This document shows, piece by piece, positions 1 to 64,000 of a stretch of 64,000 bases of DNA (positions within the stretch are counted from its first letter, which is position 1; the number at the start of each line of letters is the position of its first letter). The DNA comes from Octopus vulgaris. Its lineage: Eukaryota. The notes beneath the pieces were generated by a model, which worked only from the letters and a program-made list of their open reading frames with translations, was not told where the DNA came from and ran no database searches. The position numbers and the translations under genes are program-made. The stretch spans positions 17,484,001 through 17,548,000 of the forward strand of contig OX597815.1 of assembly GCA_951406725.2 (NCBI GenBank), given 5' to 3'.

Positions 1-268
1 TACATACATATTATATATACATACACACATATATATAGACATACACATATATATATATATACACATATATATACATATACACATATATATACATATATAT
101 ATATATATACATATATATACATATATATACATATATATATATACACATATATATATACATATATATACACATATATATACACACATATATATACACATAT
201 ATATATACACACACATATATATATATATACACACATATATATATATATACACACACACACACATATAT

Positions 269-299
<31 letters not shown>

Positions 300-311
300 C
301 ATATATATATA
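1..311. repeat. (TA)n/(CA)n compound microsatellite
   Basis: Alternating TA/CA dinucleotides; explains ORF 11..319. Confidence 0.97.
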
Positions 312-399
312 ATTTTCAAAATAACACATTTTTGAAAGCATATCTCTCTATGAAATGAAACAGACGAGCTTCTAATTAATAATTACATACTCGGGAGTT

Positions 400-881
400 C
401 TTTCGAATTCTTAGTTTTATTAAATTTCGCACTCGTTACAAACTTGCTTAAAAATTTAGCTTCTCATTAGTTTTAATCGTTTTTTATTTCCATAACTTCT
501 TCATCTTCTGATCTCATAATAATCTAAGTATGTTTTGATGAATAATTTCAAAGATTTCGACGTTTGTTGGGGTTAAAAGTCGAGACATGTTTTATCATAT
601 TCTTTTCGTATTTGCTTTTAATTTTTCAAAGTTCTTGAATATCAATTTGCTTCTCTCTTTGAACTGCATTAGTAATTAGATTCAAAGAGTTTTTTTTTTT
701 ATTATTTATTATCAATATTTCTTTCATTTCTTCTAATCTATAATCTTTTGTTGAATTAGTCAAGACTATTCGTCTTGGAAGATATTCGCTTCGCTAAATT
801 ACAATTGTATGGTAACTCGAGTTTGTCTTGGATGACACACGATGTAAATTGGAACAGAATGTTTAAAGTATGTATCAGTTT
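400..881 (-). pseudogene. Decayed Penelope-like element RT C-terminal/linker fragment
   Basis: Minus-strand translation across frameshifts gives KIETDTYFK..CHPRQTRVTI..NLAKRI..RLEEMKEIL..LNLITNAVQR..HVSTFNPN..EIFEIIHQN..TSAKF, matching the PLE RT thumb-to-GIY-YIG linker pattern; appears to resume at about 3019-3035 beyond the Merlin insertion. Confidence 0.75.
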
Positions 882-1330
882 CTATTTTCGAATCTTTTCT
901 GTTGCTGTCACAGGTTCTGAAATTTTAAAATTAGTGAAAGTTTTCAAATTTGGTATATAGATTTAGTTTTTCAAGCTGAATCTGATTTTGTTATTCACTT
1001 GTTCCAGAAAAAGTTTGGAAAAAGTTTTAGAAAAAGTTTGATCATTTTTACCCTATCAGAAAACAAGATTTGGAAGCTGGCATTCTGTGTGAGATAGCTG
1101 TCAGTGACAACATTACAACGACTAACTTGGAAAACGTTTTGAAGTTTTAATAAGTTTTAACGAATAGAATCATGTGAAATGTTGGGACAGGGTGGTAAAC
1201 AATAATAAAAGGAAAAAACCCTCGAAATTTTGTTTTCTTGCAACAAATTACAAACATACAAACTGTACATTAAATTACACAAAAAAATTGTTGTTCAGTT
1301 CATGTAAACAATTAATACAGTTACTACATA

Positions 1331-1565
1331 GTTATTTCTTTATTGCCCACAGGGGGATAAACAAAGAAGGGACAAACAAGGACAGATAAACGGGTTAAGT
1401 CGATTACATCGACCCCAGTGCGTAACTGGTTCTTAATTCATAGACCCCGAAAGGATGAAAGGCAAAGTCGACCTCGGTGGAATTTGAACTCAGAACGTAA
1501 CGGCAGACGAAATACGGCTATGCATTTCGCCCGGCGTGCTAACGTTTCTGCCAGCTCGCTGCCTT
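1331..1565 (-). mobile_element. SINE A monomer inserted in the Merlin element
   Basis: A-box (TGGCAGAAACG) and B-box (GAGTTCAAATTCC) on minus strand; 15-bp TSD TACAGTTACTACATA at 1316-1330 and 1566-1580. Confidence 0.92.
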
Positions 1566-1654
1566 TACAGTTACTACATATTTTGGAGCAAAAATTCAGA
1601 AAGGAATGCTTGAGATACACTCTATGAGTTTCTCCTCAAGCAAATTACAATTTT

Positions 1655-2482
1655 CATATCTCCTGCGCCACATAAACTCGCAGAGATACGAGTCAACCAT
1701 AGAACGGTGGCTCCCACAGCATTGTTTATTACCTTGTTTTATACAGGCCCATGTACTTTTTCCACTCGTTGCATGTGGGGAGCATCTTTCGTATTAATAA
1801 CCTCAACGCTGTGATTCACAGTTCTATGTCAAAAATTCTAACCATCAATTTCAAGTATGTGAGAATAGGTCCTCTATAAATTACTGAAAATTCTGGTTCC
1901 TGGAAGAATTGACTAACGTATGCATTCCTCTAGTGTGTTGTGATTCCGTCATGGCACCGCATAAAGAAAAAAACATTGGACTCGCGACACCTCCGAAAAC
2001 CTAATGCTCAGGCAGCAAACATTTTTCTGCGGTTGTATTTGCGTCTTGAGAAGACTGTTTGGTCTATCTTAACAACCTTCCTATGTTAGCCTATCTGAAA
2101 CAGGTCCTCCGCAACTATTGTAATCAACAGTTGTACAGTGGATCATCCCCAGTTCTTCAACGCAAAACCGGACTAAAGTCAATCCCTTGACCTATGAGTG
2201 AAAGAGAAAAATCAGTACAGTCCTGAGAGGAAGAGTGCCACCTTCCAACCATGTATCCTTTTTGATAGTAATGACAGTAAATTTTCCCGTGAAGCATCTT
2301 CTTGTTCCTTTTGTGCATAATTTTCTTTTGGTGTCCTTTTGTGCATAATTTTCTTTTATGGATAATATCCTTCTCTTGCAAGTATAGAAACGCATCTTAA
2401 CGGTTTTCAATTTCTCTATCGTATTCGAAAGGTTAATCGAGTTGGCTGCAGTCATACTTCCATTTAGGTTAAAAAGGTCCAT
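1655..2482 (-). pseudogene. Merlin/IS1016-family DDE transposase pseudogene
   Basis: Motifs in order: LQEKDIIHKRKLCTKGH, IKKDTWLEGGTLPLRTVL, VVKIDQTVFSRRKYNR, *VFGGV, ILPGTRIFSNL*RTY, HRTVNHS, HMQRVE, DSYLCEFMWRR; several stops and frameshifts. Confidence 0.9.
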
Positions 2483-3039
2483 GGAAACACAAAGTTCAAA
2501 ATTATGAAAACGAGGTCGACAGGACAGCAACCGAAAATATCAGTTCGTTTCTCATGAATAATAAATATATAAATAAATAAATAAATAAATAAATAAAAAG
2601 GTGAAAATGACGAAAATGTGATAGTGAATGGACTGCAACTAAATATATTCCTTTCTCATAAATCACAGGTAAAAATGATAAAAATGTGGTACAAACGGTC
2701 AGAAAAAAAAAGGCACTTGTCCAAGAAAATAGATAGATAAATACAATACACGTGGTTGGAGTTTTAAGCAGGCTATACCTTGACTTGTCACTATGGAAAC
2801 CAGAACCAATATGTCTGTGGCTTTCGATTGGTTAAAATTACCCAAAATTTGAAAAATTTTAAAGCTATTCAGATTTTATTTATTAATTTATGGCAAAAAT
2901 GAATTTCATTTCCATAATTAGCATTCAAAACTACATCAGTATACTAATTTTGAAAACAACTGGAACGAAATTAAAAGAATTGAAAACTGAGACAGCAACA
3001 GAAAAGATTCCTAATTTCCTATCACTAGCATACCCACCA

Positions 3040-3405
3040 CAATGGCCCAGTGGTTAGGGCAGCGGACTCGCGGTCGTAGGATCGCGGTTTCGATTTCCAG
3101 ACAAGGCGTTGTGAGTGTTTATTGAGCGAAAACACCTAAAGCTCTACGAGGCTCCGGCAGGGGATGGTGGTGATCCCTGCTGTACTCTTTCACCACAACT
3201 TTCTCTCACTCTTACTTCCTGTTTCTGTTGTACCTGTATTTCAAAGGGCCGGCCTTGTCACTCTCTGTGTGACGCTGAATATCCCCGTTAAGGGTACACG
3301 TGTCTGTGGAGTGCTCAGCCACTTACACGTTAATTTCACGAGCAGGCTGTTCCGTTGATCGGGTCAACCGGAACCCTCATCGTCGTAACCGACGGAGTGC
3401 TTCCA
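3040..3405 (+). mobile_element. SINE C (tRNA-derived)
   Basis: A-box TGGCCCAGTGG, B-box-like GTTTCGATT; near-identical to copies at 28028 and 59361. Confidence 0.9.
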
Positions 3406-3477
3406 TTCCATTCCATACCCACCACCAAAAAAAAAATAATAAGCCTTTGAAACTTCCATCAGTCCTTGTTGTCAGTG

Positions 3478-3559
3478 TGCGCATGCGCCATTGTGTTGTG
3501 CACTGAAGAAGATAACCGGTTGTGTTTAGCCTGCCAAAAGAAGCCGCTGCAAGGTAAGG
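3478..3559 (+). promoter_or_regulatory. Possible Pol II promoter / first exon: NRF1-type motif plus splice donor
   Basis: TGCGCATGCGC at 3478-3488 overlapping YY1-like CGCCAT; AAG|GTAAGG at 3553/3554; motif evidence only. Confidence 0.3.
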
Positions 3560-4107
3560 CTTTTCTCTTGGACCCGGTGAGGGTCGTTGTCTGTGCTTAT
3601 ATATTTTACAAATAGGGAATCCTCACTGAATTCAGCATGTTGTTCTACTTGTGTTTCAGTAATATGGTCCATAGTAAATGAAGATTTTTTTCTCATTATA
3701 TGGTGGGCGTATCCTTCAGATACTTTGTTTCTACAACAACATTTACCATTATTGGAAAACTGTATTTCAAGTGTTCACATGAAGTGAAAATTTATTTTTC
3801 TCATTGTGACAAATATAGTTTGGTGACTATCCTTGCCACCGAAAATCGTTCGCCGTTTTTAAATAGTGTGTAATTTACGACTACGTTGGAAAGCTGTATT
3901 CAAGTGGAGCAGTCCAGGTTCGAATTGGAGTACCATAAGGGCTTGGAGTACATGAATGCCCAGAAGATTTTTTTGCTGTGCTTTCTTTTTTTGAACTATT
4001 GTTTTCTTCTTCTATTGTGACTTTTTATTGAACTGTTTATTTTTTTTATTTATTTCTTCTTCCCTTTTGTTTTCTTTTGAATTATCTCTTTCCTTTTTTG
4101 TGAACTA

Positions 4108-4467
4108 TTGCTTTGGACATGGCAAAGAAATACGGATAAGATTGTGTGGGAGATTGTCCCACCGAAGCAGTGGTTAAAGTATATGGAGGAGAGGATGGTG
4201 GGGGTTAGAACTTATTCTAAAGTTCTGGATTCTATCACTGTCTTCCCAAAACCAGTTATAGAAAATGAACTGAAAGTCTATTTGTCCTCTGTGAAATACA
4301 TATCCCGCGGTGTCAAACATGCAACCGTATGGTTGCTGTTCGACTCCCGGGAAAAGGCTCTTAAATGTAAGGGTATTGCTGGCTGTCGATTGGGAAGAGT
4401 CAAAAGCGATTTTGACCCTGTGGACCCCATCGGCCGCAACAGATATGGTTTTTCCAGATTTTTTTAA
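4108..4467 (+). pseudogene. Possible L1/Tx1-type ORF1 N-terminal fragment
   Basis: Non-repetitive 119-aa ORF with RRM-like pattern (RTYSKVLDSITVFPK..ISRGVKHATVWLLFDSREKA); family assignment is inference. Confidence 0.4.
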
Positions 4468-4597
4468 ATGGCTGACTGCAGTTATCCGGTGATACTTGAA
4501 GGACGTCCCCCCCCCCCCCAGTGTCACTCGTGCCTGCAGCCAAGATAAGTTAAGTATTACTGTCTGGGAGATTTTCTTATGGTAGTGAAAGACTAGT

Positions 4598-4778
4598 TTT
4601 AACTGCTATTTCTAAAATTTCGGTGTGTGGTGGAGCAAATTTTGCTGAACCCTAATTATAATTATGCTCATAATTATAGAATTTTTGTATAAGTTTACCG
4701 ATAATTGTTCTTTTAACATACCGAACTACTTGGTAAACTTATTAATTATCAATTAATTAATTAATTTTACCCTTTATT
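4598..4778 (+). repeat. Family F repeat (PLE pseudo-LTR-like 3' end)
   Basis: Shares CTGCTATTTCTAAA..GGT(G/A)TGTGGT..TTGCTGAACCCTA..CTTGGT(A/G)AA with 15767 and 63637 copies; ends at (TA)n. Confidence 0.7.
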
Positions 4779-4791
4779 TTATATATATATA

Positions 4792-5194
4792 TGTGTGGTA
4801 AGTAGCTTGCTAACCAGCCACATAGTTCCGGGTTCAGTCCCACTGCGTGGCATCTTGGGCAAGTGTCTTCTGCTATAGCCCCGGGCCGACCAATGCCTTG
4901 TGAGTGGATTTGGTAGACGGAAACTGAAAGAAGCCTGTCGTATATATGTATATATGTATTTATGTGTGTATGTGTGTGTATGTTTGTGTGTCTGTGTTTG
5001 TCCTCTTAGCATTGCTTGACAACCGATGCTGGTGTGTTTACGTCCCCGTCACTTAGCGGTTCGGCAAAAGAGACCGATAGAATAAGTACTGGGCTTACAA
5101 AGAATAAGTCCCGGGGTCGATTTGCTCGACTAAAGGCGGTGCTCCAGCATGGCCGCAGTCAAATGACTGAAACAAGTAAAAGAGTAAAAGAGTA

Positions 5195-5195
<1 letters not shown>
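4792..5195 (+). mobile_element. SINE B (tRNA head, CORE-like segment, internal microsatellite)
   Basis: B-box GGTTCAGTCCC, CTTGGGCAAGTGTCTT segment, (TA/TG)n middle, tail GGCGGTGCTCCAGCATGGCC..(GTAAAAGA)n. Confidence 0.9.
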
Positions 5196-5226
<31 letters not shown>

Positions 5227-5722
5227 AATTGTATAATTACTACTTCTGAGGTTCCCCTAGCTATGAGACAAATTTGACCAGGATTTTATCTACTCTATTC
5301 CCTAATTTCAAATGTTTATTCGCATATACAGCAACCCCAGTTGCTAACCCTCTTTCAGCCTATCGTACTTCGACACAGAAAAAATTCTCAACATTCTGCG
5401 CCAATAAACCACTATTGTTCCTGAAAGTTGTTTTTATACTTTCTACAGACCGCTCGAAGCTTACTAACTTCCTACACTTTGATTCTTTGATCTTAACTTT
5501 ATATACGTGTGTCTATGTGTGTGTGTGTGTGTGTGTGTGTACATATGCGTTTGTGTGTATTTGTTCCCTTGACCGGTGTTGGTGTGTTTATGTCCAGATA
5601 ACTTTGTGATTCGGCAAAAGAGTCGATGGAATCAGTACCAGGCTTAAAGTAAGTATTGGGTTGATTCATTCGACTAAAATTTTTCAAGGTGATGCGCCTA
5701 GTCACTTGAAGCAAGTAAAAGA

Positions 5723-5768
<46 letters not shown>

Positions 5769-5892
5769 AATATTAAAATTACTAAGGCTCTCTAAAGGAG
5801 ATTACGGCAGCGTTACTGGAAATTAATAGTTATCGCCATACTAATATGCCAATCTTATAAATATAAGACTAAAGCTGTCGATGATTAGCTCC

Positions 5893-6063
5893 ATATATAC
5901 GACGGGTTTCTTTCAGTTTCCGTCTACCAAATCCACTCACAAGACATTAATCGGCCCGGGGCTATAGTAGAAGACACTTGCCCAAGATGCCACGCAGTGG
6001 GACTGAACCCGGAGCCATGTGGTTGGTAAACAAGCTACTTACCACACAGCCACTCCTGCGCCT
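5893..6063 (-). mobile_element. SINE B 5' half
   Basis: Reverse complement of SINE B head up to the internal microsatellite. Confidence 0.88.
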
Positions 6064-6193
6064 GTTTACGGATGATCAACCCTATTCGTTTACCGGGAAG
6101 GAAACAATCGATTATATCCACAACAGTGTTGACTGAGATGTATTTTATCGGACTCAGAAAGATCAAAGTTAACATCAACTTCGGAGAAAATTT

Positions 6194-6471
6194 GGATCTT
6201 TTCGGTTTGAACGGCAGTTTTTAACATAATTTCTAGGTAACGTCTATTGAGGTGAAAACATTCTGTGCCGTATGAATATGTCCCTCGTTTAAGAAACAGA
6301 TTGGATTTATTTACATTTGTGAAGAAAAAAAGATACCTTTCCCCCCACCCCTAACCCTAACTAACCCTAAAACAGATTGAAATGCAATAGATCGATACTA
6401 GGGTCATAATTATGGGTGACAATTTCAAATGACACCGCTAGAAAAAACTGCCGTTCAAACCGAAACGATCC
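6194..6471. mobile_element. Merlin-type MITE family D, internally deleted
   Basis: TIR GGATCTTTTCGGTTTGAACGGCAG; perfect 8-bp TSD GAAAATTT (6186-6193, 6472-6479); sits inside a decayed SINE A. Confidence 0.9.
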
Positions 6472-7010
6472 GAAAATTTGAACTCAAACCAGAAAGAACT
6501 GTAACTAAATACAGCAAAGTATTTTATCGAGCATTCTAATGATTCAACCAATCTACTACCCTTAAAGGATCGATATGTTATGTATATTTACTGATATAAG
6601 TTAACGAATATATCAATCTGATACTGCGTTTGATTCTAATTTCTTGTCACTTCTACGCTAGACAAGGATGCGTCACTCGTCTACGTTAATTGTAACTTAT
6701 TAAATATGCAATATGTCCAGCCACGTTACTTTATTGCCTTCGTTAGCTTGTTTACATCAGCTAAATCACGGCTTTAGGAACTTTGCGATAAGCACTTGGA
6801 AAATATTCTAGAAATACATTTTGATTACGAAAGCTTAAACGGCTTATAAAGCTGTTAATGTAATTTAAGAGGATATATGGAAAAGTATGGTAAACACAAG
6901 ACACAGATCAAACGTGTGTGTGTAAATACATATATAACTTTTATCCCGCAATGCCTGTTGCTTGCATCCAGCAATCCCTCATTCCACATGTGCTCTCTCA
7001 TTTCGATATC

Positions 7011-8117
7011 TATTTATTTACTACCCACAAGGGGGCTAAACACAGAGGAGACAAACAAGGACAGACACACGGATTAAGTCGATTACATCGACCCCAGTGC
7101 ATAACTGGTACTTAATTTATCGACCCCGAAAGGATGAAAGGCAAAGTCGACCTCGGCGGAATTTGAACTCAGAACGTAACGGCAGACGAAATACCTATTT
7201 CTTTACTACCCATAAGGGGCTAAACACAGAGGGGACAAACAAGGACAGACACACGGATTAAGTCGATTACATCGACCCCAGTGCGTAACTGGTACTTTAT
7301 TTATCGACCCCGAAAGGATGAAAGGCAAAGTCGATCTCGGCGGAATTTTCGACTCAGAACGTAACGGCAGACGAAATACCTATTTCTTTACTACCCACAA
7401 GGGGCTAAACACAGAGGGAACAAACAAGGACACACACGGATTAAGTCGATTACATCGATCCCAGTGCGTAACCCGAAAGGATGAATGGCAAAGTCGACCT
7501 CGGCGGAATTTGAACTCAGAACGTAACGGCAGACGAAATACCTATTTCTTTACTACCCACAAGGGGCTAAACACAGAGGGGACAAACAAGGACAGACACA
7601 CGGATTAAGTCGATTACATCGACCCCAGTGCGTAGCTGGTACTTAATTTATCGACCCCGAAATGATGAAAGGCAAAGTCGACCTCGGCGGAATTTGAACT
7701 CAGAACGTAACGGCAGACGAAATACCTATTTCTTTACTACCCACAAGGGGCTAAACACAGAGGGGACAAACAAGGACAGACACACGGATTAAGTCGATTA
7801 CATCGACCTCAGTGCGTAACTGGTACTTAATTTATCGACCCCGAAAGGATGAAAGGCATAGTCGACCTCGGCGGAATTTGAACTCAGAACGTAACAGCAG
7901 ACGAAATACCTATTTCTTTACTACCCACAAGGGGCTAAACACAGAGGGGACAAACAAGGACAGACACACGGATTAAGTCGATTACATCGACCTCAGTGCG
8001 TAACTGGTACTTAATTTATCGACCCCGAAAGGATGAAAGGCATAGTCGACCTCGGCGGAATTTGAACTCAGAACGTAACGGCAGACTAAATACGGCTACG
8101 CATTTTGCCCGGCGTAT
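7011..8117 (-). mobile_element. SINE A hexamer
   Basis: Units start at 7011, 7196, 7381, 7543, 7727, 7911 (about 184 bp, one internally deleted); 17-bp TSD TCTCTCATTTCGATATC at 6994-7010 and 8118-8134. Confidence 0.95.
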
Positions 8118-9244
8118 TCTCTCATTTCGATATCATCCACGCTTCTCCATCCACCATGTTCCTCTCACTTCGACTACTTTTGTTGAAGGTCTTATGACCG
8201 AACCGATTTCTTTCAATTCAGTTTTACTGATATCTGTTATATCAATTGTCTGTTTATCTGTTCAATATCGTCTTTACAAATGAAGTAACTGTCTCCTGTC
8301 GTATCCTTTTTGTTGTCTTGAAACACCTCAGTTATCATATATAGTTTTTTCGTTTTGTTTTCGATCTGTGTCTAATAATTTTAACCTTGGCAATTGTATT
8401 GATTTGATTCAGTTCTATGCGAATATTCGCAGGAGTTTATCAAACTCGAATAACATACTTGATCTATGATCCCATATTGTAATCACATGTTTGTGTATGT
8501 ATTTGTGTATATCTATACTCTAATAGAGAAAGCTACTTATTAATTAGCTATGTAACAATTACTAAAAGTACTAAAAGAAAGGAATTATTAAAGGGTTGAC
8601 TGTCTGGAAATATCTTTTATAAATTCATGTTCGTAGAAATTTCCTATAATTTCGATTTCTCAAGTTTCTTGAATTTTTTTAACTCCAATTTCTCGCAAAT
8701 TTAAATATTCATTGCATTCACTGCGGAGCATTCCATCCTCATTTGTAATCTCCCACTTTCTCTTTTAAGTTTTCATTCACTATTTGGAAAACCGACAGAT
8801 TATTCTATTAATGTATACATAATTTATTATTTATTGCATGGAAAGTTTCAAAATACCCGTATAATTTTTGAACGCGTGGTAGCTGTGAGAAGAGTCTAGA
8901 AAGCTGGTTAATTACTATTAGAAGACGAGGAGAAAGAAAAGTTACCGACAAGTACTTGAAGCTTGCACCTCATTTACGGTTTCCAAACACTCTGTAGCAC
9001 TAAACCAACAATATATACACAAGCAAGTCGCACGAGCGACTTCAACAGTGACGCACTCGCGCACACACACATAGATGCACATACACACAAATGAAAGGCA
9101 ATGAATGTGCGTGTGGGGGCTGCTGTTCACAGACAAAGCTTCGTGCTGCATTACTTTTGCGAAGTTTTGTCAGTGAGCAGATCGCGGTTCCAAAGCGAAG
9201 AAAATATTTTGCCACAAATGAAATTTTAATGTTGAAGTGAAACT

Positions 9245-9464
9245 GATACTACTTGAATACAGAGGTCACTTAACGGTTCTACTTAAATACAGAGGTACTA
9301 CTTAAATATAGGGGTTACGTACAAAACGTTTTAAATGTACGCTGTGTGGATGTGTAATGACACCCTAACCATAACTAACCCTAAAGACTATCTCTAAAAC
9401 TAACCTTCCCTCCCCTTCATATCGTTACATAGATGCATCGGGACATCTGTATTTAAGTAGTGCC
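9245..9464. mobile_element. Second Merlin-type MITE
   Basis: TIR GGCACTACTTAAATACAGA-like (left end present in three tandem copies); TSD GTGAAACT (9237-9244) / GTAAAACT (9465-9472); internal CCCTAACC repeats. Confidence 0.7.
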
Positions 9465-12333
9465 GTAAAACTAACGGTTTCTGTGCGTTCCTGGATGGCT
9501 TGCAAAAATTTAAGCTGCAATTGTTTTTGTTTCAGCACACGATCTCAGATCAAGTCACTTGCTATGCAAGTACATCTCAGTAATTCTTTTATAAATCACT
9601 GTGGATAAACGCCAGCAATGAGCTTCTCAGGCACTCCAATATTTTAATTTCTCAACAGAAACAATCGGGAGCAGGGACTGGGATTGCAAGAAATTCATCA
9701 CTTCTCAAATTTTCTTTTTTTATAGCATATAAATGTATTTATGGAGAAAAAATATTGAAAAGCATCAATTCATGCGAGAGTGATAAAGAAACGAGGGAGG
9801 TTCTTTTTGAATATGCTAGAAACAACAGCCAAATCGCCCTTAAATATTACCAATTTAAAAAAAAATACCGAAAATGCTCTTCCCAAGGTTTTGAAGTGCA
9901 AAAAGAATTAGCCAAAATAGGTCCTGAGTGGGATGATGAGGAAGGGGGTGTAAAAAGTTTACAAAACTTTTTTCATACAAAGAAGCCCCTACCCCTTCAT
10001 TTCGAAGGCTGTAGATTAAAAAAAAAATGAAGAAAATCCCTGAAGACATTTTCCCCACAAATTTTCTTATAATCGTAATCTATGCTGTTTGAAAGGAATT
10101 TGTATAACAAACATTTTAAAGGTTGCAAATTCACGTCTAGTGAATGAACTATGCATTGTGCATAGGTGCAACGCTAAGCTGTCGATAGCTTAGACTTTCT
10201 GGCTACTAGAAGATACACAATATTTTCGTAATAAGTGGAAGCACTATATTATTGATGAGTGTTACACTGGCATTAAACTTCTTCCATGGATAAGATTGTT
10301 GAGGATCGGTTACACGAAGACGTAGGTACTCACATAAATGAAATGAAATGAACAATAATTCCTCATCGGCTGAGCTGGCATGTGACCCATTAATGTCAAT
10401 CTATATCCAAATAAATAGACAGAACAGAGAGGTGAGATGGTAAAGCTATATAATAAAATAAAACAGCTAAAGAGATGCGATTTGTTATGGCAATAATTAA
10501 GTATAAAAGCTGATGTAGACTACTATAAAATTCAACGAGTGATGATCACTTCTAGAATGCCAGGATCTTTGAAACAATAAGTATTCAGTGTCGAATGAGA
10601 TTCAATGTTGCCATGCATTATACTCTTCCAGAAAGGAGTGTAGAAGAACAGTTTCTGATACCAAGACTCAAGTATTCACTTCTGTTGCAGACACAACCAG
10701 ACACTGCAGATTTACAGAGACAGACTGGTCAGTGGACCCACAAAAGATAACATGTCACCCTGATAATACGAGCGTGTTGCTTTTATTTCGTACAGCTTCG
10801 CAGTTTTATCTGTTTCATCAGTGCTTGTCTGGGACGCCATAACAGCAAACACCAGCAAAGAACAATTCATAGTAATAATTTCCTACGTCACACAACTATA
10901 CTTTCATTGACTAAACCTTACCTTTACCAGAAACATGATCTCTATCCTATATTTTGCCTCCAATTACTAACGGACATTTTTGGAAAGTGCAACAATTTAT
11001 TGTTGCTATGGGCGGATACAATACGAGTAGATCCGAAAAGGCCAAATATCAAGTAAACAAAGTACGAATGTAGTATAGCATATTCTTCGTTCCGAGCTAA
11101 AAGCTAAAATTTCAGCTATTTTATACGTACGTAGAGAATTAAAACTAATATATTAAAAATACCAATTGATAAAACAATTAAAGCATGAGAAAGGAGATTG
11201 GGCAACCGATGAGGATTGACAATTCACATCGGGTATTCTTGACCTTTTACAAAAATGTTAGACATTAGCGAATTCTTTTGCACTTTCTGTCTCTGAAGTA
11301 TCTTTTTTTTTATATCGTCAATGTTCGTGATATTTATTCAAACTGAAACTGTATACCTCTGATAAATTGTCGATTGCAATTTCGTATTCTAAACAATAGA
11401 TTTGAATCGTATATCTGTTAATCGATCCACATGAGAATTTCATTGGTGCTCAAATAATTTTTCTTACGTGTATGGTAGCAGATGTCGAAAGAGGAGTTTG
11501 AATTTGCATGAGTCAGTATCAGCAAGAGAAAATTTTTCTTCTTACACACGGAAATTATTTTAGTGGAGAAGTAAAGAGAAGAGTGGATCTTCCTACGTCT
11601 AATCATGCAAGGCATTAACGACAAAAGTGAAGTGGATTTTGACTGAGAATCGAAACGGAATGGCTTTCTAAGAACTCTACGCAACACTTCGTATATTACA
11701 GTCGGAATATTGATTTCTTATATTAGCACACATGGTCCATAAATTTGTTTGAGAAGAGTTTAGTCGGTAGAATAATAATATTATTACAAAATTATTGGGT
11801 TTTTTTTTTTTTGATCCCCTCATCTCAACTCTTGAAAATCAACCCAAGTGGGATTTTAATTTAGACCAGAAATAACTAAATGATGCAAGTTGCTTCTGTC
11901 CGGAGCTCTAGCTCTGCAAGTTCTATCATTCACTTATTTTGATTGCCATTAGAATTATTACACTGCCAAAGGAGAAAAAAAAAACACTTTTGAGTGTACA
12001 ATAAATATCACATTGCAAAGACCACTTCTAGTAAGGGCACAAAGATACATTAGAGGGAATGGCGCAGTTGATTATATCTACTCCAATGATTTTACTGACC
12101 GTAATTTTATCGACGTTGGGAAATAGATGTCAAAGTTGACTTTGATCGGATTTGAACGCTCAGTATTATACTCACAAGCTTAATTGGTCATTCCTCGCTA
12201 TATTTTCCAGTGCAATATATTTCTTATTCAGGACAACCGAGCTATGTTACTTTCATTGACTCCTCCAAATGTCACACTCCGAGATCCCTTTGTGTTTGAT
12301 ATCCTAGTTACTCTACCGCCCTTCCAATCTTAA

Positions 12334-12554
12334 CCCTTTCGTTACTGTATTTATTTTGAGATGCTCTGTGTTTCTTCCAATTATTTTAAATATAAGAAAG
12401 AATTTAGTAAAATAACATCGTTATCATTGAGCTAGTGTTAGGAGCATAAATTGTGACTAAAATTTGGTGGAAATTTTGAATTCAAAACTTATGAAAACAA
12501 GACATTTATACTAAAGAGCCAGAGCCGGTTTCAGCCGGGTTGGTAACAAAAGGG
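12334..12554. mobile_element. piggyBac-type MITE
   Basis: TTAA|CCCTTTCGTTAC ... GTAACAAAAGGG; right TTAA not preserved. Confidence 0.65.
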
Positions 12555-12599
12555 AAGCATCTGTTCAATGCTTCATGTATTATGAAATAGTTTCAACAA

Positions 12600-13260
12600 A
12601 GCTCTTGCAATTAAGTGCTTATCTGCTTTTATCATTTCTCCTGTATCCAGAAGCCTTCCTGAGCTTTATTTTTAACAGCTCGATGACCCTTCTTACTACT
12701 TCAAAAGGTATTTCATGGACAGCCACTTCCAGCTCCTCTTGATCGTTTCTCCTATTAAACGTATTTTTCATGTCTGTATTAAAATGTTCTCTCCATTTCT
12801 TTACTTGTTTATACCACGTGTTATTAGTTCCCTCATCAATAAAGAACTGTGGTAGTCTTTTTTGATCTCTTTGCTTTGCCTGTAATCCCATTTATTATTT
12901 CATAAGCTTTTCTAATTCCTCTACTGTCTCCTGCATCGAGGAATTTATCTGCTTCATCGGCTTTCATTTTCATGAATCTTCTTTTATCGCTTCTTCAACA
13001 ACTTTTTCACCTTTCTATTGAGACTCCAGCATTTAGCTATACAATTTTAAATCCATTCGATTCCCTCTGCAAATTTAAGAATTTTATTTTATTTTACTTC
13101 TTTCGTGTCACAATAACCTCCCATCTTTCATCCGCGATCTATTTCGTTCATTTTATTTTTCCTTAACCCCCACAAATACCTTTTTGTTAGTTTCCCCGCA
13201 TTCTACTTTATTACATTCTTCCATAAGCCATTGATGTTTATATCTTCATCTATAGATTTG
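12600..13260 (-). pseudogene. Decayed LINE ORF2 endonuclease-RT linker (RTE/CR1-like)
   Basis: KWREHFN..EVVRRVIELLK..KASG in ORF 12619..12891. Confidence 0.5.
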
Positions 13261-13668
13261 TGCATTGCAAATCGTTTTAGATATTCAATTACAAACTCGT
13301 GGATATAAATCCGAGTACATTTGTCTTCCACACACACGTGTGTGTATATGTATGCGTACGTGTGTAGTGTGTGTACGCGTATGCGTGTATATGCATGTAG
13401 TGTGTGTCTGCGAGTAGTACAGTTTGATGATTTGCAGCATTTCGTGTTCTACGGCATTGCTGGTAAGTTATGGTGGGAGCTACTTTAAGTTTATTGTTTT
13501 GGGGAAAAGGTTCTCGGTGATTGATATAAAGTTTGGGTAAGTGAACTACTGCATATAGAAAAGTGTAGAACGATGTGCGTGTGGCTGGCTGGCTGGCTAT
13601 CTCCATATATGTGTACATAAGTACGCACACTCATGTATAACTCAAGCCAAATGCAAGGCGACTGAGTG

Positions 13669-13711
13669 ACTTCGAATCCGGAGTTTCGCCAATACTGGCA
13701 TATTCAGAAGT
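13669..13711 (-). ncRNA. Degenerate minimal hammerhead ribozyme motif
   Basis: ACTTC-TGAATA-T-GCCA gtat TGGC-GAAA-CTCCGGA-TTC-GAAGT; stems intact but core mutated. Confidence 0.45.
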
Positions 13712-13927
13712 GCGAAAACTTTGAAGTCACAACCACTGTGAAATTCATAGCATTTTTGAAACACGTCTAGTGAATCCTTTGTTGCTTATTGTCATCTGGA
13801 TCTGTGAACTTTACTATAAAGTGCAACACATAGACGCACACTCACACAACTCATGTGTATATAATTGTGTGTATCAATATATATATATATATATATAGAA
13901 GATTCTAAGTGTGTGTGAGTATATACA

Positions 13928-14157
13928 TGGCGTGCTGGCAGAAACGTTAGCACGCCGGGTGAAATGCGTAGCCGTATTTCGTCTGCCGTTACGTTCTGAG
14001 TTCAAATTCCGCCGAGGTCGACTTTGCCTTTCATCCTTTCGGGGGGCGATAAATTAAGTACCAGTTACGCACTGGGGTCGATCTAATCAACTTAATCCGT
14101 TTGTCTCTCCTTGTTTGTCCCCTCTGTGTTTAGCCCCTTGTGGGTAGTAAAGAAATA
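13928..14157 (+). mobile_element. SINE A monomer
   Basis: Head to tail match with family A. Confidence 0.92.
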
Positions 14158-15766
14158 TATATATACGTATGAACAAATACACATCGTGCATGAATGTATA
14201 ATGCTAACACTTGTGTGAGTAAATATATACAGTTGATTCATTATGCATGCATGTGTGTTTGTATGAATATATTTAAATTTGTGCCAAGAAATATATATGT
14301 AGTGCAGTATCTAGATGCATCAATAGTTATGGAAACGAAGGTCTTCGTATCATGGTAATGTAGAAAGAAAAGAGATGAAAGAATTTGTGATGCAACGAAA
14401 GAAACTATGTAATTTGAATAAAAGTAGTTTAGCTGTAATCAACTAAGATATTAACCACAACTGACCTTTCAGTTCTTATGAGCTGCACATTGAAATTAAA
14501 ATGGACAGCTTTGCTAAGATCTTAGACGCCACCAGCTTTGGTAAACAAACTGTCAATAGAAATAATAGCGGAAAAGTAAAATAAAAATGTGATAAGTTAC
14601 AGAATCGGTTTCTCTTTCAGCTAAGTAATCTTTCGAGACAAAACAAACCTGAAAGCTGAAAAGTTAATAAACATTGCTCTCCTCTTTGTTCCTATCGTTT
14701 CTGCTAGAGTATTCGTCGTTTGCTAATGACGACTTCTTAAACATTGCCTTGTGAATTACTTATTGTCGACAGAAACCTGGCATGAAATAAATCTCATCGG
14801 GGAATATCTTATTAAAAATTCCGTGGAAGATCTCAAAAGTCTTTCTCTTCGACGGTTACAAATTAAAACATGAATAATTTTCCATCAGTTGGAACGAAAA
14901 GATTTTCAGACAACTTAATATGATATGAAATGGCTGCAAATTATCTCTAAACTTTTTTTAAATTTGGTTTTACTTCAAAATTAGTAATGTTGTTGTATAG
15001 TTTCGCTAATGTTTCTATACTCGGACACATCAGCATCACTTATATTTCTATAATACAATGCAATCAATTTTGTGACGAAAAAAATATTTCGCGAAATCTG
15101 CCGCAAACCGTTTCTGCATCAAACAAATGCCTTGATGACGGCATTGAAACTCTGTAACTTCCAACATATGATTCTTGGTATAGCTGTAGGCGAGGGTATT
15201 TTCCATTAACCAAACAATCTAAACCTATTAATGGTACATGACTTTTGCACGGTATATGATTAATGTATTGATTTCTAGGACAAAATAAATGCCGTACATT
15301 TTATAAAGGAAGTGAATAATGTTTATGCCTTTCTCTATACTATTTTGAAGTGGGTAAAATGAGGTGGTTCCGAGCGGCAATCGAAATCACTTCACGGACT
15401 GGGGCTTGTTTCTTGCTGCACAGATAATTAACATTGATTTATTGCTTTCGTTTACCTGATTTCTCATTATGACTTCGTTCTCATCAGTAAATAGCTGTTT
15501 GTTTAACCACTTCCCGTTTTTGACGCAATGGACTTCATGTCAAAGAATCTTATTACCACAGTACACCAGTACACACACACACATAAATATATACATATGT
15601 ACATGATATGTACATGTGTGTAAGAATCGAGTTCTCAATCAGTAAAAATAACTTGTTGGATAAGCCACCGTTAAGGTGGAGCTTGGAGTCCTAATGACCT
15701 CAGAGTTTATATATATATTTATATATATATATATATATACATACATACATACATGTGTGTGTGTAT

Positions 15767-15970
15767 ATTACTTTATTATATAATTAGGGTTCAGCCCCCC
15801 CCCCAAAAAAAAAAAATTCGGTGTGTGGTAAAGCAATTTATTATTTTTTTTTTGCTGAACCCTAATTATATAAAGTAATGTTTAAATTTACTGTAAATGG
15901 TCCTTTTACATACTGAACACTGCTTGGTAAAATTATTTATTACTAATTAAGTTTACCCTTATTATTATTG
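15767..15970 (+). repeat. Family F repeat with inverted 5' arm
   Basis: Inverted repeat 15767-15795 / 15854-15879; TA/TG microsatellites on both sides. Confidence 0.75.
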
Positions 15971-16869
15971 ACTATATATATATATATATATATGTATGTA
16001 TATAAACAACGTTATACGTTTCTCTAACGATATTATGGTGATATAAAGTGATAGGCTCGTCTAAGCAACGTTTATTCAAATAAGTATTCTTTAATAAATT
16101 CTGAAGAAAATGCATATTAGAAGGAAATACTAGTGTCAGCTTTGACAGTGAATAAGAAAAAAAATGTGAGGAAACCGAAGAGAAAACTCCAGTACATTAC
16201 ATCTGTTGAATTCACGATTTTACTCGCTTAAACTTTTGACAAGGCTTGTCAAATATATAAATAAGTATAAATAAGTAGATAAATAAAAGAAATGTTAATA
16301 TCATTATTGTAGAAAGCAACGAGAGCAGGTCACCTTGATATAATATATTCGAACAGTTTTCAATGGAATTTTAATCGATTTTCTGAAACTGCGTCTCTTG
16401 TCCGGACAGTATTGACATTTGGCACTTAAGCTAAAAAACAATCGAAGACTAAACTAGATCCTATATTTGGAGTGACATATAACATGTAAGCTAAGGAGTG
16501 TACAATACCGTGTGTAAGTCAATAAAAACCATCGAACACACATTTATAATTCTCTGAATATAACCATCCTTACTGAAGACTTAATTGTCCAACACTCTAT
16601 CTTCTGGCACTTGCTGTTTAAAACTTTTGAAATACATGACAGGACCACTTATACGAAACACTACTTAAATGACAACGACGTAGATGAGGCTTTCCACACA
16701 TTAGCAGATTACGCACCAAGGGCGATTACGAATTTATAGATCGAGTTTCTTGAAAAGTGTGTGGTTATGGAGAATTTCATAGCAAAACTACACGTCTACC
16801 TAATTGTAAAATAATAATTCAAATATTATATTTCGATTTTGGAATCATGTTATATGTATATACACATAA

Positions 16870-17900
16870 AAAAATTAATACATATGTGTGTGTATATGTA
16901 TGTATATATGTGTATATGTATATATATGTATATATATATATATATATACATACGTATATGTGTGTGTATATGTATATATATATATATACACATGTATATA
17001 TATATATATATATGTATATGCGTATATATATGTATATGCATATATTTACACATGTATATATATATATATGTATATGCGTATATATATATGTATATGCGTA
17101 TATATATATGTATATGCATATATATATATACACATGTATATATATATACACATGTATATATATATGTATATGCATATATATATACACATGTATATAAATA
17201 TGTATATGCATATATATATATACACACACATATATATATATATATATATACATGTATATATATGTATATGCATATATATATATACACACATATATATATA
17301 TACATGTATATATATGTATATGCATATATATATATACACATATATATATATATATATACATGTATATATGTATATGCATATATATATATACATGTATATA
17401 TATGTATATGCATATATATATATACATGTATATATATGTATATGCATATATATATATACATGTATATATATGTATATGCATATATATATATACACACATA
17501 TATATATATATATATCATATATACACACACACACATATATATATATATATCATATATACACACACACACATATATATACACACACATATATATGCGTGTG
17601 TGTGTATATATATATATATATATACATATATATGCGTGTGTATATATGTATATCTATGTATATATATGTATATATATATGGGTATATATGCGTGTATATA
17701 TGTGTGTATATATGTGTGTATATATATGTGTATATATTTATATGTATATATATTTGTATTTGTGTATATATTTATATGTATATATATATGTGTATATATT
17801 TATACGTATGTGTATATATTTATACGTATATGTATATATTTATATGTATATGCATATATGTTTATATGTGTTTGTATGTATATACACACACATTTATTCA
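16870..17900. repeat. Long (TA)n/(TG)n/(CA)n compound tract with higher-order unit
   Basis: Recurrent CATGTATATATATGTATATGCATATATATATA unit; source of all ORFs at 16757-18000. Confidence 0.97.
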
Positions 17901-18500
17901 CTTTTACCTGTGTATATATGTTCATAACACTATAATCGAAGTAAAAATATATACATATATGCATTCATTTATGTTTATCAAGTTAATATTACGCGTGTAA
18001 GTATTCATTCTTTACTTACTTACAGATTTAAGCACACGCATTTATTCAAATAAACACAGAAATAGACATTTTTTTGCAAGATAATCTTATGTCTTTCCAA
18101 ATATGTCAAAGCAAAATCAGTTTGATAGGGCCCATATTTCTCTAGGATTACACGCTATGACTGAAACATAAGACAGAGTTGTATATACATACACCAACAA
18201 CTCATATACACCCACATCTACATATTTACGTAAAGGTACATCCACATCTTATACATACAAAAAACACGTATTCATGTATAACTAAATGTAAGAGCAAATT
18301 TAAATAAACTGGCATAAATATACGACAGTGTTCAAAAACGGACCCCTAAATGTTTGTTTGACTGATACTTTATTTTATCGACCTTGAAAGGATCAAAGAG
18401 AAAGTCGACCTCGACGAAATTTTAACTTTGGTAGTAAAGTCGGGCGAAATGACGCTAGACATTTTGTCCGATCCGGTCTGGTATGGAATCTGCCCGCTCG

Positions 18501-18736
18501 GGATCTTTTCACTTTGACCGGCAGTAATTGTATTCACCTCAATAGACGTCATCGATTGGCTGAAATTGCCGAAATACGAGAAATTTAACAACAACATAGC
18601 TTACAAACCACAGAATTTTCTCAAGAACGCCAAGAGAAAAAGATGTTTTATGTGACATATTCTACCAGTAGACGAAGTTTAAAAGTGTTTAGTTACAAAG
18701 AAATTATTTTTTAAATCTGCCGGTCAAAGTGAAAAG
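18501..18736. mobile_element. MITE family D variant
   Basis: TIR GGATCTTTTCACTTTGACCGGCAG ... CTGCCGGTCAAAGTGAAAAG; interior homologous to family D. Confidence 0.8.
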
Positions 18737-19007
18737 TATATAAGTATATATATGTACACCAGCATCACCAACAAAAGGTAAAAAGGAGGACAAAATAGGC
18801 ATAATAGAGGGCCGGTGGCAAAAAAGTACAACAGCATTACCTACAAAAGTTTAAAAAAAAGAAAGGAGGAAGAAATGGACATTAGAGAGAGCTGGCAGCA
18901 AGGATGTGCAATAGAATTACTAACAAAAGGACAAAAAATCTTGCCCGGACAACCCAGATTTGCAGCAGAAACGAGCAGTCGAGAAGCCGAAGAAGAACAA
19001 GTGATAT

Positions 19008-19315
19008 CCTGTCTACTATAGGCACAAGGCCTGAAATTGTGGGGGAAGGGGACTAATCGATTACATCGACTCCAGTGGTTTAAAATATATATTTCTTTAC
19101 TACCCACAAGGGGCTAAACACATAGGGGACAAACAAGGACAGACAAATGGATTACGTCGACCCCAGTGCGTAACTGGTACTTAATTTATCGACCCCGAAA
19201 GGATGAAAGGTAAAGTCGACCTCGGCGGAATTTGAACTCAGAACGTAGCGGTGTGCAAAATACTGCTAAGCATTTCATCCAGCGTGCTAACGATTCTGCC
19301 AGCTCGCCGACATAT
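19008..19315 (-). mobile_element. Composite SINE A (alternative-tail copy with a replaced middle)
   Basis: 16-bp TSD GAAGAACAAGTGATAT at 18992-19007 and 19316-19331. Confidence 0.88.
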
Positions 19316-20779
19316 GAAGAACAAGTGATATATGGTAACATACGCAAAAAGTACGGCCATAGAGAGGAGAATTACAAAATTCAAATCGGTAATAAGGGCA
19401 AGATAACCAGTAGAGCTGTATATAGAAAATGTAAAAGGAATTGTGATAGACCGAGAGAGGTACGGGAAACTGAGCGATTTGTTCGGAAACGGTATAGACT
19501 CATTGGGAGCAGAGGTGGAGTTTGATGAATTACCGCCTGTTGTGGAGTACAAAGATTTAGAACCATTTATGAACTTCTAAAAGTAAGACGTACAAATTGA
19601 ATAGACTATAAATATGATACTAAAAGGGAAAAAAAAAGGAAAAAAGAGAAAGAAAAATGATAAAAACTGTTAAAATATCTAAATGGTACTGCTTGAGATT
19701 CGGGTTCAATGTAGTCATTTCATCACCATTAATTTTATTCATCCTTCATTAGTTCGTTTTATGTTTTATTTTGTCCCCACTGTGGTGTTCTGTCTGTCCT
19801 TGTGCTGTCCCCTCTGTGGCATGGCCTGCGTGCCAAATAAAAGAGATAGTACAGTGTAGTGTATGTAGTTGCATTTGTGAAGGCAGTCGTAGAAGTTGTT
19901 GAGGAGAGATATAAGTTACTTACGTATTTGATCCTGATTTAGAATTTGCAGTGTTATAACACTGTTACAGTGTAGTTTACATCCAAACCCAAAGATATAA
20001 TAAATACCTTAACTCTAAACTACACACATTTTTATATCAGACGATAGACCTCTTGTACATTGATTACTTATATTGCGACACAGCTGAAAGAACCCATCTC
20101 TTTCTTCTTTTATGAATACAATTTCTTTCGCATGTGATAAAACTTTTATTCGTTAACAGACCTCCACTGAAAATCCTCATATGAATAGAAAAACGGTGTA
20201 TTGCATAACTTTGAAAATTCTTTCTTTCAAAAGGATGCGGTTCTGATTAATCAAATTTCAAATAAAATTCAGATGTCACGAGTATCATCTGGAAAATTTC
20301 AATTCTCATTGTTTTGAACGATTTATGAAACATTATACTGAGATATCTCTTTCCAAACATGTATTTTAAATGTTTTGATATATGATTGTGAAACACTCGG
20401 GCGGTTTTTAGCAAAATCTTCTGAGATAAATTTTTGCACATACCTTGGAGAAGCTTTGTGAGGTCGTTCTGGATATAGTTGATGTTAAAAGAAAAGAAAT
20501 TCTCTTACGATATAGCATACTGAGGTGGACAGGCCATGTAATTCATGCGGGAGAATTCTAATGCTTCTCCTCTATAGAGAATTATTAGCATTTCTCAAAA
20601 GATTCGGATTTTCAATTCACTTTCGATACCGAGGTCGATTTTTGCCTTTCCTTCATAAGGCAAAGTCGACCTCGGTGACATTGAACCCGGGACAGAAAGA
20701 CAAAAAAAAAATGCCACCAAGCAATTTGTCAGGCGTGCTAATGTTTCAGCCAGCTTACTCGCATTCACATAATAATAAT

Positions 20780-21005
20780 AATAATAATAATGGTTTCAAA
20801 TTTTGCTGCAAGGGCAACCATTTTGGGAGAGGGGATTAGTCCATTACATTGACCCTAGAGTTTCACTGGTACTTAATTTATCAACCCCGAAAGGATGACA
20901 AGCAATGTCCACCGCGGCATAATTTGAACCCAGGAAACGAAGACGGATGAAATACTGCTAAGCATTTCGCCCGGCGTGCTAACGATTTGTGAGCTCGCCG
21001 CCTTA
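20780..21005 (-). mobile_element. SINE A, alternative (TAA)n-tailed variant, diverged
   Basis: Family A head and body with different 3' tail. Confidence 0.75.
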
Positions 21006-21215
21006 AATAATAATAATAGTAATAATGATAATAATAATAAAAATAATAATTGCAATCTTCCATCCTTCTTCCAAAAATAGTGGTTCTACCACAGAACCAC
21101 TATTATTGCAATTATTATTATTATTATTATCATTATTATTATTATTATTATTGTTGTTATTACTACTACTACTATTATTATTATTGTTGTTATTACTACT
21201 ACTATTATTATTATA
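21005..21215. repeat. (TAA)n/(TTA)n microsatellites
   Basis: Direct reading. Confidence 0.95.
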
Positions 21216-21227
21216 TTTGTTGTTGGA

Positions 21228-21380
21228 TTGACATGTGGGTTGAGCATACTCAGAAAACTGCTTTATTGGGTACAACAAGGATTTGGGGATTGGTACTTGA
21301 ATGTTAAGTATCGTGGAAGAGACCCTGTGAGATCCTTGACAACATGTCCGCTCTTACAGAATTAACCGTAGCAAGTGAAA
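21228..21380 (+). pseudogene. 3' end of R4/Dong-like RLE retrotransposon
   Basis: EHTQKTALLGTTRIWGLVLEC* matches the QKxALLGTARILRxVL C-terminal motif. Confidence 0.7.
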
Positions 21381-22059
21381 TCAAGAGCTCTGAGAAGTGA
21401 AATGGAAAACATTAATAATAATAGTTATAAATACTATTTCTTTTATTTTCCATAAATGCATCAGATAAACGGGACATTGCAAAGAAAGTTTACAATTTGC
21501 ATGAGGGTTTACACAAAAGATGACAAAATGAAAGGAAGAAGAGCGGGAAAATGAGATGAAAGAATACATAGTACACAAAATATGTGAACACATAAGTGAT
21601 GCAGTCCTCTTGATACAGGAGAACTTCAGTCTAGAGCCAATCAAAGAATTCCATAAATCCAGGATCACTAAGGACCAAATCTTAACCCAACTCTAATTCC
21701 CACCATCCATACAGTGTAAAGAGAAGGATTGCTCAGTGCCTAAAACATCAAGCAAAGAATATAAGTAACGATCTTGATACACACCACGAAGAAATTATCA
21801 AGCTCAGTAACAATCTATTAAGCAACAACAACAAAAAACATACTATCCACTCCAATTATGAAGAGTAGAGATGATGAAACCCATAAACTGACAACAGTCT
21901 GTTTTCCCTATGTGAAAGTATGTCTATAAGTGCATACTTAAAGTAGGTTTATTCGCCCCAACCGTTTCTGCTAGTCATCTACCTTTTGACAAATTAACTG
22001 GGACAAACTACTTACCCCTCCGCTCTGACATTCCTTTTCAAGTGGAACTTTTTAAAAAA

Positions 22060-22540
22060 AATCAGTGATAGTTCGACCGAAGAGGTAGATGTCTTTCCTC
22101 ACTCTTATCCACTATACAGCCCTCTTTAGCCATAGCCAATAAACAAGAACACTGTCTGCCCTGCTCTGCTGGAGGTGAGTGGTGGGCGACCCTTACGATA
22201 AATTCGGCCAATAGTCGGATTCGTCCTACACATGACAACAACTGTTCGACGTAACTCCTGAAATCAGCAATCCTCGATTTTGCAAGAGTGCATACAATAC
22301 GATTTCGTCGCTTTGCGCACGTTTCGGGCAATCCCACCTGGCGGCAATCACGTGTCCATTGCGTTTACCTTCAATCTGGCAGTGTCCCTCGATAGATTCC
22401 AGGCTAGCTATCTCCAGAAGTTATCCATGACGTTCACCGGCCCGAAAATCCGTTGAAACATGGCAATTACGTAGCTCGTCTTCGTCGACGCCTAAATTTT
22501 ACCAGAAGACGTCATCGCTCTTATCCACCTCTCGATTTCT
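22060..22540 (-). pseudogene. Tx1/L1-like ORF2 C-terminal fragment
   Basis: MDNFWR*LAW..YRGTLP, decayed knuckle CPKRAQSDEIVLYAL, YVEQLL..LLAMAKE. Confidence 0.6.
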
Positions 22541-22726
22541 ATGTAATGTTGATATTAATAATTCTTTCTGTTATTGGTACAAGGCCAATAAGTTTGAGGG
22601 GAGAAAATCTATCACATCGATCCAGTACTTGATTGGTACTTATGTAAGGGGAAGTCGACTAGAGTAGAATTCGAACTTCGAACGGAAAGAGCTGGAAGAA
22701 ATGATGCAGAGCATTTTATCCTTTTT

Positions 22727-23325
22727 AATAATAATAATAATCCTTTCTATTATAGGCACAAGGCTTGAAATTTAGGGGAGGGAGATAGTCAATTACATCG
22801 ATCCCAGTGCGTAACCGGTACTTAATTCATCGATTCCCGAAAGGATGAAAGGCAAAGTCGACCTTGGTGGAATTTGAACTCAGAACGTAGCGGCAGACGA
22901 AATGCCTATTTCTTTATTACCCACAAGGGGGTTAACCACAGAGAGGACAAACAAGGACAGACAAACGGATTAAGTCGATTATATCGACCCCAGTGCATAA
23001 CTGGTACTTATTTAATCGACCCCCGAAAGGATGAAAGGCAAAGTCGACCTCGGTGGAATTTGAACTCAGAACGTAGCGGCAGACGAAATACCTATTTCTT
23101 TATTACCCACAAGGGGCTAAACACAGAGAGGACAAACAAGGACAGACAAACGGATTAAGTCGATTATATCGACCCCAGTGCGTAACTGGTACTTATTTAA
23201 TCGACCCCGAAAGGATGAAAAGCAAAGTCGACCTCGGCGGAATTTGAACTTTGAACGTAACCGCAGACGAAATACCGTTAAGCATTCCGCCCGGCGTGCT
23301 AACGTTTCTGCCATCTCGCCGCCTT
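22727..23325 (-). mobile_element. SINE A hetero-trimer
   Basis: Standard-tail units at 22907 and 23093 plus a terminal unit with the alternative (TAA)n tail; same junction as other arrays. Confidence 0.9.
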
Positions 23326-24419
23326 TTTAATAAAAATAATAATAATAATAATAAATAATAATGTAGTACTGAATTAGAACTTAATCGCCTGTACAATCTC
23401 CCAATATGTGTGTATCTTGTGATTCCTATAGACACTGTTATTACTGTCATTATATCATGTATAATGCACATAAGGAATTATATATGATCTTAAGATAAAT
23501 ATTTGTAGGAGCATATGAAAAACATGTGTATAGGTGATGTCTATATGCATGTGAGTGTGCATATGCCTATATGTGTATATATGTGCGTGTGTGTGAATAC
23601 AAACAAACACACACATACACACACACACATATCTGTATACATGTGTGTATATATAAGCCTACAAACGTATACATATGTATGTAAACATATAGGTATGCCT
23701 ATATATGTATACATGTGGTTACACACGTGTGTGTCTGTGTGTGTCCACATGTATTTGTGGCGAGGGTACACGTGCGTTTACAAATATCAATAAATGATAA
23801 GATAAGAGTGAAAGTCACTGGCTGAAGACGGGGCGGATGTAAAAAAAATTTCGGGAAGAAACAGAAATATATAGAGAGAGTATCTGAGAGATAAAATAAC
23901 CGTTGGACTGGCAAAGCAGAGAGAAAGAGCTATGGAGAGGGGGGGAGGAGAATGTGGGGAAATAGAAAAGAAAGGAAACTATGGAAAAGCTGATTGATGG
24001 AAGACAAGGATAAGAAGGATAAGGCGCTGGGGCATAAGCGTGAAGCAAGTCAAAGCAATACTTCCTGATTAGATATGACTGAGAACTGTTCGATAGTTTT
24101 AGCAGTGGAACAGGACTGGTATGAGGTGGCTATTTCTGAGGAGTTTAATATTTAAGATGCCTTTTGGCTGAGTCGTAATCGATATATCGAACTGAAGTTA
24201 GCGTCTCGTGTTGTAGAACTGACTGACAAAACAGTTAGTTACATGTGAGCCAGAAATCGGAATTTACCAAAGTTGCCGTTCCCCCTTTTTATTTTATTTT
24301 ATTTTATTTTATTTTATTTTATTTATACATATATTCTTTCTTTATCTTGTTTTTTTTTTTTGTTTTTTGTTTTTTTCAACAGAGAGGTTTCACTGTTGCC
24401 TGCTCGGCCGATGTCTGTG

Positions 24420-24900
24420 AAATGGATCTCTATTGATTAATCGATAAAACCAAATGCCGATAGATCCAGTCTATATTTCGCGTGTTTTTAAGTGATGTTA
24501 GTCAATCAGTGTGTGTTATAACCGTATTGTTCGAAGGTATAGTTATTTAGTACAATACACGATCTATCAGCTTCTGACTGTTTAGGATATTTGGATATTG
24601 TCTGATTTCTTTCTGGGCAATATATATTGTTCACAATACTGAAATCAATTATCTTCGCTTGGTCTTTGACTTCAGAGATTAATCTCTGATCTCCTTTCTT
24701 GTTAATTTAATATTAAAGGAGAATCAGTGCAATTCTTTTAGAATTGGCATTATTTTCTTATTGTGTATCCCATCTAGGAACTGCCAAATTCGCATTAGTT
24801 CTTTATACATTTTAAGTAACCGACTACGAATATACATTTAAACTTCAGTGATTTAAAAATAGACTAAATCCAGAATCTAGATAAACTAATGATTGTCTAC
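24420..24900 (-). pseudogene. Highly decayed PLE-like RT fragment
   Basis: Weak echoes LLKMYKE..RI, IIDFSIVN, VLNNYTFE of PLE RT motifs. Confidence 0.3.
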
Positions 24901-26192
24901 AATTAATCCATGGAATGGCTAGTGGAAAAATTTGCTAAATCAAGTATCTAACGTTTTTGATTCTTTATCTGGTTGAGTAAGAAATTATGTTGTGGTTTTG
25001 GTTGTAGGTAAGCTTTAGACGAACGGCTTTTAAGCATCGAACGAAATACTGTGCGGTGCTTATTCCATTTTTTTCGTTTTTAGTTCACTCTCACCCAAGT
25101 CAGATTTGCCTATCATCTTTCCAGGATCGAAGAATAAATACCAGTCTAGAGTGACGGAATAATTCTAGTGTCGAAGAAAACACCTTGCTGTATTTTATCC
25201 TCGTTCCTTGAGTCATGAATTCAAATCCTAATATGGTCTACTTGAATGTTAGACTTCTCCCTTCTCTCTGATTAACACAGCCATTTAATCAGTGGGTGCC
25301 TTTAGTAGTGTCTACTCTATTGCAAGCAATTTAGATCTGGTCTCATGTTTGAGGATAACTTTCTCTTTCGTCCACTAGTCTTGCAGGCACCATAGGCACT
25401 CCCTTCCACCTGACAAAGCAATAAGAAAAAGTAAGGAAGGAATGAAAGCATGATATGGGGAATAAAATTGAAGGCCAAGAGAAAGAGAGAAAAGGAAACG
25501 GTGTGTGAAGTTAGCAAGGAGAAAGAAGCCGCTAGAATTGGATAGAATTGGAAATGGGAACACACAAAAGTTAATGTCTCAAGCCAGACCGAAAGAGATT
25601 TGACTCAACGTTCTGGATCGTTCGGGTTACCATGTAATCGGCATTGAGTATATAATCTACTATAAATATAGCGTATAAGTCAAAGAGTCAATGCTGTAAA
25701 GCATTGATTCTGGGTATCACGAAGAGCAAATTTTCGAATAAAAGATGGAAGTCCTCAAAGATGGAGTTAAAATTGTTGGCAAGGAAAGAATGTTTAGATT
25801 ATCATTGCTTTGGTCAACACTTGATCGGTGCTGTCTAATGTCCCTGACAACCTTTGTCCATTACCATACTCATTTCTCTGATGTTACATTTGAGGATTAC
25901 TTCCCAGAGCTATATACTTTTATAAATCATATTAAAACTAATGGAACAACGTTTTGTATGTTTTCTGGCTAATTATTGGAGCTTAAATCATTTAGATTAT
26001 TCCTTATAAACTCGAGTCCATTGGGGGTAATCCAGTCAGAAGGCTTTCAGTAAATTGGATGAGTGATGAGATAATCCTAGAAAACTAGAATAAAATGTTT
26101 CAAATTTTCATATCTAGCTAAATGTAAATTCTGTCGGGAATTTCATCGAAACTCACAAAACAAAACAAGAGAAATTAGTTTACAATGGAGCA

Positions 26193-26234
<42 letters not shown>

Positions 26235-27250
26235 ATAAATCTCAGAGCGAGTTATAAACAGTAGCAGCAACACATTGTGACGTATATCTGCCATTTGAAT
26301 ATTCAAATGGGAAATATACGTATATATATATATATATATATATAAACCGTTCCATATTTTCATCACTTTATCTCATCATCTGAGAGAGTCCCATTATAAA
26401 AACAAATTGAATTTTTGCATGGGAGGGGGGGGAAACACTCTCATCAATTGATTCATGACGCTTAAGTCATTTGAGCTGTCTGCACCTCGTACATCTAAAA
26501 AAAAAAAAACAGAAACAAAATCACTCTCATTTTATGGAGGAGAAGAAAATAGCATTAAAATCAGTATATTTGTTTTTATCGTTTTCTTATTTTTCAGGTA
26601 GCAATAAATAAATATCTTTATTCGCATTTGTTGTCGGTTTTATATTTTAGTACCTTCTTTGAAGGTTTAAAGAAGCCAGAAAAACGTTGTAGATTTTGTC
26701 TTACTTGATGTTGTTTTATCCGGATTTATCTGCAATATCTCATTTCCGCATAGTACTGTTAAATTTAGTGCTGATATAAACAGAAAATGTTATGTTGAAG
26801 TAAAAGTAACTGCTGTTGTAATGTTGGTATTATTATTAGATTTTAGCTCAGTTTTTTCTCACTCGCCAGCTTCTAAAATATTCTATCAACTTCACCATTT
26901 CTCTTTATTTCTTTGTAATTATTGGATTGTCTCTAAATTTTTTTATTACATTAACTTACTTTTATTCTCTTAATTCTGTTTGTTAAGACATTAATTAATT
27001 TTTTGAAAACTTTGTCACAAATATATAATTTTAATTCATTTATATATTTTTAATGACATTTTCATAATTACAATTACCTTTTTCAAACTTAACTACGTTT
27101 AAAATTATGAGTTGTAACAAACAGATCATGTCATTTTTTCTGAGGAGATTCGAGTCCTAAAATCTTCATGCATATTATGTTGTATCCTGAACAATCTAAT
27201 ATCGCCCCACGATCCAGTGAAGAATGATCTACGTTAGTCATGAGCAACTT

Positions 27251-27481
27251 ATTTCTTTATTTTCCACAAGGAGCTAAACACAGAGGGGACAAACAAGGAC
27301 AGACATAGGTATTAAGTCGATTACATCGATCCCAGTGCGTAACTGGTACTTATTTAATCGACCCCAAAAGGATGAAAGGCAAAGTCGACCTCGGCGGAAT
27401 TTGAACTCAGAACGTAACGGTAGACGAAATACTGCTAAGCATTTCGCCCGGCGTGCTAACCACTCTGCCAGTTCGCCGCCT
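27251..27481 (-). mobile_element. SINE A monomer
   Basis: 17-bp TSD TTAGTCATGAGCAACTT at 27234-27250 and 27482-27498. Confidence 0.93.
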
Positions 27482-28027
27482 TTAGTCATGAGCAACTTGC
27501 GACCCGTGGGACTTACTGAATGGCACGACTAACGGAAAATTACCTTGGACTTATTAGTAGTGTGCCCCTCCAGGTAATGAACCATGTCTCTTGTGGCCCG
27601 CTTCTCGTCAAAGGTTGCCCGTACCTGCTCTACGTGGTCACACAATCTGCTGGAAATGCTTGAGATGACAGCCTGATATAAACTATTACAACAAATGACG
27701 ATGTGGCCATAACTGGAACGCTTTACATAGGCCTACTCAATGAGAACTGGCTTAGGGCTAAATAACAGCAGCAACAACAAATATTGCTGTCAATTCTAAC
27801 TCGCAGTGCAGATAATAAAGCAGAGAACTGTGGGAGAACAGGAGACTTATGTACAAGGAATAATTTCAAGACGGTTCCCTCAAGAATCTTATGATACAAT
27901 CGAACCGTTTCACTGGAGAATATTGTGATACAAAATTGATTATCTCTCTCCGCACTTTTTCCTCAATTCCTATCTGTTACTCAAGCCTTTGATTCCATCG
28001 TTCCCCTGTTTATTATTAGTTATTCAG

Positions 28028-28417
28028 TGGAGGCGCAATGGCCCAGTGGTTAGGGCAGCGGACTCGCGGTCATAGGATCGCGGTTTCCATTCCCAGACCG
28101 GGCGTTGTGAGTGTTTATTGAGCGAAAACACATAAAAAGCTCCATGAGGCTCCGGCAGGGGATGGTGGTGATCCCTGCTGTACTCTTTCACCACAACTTT
28201 CTCTCACTCTTACTTCCTGTTTCTGTTGTACCTGTATTTCAAGGGGCCGGCCTTGTCACTCTCTGTGTCACGCTGAATATCCCCGAGAACTACGTTAAGG
28301 GTGCACGTGTCTGTGGAGTACTCAGTTACTTACACGTTAATTTCACGAGCAGGCTGTTCCGTTGATTCGGATCAACCGGAACCCTCATCGTCGTAACCAA
28401 TGGAGTGCTTCCAAACC
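28028..28417 (+). mobile_element. SINE C full length
   Basis: 13-bp TSD ATTAGTTATTCAG at 28015-28027 and 28418-28430. Confidence 0.93.
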
Positions 28418-29622
28418 ATTAGTTATTCAGATTGACGTTATATTTAATACGTTCTTTATAAATGTTTCGAAACAATATTAAGTTTATTATTCTTCTAATT
28501 CTTAAATATGGTGATGACTCTCTCTCTCTCTCTCTCAGCAGTAGGTGACACAAACTAAAATGATTTTCTATCACAAACAGTTCCTTCCTTGATAATCTCG
28601 AATCACCGAGCTGCCAAGAGACGAAACAATACAAGACGAAACACATGTCTCGTAATTAATACCAGGTTGCTCTTTCTACCGAAATTTTCAATATGTTCTC
28701 ATTGTACATCTAATTCTTCGTCTTAGTAACATCTCTTTGTCTCCATTTCCGTATTTGCAAAAACATTTGCTGTGAGATTTCATTCCCCTTAGTCTGTTCA
28801 ACATATTCTATTGGTAACAGAATAGTTGTAATTCTGAGAATATTTTATTATTTCGTTTTTCAGCTATAATTAGATACTCAATCCCTTTGGCTGTCTTAGT
28901 TCATTTGCAGATATTTCCAACAATTTTATTTCTCCAGGCAGTCTCCAGGTTTCGCAGACATTTATTTAACTCTTTTTTTTTATTTTTTGTTCACACTCTG
29001 TCATTGAAATGTTTCTTAACTTAATTATTACTTTGTATCCAATTATTTTCCCTCTTTTATTACAAGCTGTATTTAACAGTAACCTTTCATCTGACGGCTA
29101 TATGGTGTTAGAACATTCTTAAAACTAAAGACAGTGTCTGCAGGTTATATTAATAACAATGGAATCAATTATACTATAAATAGTCTTTTGTTGCTTATTT
29201 TTTTATTATTGGAAAGTATCACAGATATGAGATTGAATAAAGAATTGGGGGGAAATGAAGCAACAAGTCCAACAGGCTTATGTTGGAAAGAGACGAATGT
29301 TTCAATGAAATGAAATAGATATGTTCAAATAATGAGCGCCTCGACAAAGTTCAATATCTTGTAAATTAGAATTCTTTATTAGAACACCAAAGTAATAAAG
29401 TTAAACGTTAAATGTTAGTATTTCCCCTCTTCGGTCTTTTCCTAATCAAGGGCATCTATTGGTGAGGAATTAATTCCGTTGACTTCATGTGAAGAGAGCT
29501 CTATAGTTGTGGTGTTTATCATTATCTAAAAAGCATTGACCCTTAAGGGCATTAAGTGATGTGAATCAGTCCAAACAGACATAAGACACACATTTCGATT
29601 TTGTTCTTGGAATTAGATAGTA

Positions 29623-29992
29623 CTAGCAGTATCGCCCGGCGTTCCTCGGGTTTGTAAGGGAAATAACTATAAAGCATTTTTAGAGAGTTATAGCCAAAAA
29701 CTGGAAAAAAAACGATTGTAAATTTGTTTTAGTTAAAAAGGTCGAGTTGCGTCCCCTAGACAGTCTGTGGTTTGTGTTTCTGATTCTCGACCCCATGCCG
29801 AATTTATCGATTTTTTTCAGAACTGGGGGAACTTTTCAAAATTTTCGCTGCGTTAGTTTTGAATTATGACATTGGGCTATGTGTGTGTCATGTTTCATCA
29901 GAATCGGTTGAAAGCCGTGGTCAGGGTGAGGGTACAAGCAAACAGACACACAGAAACACGCACAGACAAACTGCCGTTTATATATAGAGAGA
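29623..29992 (-). mobile_element. Non-autonomous Helitron
   Basis: Minus strand 5'-TC, subterminal hairpin CCCGAGGAACGCCGGG, 3'-CTAG, inserted between A and T, no TSD. Confidence 0.88.
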
Positions 29993-30110
29993 TTATAAGT
30001 CACAATTAAGGGCTATTTAAAAAGTAAATATCATAGTTGTATTGCTAAAAATCAATGTTTTCTAACGCATTTCCAAGCGTTTAAAATCGATTATATTTTG
30101 GAAGATTATA

Positions 30111-30536
30111 TACTCTTTCTTACTCTTTTACCTTTTTCAGTCGGGTGACTGCGGCCATGCTGGAGCACCGCCTTTAGTCGAGCAACTCGACCCCGGGATT
30201 TATTCTTTTGTAAGCCCAATACTTATTATATCGGTCTCTTTTTTGCCGAACCGCTAAGTGACGGGGACGCAAACACACCAGCATCGGTTGTCAAGCAATG
30301 CTAGGGGGACAAACACAGACACACAAACATACACGCACGCATATACATATATATATATATATACATATATACGACGGGCTTCTTTCAGTTTCCGTCTACC
30401 AAATCCACTCACAAGGCTTTGGTCGGCCCGAGGCTGTAGTAGAAGACACTTGCCCAAGATGCCACGCAGTGGGACTGAATCCGGAACCATGTGGTTGGTA
30501 AGCAAGCTACTTAACACACAGCCACTCCTGCGCCTA
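30111..30536 (-). mobile_element. SINE B full length
   Basis: Matches family B end to end. Confidence 0.92.
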
Positions 30537-30978
30537 TGATTTTTTTTTTCTAATGGCATTTCTGGGTATATTCATTCTTAAGCATTGCTATGATTGACTC
30601 TATTTCTCCCTTAAGACCCCAACAAACAGAAGAGTGCATTCACTATATAACATCATATTTACAAAATCAATTGCTTCTCTGGGTTCAAAGTAAGCAGCAT
30701 TCTATATCTCGAGGTCATCATATATTATCGACGAAAGACTATAAAACTTTATATAACTTTATTATGAAGACACTTTTACTTCAAAACGTCCTGCAGGGTC
30801 AATATGGTCTTCTATAGTTCTCTGCACTTTTGTGACCATCAGTTTTAAACTGACACACTTCCATTGAAGTTTCTATCAATATATCTAACATACACAATGT
30901 AGTTTATTATAGAACAGGTTCAACGTTACTGCATATCTGACATAACTGAACTCTGCATGACCAAGTGATCTTGGTTTA

Positions 30979-31370
30979 TAGGCGCAGGAGTGGCTGTGTG
31001 GTAAGTAGCTTGCTAACCAACCACATGGTTCCGGGTTCAGTCCCACGGCGTGGCACCTTGGGTAAGTGTCTTCTACTATAGCCCCGGACCGACCAATGCC
31101 TTGTGAGTGGATTTGGTAGACGGAAACTGAAAGAAGCTTGTCGTATATATGTATATGTGTGTGTGTGTGTGTTTGTTCCCCTAGCATTGCTTGACAACCG
31201 ATGCTGGTGTGTTTGCGTCCCCGTAACTTAGCGGTTCGGCAAAAGAGACCGATAGAATAAGTACTGGGCTTACAAAGAATAAGTCCCGGGGTCGATTTGC
31301 TCGACTGAAGGCGGTGCTCCAGCATGGCCGCAGTCAACTGACTGAAACAAGTAAAAGAGAGTAAAGAGAG
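30979..31370 (+). mobile_element. SINE B full length
   Basis: Matches family B end to end. Confidence 0.92.
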
Positions 31371-31631
31371 TTATACTAAAACAATTTGAATACGTGTTGT
31401 TGGAAAGAGTCGGTATACAATTTAACATATTTGTCTGCCATTTCTAGCCGCTCGAACTATTGAGTATGGACTTCCCTTATTTTTCTTCTAGTCTGGTGAC
31501 ATGTTGTGGGTTACTTATATGTTATGTCAGTGTATGAACGGAATCATGTAATCTTTAAATAAATTGAAGTACTCAAACACTTGTATCGTTAATAGAGAAG
31601 CATTTATTACAATGGTTATCATAGAATTCAC

Positions 31632-31998
31632 GCATCTTTTCGGTTTGAACGGCAGTTTTTTCTAGCGGTGTCATATGAAATTGTCACCCATAATTATGAC
31701 CCTAGTATCGATCTATTGCATTCCAATTTGTTTTAAGGTTAGGGGTGGGGTGAAGGTATCTTTTTTTCTTCGCAAATGTAAATAAACCCAATCTGTTTCT
31801 TAAACGAGGGACATATTCATACGGCACAGAATGTTTTTTTACCTCAATAGACGTGAGTGATTGGTTGAAATTGCAGAAATTGAAGATAAAAACAACAAAT
31901 ATCGGACAAACTATAGAATTTTCTCAATAAAGCCAAGAGAAAAAAGATGTTTTATAAACACATTCTACCAGTATACGAAGTTTAAAATTTTTTAGTTA
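31632..31998. mobile_element. MITE family D, one end lost, abutting SINE A head (31999-32119, minus)
   Basis: Left TIR present; right TIR replaced by SINE A sequence. Confidence 0.85.
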
Positions 31999-34900
31999 GG
32001 ATGAAAGGATGAAAGGCAAAGTCGACCTCGGCGGAATTTGAACTCAGAACGTAGCGGCAGACGATATGCCGCTAAGCATTTCGTCCGGCGTGTTAACGAT
32101 TCTGCCAGCGCACCGCCTATATGATTAGTAACAATCGTAATTAACACGCTATTTAAATGAAAGAAGGAATGAAATTTTGCAGGTTTATCATTCACTATTA
32201 GACGCATCATCATTCGCAGGGTAGGTGAAAAAAATTTGATGAATCAATTTTAGTGCAGTACTGATATTTATGTTTTCGAAACTTGTGGCTCAGGGCCTAG
32301 AGAGATGAGAAATAAATATTTAAAGAATCATACGTAATACAATTCTAAGTTTAATGCCGTCACGAGTTACTCCATCAAATCTTACTGTTATTTGTGGAAA
32401 GAGGATTATTTTTCTCTATAAAACAAACAAGCACAAGCGAGAAAGAATTGTGAGGAGTTTATTATAAACATGAAATTTCAGTAATTATTTTTAAGAATTT
32501 GAATTATTTGTTAACAGCTAGGAAATAGACAATAGGATTATTTTCTCTTCGGAATTTTCCTACGTTAGTAATAACTATTCAGTATAGGCATTATAACAGT
32601 TAATGATGCAAGCATTAAATAAATCTTTAAAAATAAATCTTAGTGAGATGGCATGAGTAGGTGTGTAGATTAAATGACAAGAAATGCTTGTAAAAAGCGT
32701 CTTTCTGTTGAGTCATACGAACAAGAAAATTCAAAGCAGTAATTTCTATAGCAAAGCGAAATACATTTTCGCTTTCGTTTTTGCATAATGCCTGAGAAAT
32801 ATTTATAGCATACCGAAAAAGTCATAATCTTTAGCATCCCTTCAAACACAACAAATGATTTCAAATCTTCTGTCTAGTCTCCAAATATCTTGGAATTCTT
32901 TTTGCAATTTCAAGCAGACATCTTAGGCCGATCCCAGTAAAACAGAAGTGATTGAACAACACGAGGTAACTCGGTGACATAAGAATAGCAGAATTACATA
33001 AGTACTGTGCATGCATGCATGCATACGGACATGCACACATCTGCATATACATATCTATATGTGTGTATGATTGCACGCTCACTAAGTGAAACTGCATGTA
33101 TGTTCGCGTAGTGTGTGTGTGTGTTTCTGTTTGCTTACCTGTCTCTCTCGATATATGGATTCTTAGACTATTTATATAGCTTGAGAAGACAAACCGATCA
33201 AGTAAAAATACAGACAGTATATTGAAGAGAGAGGGAGCGAATCAAAATTATTATTTTTTTTTTTTTTCGTTTTAAAAGATAAATATTCAAAAACATCTTC
33301 AAAAACTCAGTAAATAAAAAGGAATTTCTCTTTCCTCAACTCTGTGATTTCCTTTCGCTAAAGAACCCTTTATATGTCGAAGCTGCTAATAAATATTTCT
33401 GAAAAATTACTTTTTATTCTGCTCATCAAACTCTTCCGATATCGTTTTGTGTTATACAAAGCTGGCTTTCCTATTTTCAGCAAGATACCAATTTAGATGC
33501 AAGCAATATTTTCTTCTTGTTGGCAATGGCCAAAATAGAACAATTTTCTTGTACTGTTCCTGTATCTGTTTCTAAGAACAAGACGAATGTAAGCTGTTAG
33601 AATGAAAGAGAGCGGTTTATAGATTTTCCGAGTTGTATTATTTTATAGTTCCCTAATCACACAAATTTAACCAATGGTCTATTTTGAACTCACCACGGAC
33701 CAGTTTAGAGCTTATCACCCGCCTGTCTATTATCACATTGGTGTTTAGCCTCAGGTCAGATTTGAGCAAAGGCGTTGCTGTCGTGACCATACAGCTTTTT
33801 ATTTTAATAGCGTATGAGTTCAGGAATATTTGGCTGCTATTTCTCGCATGTAGAGCTACTACACAGTGTTTCCCTTGTTGGTGTTGTTGTCTCTCGATTC
33901 CGATCTTGCAGCAGCAGGAGTTCCAAAATGGATACTTACACAGATACGCACGCACGCACACACACACACACACACAAACACGCGCGTGCTTGGCATAAGG
34001 ATTTATAAACTTTGAGAGAACGTGAAATAATAGTTGTTTTGGAACAGCGGATCTCGAAATAAGAAGCTGTAAATAGTAGCGTGTAAGTATAGAGATAAAA
34101 AATATCCAGGGATAGAAAAAGTTGAAAGCTACCCACGGCTATTTTTAATCTCCCCTGGATTAAATATGCTAGTACTAACTTAACTTCTTTTTTATCATAT
34201 GGATGGCGTCTCTGGGTTTTATTCTGTACAAAAATCTAGTTTTTACACAAATTAATGTATGTTTACTTAGTGATTTTCTCATCCCTACTTCATTTCACTT
34301 AGTACGCTGAGGACTACTTTTTCTGATGAGGTCGTAAGTAGACAGAAACATGCCTTTCCAGAGTTGTCTTCTTAGCTTGTGAGTAAAAAATGAAAGAATA
34401 TTTTTTTTTATTTTCCACACATTTCTTTCTTTGACTCGTATAATTATGGTATTTTGGCATAAGGTGCTGATTGACTTATACTTCCTCCACTGTTTTGTTG
34501 TTTTTAGAGTTGTTTAGGTTCGGCCTCCTCAAAGCAGGGTCGCTGCTGTCTTCGCGAGGCTGCTGTCACGTAAAGATTCGGAGCGTCTTGAATACAACGA
34601 AGGAATTTTTTCATTACATATTCCAGCTTTGTAAACATTATTTGTTGGTTATTGTAATTTTTCCTGCAAAAGCTAAAACACTGCAATTGTGCCTTTCAAA
34701 GGAAATTCACAAATTTAGAATTTAATAATAGCTGTGCCGAACATTTCCGTCATATAAAAAAATAATGACAGCGCTTACTATTTTAATTTCACGTGATTGT
34801 GGAATAACCACTGTGGAATAACCACTGTGATTCTCTCTCTCAAATAACGGGAGTGTGTCATTTTTTTATTACCGTATTTACCTTCATACTATCCGATTTC

Positions 34901-35030
34901 TAAAGCAGGTTGTTTAATTTGCAATTTAGTTTGGCATCATGGACTCATTTTGGATGGATGAAATTGTAGTTAAATATAATACATGAAATCACTGAACGGG
35001 ACTTTTTTCGACACAAAAAATTATAAGGAA

Positions 35031-35426
35031 CTAGAAGTATCGCCCGGCGTTGCTCGGGTTTGTAAGGGAAATAACTATATAAGCATTTTCAGAGAGTTAT
35101 AGCAAAAAAAAAGCAAAAGAATGCATTAAAATGAAAAAAAATTATGGTAAATTTTTTTTTTAATCGTTGACTCATCGTAGACATTTTTAGTGAGTTACTT
35201 CCCTTATATAATAGCGAAAAGATGCATTAAAATGGAAAAAAATTATGGTAATTTTTTATTTTAATCGAAGACTCATCGTAGACGCGCGCTAATACCCAGA
35301 AGGGCTCGATATGAATCACGACTATAAGATACCCGCTTTTGGTTAAACTGCACCGCAAAATGTGGGAGTAGTTAGGAATCTAAATCGTAGGAGATAGACA
35401 CACAACTTCTCTTTTATATATAAAGA
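35031..35426 (-). mobile_element. Non-autonomous Helitron, second subtype
   Basis: 5'-TC..CTAG-3' on minus, A|T site, same 3' hairpin region as 29623 copy, different 5' part, internal tandem duplication. Confidence 0.85.
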
Positions 35427-35589
35427 TGACACGAAGTTCTATTATACAAAATTTAGTAAAAGGAAGACTCGTCAGTATTAATAAACTCATTATCGTATTG
35501 TATTTTTCTTTTTCGTGATAGCAGTGAATAAACACGTATTCTTAATTAAATTAGATAAAAATATATTTAAATTAGATTAAAATACATTA

Positions 35590-35756
35590 TAGGCGCAGGA
35601 GTGGCTGTGTGGTAAGTAGCTTGTTTACCAACCACATGGTTCCGGGTTCAGTCCCACTGCATAGCACCTTGGGCAAGTGTCTTCTACTATAGCCTCGGGC
35701 CGACCAAAGCCTTGTGAGTGGATTTGGTAGAGGGAAACTGAAAGAAGCCCGTCGTA

Positions 35757-35807
<51 letters not shown>

Positions 35808-36010
35808 TTGTGTGTCTGTGTTTGTCCCCCTAGCATTGCTTGACAACCGATGCTGGTGTGTTTATGTCCCCGTTACTTAGCGGTTCGGCAAAAGAGACCG
35901 ATAGAATAAGTACTGGGCTTACAGAAGAATAAGTCCCGGGGTCGAGTTGCTCGATTGAAGGCGGTGCTCCAGCATGGCCGCAGTCAAATGACTGAAACAA
36001 GTAAAAGAGT
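35590..36010 (+). mobile_element. SINE B full length
   Basis: Matches family B end to end. Confidence 0.92.
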
Positions 36011-36276
36011 ATTCCGAAAGTGATAACTTCCATTAAAAACTGTTAGTATTAAGATATATCGATTTGAATCAAACTTGGAACAAAATTATTCTAAATGGAA
36101 TTGTTTTACATTAAAGTAAACTGATATATAATACTTTACTGATTTTGAGCTTCAATAATTGGGACTGAAATTATATTCCTGCATTAAACACATGTAAATA
36201 GGGAACTATGAAAAAAGCATTCATGAAAGTTGTATATCATAAGTCACCGTTTATACACACTAATTAGAACATTTTG

Positions 36277-36669
36277 GGATCTTTTTGTTTTGAACGGCAG
36301 TTTTTTCTAGCGTTGTCATATGAAATTGTCACCCATAATTATGGCCCTAGTATCGATCTATTGCATTTCAATCTGTTTTAGGGTTAGGGGTGGGAGGTAT
36401 CTTTTTTCTTCAGAAATGTAAATAAACCCAATCTGTTTCTTAAACGAGGGACATATTCATACGGCACAAAATGTTTACCTCAATGGACGTCAGTGATTGG
36501 TAGAAATTGAAGAAAAAAAACAACAAATATCTTACAAACTATAAAATTTTCTCAATAAAGCCAAGAGAAAAAGATGTTTTATAAACACATTCTACCAGTA
36601 TACGAAGTTTAAAATTTTTTCGTAATCTAGAATTTATGTTAAAAACTGCCGTTCAAACCGAAAAGATCC
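36277..36669. mobile_element. MITE family D
   Basis: Both TIRs; imperfect TSD GAACATTTT / GAAAATTTT. Confidence 0.88.
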
Positions 36670-37149
36670 GAAAATTTTTGTTTTAAATTTAACCCGCAGC
36701 CAAAAGCTTTTATATTTTTATAAAAGCGCTAGTTTTGAAAAATCGTGAAACTGTAGCTCTTTTATCAACGCCATGAAGCTAAAAAGAAGTAATATCTTCG
36801 AAATGAAATGATATGAAATCAGTTAACACTCCAGCCTACCAAGCTGTCAGATATTGGATATGATCATTGCAAGCGCTGCCAAATTTTTGTGGGAATTAAA
36901 GAAATGGCAAGAGTGCACCTCAAATATACAATATATATAAAAAAAAATTTTAACTAAAAAACATGAAATGTTTATCCCGTTCCCTGTGGATTACTTTTTA
37001 TCTTATCAGCCACTTTTGACGCATTTCACCAGACTATATGAAGCCATTGTTAACATCACGAGGGAATTATGACCAGGGACGGGAAAAAGGAATGAAGCAG
37101 CCACCGTCTATTTTGTTCGTTGAGTACTTAGTCGGTATCTCCCTTTGTA

Positions 37150-37383
37150 AGGCGGCGAGCTGGCAGAAACGTTAGCACGCCGGGCGAAATGCTTAGCGAT
37201 ATTTCGTCTGCCGCTACGTTCTGAGTTCAAATTCCGCCGAGGTCGATTTTGCCTTTCATCCTTTCGGGGTCGATAAATAAAGTACCAGTTACGTACTGGA
37301 GTCGATGTAATCGACTTAATCCGTTCGTCTGTCCTTGTTTGTCCCCTCTGTGCTTAGCCCCTTGTGGGTAGTAAAGAAATAGA
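37150..37383 (+). mobile_element. SINE A monomer
   Basis: 14-bp TSD TATCTCCCTTTGTA at 37136-37149 and 37384-37397. Confidence 0.93.
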
Positions 37384-38588
37384 TATCTCCCTTTGTATTA
37401 CAAAAGCATAACCTTCTAAATGTGACGTGATGTAACATTAAAGAGTACGTATGCGTTATGTGTTTGTGCATGTATGCATATATGCACAATATGCTTTCTT
37501 CGCTTATATTGCATATGTTAACTTCGACTGGACAACTAATTTCTGTTAGTGTACAGCTTTTCTTTTCTCTTAATGTCTCTTGCCGATTATTCATATGTAT
37601 TATACAAAGCTTTTGACTGGAACGTTTCTTCAGTAATTTATTGGTATCAAAGGTGTGTGCGCCCTCTACGTCGTTGTAACCTTTTTTTTTTGTTGAACTT
37701 CGAAACTATTCCCCCGCTGTGCGGTGTTTCGGTCATTAGATCATAACTCAAAGGTTGATATTACCATGTTGACAGTTTCAGACAGCTGCTTATGATGTGA
37801 GTCACATTTTCCATATTAATTTCGTAGAGACTGTATCGATTGTCAAATCTAGGTGTTTTCTTATTTCCTATTCCTTGATGTCTCATATTTATGTTTTGCT
37901 TCGAGAGAAAGAAGCATATATATATATATACATGAATGTATGTGTACATTTATATATGTGTATATATGTATGTATTTTCTTATTTAGCATACATACATTC
38001 TTAGACAAAATATGACGAGATACAAAAATGTAAATTTTATGTTTGTATGGGAAATTCATACAATTAACTAATTGAAATATTTCCCTGGTAAGATCAGAAC
38101 TCTAAAAAGTATGTAATTGTTATGGACTGGCGTTATATTCCCTTGGTATTAATTTACTTCATTATTTATTGTTCTTTTACCAAATCACAAGGATTCATAA
38201 GGATGGTATTTATCTCCATGGAAACCACACATCTGGCAAAGCAGCATGCCAAAGACAAAGCTTCTATAAAATATTTCAGCTCTAGTAAGATACTGACTGT
38301 CTGCAAAGATCAAGTTAAAAAAACCCATTAATGTATTACATATCTGGGATGGCGCTTACACTACATGCACAATCTTGCTCAACCGCATGCAAAAGCAAAG
38401 TCCATCTGTCTGATTGGCAAATAGTCGCTCTAACACCTGCAACACACTACAACTTCTACTCAACGAACGCAGGGCTGCTTCTTTAGGTCATTTCTTCTTC
38501 TTCTTCTTCTTTCTCTTCTTCTATTGTTCTAACATATCCAAGACATCGTAGCCCCGTGTTTTTTTTTTTTTTTTTTTAACACTATATC

Positions 38589-39372
38589 TATTTCTTTACT
38601 ACCCACAAAGGGCTAAACACAGAGAGGACAAACAAGGACAGACAAACGGATCTAGTCGATTATATCGACCCCAGTGCGTAACTGGTACTTAATTTATCGA
38701 CCCCGAAAGGATGAAAGGCAAAGTCGACCTCGGCGGAATTTGAACTCAGAACGTAACGACAGACGAAACACCTATTTCTTTACTACCCACAAGGCGCTAA
38801 ACACAGAGAGGACAAACAAGGACAGACAAACGGATCTAGTCGATTACATCGACCCCAGTGCGTAACTGGTACTTAATTTATCGACCCCGAAAGGATGAAA
38901 GGCAAAGTCGACCTCGGCGGAATTGGAACTCAGAACGTAACGACAGACGAAACACCTATTTCTTTACTACCCACAAGGGGCTAAACACAGAGAGGACAAA
39001 CAAGGACAGACAAACGGATCTAGTCGATTACATCGACCCCAGTGCGTAACTGGTACTTAATTTATCGACCTCGAAAGGATGAAAGGCAAAGTCGACCTCG
39101 GCGGAATTTGAACTCAGAACGTAACGGCAGACGAAATACCTATTTCTTTACTACCCACAAGGGGCTAAACACAGAGAGGACAAACAAGGACAGACAAAGG
39201 GATTAAGTCGATTATATCGACCCCAGTGCGTAACTGGTTCTTAATTCATCGACCCCGAAAGGATGAAAGGCAAAGTCGACCTCCACAGAATTTGAACTCA
39301 GAACATAACGGCAGACGAAATACGGCTACGCATTTCGCCCGGCGTGCAAACGTTTCTGCCAGCTCGCCGCCT
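38589..39372 (-). mobile_element. SINE A tetramer
   Basis: Units at 38589, 38773, 38957, 39141; exact 184-bp period. Confidence 0.95.
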
Positions 39373-39700
39373 CATCACTCATACTATATCATATCCGCCA
39401 CACAGCTTGAACTAAACATAAAGCTCAGTAACCACTGAATCGCCGCCTACTACGTTTTCCTACGTGGAACAATATGTAAAGTTTGAGCTAAGCATCAACT
39501 GCACCACTCTTTCCCCCCACCAACCTAAAAGTTTTGTATAGGCCAAGAACGCAGACCCTCTTTTTTCACCGAAATTATTTAAAATCTTCTGTTGTTTTCT
39601 CGTACGTTTATATTTAAAGTGGTAGGGTTTATTTCAAAGTGTTGTACATATTTTGTGTCGTTCTTTTTAAAAAGATTCTTAATAATTTAAAGGAAGTTTT

Positions 39701-40129
39701 GGATCTTTTCGGTTTGAACGGCAGTTTTTAACATAATTTCTAGGTAATTAAAAAATTTTAAACTTCGTATACTGGTAGAATGTGTTTATAAAACATCTTT
39801 TTCTCTCGGCTTTATTGAGAAAATTCTATAGTTTGTAAGATATTTGTTGTTTTTTTTCTTCAATTTCTGCAATTTCAACCAATCACTGACGTCCCTTGAG
39901 GTTAAAAAAACATTCTGTGCTGTATGAATATGTCCCTCGTTTAAGAAACAGATTGGGTTTATTTACATTGGTGAAGAAAAAAAGATACCATTCCCCCCAC
40001 CCCTAATCCTAACTAACCCTAACCTTAAAAGAGATTGAAATGCAATAGATCGATACTATGGTAATGATTATGGGTGACAATTTCATATGACACCGCTAGA
40101 AAAAGCTACCGTTCAAACCGAAAAGTTCC
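39701..40129. mobile_element. MITE family D full length
   Basis: Both TIRs; perfect 8-bp TSD GAAGTTTT at 39693-39700 and 40130-40137. Confidence 0.92.
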
Positions 40130-41098
40130 GAAGTTTTTAATCAAATTCTCTTCTTCAAACATAAAAACGAAGCTATATCTTTAACATTGAGTGATAAGAC
40201 ATAGATCTTCCGTATTGCTTTGCCCATCGGAAAAGAAACGAGAATTCTAGTTTCTCACTGCTTGTTACATCATTCTTGTTACCACCCTATAGTTCGGTGC
40301 GCTTAGCTATTAAGTAGCTAAATGTCTAACCAGCAGACACAATACAACGCCAGTGACACGAGTACGAATCATGAATATTCAATTAATAGCTTGGCACATT
40401 ATGAACTCACCCATGCTTGCGTTTCTTTTCCTTTACTGACTTTTTTTTTTAATGCTATAAAATATTATTTAATTAGTTTTACACTTAATTATGTTTCCGC
40501 TTAATTATCTTTATATTTAATTTTACAATATTTATAACTTGGTTTTCCTCCCGCATCCAAAAATAAAAAAAAAAGCTTTGAAAAAACAAAAAATGAAAAT
40601 AAATTATTGTAATTTAATGTTATCTGCATCCCGTTGTGTAACAACATCAAAGTAGCCGTTTCAGACATGTAAACTAATACAATATTTATCGAACACACGA
40701 TGACGGAAACGGGATCAAAACGGGTTTCTTTCATCAGTTGCAGAATAACTTCTAATTTTTCGATTTCGAAATTTTAAAAATCTGTTTGATAATTAAGCAT
40801 ATTTCCAACAACAAAAGATTCCTGCTTTTTGATATCAAAATCTACACTTCCTTTCAGGAGCCACTTACTATATCTGAATTCTCGGAAATATTAATTATTA
40901 TATTATATTAGATATAGCTGAAAGGATCCTAATTATTCGAGTATGTTCAGATCTAAAACAACCACCAATGTTGCCGCTGCTACTGTTGGCGATGATGATG
41001 ATGATAATGGTGCTTTTTGCATAGGATGGTGGTGATGGTGGCGATTGAGGATGAGATGGTGGTATGAATGACGATGGTAGTTATGGTGATCATCACCA

Positions 41099-41278
41099 TC
41101 ATTGTTCGACCGTGGTCGAGACAATGGAATTTACTATGTTACGCCAGACTTCACGGTCCATCATAGCATTACGGAGGTCCTGTTTCTGAATGCTTGTATC
41201 CCTGGAGATTACATCAGGGTAGGAGAGTGTGAGCCCTCTGGTATCGCGAGCAGATGGCTTCCAGAGGAGAAGAGTAGA
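41099..41278 (-). pseudogene. RTE-like LINE 3' end
   Basis: STLLLWKPSARDTRGLTLSYPDVISRDTSIQKQDLRNAMMDREVWRNIVNSIVSTTVEQ* followed by TGA-repeat tail. Confidence 0.75.
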
Positions 41279-41452
41279 GTAGAAATGATGATAATGATGA
41301 TGTGGGTAATGTTTGTGGACGAAGCAGTGGTATTAGTGATGATGCAGAGGTTCTAGTTGTGGGGATACTGATAACGAAAATGATAACGCGGCATAAATGC
41401 AGTTTTCTTGGTGTTAGATTCCTTCGAGTTCACGGTCTGTTTTAACAATATA

Positions 41453-41668
41453 AGTGGGTGCTGAAAAGTTCCTGACTTTAAGGGCATCGTGAAAGGCTTC
41501 GTTGGAGGTCCAGCCTTCCGAGTTCTTTTACAGGGCTTAAAAAAACTGAAGGACCCCTGCAATAAGTGCGTGAATCTGGGAGGGGAATATGTTGGATAAA
41601 ATCATAATTAATTGATCCTCCGGTATTTTTTTTTTTTTACCTAAAACCAGGAATTTTTCAGCACCCCT
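41453..41668 (+). mobile_element. mariner-derived internally deleted element
   Basis: TA-flanked TIRs GGGTGCTGAAAA(G/A)TTCCTG; retains transposase C-terminus FFLQGLKKLKDPCNKCVNLGGEYVG*. Confidence 0.85.
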
Positions 41669-41968
41669 TAATACGTTGCAACCATAATTGAGAACAGTAA
41701 TCTATATGGTTCGAAACAAAAGTTTATCATAGGATCAACACAGTTTAATTTTCTCTCTTTTTGGATCATGTGAAAATTCATCTCGCCAATCATCGTCTGA
41801 ATATTTTTGTTGTCTTGGTAATATGCACATCAAACAATGTATCCAAACACATTTCGATCCTCAGCTCATGCACTAACTAGGAATCTGGAGTAGCAGTCTC
41901 TCCTGATCCAGATAGCAAAGAGTTGAACATCTTTCCGAGTTATACATATGTGTATGTGAGGGCGCGCA

Positions 41969-42004
41969 GTCTTCCGACGAAGAGCTCCGCTCGAAACGTT
42001 AAAC
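41969..42004 (+). ncRNA. Minimal type I hammerhead ribozyme motif (PLE terminus)
   Basis: GTCTT-CCGACGA-A-GAGC tcc GCTC-GAAA-CG-TTA-AAC; palindromic stem III AACGTT; about 100 bp then (TA)n. Confidence 0.65.
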
Positions 42005-42101
42005 CCTCCTTCTTCCCTTCCTTCCTGAACGTCCAATAATACTATATTTGTTCCACGTCCTTGCGTTGTTGTGTTTTCTCTTTGTGTTTTCATGTTTGGA
42101 T

Positions 42102-42176
<75 letters not shown>

Positions 42177-42614
42177 ACTACGATCGACTTAGTTGCGACG
42201 CATGTGTAGAAAATATTTTCTTACCTAGATCTCAGCCAATAGATGCTAACTGGTTTAAGCTGATTAAACTTCAGACGCAAATATCACCATCAAAACTATC
42301 AGCTATGAACTCTAAAATAATGATAATCTATACGATGACTTTCTTTTCAGTGGACGCAGATATGTGTAACATATTTGTGTATACATTTAAGGATGTAGTG
42401 CCATACAGTTTCTGATACCAAAGTGTATTGTATGAATGCGGAGTCTTCAAATGTTTTACAATAACACAGATAGTTACGATATGTACCATATAATCATTTA
42501 ACCAACTATTTCTTATTTTGACTGATTGTATATTTCGAAAATGATTTCAAAAGTATTTCTTATTTTTGAGACATGATAGAACTCTCTTTCCACTCACGTT
42601 CGATTGACTCTGTT

Positions 42615-43035
42615 GGATCTTTTCGGTTTGACCGGCAGTTTTAAAAAAATAATTTCTACGTAACTAAACACTTTTAAACTTCGTATACTGGTAGAATGTG
42701 TTTATAAAACTTTTTTTTCTCTTGGCTTTATTGAGAAAATTCTATAGTTTGTAAGATATTTGTTGTTTTTTTCTTCTTCCATTTCCATAATTTCAACCAA
42801 TCAATGACGTCTATTGAGGTGAAAACATTATGTGCCGTATGAATATGTCCCTCGTTTAAGAAACAGATTGGGTTTATTTACATTTGTGAAGAAAAAAAGA
42901 TACCCTTCCTCCCACCCCTAACCCTAACTCCAACCCTAACCCTAAAAGAGATTGAAATGCAATAGATCGATACTAGGGTCATAATTATGGGTGACAATTT
43001 CATATGACACCGCTAGAAAAAACTGCCGTTCAAAC
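42615..43035. mobile_element. MITE family D, right TIR truncated
   Basis: Homologous to 39701 copy. Confidence 0.88.
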
Positions 43036-43379
43036 TGTTTACAGGCTCACAATATTCACCCTTCCATTTTTATTGAGATTCTCACTGTTATTTCTCTCTA
43101 CCTACCTAATCCTACACTCGGCATACAGACCTCCTGTACATACAACCTAAACGCGCTAATCAAGGTGATTCTATGAAGTCATTCGACCTGCCATCATTCA
43201 AATGTCCATGAAATCATTCCTTACCAGAAAGGGAATTATATATCGGGTAATGTCAAAGACAGCGAAAAGTTGGAATGGTTACGAATGGAATGTATTTTGA
43301 CCATATATATATGCTGCTTTGTCCAGTAGACTTCGCATATTCCTCTGATAGGTGATATTGGCGTTGTCACTGCTTTTCT

Positions 43380-43620
43380 TTACCGGGCAGAGATGGACGT
43401 CTAAAAAAGGATTGAATGAAGTGGTTAGTGTGCGTTTGGAGATGGAAAGGACACGGTATGAGTGACAGCAGGAGGAAAAACAAATTGAACGGATCGGCGG
43501 GATAAACGCGGCGCAGGAAATCTCCAAGAGGCAAAGATCATCGCAAAAACGGAAGAAAAGCCAGAATAAGAAGACAACAATTTTGTGAGGCAGAGAATGT
43601 GTTGACGAGCGACTTCATGT
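43380..43620 (-). pseudogene. Decayed LINE ORF2 C-terminus (ingi/L2-like)
   Basis: Frameshifted RFCDDLC..EIS..IPPIRS..SS..HSYRV..HTNHFIQSFF pattern. Confidence 0.4.
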
Positions 43621-43722
43621 CAGAAATGTTCTTGTTTTCCCGTTTGCAAAAAACAGTAACACTGTGATAGCTAAGTAAGATTTACATTTAATAATGTTCA
43701 ACAATACTATTATGCACTTGTC

Positions 43723-43850
43723 TTTGAAATTATATATAAGGCAGTGCCCCAACTTTTGAAATTATATATAAGGCAGTGCCCCAACTTTTGAAATTATATA
43801 TAAGGCAGTGCCCCAACTTTTGAAATTATATATAAGGCAGTGCCCCAACT
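43723..43850. repeat. 32-bp minisatellite, 4 perfect copies
   Basis: TTTGAAATTATATATAAGGCAGTGCCCCAACT x4. Confidence 0.97.
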
Positions 43851-43914
43851 TGACCATAGTCCAGTAACTGAGACAAATATAAAATAAAAGATATACATAT
43901 GTGTGTGTATAAAA

Positions 43915-44310
43915 CTTTATCATTTACTTCTTTCAGTCATTGGACTGCGACCATATTCTGGCACCGCATTTAGTAGAACAGTTCGCCCTTAGTACTTACT
44001 TTTTTTAAAAATCTAGCCCTTAGTCTATAGATCTCTAAGACGGAACCGCTAAGTTACAGAGATGTAAACAAACTAGCACCGGTTGTCAAGCGGTGGGTAG
44101 GGCAATCACACACACACACACACACAATAAATATACATATAACTATACATATACGATTAGCTTCAATATACTTTCCATCTACCAAATTTTCTCACACGGC
44201 AATGATCGGCCCAGGGCAGCAGTTGAAGACTCTTGTCTAAAGACTCGTGTAATGGAATTTAATCCGAAGCCACGCTGTTGAAAAGAGAGCTCCTAAACCA
44301 CACTTCTATA
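43915..44310 (-). mobile_element. Old diverged SINE B
   Basis: Colinear but diverged match to family B. Confidence 0.7.
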
Positions 44311-44340
44311 CTGCTGCTCTAACCACTAGGTCATGTGCCT

Positions 44341-44384
<44 letters not shown>

Positions 44385-44387
<3 letters not shown>

Positions 44388-44782
44388 CTTGTTTCAGTCA
44401 TTTGACTGCGGCCATGCTGGAGCACCGCCTTTAGTCGAGCAAATCGACTCCGGGACTTATTCTTTGTAAGCCTAGTACTTATTATATCGGTCTCTTTTGC
44501 CGAACCGCTAAGTTACGGGGACGTAAACACACCAGCATCGGTTGTCAAGCAATGCTAGGGGGGACAAACACAGACACACAAACACACACACATACATACA
44601 TATATATACATATATACGACAGGCTTCTTTCAGTTTCCGTCTACCAAATCCACTCACAAGGCTTTGGTCGGCCCGGAGCTATAGCAGAAGACATTTGCCC
44701 AAGATGTCACGCAGTGGGACTGAACCCGGAACCATGTGGTTGGTTAGCAAGCTACTTACCACACAGCCACTCCTGCGCCTAT
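44385..44782 (-). mobile_element. SINE B full length
   Basis: Matches family B end to end. Confidence 0.92.
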
Positions 44783-44804
44783 ATATATATATTATTTTTT
44801 TTTG

Positions 44805-45009
44805 TACTTGTTTCAGTCATTTGACTGCGGCCATGCTGGAGCACCGCCTTTAGAGTGGTGAAAGAGTACAGCAGGGATCACCACCATCTCCTGCCGGAGC
44901 CTCGTGGAGCTTTTAGGTGTTTTCGCTCAATAAACACACACAACGCCTGGGAATCGAAACCGCGATCCTCCGACCGCAAGTCCGCTGCCCTAACCACTGG
45001 GCCATTGCG

Positions 45010-45011
<2 letters not shown>
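44805..45011 (-). mobile_element. Chimera: SINE C head joined to SINE B tail
   Basis: 45011-44853 is the SINE C 5' part; 44852-44805 is the SINE B 3' tail. Confidence 0.85.
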
Positions 45012-45053
<42 letters not shown>

Positions 45054-45950
45054 TGTTGGGTGTGTTTAATTCAGATTTCATTAACTGTTTAACTATTTTT
45101 TGTTATTTGTACACGTTGCACAGAATCACGTGTTTCAATCAAAAAGGCTATCAAGAGAATTATTTGGAAAGTGGAAGGGAAGTTGTGCCACTTCCTTGAT
45201 TCGTTGTTTGCATCAAAATCAATAAAATTCCATATTTCTCAAGAGATAACAATTTTAATAAAATTTAAACCCTGAAAATTTACCAATTTGTTTTATTTAG
45301 ATATTTGCATTGACAAGATATTCACAAGGGAATGCAATATAATATCAGAATTTCTTGATATTTTTCGATGAAATATAGTTTCGTAACCTCAGAATAACAT
45401 TTGTCCGAAATTGATTTTTAAATTGCTGAAAGATATTTCAACAAATTACTTCCTGCCAATGACTTATCACTGAACTGTTCTCCCTCATTAGGACCTGGGA
45501 ACTAATAAGCTATTAATCTTATTAGTTCCAAGAAAATTAAATTTGATCCAATAGACCTTATTAGACTACGCATGCTATTTTATTCCTCAGGTGCTAAAGA
45601 TATGACGAAGCTAGATTGCTCTTTTCCGAACTTCTGTCTAGATATTTATTAAATTCACTTGAAGTGACAGACACTTTGTGCTAGAAACTACGCTCATCTG
45701 GTAACTAATCTTAAAAAGCGTTCCAATAGTGATCATCCCGTGTTATAGCCAGACATTCTGACAAGAACTGTATTTAAAATGTATCTTTTCTTATTTATAA
45801 GACAAGACTTGATTTATTGATAATTTCTCTCTTTTTTTTTCTGTCAGATCGACTCAAAGACGTAGAAGCTCCAACGTTGGCTCTGGTCAGTAAGAGTTCG
45901 CTCGGAGTTAAACGTTTAGAGAATCGAAGCTGTCTATATTTTAAACCAAA

Positions 45951-46172
45951 GGCGGCAAGCTGGCAGAAACGTTAACACGCCGGGCGAAATGCGTAGCTGT
46001 ATTTCGTCTGCCGTTACGTTCTGAGTTCAAATTCCGCCGAGGTCGACTTTGCCTTTCATCCTTTCGGGGTCGATAAATTAAGTACCAGTTACGCACTGGG
46101 GTCGACGTAATCCATTTGTCTGTCCTTGTTTGTCCCCTATGTGTTTAGCCCCTTGTGGGTAGTAAAGAAATA
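45951..46172 (+). mobile_element. SINE A monomer with private deletion
   Basis: 16-bp TSD TATATTTTAAACCAAA at 45935-45950 and 46173-46188. Confidence 0.93.
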
Positions 46173-46705
46173 TATATTTTAAACCAAAATATACTATTTC
46201 GCTTACTTTAATGTTATTGTTTAAGCTGATGCTATTGTTTGAGCAATTCTGATTAAAGAGTTCCAACTGTAACACCCCAGACATTGTATATTCACCGTTT
46301 TCTTTTAAAAGTGTAAAGTTGTTTGAAGGAGAATATTACCATTAATATCTTGTCGGCTCCTCGGCGATTCGAATCCAACTGTTTTCTGTTTCTATGGCAA
46401 CATTTTCCATAATATATTGCAACCAGATTTTGTTAATTAGTAGTAAAGCAACCAATAATAAAATATGCTCTTTGCCGGATAATTGTGCTTAAATACCATG
46501 ACACTAATGAATTAACGTACATGGTGTTATGTAAGCACAGCTGCACAAAATTAACAACTTCAATAACTTTGACTGAAACCATTATTATAATTACTGCCTA
46601 ACAAAACTGCCGAAATTATTCTTGTAGAAACAATAAAGCTACAATATAAGGCCTTAGTAAAGTTGTAGAAGAATTCATTAACTTTACTTATCGTGAGGAG
46701 TAAAT

Positions 46706-46742
46706 AATATGACGTTTCGGACTCTTGGCCTTCGTCGAGATT
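46706..46742 (-). ncRNA. Degenerate minimal hammerhead motif
   Basis: AATC-TCGACGA-A-GGCC aaga GTCC-GAAA-CG-TC-ATATT; core and stems partly mutated. Confidence 0.45.
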
Positions 46743-47486
46743 GAGGAAGATGAAAAGAAGGTGGTCTTGTATCGTAGGCTGTAAGACAGTAAAAAAAAAT
46801 TAAGCTTATCCAGATTATTTTTACGTTTAATTTCATTCTATATATTGAGTTCGATTCTTACTATGATCAATTTTGTTTTTGATCCTTCCAGTTTAAAAAA
46901 ATAATAATAAATATCAATCTAAAGCAACAGTTAAATCAACTTCATCTATTTCTGGAAAAAATGTAGCCCTGTGCTAAAAACTAAACCGTAATATTTTATG
47001 GCACAAATGGTGTTGAGTGAAACGGTAAAGCATAGTTAATGATTATGTTGTTCTTGTCTAACGTAACAACGGTATGTCTAAGAAGTCTTTGATGAAAAAC
47101 TGAGGCTACACAACACAGAAAATACCAGACAAAATACATAACAGCATTTCATAAGTCTTCTGAGTTCAATTTCCGCTGAAGGCCACCTCGCCTTTCCTCC
47201 TTTCGGGGTCAATAAATTATTCATCGAAAAAGGACGCAGCTGGAAATGTTAGAATTCTCCCAATCCTGTATTTATTAAGATTTTTATCCAAGGAGAATTT
47301 TTTCTATAAATGCGTTGGAGTTTAGTTTCTTCGCTTTATTTGGTGACAAAATGTATTGTCACCAAATATATATTGACACCAAATATTGTCACCATTGAGA
47401 AAATATTGATGTGCAAATATTTAAATAATACGACGTTCAAAGAATACAAAATTGCAGCTAATATTATTATTATTATTATTATTATT

Positions 47487-48041
47487 GAGTGAGAGAGCAG
47501 TTCATGCCATCAAAGTGACACTGGCGTAAAATATACGAAGCCCAATATACCCATCATGACTACCCGTCTGATAAGGGTACACCAGCCACATGCATCACAA
47601 CCATATGTGCGTGACATGGTGATCTCATATCAAGATAAACAGCGCATGACCTTGCAGGTGGGGCCCAGTTAGAATTTTCTTCAGGTTGAGTAGCCCATCC
47701 CGCTCAAAAGGTCCCTGAATAAGGGTTGTTTAAGGATGTTGAAAGAGCCACCCATGTTTCCAGAGGTGAATTATTCAAACCCCAAAGAATCCCTCTCAAT
47801 ACATGCCTATGATGCTCCCCCACTACTTCTGCTCGTGATCAGAGATGCACATATCGTCAGCCACTAAGGGACATGCTCAACTGGTTAAGGTCAAACAACT
47901 GACAAACAAATCTGTGGTATTGAGCAGAATATTTGCTGTAGCCCATCTTTTATACCAAGACAAAACAATGTACATGATAACACTTCCAATCATTTAAGAT
48001 CAGAAGCCATGAGAGCCACTGCCTGGTACTGCATCAGGGCA
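47487..48041. mobile_element. Non-coding element inserted within an (ATT)n tract
   Basis: Higher-GC 555-bp block with sharp ends, (ATT)n on both sides, no TIR seen. Confidence 0.6.
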
Positions 48042-48082
<41 letters not shown>

Positions 48083-48664
48083 GGTACAGTGCCTTAATGC
48101 CTCATACCTAACTGTTGTGAGGTATTTATGGTTTTGAGTTCAGGTCCTACGTTTGTTGATTTTGCTTTTGAAATAGCAATTGTTAATACATTGGTATTAA
48201 TTTAAAAGATTTCTGCAATCGCCAGCCAAACCTGCTCTGAGGACAGACTCATAGAAGAGTAAATTGTGCAAGTTCTTAGACCAAATCCAACCGTGGCTTG
48301 GCTGGCTCGTCATCACCATATCAGGATTAATAAAACTGAGCTACAAATTCAACAGGGTCGATTTAATCGACTTTACTCTTTCTATAATAGTGTGAACAAG
48401 GGATAAGTTGTTGTGCAACAACAGAGCCGGAAACTCATACAACAACATCGGTCCAGTGAGCGTAAACGACTAGGAAATGCGAGATAGTCAGGAACATTTC
48501 CCCCCTCTCTGTATTTGAGGATTTTTTGTCTAGAAAGAACCACAAGTACGATATTTCACTCAAAAACAGTCGAAACAATAGCTTAACACGTCTTCAGTAA
48601 AATTAAGTCGAATAAGATTATCAATTATCAATAACATCTTGGACTGGCGTTTCCGCGTGTATGG

Positions 48665-48944
48665 TACTCTTTTACTCTTTTACTTGTTTCAGTTATTTGA
48701 CTGCGGCCATGCTGGAGCACCGCCTTTAGTCGAGCAAATCGGCCCCAGGACTTATTCATTGTAAGCCTAGTACTTATTCTATCGGGCTCCTTTTACCGAA
48801 CCGCTAAGTTACGGGGACGTAAACACATCAGCATCGGTTGTTGTCAAGCGATGTTTGGGGGGGGGACACAAACACAGACACGCAAACATATACACACACA
48901 TACATATATATACACACACACACATATATACACACACACACACA

Positions 48945-48983
<39 letters not shown>

Positions 48984-49187
48984 TCTTTTACTTGTTTCAG
49001 TCATTTGACTGCAGCCATGCTGGAGCACCGCCTTTAGTCGAGCAACTCGACCCCGGGACTTATTCTTTTGTAAGCCCAATACTTATTCTATCGGTCTCTT
49101 TTGCCGAACCGCTAAGTAACGGGGACATAAACACACCAGCATCGGTTGTCAAGCAATGCTAGGGGGACAAACACAGACACACAAACA

Positions 49188-49239
<52 letters not shown>

Positions 49240-49453
49240 TACGACGGGCTTCTTTCAGTTTCCGTCTACCAAATCCACTCACAAGGCTTTGGTCGCTTCT
49301 TTCAGTTACTGTCTACCAAATCCACTCACAAGGCTATGGTTGGCCCGAGGCTATAGTAAAAGACACTTGCCCAAGGTGCCACGCAGCGGGACTGAACCCG
49401 GAACCATGTGGCTCGTAAGCATGCAACTTACCACACAGCCACTCCTACGCCTA
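48665..49453 (-). mobile_element. SINE B full copy (48981-49453) plus adjacent 3' half (48665-48980)
   Basis: Family B matches; short internal duplication near 49295-49335. Confidence 0.9.
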
Positions 49454-50100
49454 TATAAACATATAATACGTAACACATAACACATTCTCTAACCAGCAGT
49501 GGCACCTTCTTATTCCAATAAGATCGTGATCATGTTTGGAAAGGACTCTTACGGTTCAGCTTCCTATTAGTCAGTTCCCGGGTGATAACATGTCCGGGAT
49601 TACTCCGGATGTTGCATTAGTATTTCACATACATTATTTTTAGCTCGATATAATACTGATATCTATTTAGCAACTTATCGTAGGTGAAACGCAAAGCCAG
49701 CCTTAGAAGGATTTGAATTTAAATTGAAAAGAAAAAAATGTCGCTAAATATCACTCAACATAGAGTGCAGTACTGTAAAGTTACTTCCGCTCAACACAGA
49801 TATTAGCTGCAATTTCTTTCTTGTTGATGACAATATTATCTCAATATTAGCACACCTACTTTTTCTTCAATTGATGCAGATTACAAATATTGTCACGAAA
49901 TTCAAACAAATCGCAAATAATATTGGAGAATTGTTAGAAATAACCCCACATGTAAGAGATTCCTAAACTTCATAACTCATAAATTAAACTTACATCACAA
50001 GATTATTTGCAGGTGAACATCCTGTATTCTCTATCCTTTATTGGAAATGAATGTTAAACCGTTATCGATATATATATATACACGCAGAGATATATGTGTA

Positions 50101-50133
<33 letters not shown>

Positions 50134-50270
50134 GAGATATGTATATTATGTATATACATATATATTATGTATATATAAATGCGTATTGCATATATATGTA
50201 TATATATATATGTATGTACACTTCACATACATATATACATATAACATATGCATACGTGCGTATGCATATA

Positions 50271-50301
<31 letters not shown>

Positions 50302-50699
50302 GACAAAAGATGAAAATGCATGTATATATGCCATTATATCATTTATAACAAATATTACACAAAGTAATCATAAAGATATTCGGCGAAGAAAAAAGATGCT
50401 CGATATACTGTACAGCTGTTTCAAAAATTCGGTGATTTGTTGATTTGTTGATTTAATAATGTGTACCACACAAACGAGCTTGCGTACTGATACAAACAGA
50501 AATTATTATCAACACATAACAGATTATTAATACGATCAACTTGGAAGTGTTGTCATGCCGAATTTTTTCTTCGAAAGGGAGAGTGAAAAAATGCAAACTT
50601 TTTAGCAGCAAGTTTACATTTAAAAGCATAGAAACGTCAATGAAATAGACGTAAGAATAGAAGGATAATGATAATAATTCCGTAGGAGTATTGTTGATG

Positions 50700-51600
50700 C
50701 ATACGAAGAAGTCTGGCATCATCCAAAGAAAGAAAAAAAAAAAGAAATAGCATGGAAAGGGAAAAATGTACAAAGATAGGTACAGAAGACCGGTGATTAT
50801 GGATGCAAAGGTGTGACTTGAAGATAGAAACAGAAGCGGCACAAGAACAATCATTGAGGACAAACTAGATGAAGTGTAGAGTTAATAAAATTGAGAGCAA
50901 CAAACGCAGAATGTGTGGTGAAAGGGATGAAAAGTGTGGCATATTGTTAATGGATGCCCGAAATTGGCACAACGGGAATACAAAAGGTGACATGACAATG
51001 TAGCAAGAATAGGATATTTGTAGAAATTATAGCCCAGAAAGATTAAAGGTGTGGTAGGACCAAATCTCAGAAAGAGTTTCTGAGAATGAGGATTGCAAAA
51101 TTCTGTGAGAGGCAATGATTCAGTGTGACCATCAGATTAAATATCGAAAATCTGACATTATTGTAGTGAACAGAAAAGTAAACAAATGCCTGATAATTAA
51201 TATAGCATGTTTAAGTGATGACAACATTGAAGGGGACGAAGAAAAACCAAGGAACAACTATGATGAATTAAAGTGGAAAATACTTTAATTCATCATAGTT
51301 GTTGATGACTTGAAGGTTGTGTGCAGGCTATGTGCAATGAAGAAAGTGGACGTAATACCCATAGTGATTGGTGCGTTTGGAAGTATCAGTACCCAATAAC
51401 CAAAGTGGCTCGAGAAGATTGGAACAAACATAAAAATAGAACACCAACGAAAGTCATTATTGTTTGGAACTGCAAGAGTTCTCTGTAGGACTCTTGAAGC
51501 ATGATCAGTAAACAAGTGTCACCTTAGTCTGCTGGCTTTCAACAACTGACACTTTTTTATAATGTTCAGCAAAATAAAGCTGACAGTTTTTCATGATGGA
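50700..51600 (+). pseudogene. R4/Dong-like RLE non-LTR retrotransposon 3' portion
   Basis: DLKIETEAAQEQSLRTN, knuckle MCGERDE..WHIVNGCPKLAQREYKR*HDNVAR, RLE IQCDHQIKYRKSDIIVV..CLIINIAC, VIPIVIGAFG, KSLLFGTARVLCRTLEA*. Confidence 0.9.
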
Positions 51601-51769
51601 GAAGTTATGGGGAACTGACGACAACTAGTATAAATACGTGAAGACGGATGAAATGCCGCTAAGCATTTTGTCCAGCATGCTAACGATTCTGCCTGCTTAC
51701 CACCTTCATATAATAATAATAATAATGGTAATAATAATAACAATAATAATAATGATGATGATGATAATG

Positions 51770-51985
51770 ATTCTTTCTACTATAGGCACTTAGCCTGAAA
51801 TTTGGACGGAGGAGTTAAGTCGATTAGATCGACCCCAGTACTCAACTGGTACTTGATTTATCGAACCCGAAAAGATGAAAGGCTAAGTCGACCTCGGCAG
51901 AATTTGAACTCAGAACGTAGAGACGGACGAAACGTCGCTAAGCATTTTGCCCAACATGCTAACGATTTAGCCTGCTCGCCGTCTT
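51770..51985 (-). mobile_element. SINE A alternative-tail variant
   Basis: Family A body with (TAA)n-associated tail; further fragments at about 51640-51705 and 52350-52435. Confidence 0.8.
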
Positions 51986-51989
51986 CATA

Positions 51990-52318
51990 TTTCATTTCAT
52001 TTCATCTAGTTTCAGCTCACAAGCTGTGGCCATGCTGGGGCACCGCCATTCGGTGTTGCTACATGATTTTACTTCACGAATGCTTTTTAGCAATTGACAT
52101 TTGGTGTAGGAGAGAGTTTGATGCAGCTGCCCTCATCTGCACCTCCTGCCGTGAAGTTGGTTTATCTGGGACACCTCACAGGAAGAGCTCCAGCTTTATT
52201 TTAAAGACATCTGCATCCACCCCATGCAGGTCTCTCAGGTCCTTCAGGAGGATATTGAAGAGATGTGGACCTCTGAAGCCCAGGCTATTGCAGTATCTTG
52301 TCCTACATCTTGATGGCA

Positions 52319-52319
<1 letters not shown>
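51990..52319 (-). pseudogene. CR1/L2-group LINE 3' end
   Basis: NSLGFRGPHLFNILLKDLRDLHGVDADVFKIKLELFL*GVPDKP..RAAASNSLLHQ then short 3' UTR and (TGAAA)n tail; exact clade uncertain. Confidence 0.8.
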
Positions 52320-52351
<32 letters not shown>

Positions 52352-52949
52352 CCTTTCTACTATAGGCACAAGGTCTGAAATTGGGGGAAGAGGGACAGTC
52401 GATTACATCGACCCCAGTACTCAGCTGGTACTTTATAATAATAATAATAATAATAATAATGATAATAATAATAATAATCTGTTATAAAATATTGCCACTC
52501 TCCCTTCTGAAGATAAAGTTCGGCACGTCAGCGCTTCCAGCTTGATGATATTTATCTATCATTCTTATGTGTTTATAGAAATTTCTACTTGTTCCATGTG
52601 TATTGCTGCAACAGTAGGCACACCCGTTTGCGTGTTGTCCTATATCACATCAACAAATCGCTGGATTTTTGAAACAGCTGAGATTGTTATCAGCGACTTT
52701 GCTTTCTTCGCCAAATATATTTATATATAGCAGGAACTATACAGTTCTTACAGCAAACTCTTTTTCTACCCTGATTAGGAAAATGGATTTTAAGAGCCTA
52801 GACTTGTTCAACCAGCAACCCGGTGCTCACGTTTTATATATATATATAAGAGCGAGTTCTTGGCCCAGTGGTAGTCTCACGTAGTCCAAGAAAGACAGTT
52901 CTGTAATATCTTGCTAAGCAGCCAACACAAATGATTTGATTATAGCGAT

Positions 52950-53150
52950 CAAATGCATGTGCTACACATTAGCTCACGCCTGCCATCAAATTTACCTTGT
53001 CTGAACAGGTGTACGATGCGCCACGCTATGGATGTCGAGAGAATCGACAAACTGAGATGAAGTGTTTTGTTCAAGAACACAACGCACCACCGAGTCAGGG
53101 AATTGAAGCTACGATCTCGCGATACTCTAACCACGAAGGCCATGCACCCT
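52950..53150 (-). mobile_element. Old CORE-like tRNA SINE
   Basis: Decayed A/B boxes and GCGTTGTGTTCTTGAACAAAACACTT segment. Confidence 0.55.
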
Positions 53151-53328
53151 CCCCCCATTTAAACATATATGTAAATAGATTTGCTACTTATTGCCATTTG
53201 TATTCTTGAAATGATGTATACAGCTCTGACGAGACACCAATAAGGATTGAAAATCGATTAAAGATGTACCTCATTTCTTTCCAGTATAAAGTGAACTAGG
53301 TAAATTTGACATGCTTGTATGTCTACAC

Positions 53329-53378
<50 letters not shown>

Positions 53379-53381
<3 letters not shown>

Positions 53382-53784
53382 TGGCTGTGTGGTAAGTAGC
53401 TTGCTTACCAACCACATAGTTCTAGGATCAGTCCCATTGCGTGGCACCTTGGGCAAGTGTTTTCTACTATAGCCTCGGGCCGACCAAAGCCTTGTGAGTG
53501 GATTTGGTAGACGGAAACTGAAAGAAGCCCGTCGTATATATATTTATGTTTATATATATATATGTGTGTGTGTGTGTATATGCTTGTGTGTGTATATGCT
53601 TGTGTTTGTACCTCCAACATCGCTTGACAACCGATGCTGGTGTGTTTACGTCCCCGTAACTTAGCGGTTCGGCAAAAAGACACCGATAGAATAAGTACCA
53701 GGCTTACAAAGAATAAGTTGATTTGCTCGACTAAAGGCGGTGCTCCAGCATGCCCACAGTCAAATGACTGAAACAAGTAAATGA

Positions 53785-53785
<1 letters not shown>
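53379..53785 (+). mobile_element. SINE B
   Basis: Family B match. Confidence 0.9.
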
Positions 53786-53810
<25 letters not shown>

Positions 53811-53821
<11 letters not shown>

Positions 53822-54177
53822 GGCAGTTTGTCTGTGCGTGTTTCTGTGTGTCTGTTTGCTTGTACCCTCACCCTGACCACGGCTTTCAACCGATTCTGAT
53901 GAAACTTGACACACACATAGCCCAATGTCATAATTCAAAACTAACGCAGCGAAAATTTTGAAAAGTTCCCCCAGTTCTGAAAAAAATCGATAAATTCGAC
54001 ATGGGGTCGAGAATCAGAAACACGAACCACAAACTGTCTAGGGGACGCAACTCCACCTTTTTTAAATCCCCCAAAAAATTTACCATCATTTTTTTCCATT
54101 TTTTGGCTATAACTCTCTAAAAATGCTTTATAGTTATTTCCCTTACAAACCTGAGCAACGCCGGGCGCTACTGCTAG
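53811..54177 (+). mobile_element. Non-autonomous Helitron (same family as 29623)
   Basis: Near-identical reverse complement; hairpin then CTAG|T; 5' end merges into (TA)n. Confidence 0.88.
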
Positions 54178-55284
54178 TATATATATATATATACATACAT
54201 GTAAATATGTATATACATGTAAATATGTATGTGTGTATGGCATTTTGTGTTGTTCGTTTGAAAATTGCTGCTTAAACTTTGAATGCTATTTTCCTGTTTA
54301 TTTGTATGAAACAAGTGCATCACATGAGGTTTACAGTAATCTCTTTCTCTTTTAAATCTCTTTAAATACGGCAGTTTTGTTATCAAGCAACTCTAACATT
54401 GAATATATAACTTAGTGATTATTTAATATATTAAATGTAACCATACAATGTCAACAAGACGGACGTAACTGCTATTTGTATTTAGCAGAGATAACATATT
54501 GAAAATTACATTCAATTTTATCAACGACAATAACTTCAAATGCAAGTCTAGGTGTATTTTAAACTTATGACACACAGCTAAATATTTTAAAATCTAAAGT
54601 TACCTTTAAATCCGAATGAATATTCTCTATGCTTAGCGAATGCACTTGTTCACATTTCGTGTGTATGTATGTGTACACTACAAAAGCAGAAATATATAAT
54701 TACGTGAGCGTCTTATCTCGGCGTTCAATGGACTTCAATTTATAACGATTTCTTGTAACAAATCAGTCAATTTGTTTTCTCTGACACTTGGGAGTGTTTT
54801 CATTCCATTGCCATTAATTCTTATTCACATTATCTTATTAAGTATGCTTTGATTAATTCAGAGAAAAGAAATTAAAATGTACCCCCACTAGCAATTTAAT
54901 TAATTAGGTTAATAATGATATTATTTTATCGGTATGATACCTTTTCAATTGGAATAATGGTTCAAATTCTCTTAGAGTAATATCTACGCAACATTTCATG
55001 CTTAATTTCCGGAAGGGTCGAGCAAGACTCCACTTCAAGATGAAAATTGCGATACCTGTTCATAAAATTCATATTTCTTTCCGTTTTTTAACATCTCTTT
55101 TGAAAGTATTTCTTAGAAATAAATTCTCTGAAAACAACTTAATTCGCCCATCAATTGAAAAAATGTCGCAGCTGGCCATGAATCTCCCCAGAATCTACAT
55201 CACTATTGTTTTTTAGTTCAATGCTAATGACAACTAAGTTTGTCAGGGAATAATAGGCCAAACAGTTTGCCTAATTTAATAAAC

Positions 55285-56046
55285 TGTTTCTTTATTACCC
55301 ACAAGGGGCTAAACACAGAAGGGACAAACAAGAACAGACAAACGGATTAAGTCGATTACATCGTAACTGGTACTTAATTTATCGACCCCGAAAGGACGAA
55401 AGGCAAAGTCGACCTCGGTGGAATTTGAACTCAGAACGTAGCAGCAGGCAAAATACCTATTTCTTTACTGTCCACAAGGGGCTAAACACAGAAAGGACAA
55501 ACAAGGACAGACAAACGGATTAAGTCGATTACATCGACTCCAGTGCGTAACTGGTACTTAATTTATTGACCTCGAAAGGATGAAAGGCAAAGTCGACCTC
55601 GGCGGAATTTGAACTCCGAACGAAGCGGCAGACGAAATACCTATTTCTTTACTACCCACAAAGGTCTGAGGACAAAGACAGACAAACGGATTAAGTCGAT
55701 TATATCGACCCCAGTGCGTAACTGGTACTTAATTTAATTGACCCCGAAAGGATGAAAGACAAAGTCGACTTCGGCAGAATTTGAACTCAGAATGTAGCGG
55801 CTGGCGAAATACCTATTTCTTTACTGCCCATAAGGGGTTAAACACAGAAAGGACAAACAAGGACAGACAAAGGGATTAAGTCGATTATATCGACCCTAGT
55901 GCGTAACTGGTACTTAATTTATAGACCCCGAAAGGATGAAAGGCAAAGTCGACCTCGGCGGAATTTGAACTCAGAACGTAACGGCAGACGAAATACCGCT
56001 AAGCATTTCGCCCGGCGTGCTAACGATTCTGCCAGCTCACCGCCTT
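55285..56046 (-). mobile_element. SINE A tetramer, more diverged
   Basis: Units at 55285, 55458, 55642, 55814. Confidence 0.93.
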
Positions 56047-56382
56047 GCTCCATTGACTTTACGCCATTGACTTTCTGTCTTCCATGTGTATCTCCCAACA
56101 CATTATACATTCGTTTTTTTTTTTTTTTCCTTCTAGTTCCTTCTATCTTGACAAAGAACGTGTCTCCGAAACACGATGTTTTCATTTCCTCCACAGCCCA
56201 ATTATATCGATTTTGCACTCTTGTTTGTGTTTCTTTTACTCTGTTTTCGTTCGTGTCTTACCTGGATATTAATTACTTCTCTTACATAGACCTGTCTCAG
56301 ACTGCAACTGATTTATTTTACTGCATGTCTTTGTATGAATTGACTCTGTTGCAAGTACTTGTACCAAACTCCTAGTTTACAT

Positions 56383-57463
56383 TGAAGGGCGGCTTCAAGG
56401 CTAGTCTTTTTATAAGGGAACAAGTAATTAGCTGCAAAAAAATAACTCACAGTAATTCCTTTTAAGAGGAGGCACTACTAACAAAAGCAGGGCCTCACAT
56501 CTATTTTGGTTGTTCTAGTTGAGCATCGATCTCACCAGTCTTAAAAGAACGTTGTCACTGGTCAGTCTTTGGATAACTTACATTAGCATTTTTGTTTAAT
56601 CTTAACATAAATTTGAGTGATGTTTCTCTGTCCGTTATGTTGTTATGTTCATTAACTTCTCCTAGACCATTGGTAAAAGGACCTCAAACCTGCAATTTCT
56701 CTAATCCCAGGGAATGTCCTAAGGGGTTCAATTTTTTTAAGGGTCACCTAATTGGGGCCCCACATCCCCCTATTTTTACTACATTTTAAGCTAGATACAT
56801 GGTATAGACGACCGAATCGGAGCAATGACAATGAATTTCATCCTATGAACTCTCAGGGAGTATTGTAAGGAGGTTCAATTTCTCAAGGGCTGCTTAAATG
56901 CGGCCCCACTGACCCCTATTTTTACTGCATTTACCTTGATCCTACGCTTATTGATTAAACTATATGCATCAGTGTTTAGCACATCTGCAGAAACTAGAAA
57001 CTAGCTGTATGTCGACTGGCAAATCTGACAGTAAGCGGTCCAAGGGTTGATTCACCGACGCACTGTTACAGAGATGGAATTGACATTACATGTTAACAAA
57101 GTAATGGACATGAGGTTTAAGTATGGGTGCGAGTGAAGTATAGGTATTGAGTGTAAGGATGTATGGATATATGTCAGGTAGGGAGTTTGGAATGGGGTAT
57201 CGGATAATTAATACCAGGAGATACATACACAATGAATGTGTCCGAATCCATTACATTATACCTAGGCAGAGGGCTGCGAAGCGGCCTGATAGTGGAGCCG
57301 AAGGCCTCAAAGGTGCCTTCCACGGGAGATAGCCTAAATGGTGCCTGAAGGGCGGCTTCAAGGTTAGTCTTTTTATAAGGGAACAAGTAATTAGCTGCAA
57401 AAAAATAACTCACAGAAATTCCTTTTAAGAGGAGGCACTACTAACAGAAGTAGGGCCTCACAT
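56383..57463 (+). mobile_element. Helitron-like unit bounded by 118-bp direct repeats containing a tail-to-head junction
   Basis: Repeats 56383-56500 and 57346-57463, each hairpin-(C/T)TAG|TCTTTTTATAA. Confidence 0.65.
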
Positions 57464-57660
57464 ATCTAATATAGTGAGTTGAAAACTTCAATCAACTGAA
57501 ATGATTCATGAAATTAGTCAATAAAACTCACCCTAGCGATGTTTAAAATTTGAAAACGTTGATCAAAAGTTTTTAAGAGTAGAGGAAATGCAAATTGAAG
57601 TGAAAGCGATGAAAATTTTAGACATCAGAATAATAAACTTTCTTTTATAAAGTTCTCATT

Positions 57661-57833
57661 ATAGGTGTAGGAGTGGCTGTGTGGTAAGTAGCTTGCTTAC
57701 GAACCACATGATTTCAGGTTCAGTCCTACTCTGCGTGGCACCTTGGGCAAGTGTCTTCTACTATAGCTCCGGGCCGATCAAAGCCTTGTGAGTGGATTTG
57801 GTAGACGGAAACTGAAGAGGACCATCGTATATA

Positions 57834-57871
<38 letters not shown>

Positions 57872-58050
57872 GTTTGTGTGTCAGTGTTTGTCCCCCCAAC
57901 ATCGCTTGACAACCGATGCTCGGCAAAAGAGACCGATAGAATAAGTTCTAGGCTTCCAAAGAATAAGTCCTGGGATCGATTTGCTCGACTAAATGCGGTG
58001 CTCCAGCATGGCTACAGCCAAATTACTAAAACAAGTAAAAGAGTAAAGAG
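57661..58050 (+). mobile_element. SINE B
   Basis: Family B match with internal deletion. Confidence 0.88.
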
Positions 58051-58683
58051 TATTAGCTTTCGTACAATATATATATACTACTTTTCTCCCTTTAGTCTCT
58101 TATCTTGCAAATATTACATACATTCTCATTGCTTGATCTAAATCCAGATAACCTCCAACCAATTATGCTTAAAGGTTGTTCTTGTTTCCTTTAAAAATCC
58201 ACTGCACTTTGTATTTTATATACATCGTAGAAAAAGTTCTCTGAAAAAATACACAGCAGATAGTTCTGTTAACAACGATGAACTAATAAAATCCAAACTA
58301 CAAACCTATGGCTTGCTCAATGACCGTGTTATTGAAAACACCAAGATCAGCTGTCAGTTGCTCTTTTCACATTAGATACTATGAAATAATCATTGATGTG
58401 AACATCTGCCAAGCAATAGATTCATAGTTTGAGTTCTGTCAATAAACTTGTTGCTCCTTTTTATCTCAAAACGGTGTCTTGAGTTGAAGACGGGGAGGAT
58501 GACTTCCCTTCACAAATACTGAGAGGGCACAGATAGTGTGTCTATAGCCAGCTGGAGGAGATATCTTCCTGGGGCTACAAACTACAGTAGCATCCACCCT
58601 TAGGGGTTAGCCATATTCAAATGGCAAATATGCGTCACGATGTGTTACCGCTACTGTTTATAACTCGCTCTGAGATTTATCAA

Positions 58684-58955
58684 TCATCATCATCATCATC
58701 ATCATTTAGCGTCCATTTTCCATGCTAGCATGGGTTGGACGGGTCAACTGGGGTCTGTGAAGCTGGAAGGCTTCGTCAGGCCCAGTCAGATCTGGCAGTG
58801 TTTCTACGGCTGGATGCCCTTCCTAACGCCAACCACTCCGCGAGTGTAGTGGGTGTTTTTTACGTGCCACCTGCACATGTGCCAGACAGAGCTGGCGAAC
58901 GGCCACGAACGGATGGTGCTTTTACGTGTCACCGACACGGGGCCAGACAGAGCTG
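58684..58955 (-). mobile_element. Further SINE-like family, 3' part with (GAT)n tail
   Basis: GTTGGCGTTAGGAAGGGCATCCAGCCGTAGAAAC..CCATGCTAGCATGG hairpin, (TGA)n tail. Confidence 0.65.
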
Positions 58956-58965
58956 ATACACGTAA

Positions 58966-59319
58966 TCTTCTATATATATAAACGGCAAAATGTCTGCATG
59001 TGTGTGTGTTCGTTATACAAATCCACAAGTTTTCAGTTAGAGGGCTCGCACTTTCTATGGTCATTCAAAACCATCCAAGGGTGGTCGTGCACATCTTTAC
59101 ATTTCCCCAGTCACCCCGCAAAGCCATTAAAAAATCAATAGAAGTGACTTTTTTTGTGAATTTCTTATCTAAAACCCAATCAAAATGCTCGAAACTTGAT
59201 ACACCAATTGAATGCCAGCTAGCTGTATGTGATTGGTTGGAGATTTGGACAGTACTCGCGTGTATGTGCACACGCACGCAGCTGTATATGCATGCACTAG
59301 CACTATGACCCGGTGCTAG
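58966..59319 (+). mobile_element. Non-autonomous Helitron, third subtype
   Basis: A|TC start with TATATATAAACGGCA shared with 29623 family; ends CTAG|T. Confidence 0.75.
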
Positions 59320-59360
59320 TAGTAATCTAATCATACTGTCTGTATTGCATGAACAGGCAT

Positions 59361-59742
59361 GGAAGCACTCCGTTAGTTCCGACGACGAGGGTTCCGGTTG
59401 ATCCGATCAATGGAACAGCCTGCTCGTGAAATTAACGTGTATGTGGCTGAGCACTCCACAGACACGTGTACCCTTAACATAGTTCTCGGGGATATTCAGC
59501 GTGGCACAGAGAGTGACAATGCCGGCCCTTTGAAATACAGGTACAACAGAAACAGGAAGTAAAAGTAAGAGAAAGTTGTGGTGAAAGAGTACAGCAGGGA
59601 CCACCACCATTCCCTGCCAGAGCCTCGTGGAGCTTTTAGGTGTTTTCGCTCAATAAACACTCACAACGCCCGGTCTGGGAATCGAAACCACGATCCTACG
59701 ACCGCGAGTCCGCTGCCCTAACCACTGGGCCATTGCGCCTCC
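59361..59742 (-). mobile_element. SINE C full length
   Basis: 10-bp TSD GAACAGGCAT at 59351-59360 and 59743-59752. Confidence 0.93.
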
Positions 59743-60405
59743 GAACAGGCATAAACACTGAAAAACAACAGGGAAGGAAAAGACAGGATGAGAAATTATG
59801 CATATACACATATATTGAAAGGCAAAACTTGAAATCACAGTCAACTCTCATTATTCATATTCTGGGTTGACCCAACATTAAATCGAAATTCCATAAATAC
59901 TTAATATTCAATTTTATTTATTCATTCCAGATATGAATCTCTAATAATTGAATGCTGTGAGTTAAAATCCCCGTTTATTTTTTTCCCCTAACATTTGTCT
60001 ATTTATTAGCAAAGTCTCATATAAAATAATTTTCTGCTTTAATCTTGGAATTAAATAGCTTTGTTTTATTGTCAGGTGATTTTTAGCCAACCCTGTGTAT
60101 TCATAATGAATTAGAATCAACTGCCAATATTGAGTCCTTTTACCAGTAAATGTTTGTTAATTAAATTAACACTCCTAATATTACACATATGTGTGTGCAC
60201 ACACACAAGATGGAGAAAAGTTACATAAACTACTGGGTTTGAACCCCATGTGTGTTGTAAACAATATTTTTATGTTTACCACTACACCAGAGGTACATCA
60301 CCACTTTGACCATCCAAATTAGATACTTAACCTAAGTAGCTAAGATTACAAATACTAGTGGCTTGTTAAGAGAGATCTCAGGGCATATAGTGACAATAGA
60401 CAATG

Positions 60406-60444
<39 letters not shown>

Positions 60445-60658
60445 TTATAAGAGATAATGGTGTCATTGAGACCCAAGGGTATCAGGTAATGCTGAATAAG
60501 TGCTATAGACAGACCATAGTTAAGTTCCAGGTTCGGTAATTTTGCGAATAAGGGGTTCAATGTTGGTTCTATGTCAGTGTGTGTATATAAGAACTTTTTG
60601 CGTAATGAGATAAAAGAAACCAAGGCTGAATAGATATTAGAACATCTATAGATAGAAG

Positions 60659-60710
60659 GTCTTACAGCTGTTTCCAGGATATTTATTAATAATATCCCTT
60701 CATCGGAGAC
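60659..60710 (-). ncRNA. Minimal type I hammerhead ribozyme motif (PLE terminus)
   Basis: GTCT-CCGATGA-long AT-rich stem II (GGATATT/AATATCC)-GAAA-CAGCTG-TA-AGAC. Confidence 0.7.
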
Positions 60711-60878
60711 GGTGTGAGAGGATGGTTAAATCATAGTTTAGATGTGATTGAAAATAGAGAGTGAGGTGGAGGAAAGAAAATAGATGCAAGATATGCAGGG
60801 ATTTTGGAGTTATAGATCCATTTTTTAGGCAGAATGGTATATATGTAAGATTCCAATGTCTTATGAGTAAAGTCCAAA

Positions 60879-61007
60879 AGTCCAACAGAGTTTAAAATGG
60901 GTCCTTCCAAATATAGAGTTTATACACAATGTTTCATAAGGCATTGGAATCTTACATTGTGTATAAACTCTATATTTGGAAGGATCCATTTTAATCTCTG
61001 TTGGACT
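60879..61007. repeat. Inverted repeat, 54-bp arms
   Basis: 60879-60932 vs 60954-61007; spacer is itself the inverse of 60843-60866. Confidence 0.92.
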
Positions 61008-62666
61008 AATATTGTGAAAAATTATATGGTTATGGACAGGGTGTCTAATTTTGGCATATTTGGCATTAGAAATTTTTTCGTTTGCCCTTATTTATAAGTT
61101 GTTTATAAATTTAACCTTTAAAGGTATTTTTTAATATGCTGGCCATTGATAAAATTTTTTTTTGTTCGAAAAAAAAAAATTTTATCCTACATTAAATATA
61201 TATATATAATCATATATATCTAGTTGTTTCAAAGGACTGTGGCCATGCTGGGGTAGTAACACATGAGTACCTTGTGTTAAATTTAGTAACAGAATAACCT
61301 TAAATTAATTTAAATAATCAAATTCCTTGAAATTAAAGCAAATAAATAAATATGCAATATTTCCTCTTTGAGGCATCACCTTCTCGGTTGATTAGATTAA
61401 CCCCTATAATTATTTTACCAGCTATGGAAGAGTGAAAGTGAACAAGGTTTTAAATTAAAATGAAAAAAACACATGGTAACCAAATACACATGGTAACCAA
61501 ATACACATGGTATCTTATCTGATACTCTAACAATTCTGTCATTCAGCCATTCATATACATATGAAACAACACAAAAACAAAGAATGTAGATAAATACACT
61601 TTTTAATATTATCAAAAAAAGTGTTGGATTGGACATAGAATAAAAAAGAGCAACAATGGTTTCATAAAATCTGTTGGTTTGTCTTTGGGAGTGCAAACAA
61701 GTAATAATAATAGTAATAATAATAATAATAATCATAATAATAATAATGATAATGGTACATACATACATACATACATACAAAATAAATTGTTTAATGTATG
61801 TTTCCAGATTTTGTAGGCTTGTTTCAGAGAGATTTGAGCTCAAGCTTAATATTTTGAAGACATAGAGACTTGGACTGTGATCAAAGGAAGTCATAATTTA
61901 TATAAGAAAGCAATTTCAAATGACAAGTATGAAAGAAACAGTTTTAAGATCAAATTCAACTACTGTCATCAAACGAATATTGCTACAATCATGTACAAGA
62001 ATTATGCTAACAATAACAAAACAATAACAACAGTGATGATATGGGTATCACCTGGTATTTATAACAAGTAGTGTCTATGTATATATATGTGGGTGTGAAT
62101 ATTTTAGTTGAAATAAAATATTAAAATATTAGCAAATGGTTATCATAATGGCTATTTCTAGGATTACACAAAAAGTATAATTGAGTGGCTCCTATGTTGG
62201 ATCTAATTGAAAATAGTTCTGTAGTAAAGTATATGGAACAAATAAATAAGGTTTATTATTATATAATATATAAAGGAGTTAAATAAAACAAATAGAAAAT
62301 TCAATGTTTAATTGTAAAGGAGAAACGAAAACTGTATGAATACAAGGGTGGTAGAGTGTGGGGGAAGGGCTGAGGAATGCTCAAAGCTAACAAGTTGTAG
62401 AAGAGAATCAAAACATTAACAGAACAGAGTTTGGTCTGATAGAAAAGAGAACAGAATAAAGTGAGAGAAGAAAGCCTAACGGGAAGGGTCAATGAAACTG
62501 ATTCAGTAAAAAGAACGAAGGGCATTGATAGATGTATAGCTGGGGAGTGATATGTATATATTTTATATGCATTTGTATATTCTGATAATTTATGCAACAG
62601 TGAAGCTTAAATACATACATATATATATATATACTTTATTTAAAGCAGCAGAAAATTCAACAAAAT

Positions 62667-62704
62667 CTGTTACTCTGAGTTTCTCGTTGCCGTTCATCAG
62701 ACAG
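62667..62704 (-). ncRNA. Minimal type I hammerhead ribozyme motif
   Basis: CTGT-CTGATGA-ACG gcaa CGA-GAAA-CTCAGAG-TA-ACAG. Confidence 0.78.
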
Positions 62705-62714
62705 CTAGCAAAAA

Positions 62715-62752
62715 CTGTCTGATGAACGGCAACGAGAAACTCCGAGTAAAAG
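62715..62752 (+). ncRNA. Minimal type I hammerhead ribozyme motif (mirror copy)
   Basis: CTGT-CTGATGA-ACG gcaa CGA-GAAA-CTCCGAG-TA-AAAG; one stem I mismatch. Confidence 0.72.
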
Positions 62753-62999
62753 ATTTTGTTGAATTTTCTGCTGCTTTAAATAAAGCATATAACTCTACCA
62801 CTGGTATTTGAGTACTCTTTTTTTCCACCTTGTTTCACATTTATGTGTTTACTCCAGTACATATATATATATATATATACTTGGTGTATTTACACCTATT
62901 TGTCTCCAGTGAAAAGTTTTCTCCGTTACAAAATATAATGAATGGCTTTCTTATGTGTTTGAATATGCCTCAAGCATACTTGAACTGGTAACAAATTTG

Positions 63000-63320
63000 T
63001 ATATACATACATATATATATGTGTGTGTGTGTGTATGTATGTATGTGTGTGTATATATATGTATGTATGTGTGTATATATATGTATGTATGTGTGTATAT
63101 ATATGTATGTGTGTATATATATTTATGTATGTATGTGTATATATATATATATATGTATGTATGTGTGTATATATATGTATGTATGTATGTGTGTATATAT
63201 ATGTATGTTTGTATGTGTGTATATATATGTATGTATGTATGTGTGTATATATGTATGTGTGTATATATATATATATGTGTATGTATGTGTGTATATATAC
63301 ATGTGTGTGTGCGTGTATGA
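63000..63320. repeat. (TA)n/(TG)n/(TATG)n compound microsatellite
   Basis: Direct reading. Confidence 0.97.
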
Positions 63321-63636
63321 TATTCTTGGTTACAAAACTAAGAAGACCACAATTTAATAGTGCACTGCACTCAATACTTGATAAGATGTAGAGTATAAAA
63401 GAGCATCAATATTTTTTATTTGAAATTTACCTTACAGATGGTCTCGTCTGTTGTAAAAAAAAAATCTATCAGGTGTAGAACACTGTGTCCTCCTTCTGAT
63501 GAAGTTCTAAGAGTGAACCAAAACAAATTAGCTCACCTGTAAGGTGAATACGCAAATAAAATATCTGATTGCATATAAATATATGTGCGAGTGAGTGTAT
63601 GTTTGTGTATATGTGTGTATATGTGCATATATATAT

Positions 63637-63902
63637 ATACTTTATAATAGAGTTCAGCAAAGATTTGCTTTACCACATACCGAAGTTTAGAAATAGCAGC
63701 CAAAGAACCTTAGCTATTTTAAATAGCTAAGATTCTTTGGCTGCTATTTCTAAACTTCCGTATGTGGTAAAGCAAATCTTTGCTGAACCCTATTATAAAG
63801 TATTACTTTAATTTAATGGTCCTTTTTCATGCCGAATTCTACTTGGTGAAATTATTGATTACTTCTTAATTAATTAATTAATTTTTCCCTTTGTTATTGT
63901 TG
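63637..63902 (+). repeat. Family F repeat with 167-bp palindrome
   Basis: 83-bp arms 63637-63719 / 63721-63803, 3 mismatches, (TA)n on both sides. Confidence 0.92.
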
Positions 63903-64000
63903 GTATATATATATTCTCTTGTAGGCTTGATGCAGTACACTTTAACAGATAATTCTGTCTGTGTGTCCAGAGTAACATTCCACTCCTGTACCTGCATTGC

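Follow-up and report, generated by a model that had tools for sequence, protein, structure and literature searches.

How does a SINE come to stand in six head-to-tail copies inside a single target-site duplication (TSD)? The question is raised by an array at positions 7011-8117 of the window, the stretch of 64,000 nucleotides analysed here. The initial annotation had proposed that its units come from repeated copying of one template, by way of a circular RNA or of template jumps during target-primed reverse transcription, rather than from random unequal crossover. The analysis points to another course, which we regard as probable for the family: self-insertion of the SINE at a fixed base, retrotransposition of read-through RNAs, and local duplication of units together explain the arrays.

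The hexamer and its neighbors

SINE positions are numbered after a natural full-length copy at window positions 39140-39372, in which the head spans 1-49 and the repeated unit 50-233. The array at 7011-8117 has a period of 184, and its SINE reads on the minus strand, as do all the features given here; its six head-to-tail units lie between two TSD copies (6994-7010 and 8118-8134) that are identical at 17/17 bases, as had been annotated. On the element's 5' side, bases 8116-8117 separate the TSD copy at 8118-8134 from the head. Unit 1, the 5'-most (7910-8115), covers SINE positions 28-233 and is the only unit with head sequence, limited to positions 28-49, which also agrees with the initial description; this truncated head (8094-8115) holds the 5' arm of a hairpin, and the joint base is in the 3' arm of that hairpin. 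Unit 2 (7726-7909) has two variants in common with unit 1 only, unit 3 (7542-7725) covers positions 50-233, unit 4 (7380-7541) covers the same positions with a 22-bp deletion, and unit 5 (7195-7379) covers them with one base extra. Unit 6, the 3'-most (7011-7194), covers positions 50-232 and has a G-type tail, whose last G is at the same time the first base of the TSD copy on the 3' side (6994-7010). All five internal joints are identical.

The units are unequally distant from one another: there are 2 differing sites between units 1 and 2 and 5-8 in the other pairs. Four of the units are mutually equidistant and the 176 variant is present in all six, which is as expected from one template copied repeatedly. 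The variant that had been annotated as private to the hexamer is widespread, as a 34-mer containing it has 647 exact matches genome-wide (the common allele, 13,854). No sibling array of the hexamer was seen; the variant pair of units 1 and 2 has nine exact matches, two of them here and seven as singles elsewhere. The hexamer is probably a single insertion of a homogeneous multimeric RNA, as a 5'-truncated multimer, or else a shorter multimer that grew soon after insertion; a later duplication or conversion would account for units 1 and 2. The hexamer taken alone may have been made by same-template iteration.

Reads or contigs of four sequencing runs were compared with this locus, the two raw-read runs giving only 3 and 66 reads, and they do not constitute evidence on mechanism. 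In contigs of runs labelled as two other organisms, the left flank of the hexamer is joined to a SINE tail, with the unit number unreadable. Runs X22 and X23 gave very few matching reads for a high-copy repeat. Reads of run X23 at window positions 7596, 7905 and 7964 show another joint, from tail to tail region, that is absent from the sampled genome sequence.

The joint is not confined to the hexamer. The window has 13 occurrences of its 15-mer (up to 2 mismatches allowed), spread over four arrays, where 0.22 would be expected by chance, in line with the annotated recurrence in three other arrays. These are a trimer with a full head and a tail-B-like last unit, and thus a hetero-multimer (22745-23325), a tetramer with a full head, in which a private variant pair is common to the three 3' units and absent from the head unit (38588-39372), and a tetramer with a full head and units strongly diverged from one another (55284-56046). 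Among the four arrays a clear TSD flanks the hexamer only; the array at 38.6 kb has an 8-bp match and that at 55.3 kb none, in a list that left out the array at 22.8 kb, which ends in another tail. An old diverged SINE fragment (22580-22710) adjoins the trimer. The window also contains a degenerate TA microsatellite of 975 bp (16893-17867) and a 32-bp tandem repeat in four perfect copies (43723-43851).

The label SINE A is that of the initial annotation alone, and we take the element to be an octopus family of tRNA-like SINEs. It is short, dispersed and of high copy number (12,265 exact matches of a 47-mer). Neither ARAGORN nor Rfam (E 5 or less) gave a tRNA or RNA family match, and motifs like the A and B boxes in the head were assigned by eye against the usual consensus. 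Short motif look-ups in published supplements, aimed at the conserved central domain of the MetaSINE or CORE superfamily, returned one unrelated-looking match and otherwise none.

Array architecture across the genome

Genome-wide counts were made in the assembly that contains the window (G000, 2.80 Gb). A 24-mer spanning the joint has 26,764 exact matches and a 25-mer with the head in register 39,657, with 0 for the controls. In sampled sequence the joint, for which a census had been suggested at the outset, is fixed: 177 of 192 joints restart at positions 49-52 (158 of them running exactly from 233 to 50), 10 restart at 16-18 and 5 elsewhere. Multi-unit elements account for 99 of 384 in 1,664 kb of contiguous sequence, and the longest sampled array has 9 units. 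Array hits guided the choice of 400 kb of this sequence. The other 1,264 kb consists of the window with its surroundings, an arbitrarily chosen block and two further blocks placed around variant hits; of 139 A-tail elements there, 82 are monomers and 57 (about 41%) are multimers, with 2 to 9 units. Scaling from 45 exact joints to 57 multimers gives a rough figure of about 34,000 arrays genome-wide.

A template in the form of a 184-nt circular RNA, or a single RNA copied over and over, would account for the fixed joint as well as for the equidistant units and common variant of the hexamer, and a circle would also suit the place of the joint base, which is only two bases away from the loop of the head hairpin. 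This hairpin alone is stable, and folding of a full SINE copy gives z -1.2, which is not significant. Such an origin is nevertheless highly improbable for the family. A full head, which the circle would not contain, starts 108 of 118 multimers (within the first 15 head bases), and a start at positions 48-53 was seen in just 3 of 230 elements. A unit of another type, with tail B, is the last unit of 49 multimers. The units of 24 A-A dimers agree at sites 126/129 and show no agreement at 158, 174, 196, 201, 220 and 222, six of the main tail-side variants. Units within one array are of different lineages and ages, contrary to the single template first proposed. Nor is the hexamer variant generally a property of whole arrays: of 18 other multimers in which at least two units span the site, 2 have it throughout (1/12 targeted, 1/6 sampled), and most carry it in a single unit; some of these cases might reflect recurrent mutation, which weakens the test. 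CUGANGA, the core motif of hammerhead ribozymes, is absent from either strand, and Rfam gave nothing at E 5 or less.

Unit types are specific to position, an outcome named beforehand as one that would count against the circle: besides the tail-B last units, there is a second A-tail variant that terminal units carry more often (20-25/59, vs 11-22/117 in first units). The lack of T4 that would let a polymerase read through an array is confirmed for the sense strand of the hexamer; in 46 of 119 sampled multimers, however, T4 precedes the last unit. What stands of the originally proposed origin is the fixed joint, tied to target-primed reverse transcription and not to random crossover, while the circle or repeated copying does not stand for the family.

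Some loci deviate from the common architecture. Arrays with mixed joints at 50 and 16 are found near 18.077 Mb of contig C1 (L239) and at L243-L245; one of these shows a two-unit higher-order repeat, and three nearby loci are alike in structure and scores. Near 17.771 Mb of contig C2 (L182), a tail fragment together with flank forms a repeat with a 105-bp period.

Formation of the joint

The proposed course begins when a SINE inserts between positions 49 and 50 of an older copy and generates a 16-bp TSD, which leaves an old head, a young SINE and an old body in succession; this step is visible in the sequence. In an unselected sample of 239 headed elements, read by eye, 5 had an older SINE as target and lie close to its position 50 (by chance, 0.07% of positions). 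The pattern of old head, TSD and new head, with at most 2 mismatches allowed, has 39 matches genome-wide, all at one offset, and 0 in the control. Thirty of these loci were cut out, and 23 were analysed after removal of six overlapping hits and one unresolved 65-bp tandem. In 21 of the 23, what follows the inner tail is the body of the old copy, continuing from the joint base (49/50), on a side that lay outside the selecting pattern; two show no resumption at 50, and several could be head duplications. Outer heads are diverged by 13.0% and inner heads by 4.8%, and in at least 10 of the 23 the sequence of the outer TSD copy agrees with that of the downstream unit, as opposed to that of the inner element. 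The resumption at the joint base, together with old outer and young inner heads, indicates that ordinary target-primed insertion remakes the exact joint repeatedly. Two nested loci are insertions into an already existing joint.

Near 26.348-26.365 Mb of contig C23 (L164-L166), a segment of about 3 kb is repeated several times, each copy containing a SINE that lies within an older one at position 50. At four other loci (L263, L267, L270 and L276), a unit of 64-65 bp composed of SINE head and TSD forms tandem arrays, a further class of repeat that nested insertions gave rise to.

The position of the joint goes with the type of tail. Joints after the common tail are at position 50 in 167 cases and at 16 in none, whereas those after the second tail are at 16 in 9 cases and at 50 in 2; the second joint (position 16, second tail) has 2,142 exact matches genome-wide. 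The bases that follow terminal copies differ in parallel: GGTA follows 27 of 89 copies with the common tail vs 1 of 29 with the second, and AGAA 1 of 89 vs 8 of 29. We infer that the site is chosen by microhomology priming, in which GGTA, following the common tail in the RNA, or AGAA, following the second, would pair with the nicked target. Up to 332 of 1,904 GGTAT sites are inside SINEs, and the nested rate (about 2%) is close to what a plain GGTAT preference would give, so that SINE-specific targeting is unproven. Extra targeting by the head hairpin was considered and is not needed.

A candidate for the partner element is a LINE with an open reading frame of 1,126 amino acids containing EN, RT and zf-RVT domains (L086, 5951-9331, minus strand), further copies of which stand in tandem inside (TATC)n tracts at L086-L087. 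Its 3' end and the SINE tail are identical at 39 of 47 aligned bases, and the shared end comprises the last 42 bases. Judged from this sequence likeness, the LINE is likely the partner of the SINE. We assign it, presumably, to the L1/Tx1 clade on the basis of its motifs and microsatellite context.

A probable route from nested loci to dispersed arrays

After self-insertion, RNA polymerase III would initiate at the young head and, where no T4 intervenes, continue through the old body and its tail; a LINE with the same last 42 bases would then copy this composite RNA elsewhere, from the last or an internal tail. TSDs flank 35 of 53 A-ended multimers, 16 of 32 B-ended multimers and 61 of 90 monomers (in the latter of 9-22 bp), against 2 of 150 shuffled pairs, and multimers other than nested loci are mostly without an old outer head. 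A young head and an own TSD in most multimers suggest that composite RNAs were likely retrotransposed. The heads of B-ended multimers are as young as those of A monomers (p 0.27) and younger than those of B monomers (p 2e-4), and evidence on the ages of their TSDs is weak, resting on 16 TSDs. In 47 of 55 B-ended arrays divergence is higher in the terminal B unit than in unit 1 (8.6% vs 4.4%), a difference that unresolved B subfamilies may inflate; first and last units of A-ended arrays do not differ (p 0.12). Within the same B subtype, last units and monomers are diverged by 8.2% (n=22) vs 8.8% (n=11). These observations fit a proposed read-through of nested loci followed by composite retrotransposition from many sources. 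Strong amplification of composites would be required, given nested loci at about 2% and multimers at about 41%. No clear sibling clusters were found among 35 last-B units, and no source-daughter pair of composites was traced.

The same proportions would be explained if most joints were template jumps in reverse transcription and nested DNA insertions a side product. The cDNA end at position 50 of one RNA would prime on the tail of another RNA through the same microhomology, giving the same joint and tail rule, and units of mixed lineage in one array, as well as many unrelated B units, would follow. Template jumps in vivo are reported for R2 (PMC3414825). Against this origin for most joints, which we consider unlikely, the intermediates observed are insertions into a DNA target, and copies whose synthesis stopped at 48-53 are so rare (3 of 230) that no pause or RNA end is seen there. 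Moreover, a jump would be needed in most B-primed events, as the joint followed by a B body has 2,700 matches vs 971 for the head followed by a B body.

The joint might also have arisen once or a few times in master multimers from which all arrays descend, with expansion at the DNA level. Position-specific unit types, TSDs around multimers and blocks of shared mutations (see below) accord with such descent, which is still improbable: independent formation of the joint is visible at many old targets that are unrelated to one another, there are two different joints, and last-B units, which fall into no clear sibling clusters, match genomic B monomers in their divergence.

Growth in place is a further route, in which the 5' end of a self-insertion anneals to the homologous old head, so that a unit is added and the old TSD kept. 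A B-type base at position 64 of unit 1, present in about 8 of the 46 multimers that end in B as against 6 of 97 A monomers, and private tracts near the joint that are common to units in some dimers, are as this route would leave them. The heads of B-ended multimers are, however, diverged by 3.7%, 8.3% and 7.4% in three segments vs 11.6%, 16.6% and 14.0% in B monomers, and 9-12 of 46 carry head variants found only in A. Since these heads are young along their length, growth in place with the old head is mostly rejected, and the route as a whole is very improbable.

Returning to self-insertion and read-through, which we favor, a last step would change the number of units after insertion, by unequal crossover, slippage or conversion between 184-bp units; its pattern is present in the arrays and its timing is less direct. 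At least two rare variants are common to adjacent units in 2 of 26 dimers, 8 of 43 pairs in trimers and 34 of 93 in longer arrays, against 9 of 3,000 comparisons between loci. Among 42 arrays with at least three A units, variants are shared by a subset of units in 31, by all units only in 1 and not at all in 10, and the subset-shared variants occupy contiguous units in 48 cases and noncontiguous units in 17. Such blocks of shared mutations suggest that units were duplicated locally at a later time. In one heptamer, four internal units combine the 5' variants of the last unit with the 3' variants of the second unit, as a crossover inside a unit would leave them. At least one rare variant is common to the units of 12 of 26 dimers (5% between loci), and a variant occurs in all units of 5 of 42 longer arrays; this sharing, like the six-unit variant of the hexamer, is predicted by same-template copying too. 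Inheritance of a multimer with post-insertion expansion, which the initial annotation listed as its main alternative, is thus a part of the answer; the self-insertion step was missing from it.

With RNA that would run from the tail into joint sequence, priming would be best on targets that resemble the element's own head. More tentatively, therefore, these steps might form a ratchet in which each round remakes the joint, captures dead old copies and seeds 184-bp arrays at tens of thousands of sites, and in which each tail variant would select its own site. By this process dispersed SINEs could give rise to short satellites and old copies could be re-mobilised, and repeat libraries of this genome may miscount the SINE family.

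No report of arrays of this family or of fixed-site self-insertion was found in the literature consulted; subscription papers, supplements, figures or Repbase/Dfam may hold one. The portions available of PMC13282606, PMC4758252, PMC4824008 and PMC9795677 contain nothing on such arrays. The array architecture itself is already published for a clam, and it is for the fixed-site mechanism that no report was found.

Metazoan non-LTR retrozymes resemble these arrays in having non-autonomous units of 170-400 nt in tandem, but type I hammerheads and circular RNA are their defining features (PMC11722881), whereas the present arrays have a head, mixed units and no hammerhead core. SINE-derived satellites (sSat) of squamates are likewise tandem, with units that all stem from one fixed portion of a SINE and a terminal unit that is longer, and their unit number differs between orthologous loci (PMC10702118). 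They are described as subtelomeric, with up to 1,000 units, ascribed to duplication and without true dimeric SINEs (PMC10702118); the arrays described here are short (2-9 units, in 1.66 Mb sampled of 2,800 Mb), dispersed and TSD-flanked. Crocodilian SINEU-3, which Tx1-Mar mobilises, thus has a Tx1-type partner, inserts into another repeat and becomes tandem by sequential insertion; its target is a Mariner and a TSD lies between units (PMC4494074), unlike the own-head target of the present SINE with its weak preference of about 2%.

A likeness is also found in a mollusc, the blood clam Scapharca broughtonii, where multimers of the form TSD-(SINE)n-TSD reach 15 units, with a complete-head first unit, followers cut at one head position and one TSD (PMC11481361). 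Internal units in the clam lack the tail and its first units are cut short there too, whereas 158 of 192 joints here keep it to position 233. About 3% of clam SINEs are tandem or palindromic, and the authors discuss unequal recombination between TSDs (PMC11481361); in the present genome about 41% of A-tail elements are multimeric, with self-insertion intermediates. Rodents and bats have multimers of B2, Dip and Ves; those that are head-to-tail include 40-49% of B2 and Dip copies, reach eight units and may mix families (PMC8466645). Their units are described as full-length (PMC8466645), in contrast to the followers here, each of which lacks the first 49 bases, as insertion into the head at a fixed base would cause. 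For B2 dimers the authors left insertion and a dimeric template as alternatives, and the origin of SINE multimers, by insertion of copy into copy or by copying of multimeric RNA, is open in the literature (PMC8466645). With both steps countable in one genome, and with intermediates, two tail-matched joints and about 34,000 arrays, this question becomes directly testable.

What the first reader, a model, noticed from the sequence alone, without database searches (positions are those of the whole stretch)
7176..7210. The multimer junction is self-complementary and maps to a hairpin loop of the SINE head
Seen: junction in SINE sense is GAAATAG|GTATTTC (GAAATA pairs with TATTTC). In monomers the restart base lies just 3' of the loop of a 10-bp hairpin GGCGAAATGC-ttagcg-GTATTTCGTC in the anticodon-arm position. 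The 3' end GAAATA therefore replaces the 5' arm of that hairpin. Inference: RNA cleavage at the loop followed by pairing-guided ligation or template switch fixes the breakpoint.
Basis: partly seen in the sequence, partly recalled or inferred. Interest (0 to 1): 0.7.

Follow-up and report, generated by a model that had tools for sequence, protein, structure and literature searches.

The report
SINE that inserts into own head
Chains of a short jumping repeat all restart at one base in the repeat's own head, and that spot matches the DNA motif at which the repeat lands elsewhere in the genome, so the chains likely begin when one copy inserts into another rather than by cutting and rejoining of RNA.

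Summary
The junction is real: 13 of 22 tails of this tRNA-like SINE run straight into GG-TATTTC, the first bases 3' of a 4-nt loop in a covarying 13-bp head hairpin. Tail/arm complementarity exceeds chance (9 of 1000 shuffles). New result: ordinary insertions have the same geometry. Their targets read purine-purine-TAT (32 of 35 positions, 7 TSDs), and a matrix trained only on those flanks ranks the restart site first in 5 of 8 copies tested, but not in heads with the C-G variant, which were never seen at a junction. The junction therefore looks like a normal target-primed 3' insertion junction whose target is the SINE's own head; arrays then likely spread as whole multimers and by unequal exchange. 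RNA cleavage is not needed: no ribozyme hit, no TSEN-type register, no headless copies. It is not excluded: no RNA ends could be read, and target preference alone predicts about 1% self-insertions, far below what is seen. Head-truncated SINE multimers under one TSD are known (blood clam, squamates); a breakpoint fixed by self-targeting was not found in ten paper searches.

The parts
7188..7201 (-). The junction: SINE tail end GAAATA (7201-7196) joined to GG-TATTTC (7195-7188), positions 49-56 of the head
7181..7210 (-). Predicted junction hairpin: GAAAU/AUUUC around AGGU plus GGUAG/CUGCC (-9.0 kcal/mol, z -3.0 on the 35-nt piece; z -0.1 on a 66-nt piece)
7011..8117 (-). Six-unit array: 5'-truncated head (no A-box, C-G variant) plus six units of about 184 bp; five junctions after tails at 7911, 7727, 7543, 7381, 7196
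8118..8134 (-). Left copy of the 17-bp target site duplication GATATCGAAATGAGAGA of the six-unit array
6994..7010 (-). Right copy of the same 17-bp duplication, directly after the last tail; begins purine-purine-TAT
8082..8111 (-). Head hairpin of the six-unit array (G-C closing-pair variant: C-G, not G-G, before TATTT)
55985..56014 (-). Head hairpin, U.G closing-pair variant: 13-bp stem, loop TAGC, followed by GG-TATTTC at 55997-55990, the site where units restart and the best match to the target motif
55285..56045 (-). Four-unit array, full head, units 7-13% apart, no TSD found
38589..39372 (-). Four-unit array, full head (C-G variant); unit 1 of another lineage than units 2-4; partial TSD beginning GATATAGT
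22740..23324 (-). Three-unit array ending in the tail of the sister family B; unit 2 is a recombinant of units 3 (5' part) and 1 (3' part)
1333..1564 (-). Monomer; target AA-TAT, about 17-bp TSD
13927..14157 (+). Monomer (C-G head); target AG-TAT, short TSD in a TA-rich flank; reference for read laying
27250..27481 (-). Monomer with the clearest A-box (TGGCAGAGTGG); target AG-TTG, the one exception to TAT; 16-17-bp TSD
37150..37381 (+). Monomer; genomic target GG-TATCTC, 7 of 8 identical to the head restart site; 16-bp TSD
45950..46172 (+). Monomer with a 9-10-bp deletion; target TA-TAT, 15-bp TSD; apparent donor of the chimera at 19090-19310
19090..19310 (-). B-family copy whose middle was overwritten with the body, tail and 14 flank bases of the 45950 monomer

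Best explanation
The restart site GG-TATTTC in the SINE head matches the motif at which this SINE inserts elsewhere, so the multimer junction is likely an ordinary target-primed insertion junction in which the target was another copy's head, and arrays then likely spread as whole multimers and by unequal exchange. Steps. (1, shown) Ordinary insertions end at GAAATA and are followed by a 15-18-bp TSD that begins purine-purine-TAT. (2, shown) The head carries the best match to that motif at position 49, in the same register as the junction; the C-G head variant lacks it and was not seen at any junction. (3, inferred) A partner LINE protein nicks the bottom strand there, in a genomic copy or in freshly made cDNA, and copies a SINE RNA from its tail. 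(4, inferred, by analogy with R2Bm) The cDNA is homologous to the head upstream of the nick, so its end joins by strand invasion; this leaves one head, no inner TSD and one more unit. (5, partly shown) The unit consensus has no run of four T, so Pol III would read through; the 7011-8117 array, with a truncated promoter-less head and one perfect TSD, fits insertion as a whole multimer. (6, shown as pattern) Adjacent units are recombinant or share private changes, as unequal exchange gives. Half of the self-complementarity (ATA/TAT) is common to ordinary insertions; the other half (GAA/TTC and GGUAG/CUGCC) is specific to the head and may raise the preference for it (inferred).
For: Target motif: TAT at +3..+5 in 6 of 7 TSD-flanked insertions (window frequency 0.04); purines at 13 of 14 positions +1/+2 (p 0.0009); RRTAT 32 of 35 against 13.7 in random sites, 0 of 20000 draws as high. 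A matrix built from those 7 flanks alone ranks the restart site first of about 224 positions in 5 of 8 copies tested (5.7-6.5 bits, next site 3.4-3.6); it is outside the top four in the two C-G heads and third in one diverged B head. 13 of 13 junctions start GG although 5 of 10 A-type loci have C at that head position; no joint to the C position is among the 15 listed of 202. Contigs show A tails joined in register to diverged or B-type arms: GGCATTTCATCC (12 of 12 bases as in the B head at 51705), AGTATTTCG, and a class of 7, 2 and 30 contigs. All 10 A-type loci keep head sequence 5' of the restart base. Precedents read as passages: cDNA joining to homologous upstream target in R2Bm (PMC6895275); priming on 4 matching bases in L1 (PMC3649969, abstract). 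Local homology-driven copying is seen: the 19090 chimera carries the body and 14 flank bases of the 45950 copy; recombinant unit 2 in the 23k array.
Against: Frequency: about 6 heads carry a high-scoring site against 403-925 such sites in the window, so motif alone predicts about 1% self-insertions, whereas 4 of 10 loci are arrays; inheritance, duplication or homing must supply the rest and none is measured. The motif rests on 7 sites and was defined after looking. TTC at +6..+8 is not enriched in ordinary targets (8 of 21 against 5.75; 3818 of 20000), so the extended complementarity and the exact coincidence with the loop edge are not explained. No nested full head behind an inner TSD was seen (0 of 13 junctions; none among 15 listed joints), so step 4 must be nearly obligatory. 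Arrays at 7k and 39k have C-G heads but GG junctions, so they cannot have grown in place from their present head without head replacement. My one in-window example of a junction on a B body failed: that unit is A-type up to about +110. The partner LINE was not found. No genome was available.
Confidence: 0.5

Rival explanations
1. One reading: SINE RNA is cut at the 3' edge of the head loop (an anticodon-loop-type nuclease or self-cleavage); the tail then pairs with the freed arm and is ligated (circle or concatemer), or the reverse transcriptase jumps there. The RRTAT target bias would then be a consequence of priming on the GGUAU that follows the tail.
For: Restart lies exactly at the loop's 3' edge of a covarying hairpin. 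Tail-arm pairing is predicted only once the 5' arm is gone (0.14-0.74 against 0.000). It explains the extended complementarity and the star-like relation of most units in the 7k array. Relaxed ARAGORN treats this loop as an anticodon loop in 4 of 13 heads. End-to-end jumping is known for R2 RT (cited in PMC2912911 and PMC6895275, passages).
Against: 0 of 10 loci start at the restart base and 4 of 4 arrays end in a head, which a circle alone cannot give. Where the two TSD copies differ at +1/+2 (4 of 14), the base next to the tail is C, T, A, A and never G, against priming on GGUAU. No ribozyme family at E<=10. TSEN-type register missed by 6 and 7 nt. C-G heads have an equally good or better hairpin yet were not seen at junctions.
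Confidence: 0.2
2. Single founder: the junction arose once, by any accident, and every array inherits it through read-through retrotransposition, gene conversion and unequal exchange. Hairpin and complementarity would then matter at most for the founding event.
For: 13 of 13 junctions are GG regardless of the array's own head. No four-T run in the unit consensus. Recombinant units and a 27-kb local conversion are seen. It accounts for the high frequency without homing.
Against: Tails joined directly to B-type or AG-variant arms in contigs, with family-specific bases 1-12 nt from the joint. Array units do not form one supported clade apart from monomers (most forks unresolved, so weak). It leaves the match to the target motif as a one-off coincidence (1 of about 224 positions).
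Confidence: 0.2
3. Pairing-guided template switch on intact RNA: while the reverse transcriptase opens the head hairpin, a tail (same or another RNA) pairs with the 3' arm, and the enzyme moves to that tail at the loop edge without any cut.
For: Gives one head plus n units under one TSD; uses the full 11-bp tail/arm complementarity; needs no new nuclease.
Against: The arm is already in an RNA:cDNA hybrid when the enzyme reaches the loop (inference); tail-arm pairing is 0.000 in the folded monomer; C-G heads should then give CG junctions, and none was seen; the match to the DNA target motif is unexplained.
Confidence: 0.1

Closest known systems
TSD-(SINE)n-TSD tandem SINE arrays of the blood clam Scapharca broughtonii (PMC11481361; section 15 read whole, discussion passage)
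   Same: Mollusc tRNA-derived SINE multimers of several units under one TSD, first unit with a full head, later units cut at one fixed place in the head.
   Different: There inner units also lack part of the tail, as in an internal duplication; here every unit has the complete tail, so each junction is a true 3' end. That paper suggests unequal recombination and reports no target motif or hairpin at the breakpoint in the parts read.
SINE-derived satellites (sSat1-3) of squamates (PMC10702118; parts 1, 3 and 4 of 5 read)
   Same: Tandem units shorter than the SINE, with a longer terminal unit reaching one SINE end; uniform units across loci; copy number varies.
   Different: Those are up to hundreds of units, lean subtelomeric and are ascribed to duplication; these are dispersed 3-6-mers with insertion TSDs and a breakpoint equal to the element's own target motif.
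Head-to-tail multimers of full-length SINEs (B2, Dip, Ves; PMC8466645, passages)
   Same: Multimers common (40% of B2 and 49% of Dip copies there); insertion of one SINE into another is one proposed origin.
   Different: Those are full-length units landing in A-rich tails; here the landing site is in the head and the inner heads are lost.
R2Bm integration into 28S rDNA (PMC6895275, passages)
   Same: Works like it in the proposed step 4: cDNA that ends in target-homologous sequence joins the upstream target by invasion or recombination.
   Different: R2 is an autonomous, site-specific LINE with an HDV-like ribozyme; this is a non-coding element with a loose motif whose homologous target is itself.
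Metazoan non-LTR retrozymes (PMC7761336, passages)
   Different: Retrozymes carry a hammerhead ribozyme in each unit; none was found here, and these arrays end in a tRNA-like head outside the unit.

Membership tests
tRNA-derived SINE (SINEBase definition, PMC3531059) | Short (<1 kb) interspersed repeat with many copies | tested here: met
   232-bp monomer; 10 A-type loci in 64 kb; 14,490-175,498 contigs laid per contig run
tRNA-derived SINE (SINEBase definition, PMC3531059) | Head at least 60% identical to a tRNA over 60 nt, with Pol III A and B boxes | tested here: inconclusive
   A-box-like TGGCAGAGTGG and B-box-like GTTCAAATTCC are in the sequence, 64 nt apart (box consensus recalled); default ARAGORN and Rfam find no tRNA; relaxed ARAGORN gives one recurring tRNA-like call in 4 of 13 heads among many spurious ones
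tRNA-derived SINE (SINEBase definition, PMC3531059) | Target site duplications of variable length from LINE-type insertion | tested here: met
   TSD at 7 of 8 A-tail loci with unique flanks, mostly 15-18 bp; two are partial
tRNA-derived SINE (SINEBase definition, PMC3531059) | 3' end shared with a partner LINE | not testable with these tools
   No genome; no long non-repetitive ORF in the window; tail pattern gave only short chance matches in other collections
Named octopus SINE (OK/OR1/OR2) or MetaSINE superfamily | Identity to the published consensus or central domain | tested here: inconclusive
   Octopus origin and the family names are recalled, not shown by any search. Short central motifs were absent from searchable supplements of PMC11481361 (8 files) and PMC4824008 (2 files, 1 not searchable); SINEBase supplements not held
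SINE-derived tandem multimers (sSat / TSD-(SINE)n-TSD) | Units are a fixed part of a SINE with one longer terminal unit, under one TSD | tested here: met
   4 of 4 arrays have one head plus units from position 49; one full, one partial and one B-type TSD, one without
SINE-derived tandem multimers (sSat / TSD-(SINE)n-TSD) | Long, homogenised, subtelomeric arrays | tested here: not met
   3-6 units, 1-13% apart, dispersed; chromosome position unknown
Non-LTR retrozyme | Hammerhead or other self-cleaving ribozyme in each unit | tested here: not met
   No Rfam hit at gathering score in 64 kb; no ribozyme family at E<=10 over two arrays and one monomer
Non-LTR retrozyme | Circular RNA of unit length | not testable with these tools
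   Only contigs for the presumed RNA runs
TSEN/RtcB pre-tRNA splicing substrate | Cuts after position 37 and before 38 of a tRNA fold | tested here: not met
   With A-box-anchored numbering (rule recalled) the restart is 6 nt after the 5' site and 7 nt before the 3' site; numbering of this degenerate head is uncertain
TRIM with tRNA-like LTR (Helenus; PMC10886601, passages) | Two LTRs and 4-5-bp TSD | tested here: not met
   No terminal redundancy in monomers; TSD mostly 15-18 bp

The most novel reading that the evidence does not exclude
The SINE RNA is cut at the edge of a selectively kept hairpin loop and closed tail-to-arm into a ribozyme-free circle or concatemer that a LINE enzyme copies several times round, and the junction sequence also steers where the family lands, including back into its own head: a retrozyme-like cycle built on a tRNA head.
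Probability: 0.15. Interest if true: 0.8.

Novelty: new variant of a known kind. Interest (0 to 1): 0.45.

Why it matters
How SINEs turn into tandem arrays and satellites is open; the papers read offer duplication or recombination without a rule for the breakpoint. Here a very abundant SINE gives a testable rule: the breakpoint equals the element's own insertion motif, so the family would seed its own arrays, and a common head variant (C-G) both keeps the hairpin and removes the site, which would be an escape from self-insertion. In practice, 13 of 22 tails in this window sit in multimers, so copy counts and ages from repeat annotation would overcount insertion events. The target motif is also a handle for finding the unknown partner LINE.

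Tried and rejected
Whole-genome analysis: no genome held. Pattern scans of viral, metagenome and prokaryote collections gave 0, 1, 36, 3 and 0 loci; none of the 40 has more than a 24-base match to the SINE. RNA evidence: no RNA holder listed on record and no raw RNA run; presumed RNA runs are contigs and cannot show ends, strand or level; their junction depths were not used. The raw DNA run laid only 11 reads of 12.9 million (one with the junction), so it gave no copy statistics; 187 joints and 884 loose ends were not shown. First pair count used a misregistered structure and is void (redone). Covariation is modest: 91% of cells paired (2 of 500 shuffles), but pairs changed on both sides 3 (161 of 500) and covariation score 22 of 500; related copies inflate these. 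The 23k array as a de novo junction on a B element: rejected, unit 3 is A-type in the central block and its C at +3 is absent from its duplicate. A39k units 3 and 4 share two private changes within the first 14 bases, which fits an inner TSD but equally unequal crossover: not used. Circle-only rolling copy: rejected, all arrays end in a head. Multimer RNA as the template of all insertions: disfavoured, rewritten +1/+2 bases are never G; the 84 matched TSD bases used as contrast are perfect by construction. Tree of 22 unit bodies is mostly unresolved (2 of 19 inner branches starred). Relaxed ARAGORN is mostly noise. Family naming from supplements failed. Ten paper searches found no description of these arrays or of a SINE whose multimer breakpoint is its own target site; the 1994 octopus SINE paper and Repbase are not held, so prior description is not excluded. 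Earlier findings: nothing by place or sequence; eight unrelated notes by words.

Full report
Setting. The window is AT-rich animal-like DNA with microsatellites and no tRNA or Rfam gene. It holds two related short repeats with one head and central block but different tails: family A (232 bp, ending GAAATA) and family B (ending in ATT repeats). From recall this is an octopus SINE; no call shows the organism or a family name. Family A occurs at 10 loci: five monomers, one A/B chimera and four arrays of 3, 4, 4 and 6 units, each with one head at the 5' end. The finding is the last junction of the six-unit array at 7011-8117 (minus strand).

Observation. The junction reads GAAATA GG TATTTC (7201-7188). 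It follows 13 of 22 A-type tails, always with GG, and is the best-supported joint in contigs of three public runs (39, 12, 43 contigs). The arm is the only 6-base complement of the tail in the monomer, and the tail/arm duplex beats 991 of 1000 shuffles; against the first 150 nt as a whole it beats 444 of 500. Three corrections: the boundary is GAAATA|GG, since unique-flank tails are followed by G in only 4 of 9 cases and TSDs supply the next bases; the joined RNA can form 5, not 6, pairs around AGGU, extended by GGUAG/CUGCC; and the head hairpin is up to 13 bp with a 4-nt loop, so the restart is the first base 3' of the loop.

The hairpin. In 16 heads 91% of cells pair (2 of 500 shuffles; slid controls 38-57%). 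The closing pair takes five standard forms (U.G 7, G-C 3, U-A 3, C-G 1, G.U 1); other covariation measures are weaker (161, 18, 225 and 22 of 500). In three runs the share of T on the 5' side (0.35, 0.53, 0.38) equals the share of G plus A on the 3' side (0.36, 0.52, 0.39), as linked alleles would give (depth-weighted contigs, not copy numbers). So the stem is probably kept by selection or inherited from two master types. In intact monomers the tail does not pair with the arm (0.000 in 7 of 7); in headless units it does part of the time (0.14-0.74 in 7).

The new result. Seven A-type insertions have a TSD, mostly 15-18 bp (two partial). Their targets, read from the left copy, are AATATG, GATATC, AGTATA, AGTTGC, GGTATC, GATATA and TATATT. 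TAT stands at +3..+5 in 6 of 7, purines fill 13 of 14 positions at +1/+2, and RRTAT scores 32 of 35 against 13.7 at random sites (0 of 20000). So ordinary 3' junctions read ATA-NN-TAT, the same geometry as the multimer junction. A matrix trained only on these flanks ranks head position 49 first of about 224 positions in 5 of 8 copies tested; in the two heads with the C-G variant the site is outside the top four. No CG junction occurs in the window (0 of 13) or among the 15 listed joints of 202, though 5 of 10 A-type loci have C at that head position. Contigs also show A tails joined in register to B-type or AG-variant arms. TTC at +6..+8 is not enriched in ordinary targets (8 of 21), so only half of the complementarity is general.

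Mechanism. Most likely (0.5): the junction is a target-primed insertion into a SINE head. The nick, the priming and the joining are inferred. Joining by homology is needed to leave one head and no inner TSD; R2Bm gives a precedent for cDNA joining a homologous upstream target (PMC6895275, passages), and L1 for priming on four matching bases (PMC3649969, abstract). Spread is partly visible. The unit consensus has no four-T run (6 of 26 sequences have one). The 7k array has a truncated head without A-box, one perfect 17-bp TSD, and units sharing a variant found in no other copy (5 of 6 by alignment; the sixth carries it beside a 2-bp gap), which fits insertion as a whole multimer. Units 1 and 2 there share two private changes, unit 2 of the 23k array is a 5'/3' recombinant of its neighbours, and the 19090 copy was overwritten from the 45950 copy 27 kb away, flank included, so DNA-level exchange is active.

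Against this reading. Motif alone predicts about 1% self-insertions (about 6 heads against 403-925 sites), far below 4 arrays in 10 loci. The motif rests on 7 sites chosen after looking. The exact fit to the loop edge and the longer complementarity remain unexplained. The unresolved form (inner TSD plus second head) was not seen. Two arrays have C-G heads over GG junctions. My in-window case for a new junction on a B element failed. The partner LINE is unknown.

Rivals. RNA cleavage with pairing-guided ligation or jump (0.2) explains the loop edge and the complementarity, but predicts headless copies (0 of 10), has no ribozyme, misses the TSEN register by 6 and 7 nt under A-box numbering (rule recalled, numbering uncertain), and its account of the target motif predicts G at rewritten +1/+2 positions (0 of 4). 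It is untested at the RNA level because no raw RNA run was listed. A single founder with inheritance (0.2) explains the invariant GG and the frequency but not junctions on B-type arms. A switch on intact RNA (0.1) fits the anatomy but not the missing CG junctions.

Comparison. SINE multimers with a fixed head truncation under one TSD are described in the blood clam (PMC11481361, section 15 and passages) and as SINE-derived satellites in squamates (PMC10702118, parts 1, 3, 4); full-length multimers in rodents and bats (PMC8466645, passages). Two recent octopus repeat papers (PMC13282606 and PMC12988792, passages) do not mention such arrays in the passages returned. PMC4824008, PMC4758252, PMC3531059, PMC2912911 and PMC10886601 were seen as passages only. 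Ten searches found no report of a breakpoint set by the element's own target site; the 1994 octopus SINE paper, Repbase and some supplements could not be seen and may bear on this.

Verdict. A real, non-random feature; a new variant of a known kind. Interest 0.45.

Noticed in passing
window 19090-19310 (-) and 45950-46186 (+): A B-family copy carries the body, a private 9-10-bp deletion, the tail and 14 flank bases of the monomer 27 kb away on the other strand, then returns to its own B tail: local ectopic conversion or homology-joined insertion.
   Followed up: partly
window, head positions 44-49 of all copies, e.g. 13968-13973: Two head types differ at the closing pair (U.G or U-A versus G-C). 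The G-C type keeps the stem but loses the purine-purine-TAT site; it may be an escape from self-insertion.
   Followed up: partly
window 7181-7210 (-): The last 15 bases of the tail resemble the reverse complement of the head arm (11 pairs with a 4x2 internal loop); the tail end may derive from an inverted copy of the arm.
   Followed up: partly
TSDs at 1333, 14157, 37381: The two bases next to the tail differ between the TSD copies in 4 of 14 positions, suggesting a variable nick or bases added or carried over at priming.
   Followed up: partly
window 20657-21003 (-) and 51633-51984 (-): B-family copies form pairs with full heads joined through ATT repeats, a different route to tandem copies from family A.
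   Followed up: no
window 38560-38589 (-): The right TSD of the 39k array breaks off after 8 bases into an A run, probably a later insertion.
   Followed up: no
every junction and head arm, e.g. 7189-7193 (-): TATTT in the arm resembles the weak Pol III terminators described for Dip and Ves SINEs (PMC8466645, passages); leaky stops at junctions could set multimer RNA length.
   Followed up: no
window 5907-6060, about 6200-6320, 18510-18590 (-), 31830-31990 (-), 49248-49340: Other dispersed repeat fragments recur, some directly beside SINE copies; not classified.
   Followed up: no

Follow-up and report, generated by a model that had tools for sequence, protein, structure and literature searches.

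Penelope-Like Elements and Their Hammerhead Ribozymes

Insertions of Penelope-like elements (PLEs) have been described as carrying an inverted, 5'-truncated copy of the element, a tail of 30-40 bp at one end, and a (TA)n target (PMC8557442). Such runs are the listed target of 26 of the 27 Hydra-clade families (PMC8557442), but as (TA)n targeting is common to Naiad and other clades, it is not diagnostic of this clade. The tail is defined by two start sites of the reverse transcriptase (RT), and cleavage by the hammerhead was reported to be unnecessary in vitro (PMC11167929). With the Penelope element of Adineta vaga, head-to-head arms offset by 15 bp, with palindromes at the junction, were read as products of self-priming (Arkhipova et al., 2013, PMC3846280).

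The hammerheads of metazoan PLEs were found to be inactive as monomers and weak as dimers, and dual hammerheads on opposite strands, approximately 100-700 bp apart, have already been published (Cervera and de la Pena, 2014, PMC4209133). Penelope-13_HM, which has an inverted 5'-truncated copy, carries a hammerhead on both strands (PMC8557442). Among the hammerheads of the Hydra clade, 15 of 25 are unpaired at positions 10.1/11.1 (14 with U-U and one with U-C) and none presents A-A (PMC8557442). Stem II often comprises only two pairs, and hammerheads with U-U at 10.1/11.1 may retain activity, performing better than those with other mispairs (PMC3088659). The role of the PLE hammerheads is treated as open in the literature (PMC8557442, PMC11167929).

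Organization of the Palindrome

A palindrome with a hammerhead core on each strand occupies 62634-62785 of the window, i.e., of the whole 64-kb stretch of Octopus vulgaris DNA that was analyzed (Table 1). Its two arms, each of 71 bp and separated by a 10-nt spacer, differ at arm positions 29 (62676/62743) and 36 (62669/62750), and they can be extended to 77 bp at the cost of a third mismatch. These dimensions, as recorded in the initial annotation of the locus, were borne out by alignment of the arms; when 61901-63000 was resampled 60 times under an order-1 Markov model, the longest chance arm reached 18 bp. The components of the locus are ordered as (TA)n, inverted tail-less arm, direct arm, tail, and (TA)n. 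While the left (TA)n run does abut its arm as had been noted, the right run begins only after a tail that ends at 62860 and is 69-75 nt long, depending on where between 62785 and 62791 the tail-less end is placed. The accompanying claim that the inversion lies at the 5' edge of stem I applies to the inverted arm only, the direct copy having retained 10 further nucleotides (62705-62714). Contigs of other copies of the family align from 62705 and continue upstream; the spacer thus belongs to the element, which gives the junction an offset of 10 nt. Immediately beyond the right (TA)n run, a different and lower-copy repeat begins (62888-62990), with a depth of approximately 1,000-15,000 in the three DNA-type sequencing runs.

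Table 1. Components of the palindromic insertion, with positions numbered from the first letter of the window.
Feature	Positions	Strand	Basis or remark
Left (TA)n run, likely insertion target	62620..62633	.	Sequence; (TA)n is the target in 26/27 Hydra-clade families
Left arm: inverted, 5'-truncated, tail-less copy of the element 3' end	62634..62704	-	Comparison of arms; family contigs ending at the mirror point
Minimal type I hammerhead motif, left arm	62667..62704	-	Descriptor, folding, by-eye match to Hydra-2_aMil
Spacer of 10 nt: upstream element sequence kept in the direct copy	62705..62714	+	Starts with the 4-nt palindrome CTAG
Right arm: direct, 5'-truncated copy of the element 3' end	62715..62785	+	Carries AATAAA at 62779-62784
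Second hammerhead motif, right arm	62715..62752	+	Own descriptor; predicted cleavage after 62748
One-sided 3' extension (tail), on the direct arm only	62786..62860	+	High family depth up to 62851
Right (TA)n run	62861..62879	.	Sequence

The non-coding hallmarks of endonuclease-containing (EN+) PLEs are present at this locus, namely a head-to-head inverted, 5'-truncated copy and a tail confined to one end, albeit longer than the 30-40 bp described, and these make membership in the EN+ PLEs likely. The insertion into (TA)n and the presence of a Hydra-type hammerhead near the 3' end are features of the Hydra clade, to which the family probably belongs, judging from a short non-coding motif compared by eye. 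As with the inverted pseudo-LTRs of A. vaga, the arms are head-to-head and offset, one of them carries a tail, and a short palindrome occurs at the junction; unlike those structures, there is no open reading frame (ORF) between the repeats and no target duplication is visible in the (TA)n (PMC3846280).

Hammerhead Motifs on Both Strands

Reading outward from the center, each strand presents one side of stem I, CUGAUGA, a 10-nt segment, GAA, a palindromic stem III, A17, and the other side of stem I. Stem I is of 4 bp and the palindromic stem III has a single central base, while the 10-nt segment forms a 2-bp stem II closed by a GCAA loop, between an A at 10.1 and an A at 11.1 in both arms. On the - strand, the CUGAUGA core is located at 62700-62694 and cleavage is predicted after 62671. 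A descriptor of our own, composed after the motif had been seen, found the type I hammerhead features (core CUGANGA...GAA, A15.1-U16.1, H17, and three helices) at these two sites only within the window, and returned three matches in 300 resamples of 64 kb. The pair 10.1-11.1 at the base of stem II, which is usually G-C, is replaced by A-A.

The Rfam models did not recover these motifs: no hammerhead family occurred among the best 150 of 153 matches to the window (E up to 1), nor among the 33 matches to 62560-62900 (E up to 10). The core of CUGAUGA, stem II, GAAA, and stem III that had been proposed for both strands is borne out by the descriptor and not by covariance models. The A-A mismatch noted earlier where stem II begins is present in both arms. 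None of the microRNA matches returned by Rfam reached the gathering score, and they are attributable to the hairpin or to microsatellites. Seven loose CUGANGA..GAAA matches elsewhere in the window failed the descriptor. At 34323-34360, a loose hammerhead-like core comprises a 3-bp hairpin and an A before GAAA; its stems I and III fail, and it may be due to chance.

If stem-loop II is set aside, the motif on the - strand is identical to that of Hydra-2_aMil at 27 of 28 positions, covering stem I, the core, stem III, and the cleavage triplet, as compared by eye (PMC8557442). By the same means, the stem III of the locus was recognized in 5 of 25 Hydra-clade families, and the distance from stem I to the 3' end is 146 nt, vs. 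approximately 130 nt in that clade. Together with the layout, the match to Hydra-2_aMil supports the initial proposal of a PLE that carries a minimal hammerhead and inserted along with a truncated copy in inverted orientation. Unlike the Hydra-clade elements described, the locus has A-A at 10.1/11.1, only two further pairs in stem II, a longer tail, and no ORF that was found. The motif also differs from that of Hydra-1_oBim, the one octopus member listed, and the family is not Hydra-1_oBim. A short stem I, a palindromic stem III, AU-rich flanks, and dispersed truncated copies are shared with the minimal hammerheads of metazoan PLEs (PMC4209133), which, unlike the locus, have a conserved G10.1-C11.1 and a long stem II; furthermore, the two cores are here only 18 nt apart.

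Variation among the copies of the family, as seen in the sequencing runs introduced below, bears on the state of the hammerhead. Stem I of the + strand is broken (three of four pairs) by an A at 62750 that is private to this copy; C makes up 94% of the depth at this position in X4 and at least approximately 99% in the other three runs. At 11.1 (62735), right-arm depth only, U accounts for 82, 15, 25, and 61% in runs X1, X3, X8, and X4, respectively, and A for 5, 74, 53, and 31%. At the mirror position on the deeper left arm, the variant falls below 5% in X3, X8, and X4, all T>A sites there being accounted for by other variants listed; this value is not extended to X1, of which two T>A variants lie outside those listed. 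The A-A at 10.1/11.1 is thus probably the majority state of the family and not damage to this copy, and we infer that a subfamily has A-U at these positions. Other family variants among those listed affect N7, U4, loop III, and the N of the GNRA loop; the remaining core positions are unaffected by the variants listed, beyond which there are 12 more. With U4 (62720/62699), C is read in 16-69% of the pooled family depth, tracking U at 11.1 across the runs. This covariation of frequencies, together with the variation at N7 and in the GNRA loop, suggests the existence of subfamilies. By analogy with the metazoan motifs studied previously, self-cleavage activity of this hammerhead family is probably low.

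The Repeat Family and the Origin of the Palindrome

Contigs of four of 24 sequencing runs (X1, X3, X8, and X4, from organisms A, B, C, and A, respectively) were aligned to 62300-62990 at 80% likeness. Peak depth over the element relative to unique flank was 52,990 (X1), 114,571 (X3), 35,157 (X8), and 1,660 (X4); as summed contig depth is not copy number, these values serve only to establish that the family is very abundant. The palindrome is one copy of this family, which, as seen from the depth and the varied joints in organisms A, B, and C, is dispersed, multi-copy, and 5'-truncated. Two 3' ends are found within the family, one tail-less at 62791 and one tailed to 62851: in each of X1, X3, and X8, 36-38 contigs leave the reference at 62791, the mirror point, and enter a TA run, and the high family depth persists through the tail to 62851. 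Reads stop at both TA runs and no joint among those listed spans the element; a target duplication or an empty site is hence not visible. An exact search with a 23-nt query gave no match in metagenome and viral contigs, the Craig 2021 supplement, or the Bonar 2026 supplement.

With these data, the locus, one copy of an abundant family, is likely a dead, doubly truncated PLE insertion, probably of the Hydra clade, in which the usual head-to-head inversion happened to include the 3' hammerhead and the hairpin predicted for any transcript would prevent cleavage. In this respect the locus is ordinary, such by-products being already known for PLEs. According to what has been published on these elements, their own GIY-YIG endonuclease/RT, acting in trans, would nick a (TA)n run, and reverse transcription could then start at two sites of the RNA 3' region to provide one end with a tail and one without. 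Both copies would stop after approximately 70-155 nt and be linked through their 5' ends, possibly because the CTAG palindrome that immediately precedes stem I folded back. In a transcript of either strand, the antisense arm would be made first and capture the sense arm, and with the cores unable to dimerize in cis, no self-cleavage would be expected. If located within a transcript, the locus may serve as a passive double-stranded RNA (dsRNA) substrate for ADAR.

That the family is instead a short non-autonomous element of approximately 170-230 nt, SINE-like or hairpin MITE-like, mobilized as such and without a long form, appears improbable. The very high abundance would be accommodated by such an element, as would the loose ends upstream of 62705, with their short median length of 16-21 letters in three runs and their modest agreement of 0.54-0.73; their length, however, is limited by that of the contigs, and the motif is that of PLE 3' regions. 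Moreover, the varying junctions and the one-sided tail are unlike the terminal inverted repeats of DNA transposons, and a MITE or hairpin DNA transposon was rejected on the same grounds, the 15 different junctions described below and the tail being at odds with symmetric terminal inverted repeats. A short single-arm unit mobilized by a PLE would be compatible with a PLE origin of the insertion too. The locus shares with the non-LTR retrozymes a non-coding nature and a PLE-related type I hammerhead, but those are same-strand tandem repeats and this is a single inverted pair (bioRxiv 10.64898/2026.07.22.740005); identity as a retrozyme was rejected, the two motifs of the window lying on opposite strands and not in tandem units of the same strand.

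Slightly less probable still is an inversion that followed the insertion and was unrelated to the mechanism of the element, with template switching at the level of DNA, or fold-back repair, beside a TA hairpin. While palindromes in which no PLE hallmark was found do occur in the window (60879-61007 and 51253-51303), the inverted arm stops at the tail-less end that is common to the 36-38 contigs per run, and a second repeat family repeats this arm stop at two loci. This second family has no hammerhead and yet the same layout of inverted tail-less arm, direct arm, tail of approximately 100 nt, and TA run, at 63637-63905 and 15770-15972; the offsets are 1 and 58 nt, and the inverted arm again stops before the tail. 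Formation of the palindrome is thus independent of the ribozyme. The second family is possibly another PLE family. No inverted arm was detected by scan with a third copy (4603-4780), and a 128-aa frame at 4081-4464, in a longer copy of this family, had no Pfam match and no homolog.

Predicted Folding of Transcripts

The initial annotation had proposed that a transcript of either strand could form a long hairpin, and prediction agrees with it: the hairpin of the whole locus is calculated at -121.5 kcal/mol for the + strand and -130.5 kcal/mol for the - strand. When the hammerhead helices are enforced in the same RNAs, the values become -53.6 and -61.1 kcal/mol, respectively, such that the hairpin is favored over the ribozyme fold by approximately 68 kcal/mol. 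Even with single arms, the hammerhead is not the favored fold by prediction. Stem III as a self-duplex is calculated at -7.4 to -7.8 kcal/mol, which fits the dimer model. However, given the head-to-head arms, a transcript of either strand would have its antisense arm ahead of the sense ribozyme, and since the cores are on opposite strands and never in one RNA, the same-strand dimer thought to be needed by such minimal hammerheads would not form. Consequently, "competition," as further suggested for hairpin and ribozyme, is too strong a term for an antisense arm made first and cores that are unable to dimerize. The model predicts that the hairpin, instead of regulating the ribozyme, would prevent it from acting, leaving a silent ribozyme within a tight duplex. 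This predicted duplex holds 51 or 46 adenosines in 152 nt. Counts of A>G were six in X4, guessed to be RNA, vs. six in X3 and five in X8, and they are uninformative, contigs displaying neither strand nor editing.

Inversion Points in Other Copies

At least 15 distinct junctions between left and right arms were found in other copies, none equal to that of the locus. They were drawn from 15 of 32 rows of the joint table and 12 of 14 rows of between-joint letters, leaving out two rows on the opposite strand, one internal skip, and three rows within the neighboring repeat. For 12 of the 15 junctions, one arm reaches element position +7 to +34, and for the other three it reaches or passes the edge of stem I, two of these extending as far as approximately -5 and -23. 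In all 15, the start of the second arm lies between +39 and +78, past the cleavage site. Copies that begin at the cleavage site might give such a range, but it is biased by reference mismatches at +29, +36, and +39, and the mirrored depth has no step at that site. Where given, the shorter side of a junction is only 20-26 letters, and some joints may be alignment effects of the repeat; a junction as symmetric as that of the locus would not be listed as a joint. The joint 62704-62765 was seen in all three DNA-type runs. Another, 62675-62787 of X1, folds back within a few bases of the junction of this locus, near the short palindrome upstream of stem I, and a mild inversion hot spot is possible there.

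The inversion point had been claimed to be special in placing a hammerhead on both strands, a claim contradicted by the 15 junctions that break elsewhere and by the identical layout of the hammerhead-less family. Inversion points scattered at random relative to the ribozyme had been named as evidence against it, and the varied junctions fit this description, with the caveat that symmetric junctions escape listing. In its strong form, the claim holds that selection favored an inversion point leaving a complete hammerhead on each strand, with the hairpin as a switch between cleavage and dsRNA signaling. The exact coincidence of the end of the inverted arm with the 5' edge of stem I, the fold-back of one other junction nearby, and the under-reporting of symmetric junctions are in keeping with it. 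Nevertheless, all of the junctions listed differ and have one arm starting past the cleavage site, the + strand copy has lost a pair of stem I, the gap of approximately 68 kcal/mol leaves no switchable balance, and the layout exists without a ribozyme; selection for such a switch is very unlikely. An artefact of assembly or library preparation (a fold-back chimera) can effectively be dismissed. Although the junction of the locus, masked by family depth, is not separately visible in the four runs, its arms are not identical (2 mismatches in 71 positions) and its ends lack symmetry; furthermore, independent runs contain inversion junctions of this family, 62704-62765 being present in three of them.

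Coding Capacity and Host Context

No match at curated cutoffs and no retroelement domain were returned by Pfam for 150 frames of the window (the 146 longest of 297 complex frames of at least 55 aa, and four chosen), and no RT or endonuclease linked to the family was found within the window. A frame belonging to another repeat of the window matched three of 31 candidate proteins, each of the three being a predicted protein of Octopus vulgaris, in keeping with an octopus as the probable host. Around the palindrome, exon-like stretches with plausible splice acceptors occur on the + strand at 63439-63530, 63930-64000, and 61808-61865. Homology search did not confirm a candidate exon at 63399-63539, and a second at 63882-63998 is likewise unconfirmed, having one weak match to a bacterial S-layer-type protein.

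Octopus dsRNA and Hyper-Editing

Hyper-editing has been tied to dsRNA, with a Penelope element of lizard massively edited and a Harbinger element of frog being palindromic (Porath et al., 2017, PMC5625713). Among the species compared in that study, octopus had the highest hyper-editing signal and the largest share of loci with predicted long dsRNA, and as described there, it was left out of the repeat analysis, such that the repeats responsible were not assigned (PMC5625713). As with the palindromic Harbinger of Xenopus, a self-folding repeat such as the one described here would give tight dsRNA without a second copy, but unlike Harbinger, the palindrome arises at insertion and is absent from the consensus (PMC5625713). 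PLEs constitute 6.83% of the O. vulgaris assembly, in 190 families, and the portions available of that report make no mention of palindromes, ribozymes, or editing (PMC13282606). In the literature searched, neither this octopus family nor a role of PLE palindromes as a source of editing in octopus was found to be described; the family may well be catalogued in Repbase or Dfam, which were outside this search.

It may be speculated, though we consider it rather unlikely in full, that PLE fold-backs of this and the hammerhead-less family left many thousands of nearly perfect hairpins with short loops across the octopus genome, that most of its exceptional long dsRNA and A-to-I hyper-editing stems from them, and that the family amplified hugely with an unpaired and probably crippled hammerhead, showing self-cleavage in vivo to be dispensable for the spread of PLEs. 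Whether such palindromes supply substrates for hyper-editing in octopus is a lead worth keeping. In addition, the family is present in high copy and varies naturally at 11.1, U4, N7, and loop II, and it thereby offers a ready series for testing whether cleavage matters.

Other Palindromes of the Window

Three palindromes with arms longer than 50 bp occur in the 64 kb. The one at 60879-61007 has arms of 54 bp and a spacer that is the reverse complement of a 24-nt piece upstream of its left arm; the region as a whole (60843-61007) resembles the product of a double template switch and has no further copy in the window. Smaller palindromes, with arms of approximately 20 bp, are located at 51253-51303, 61148-61186, and 26280-26321.
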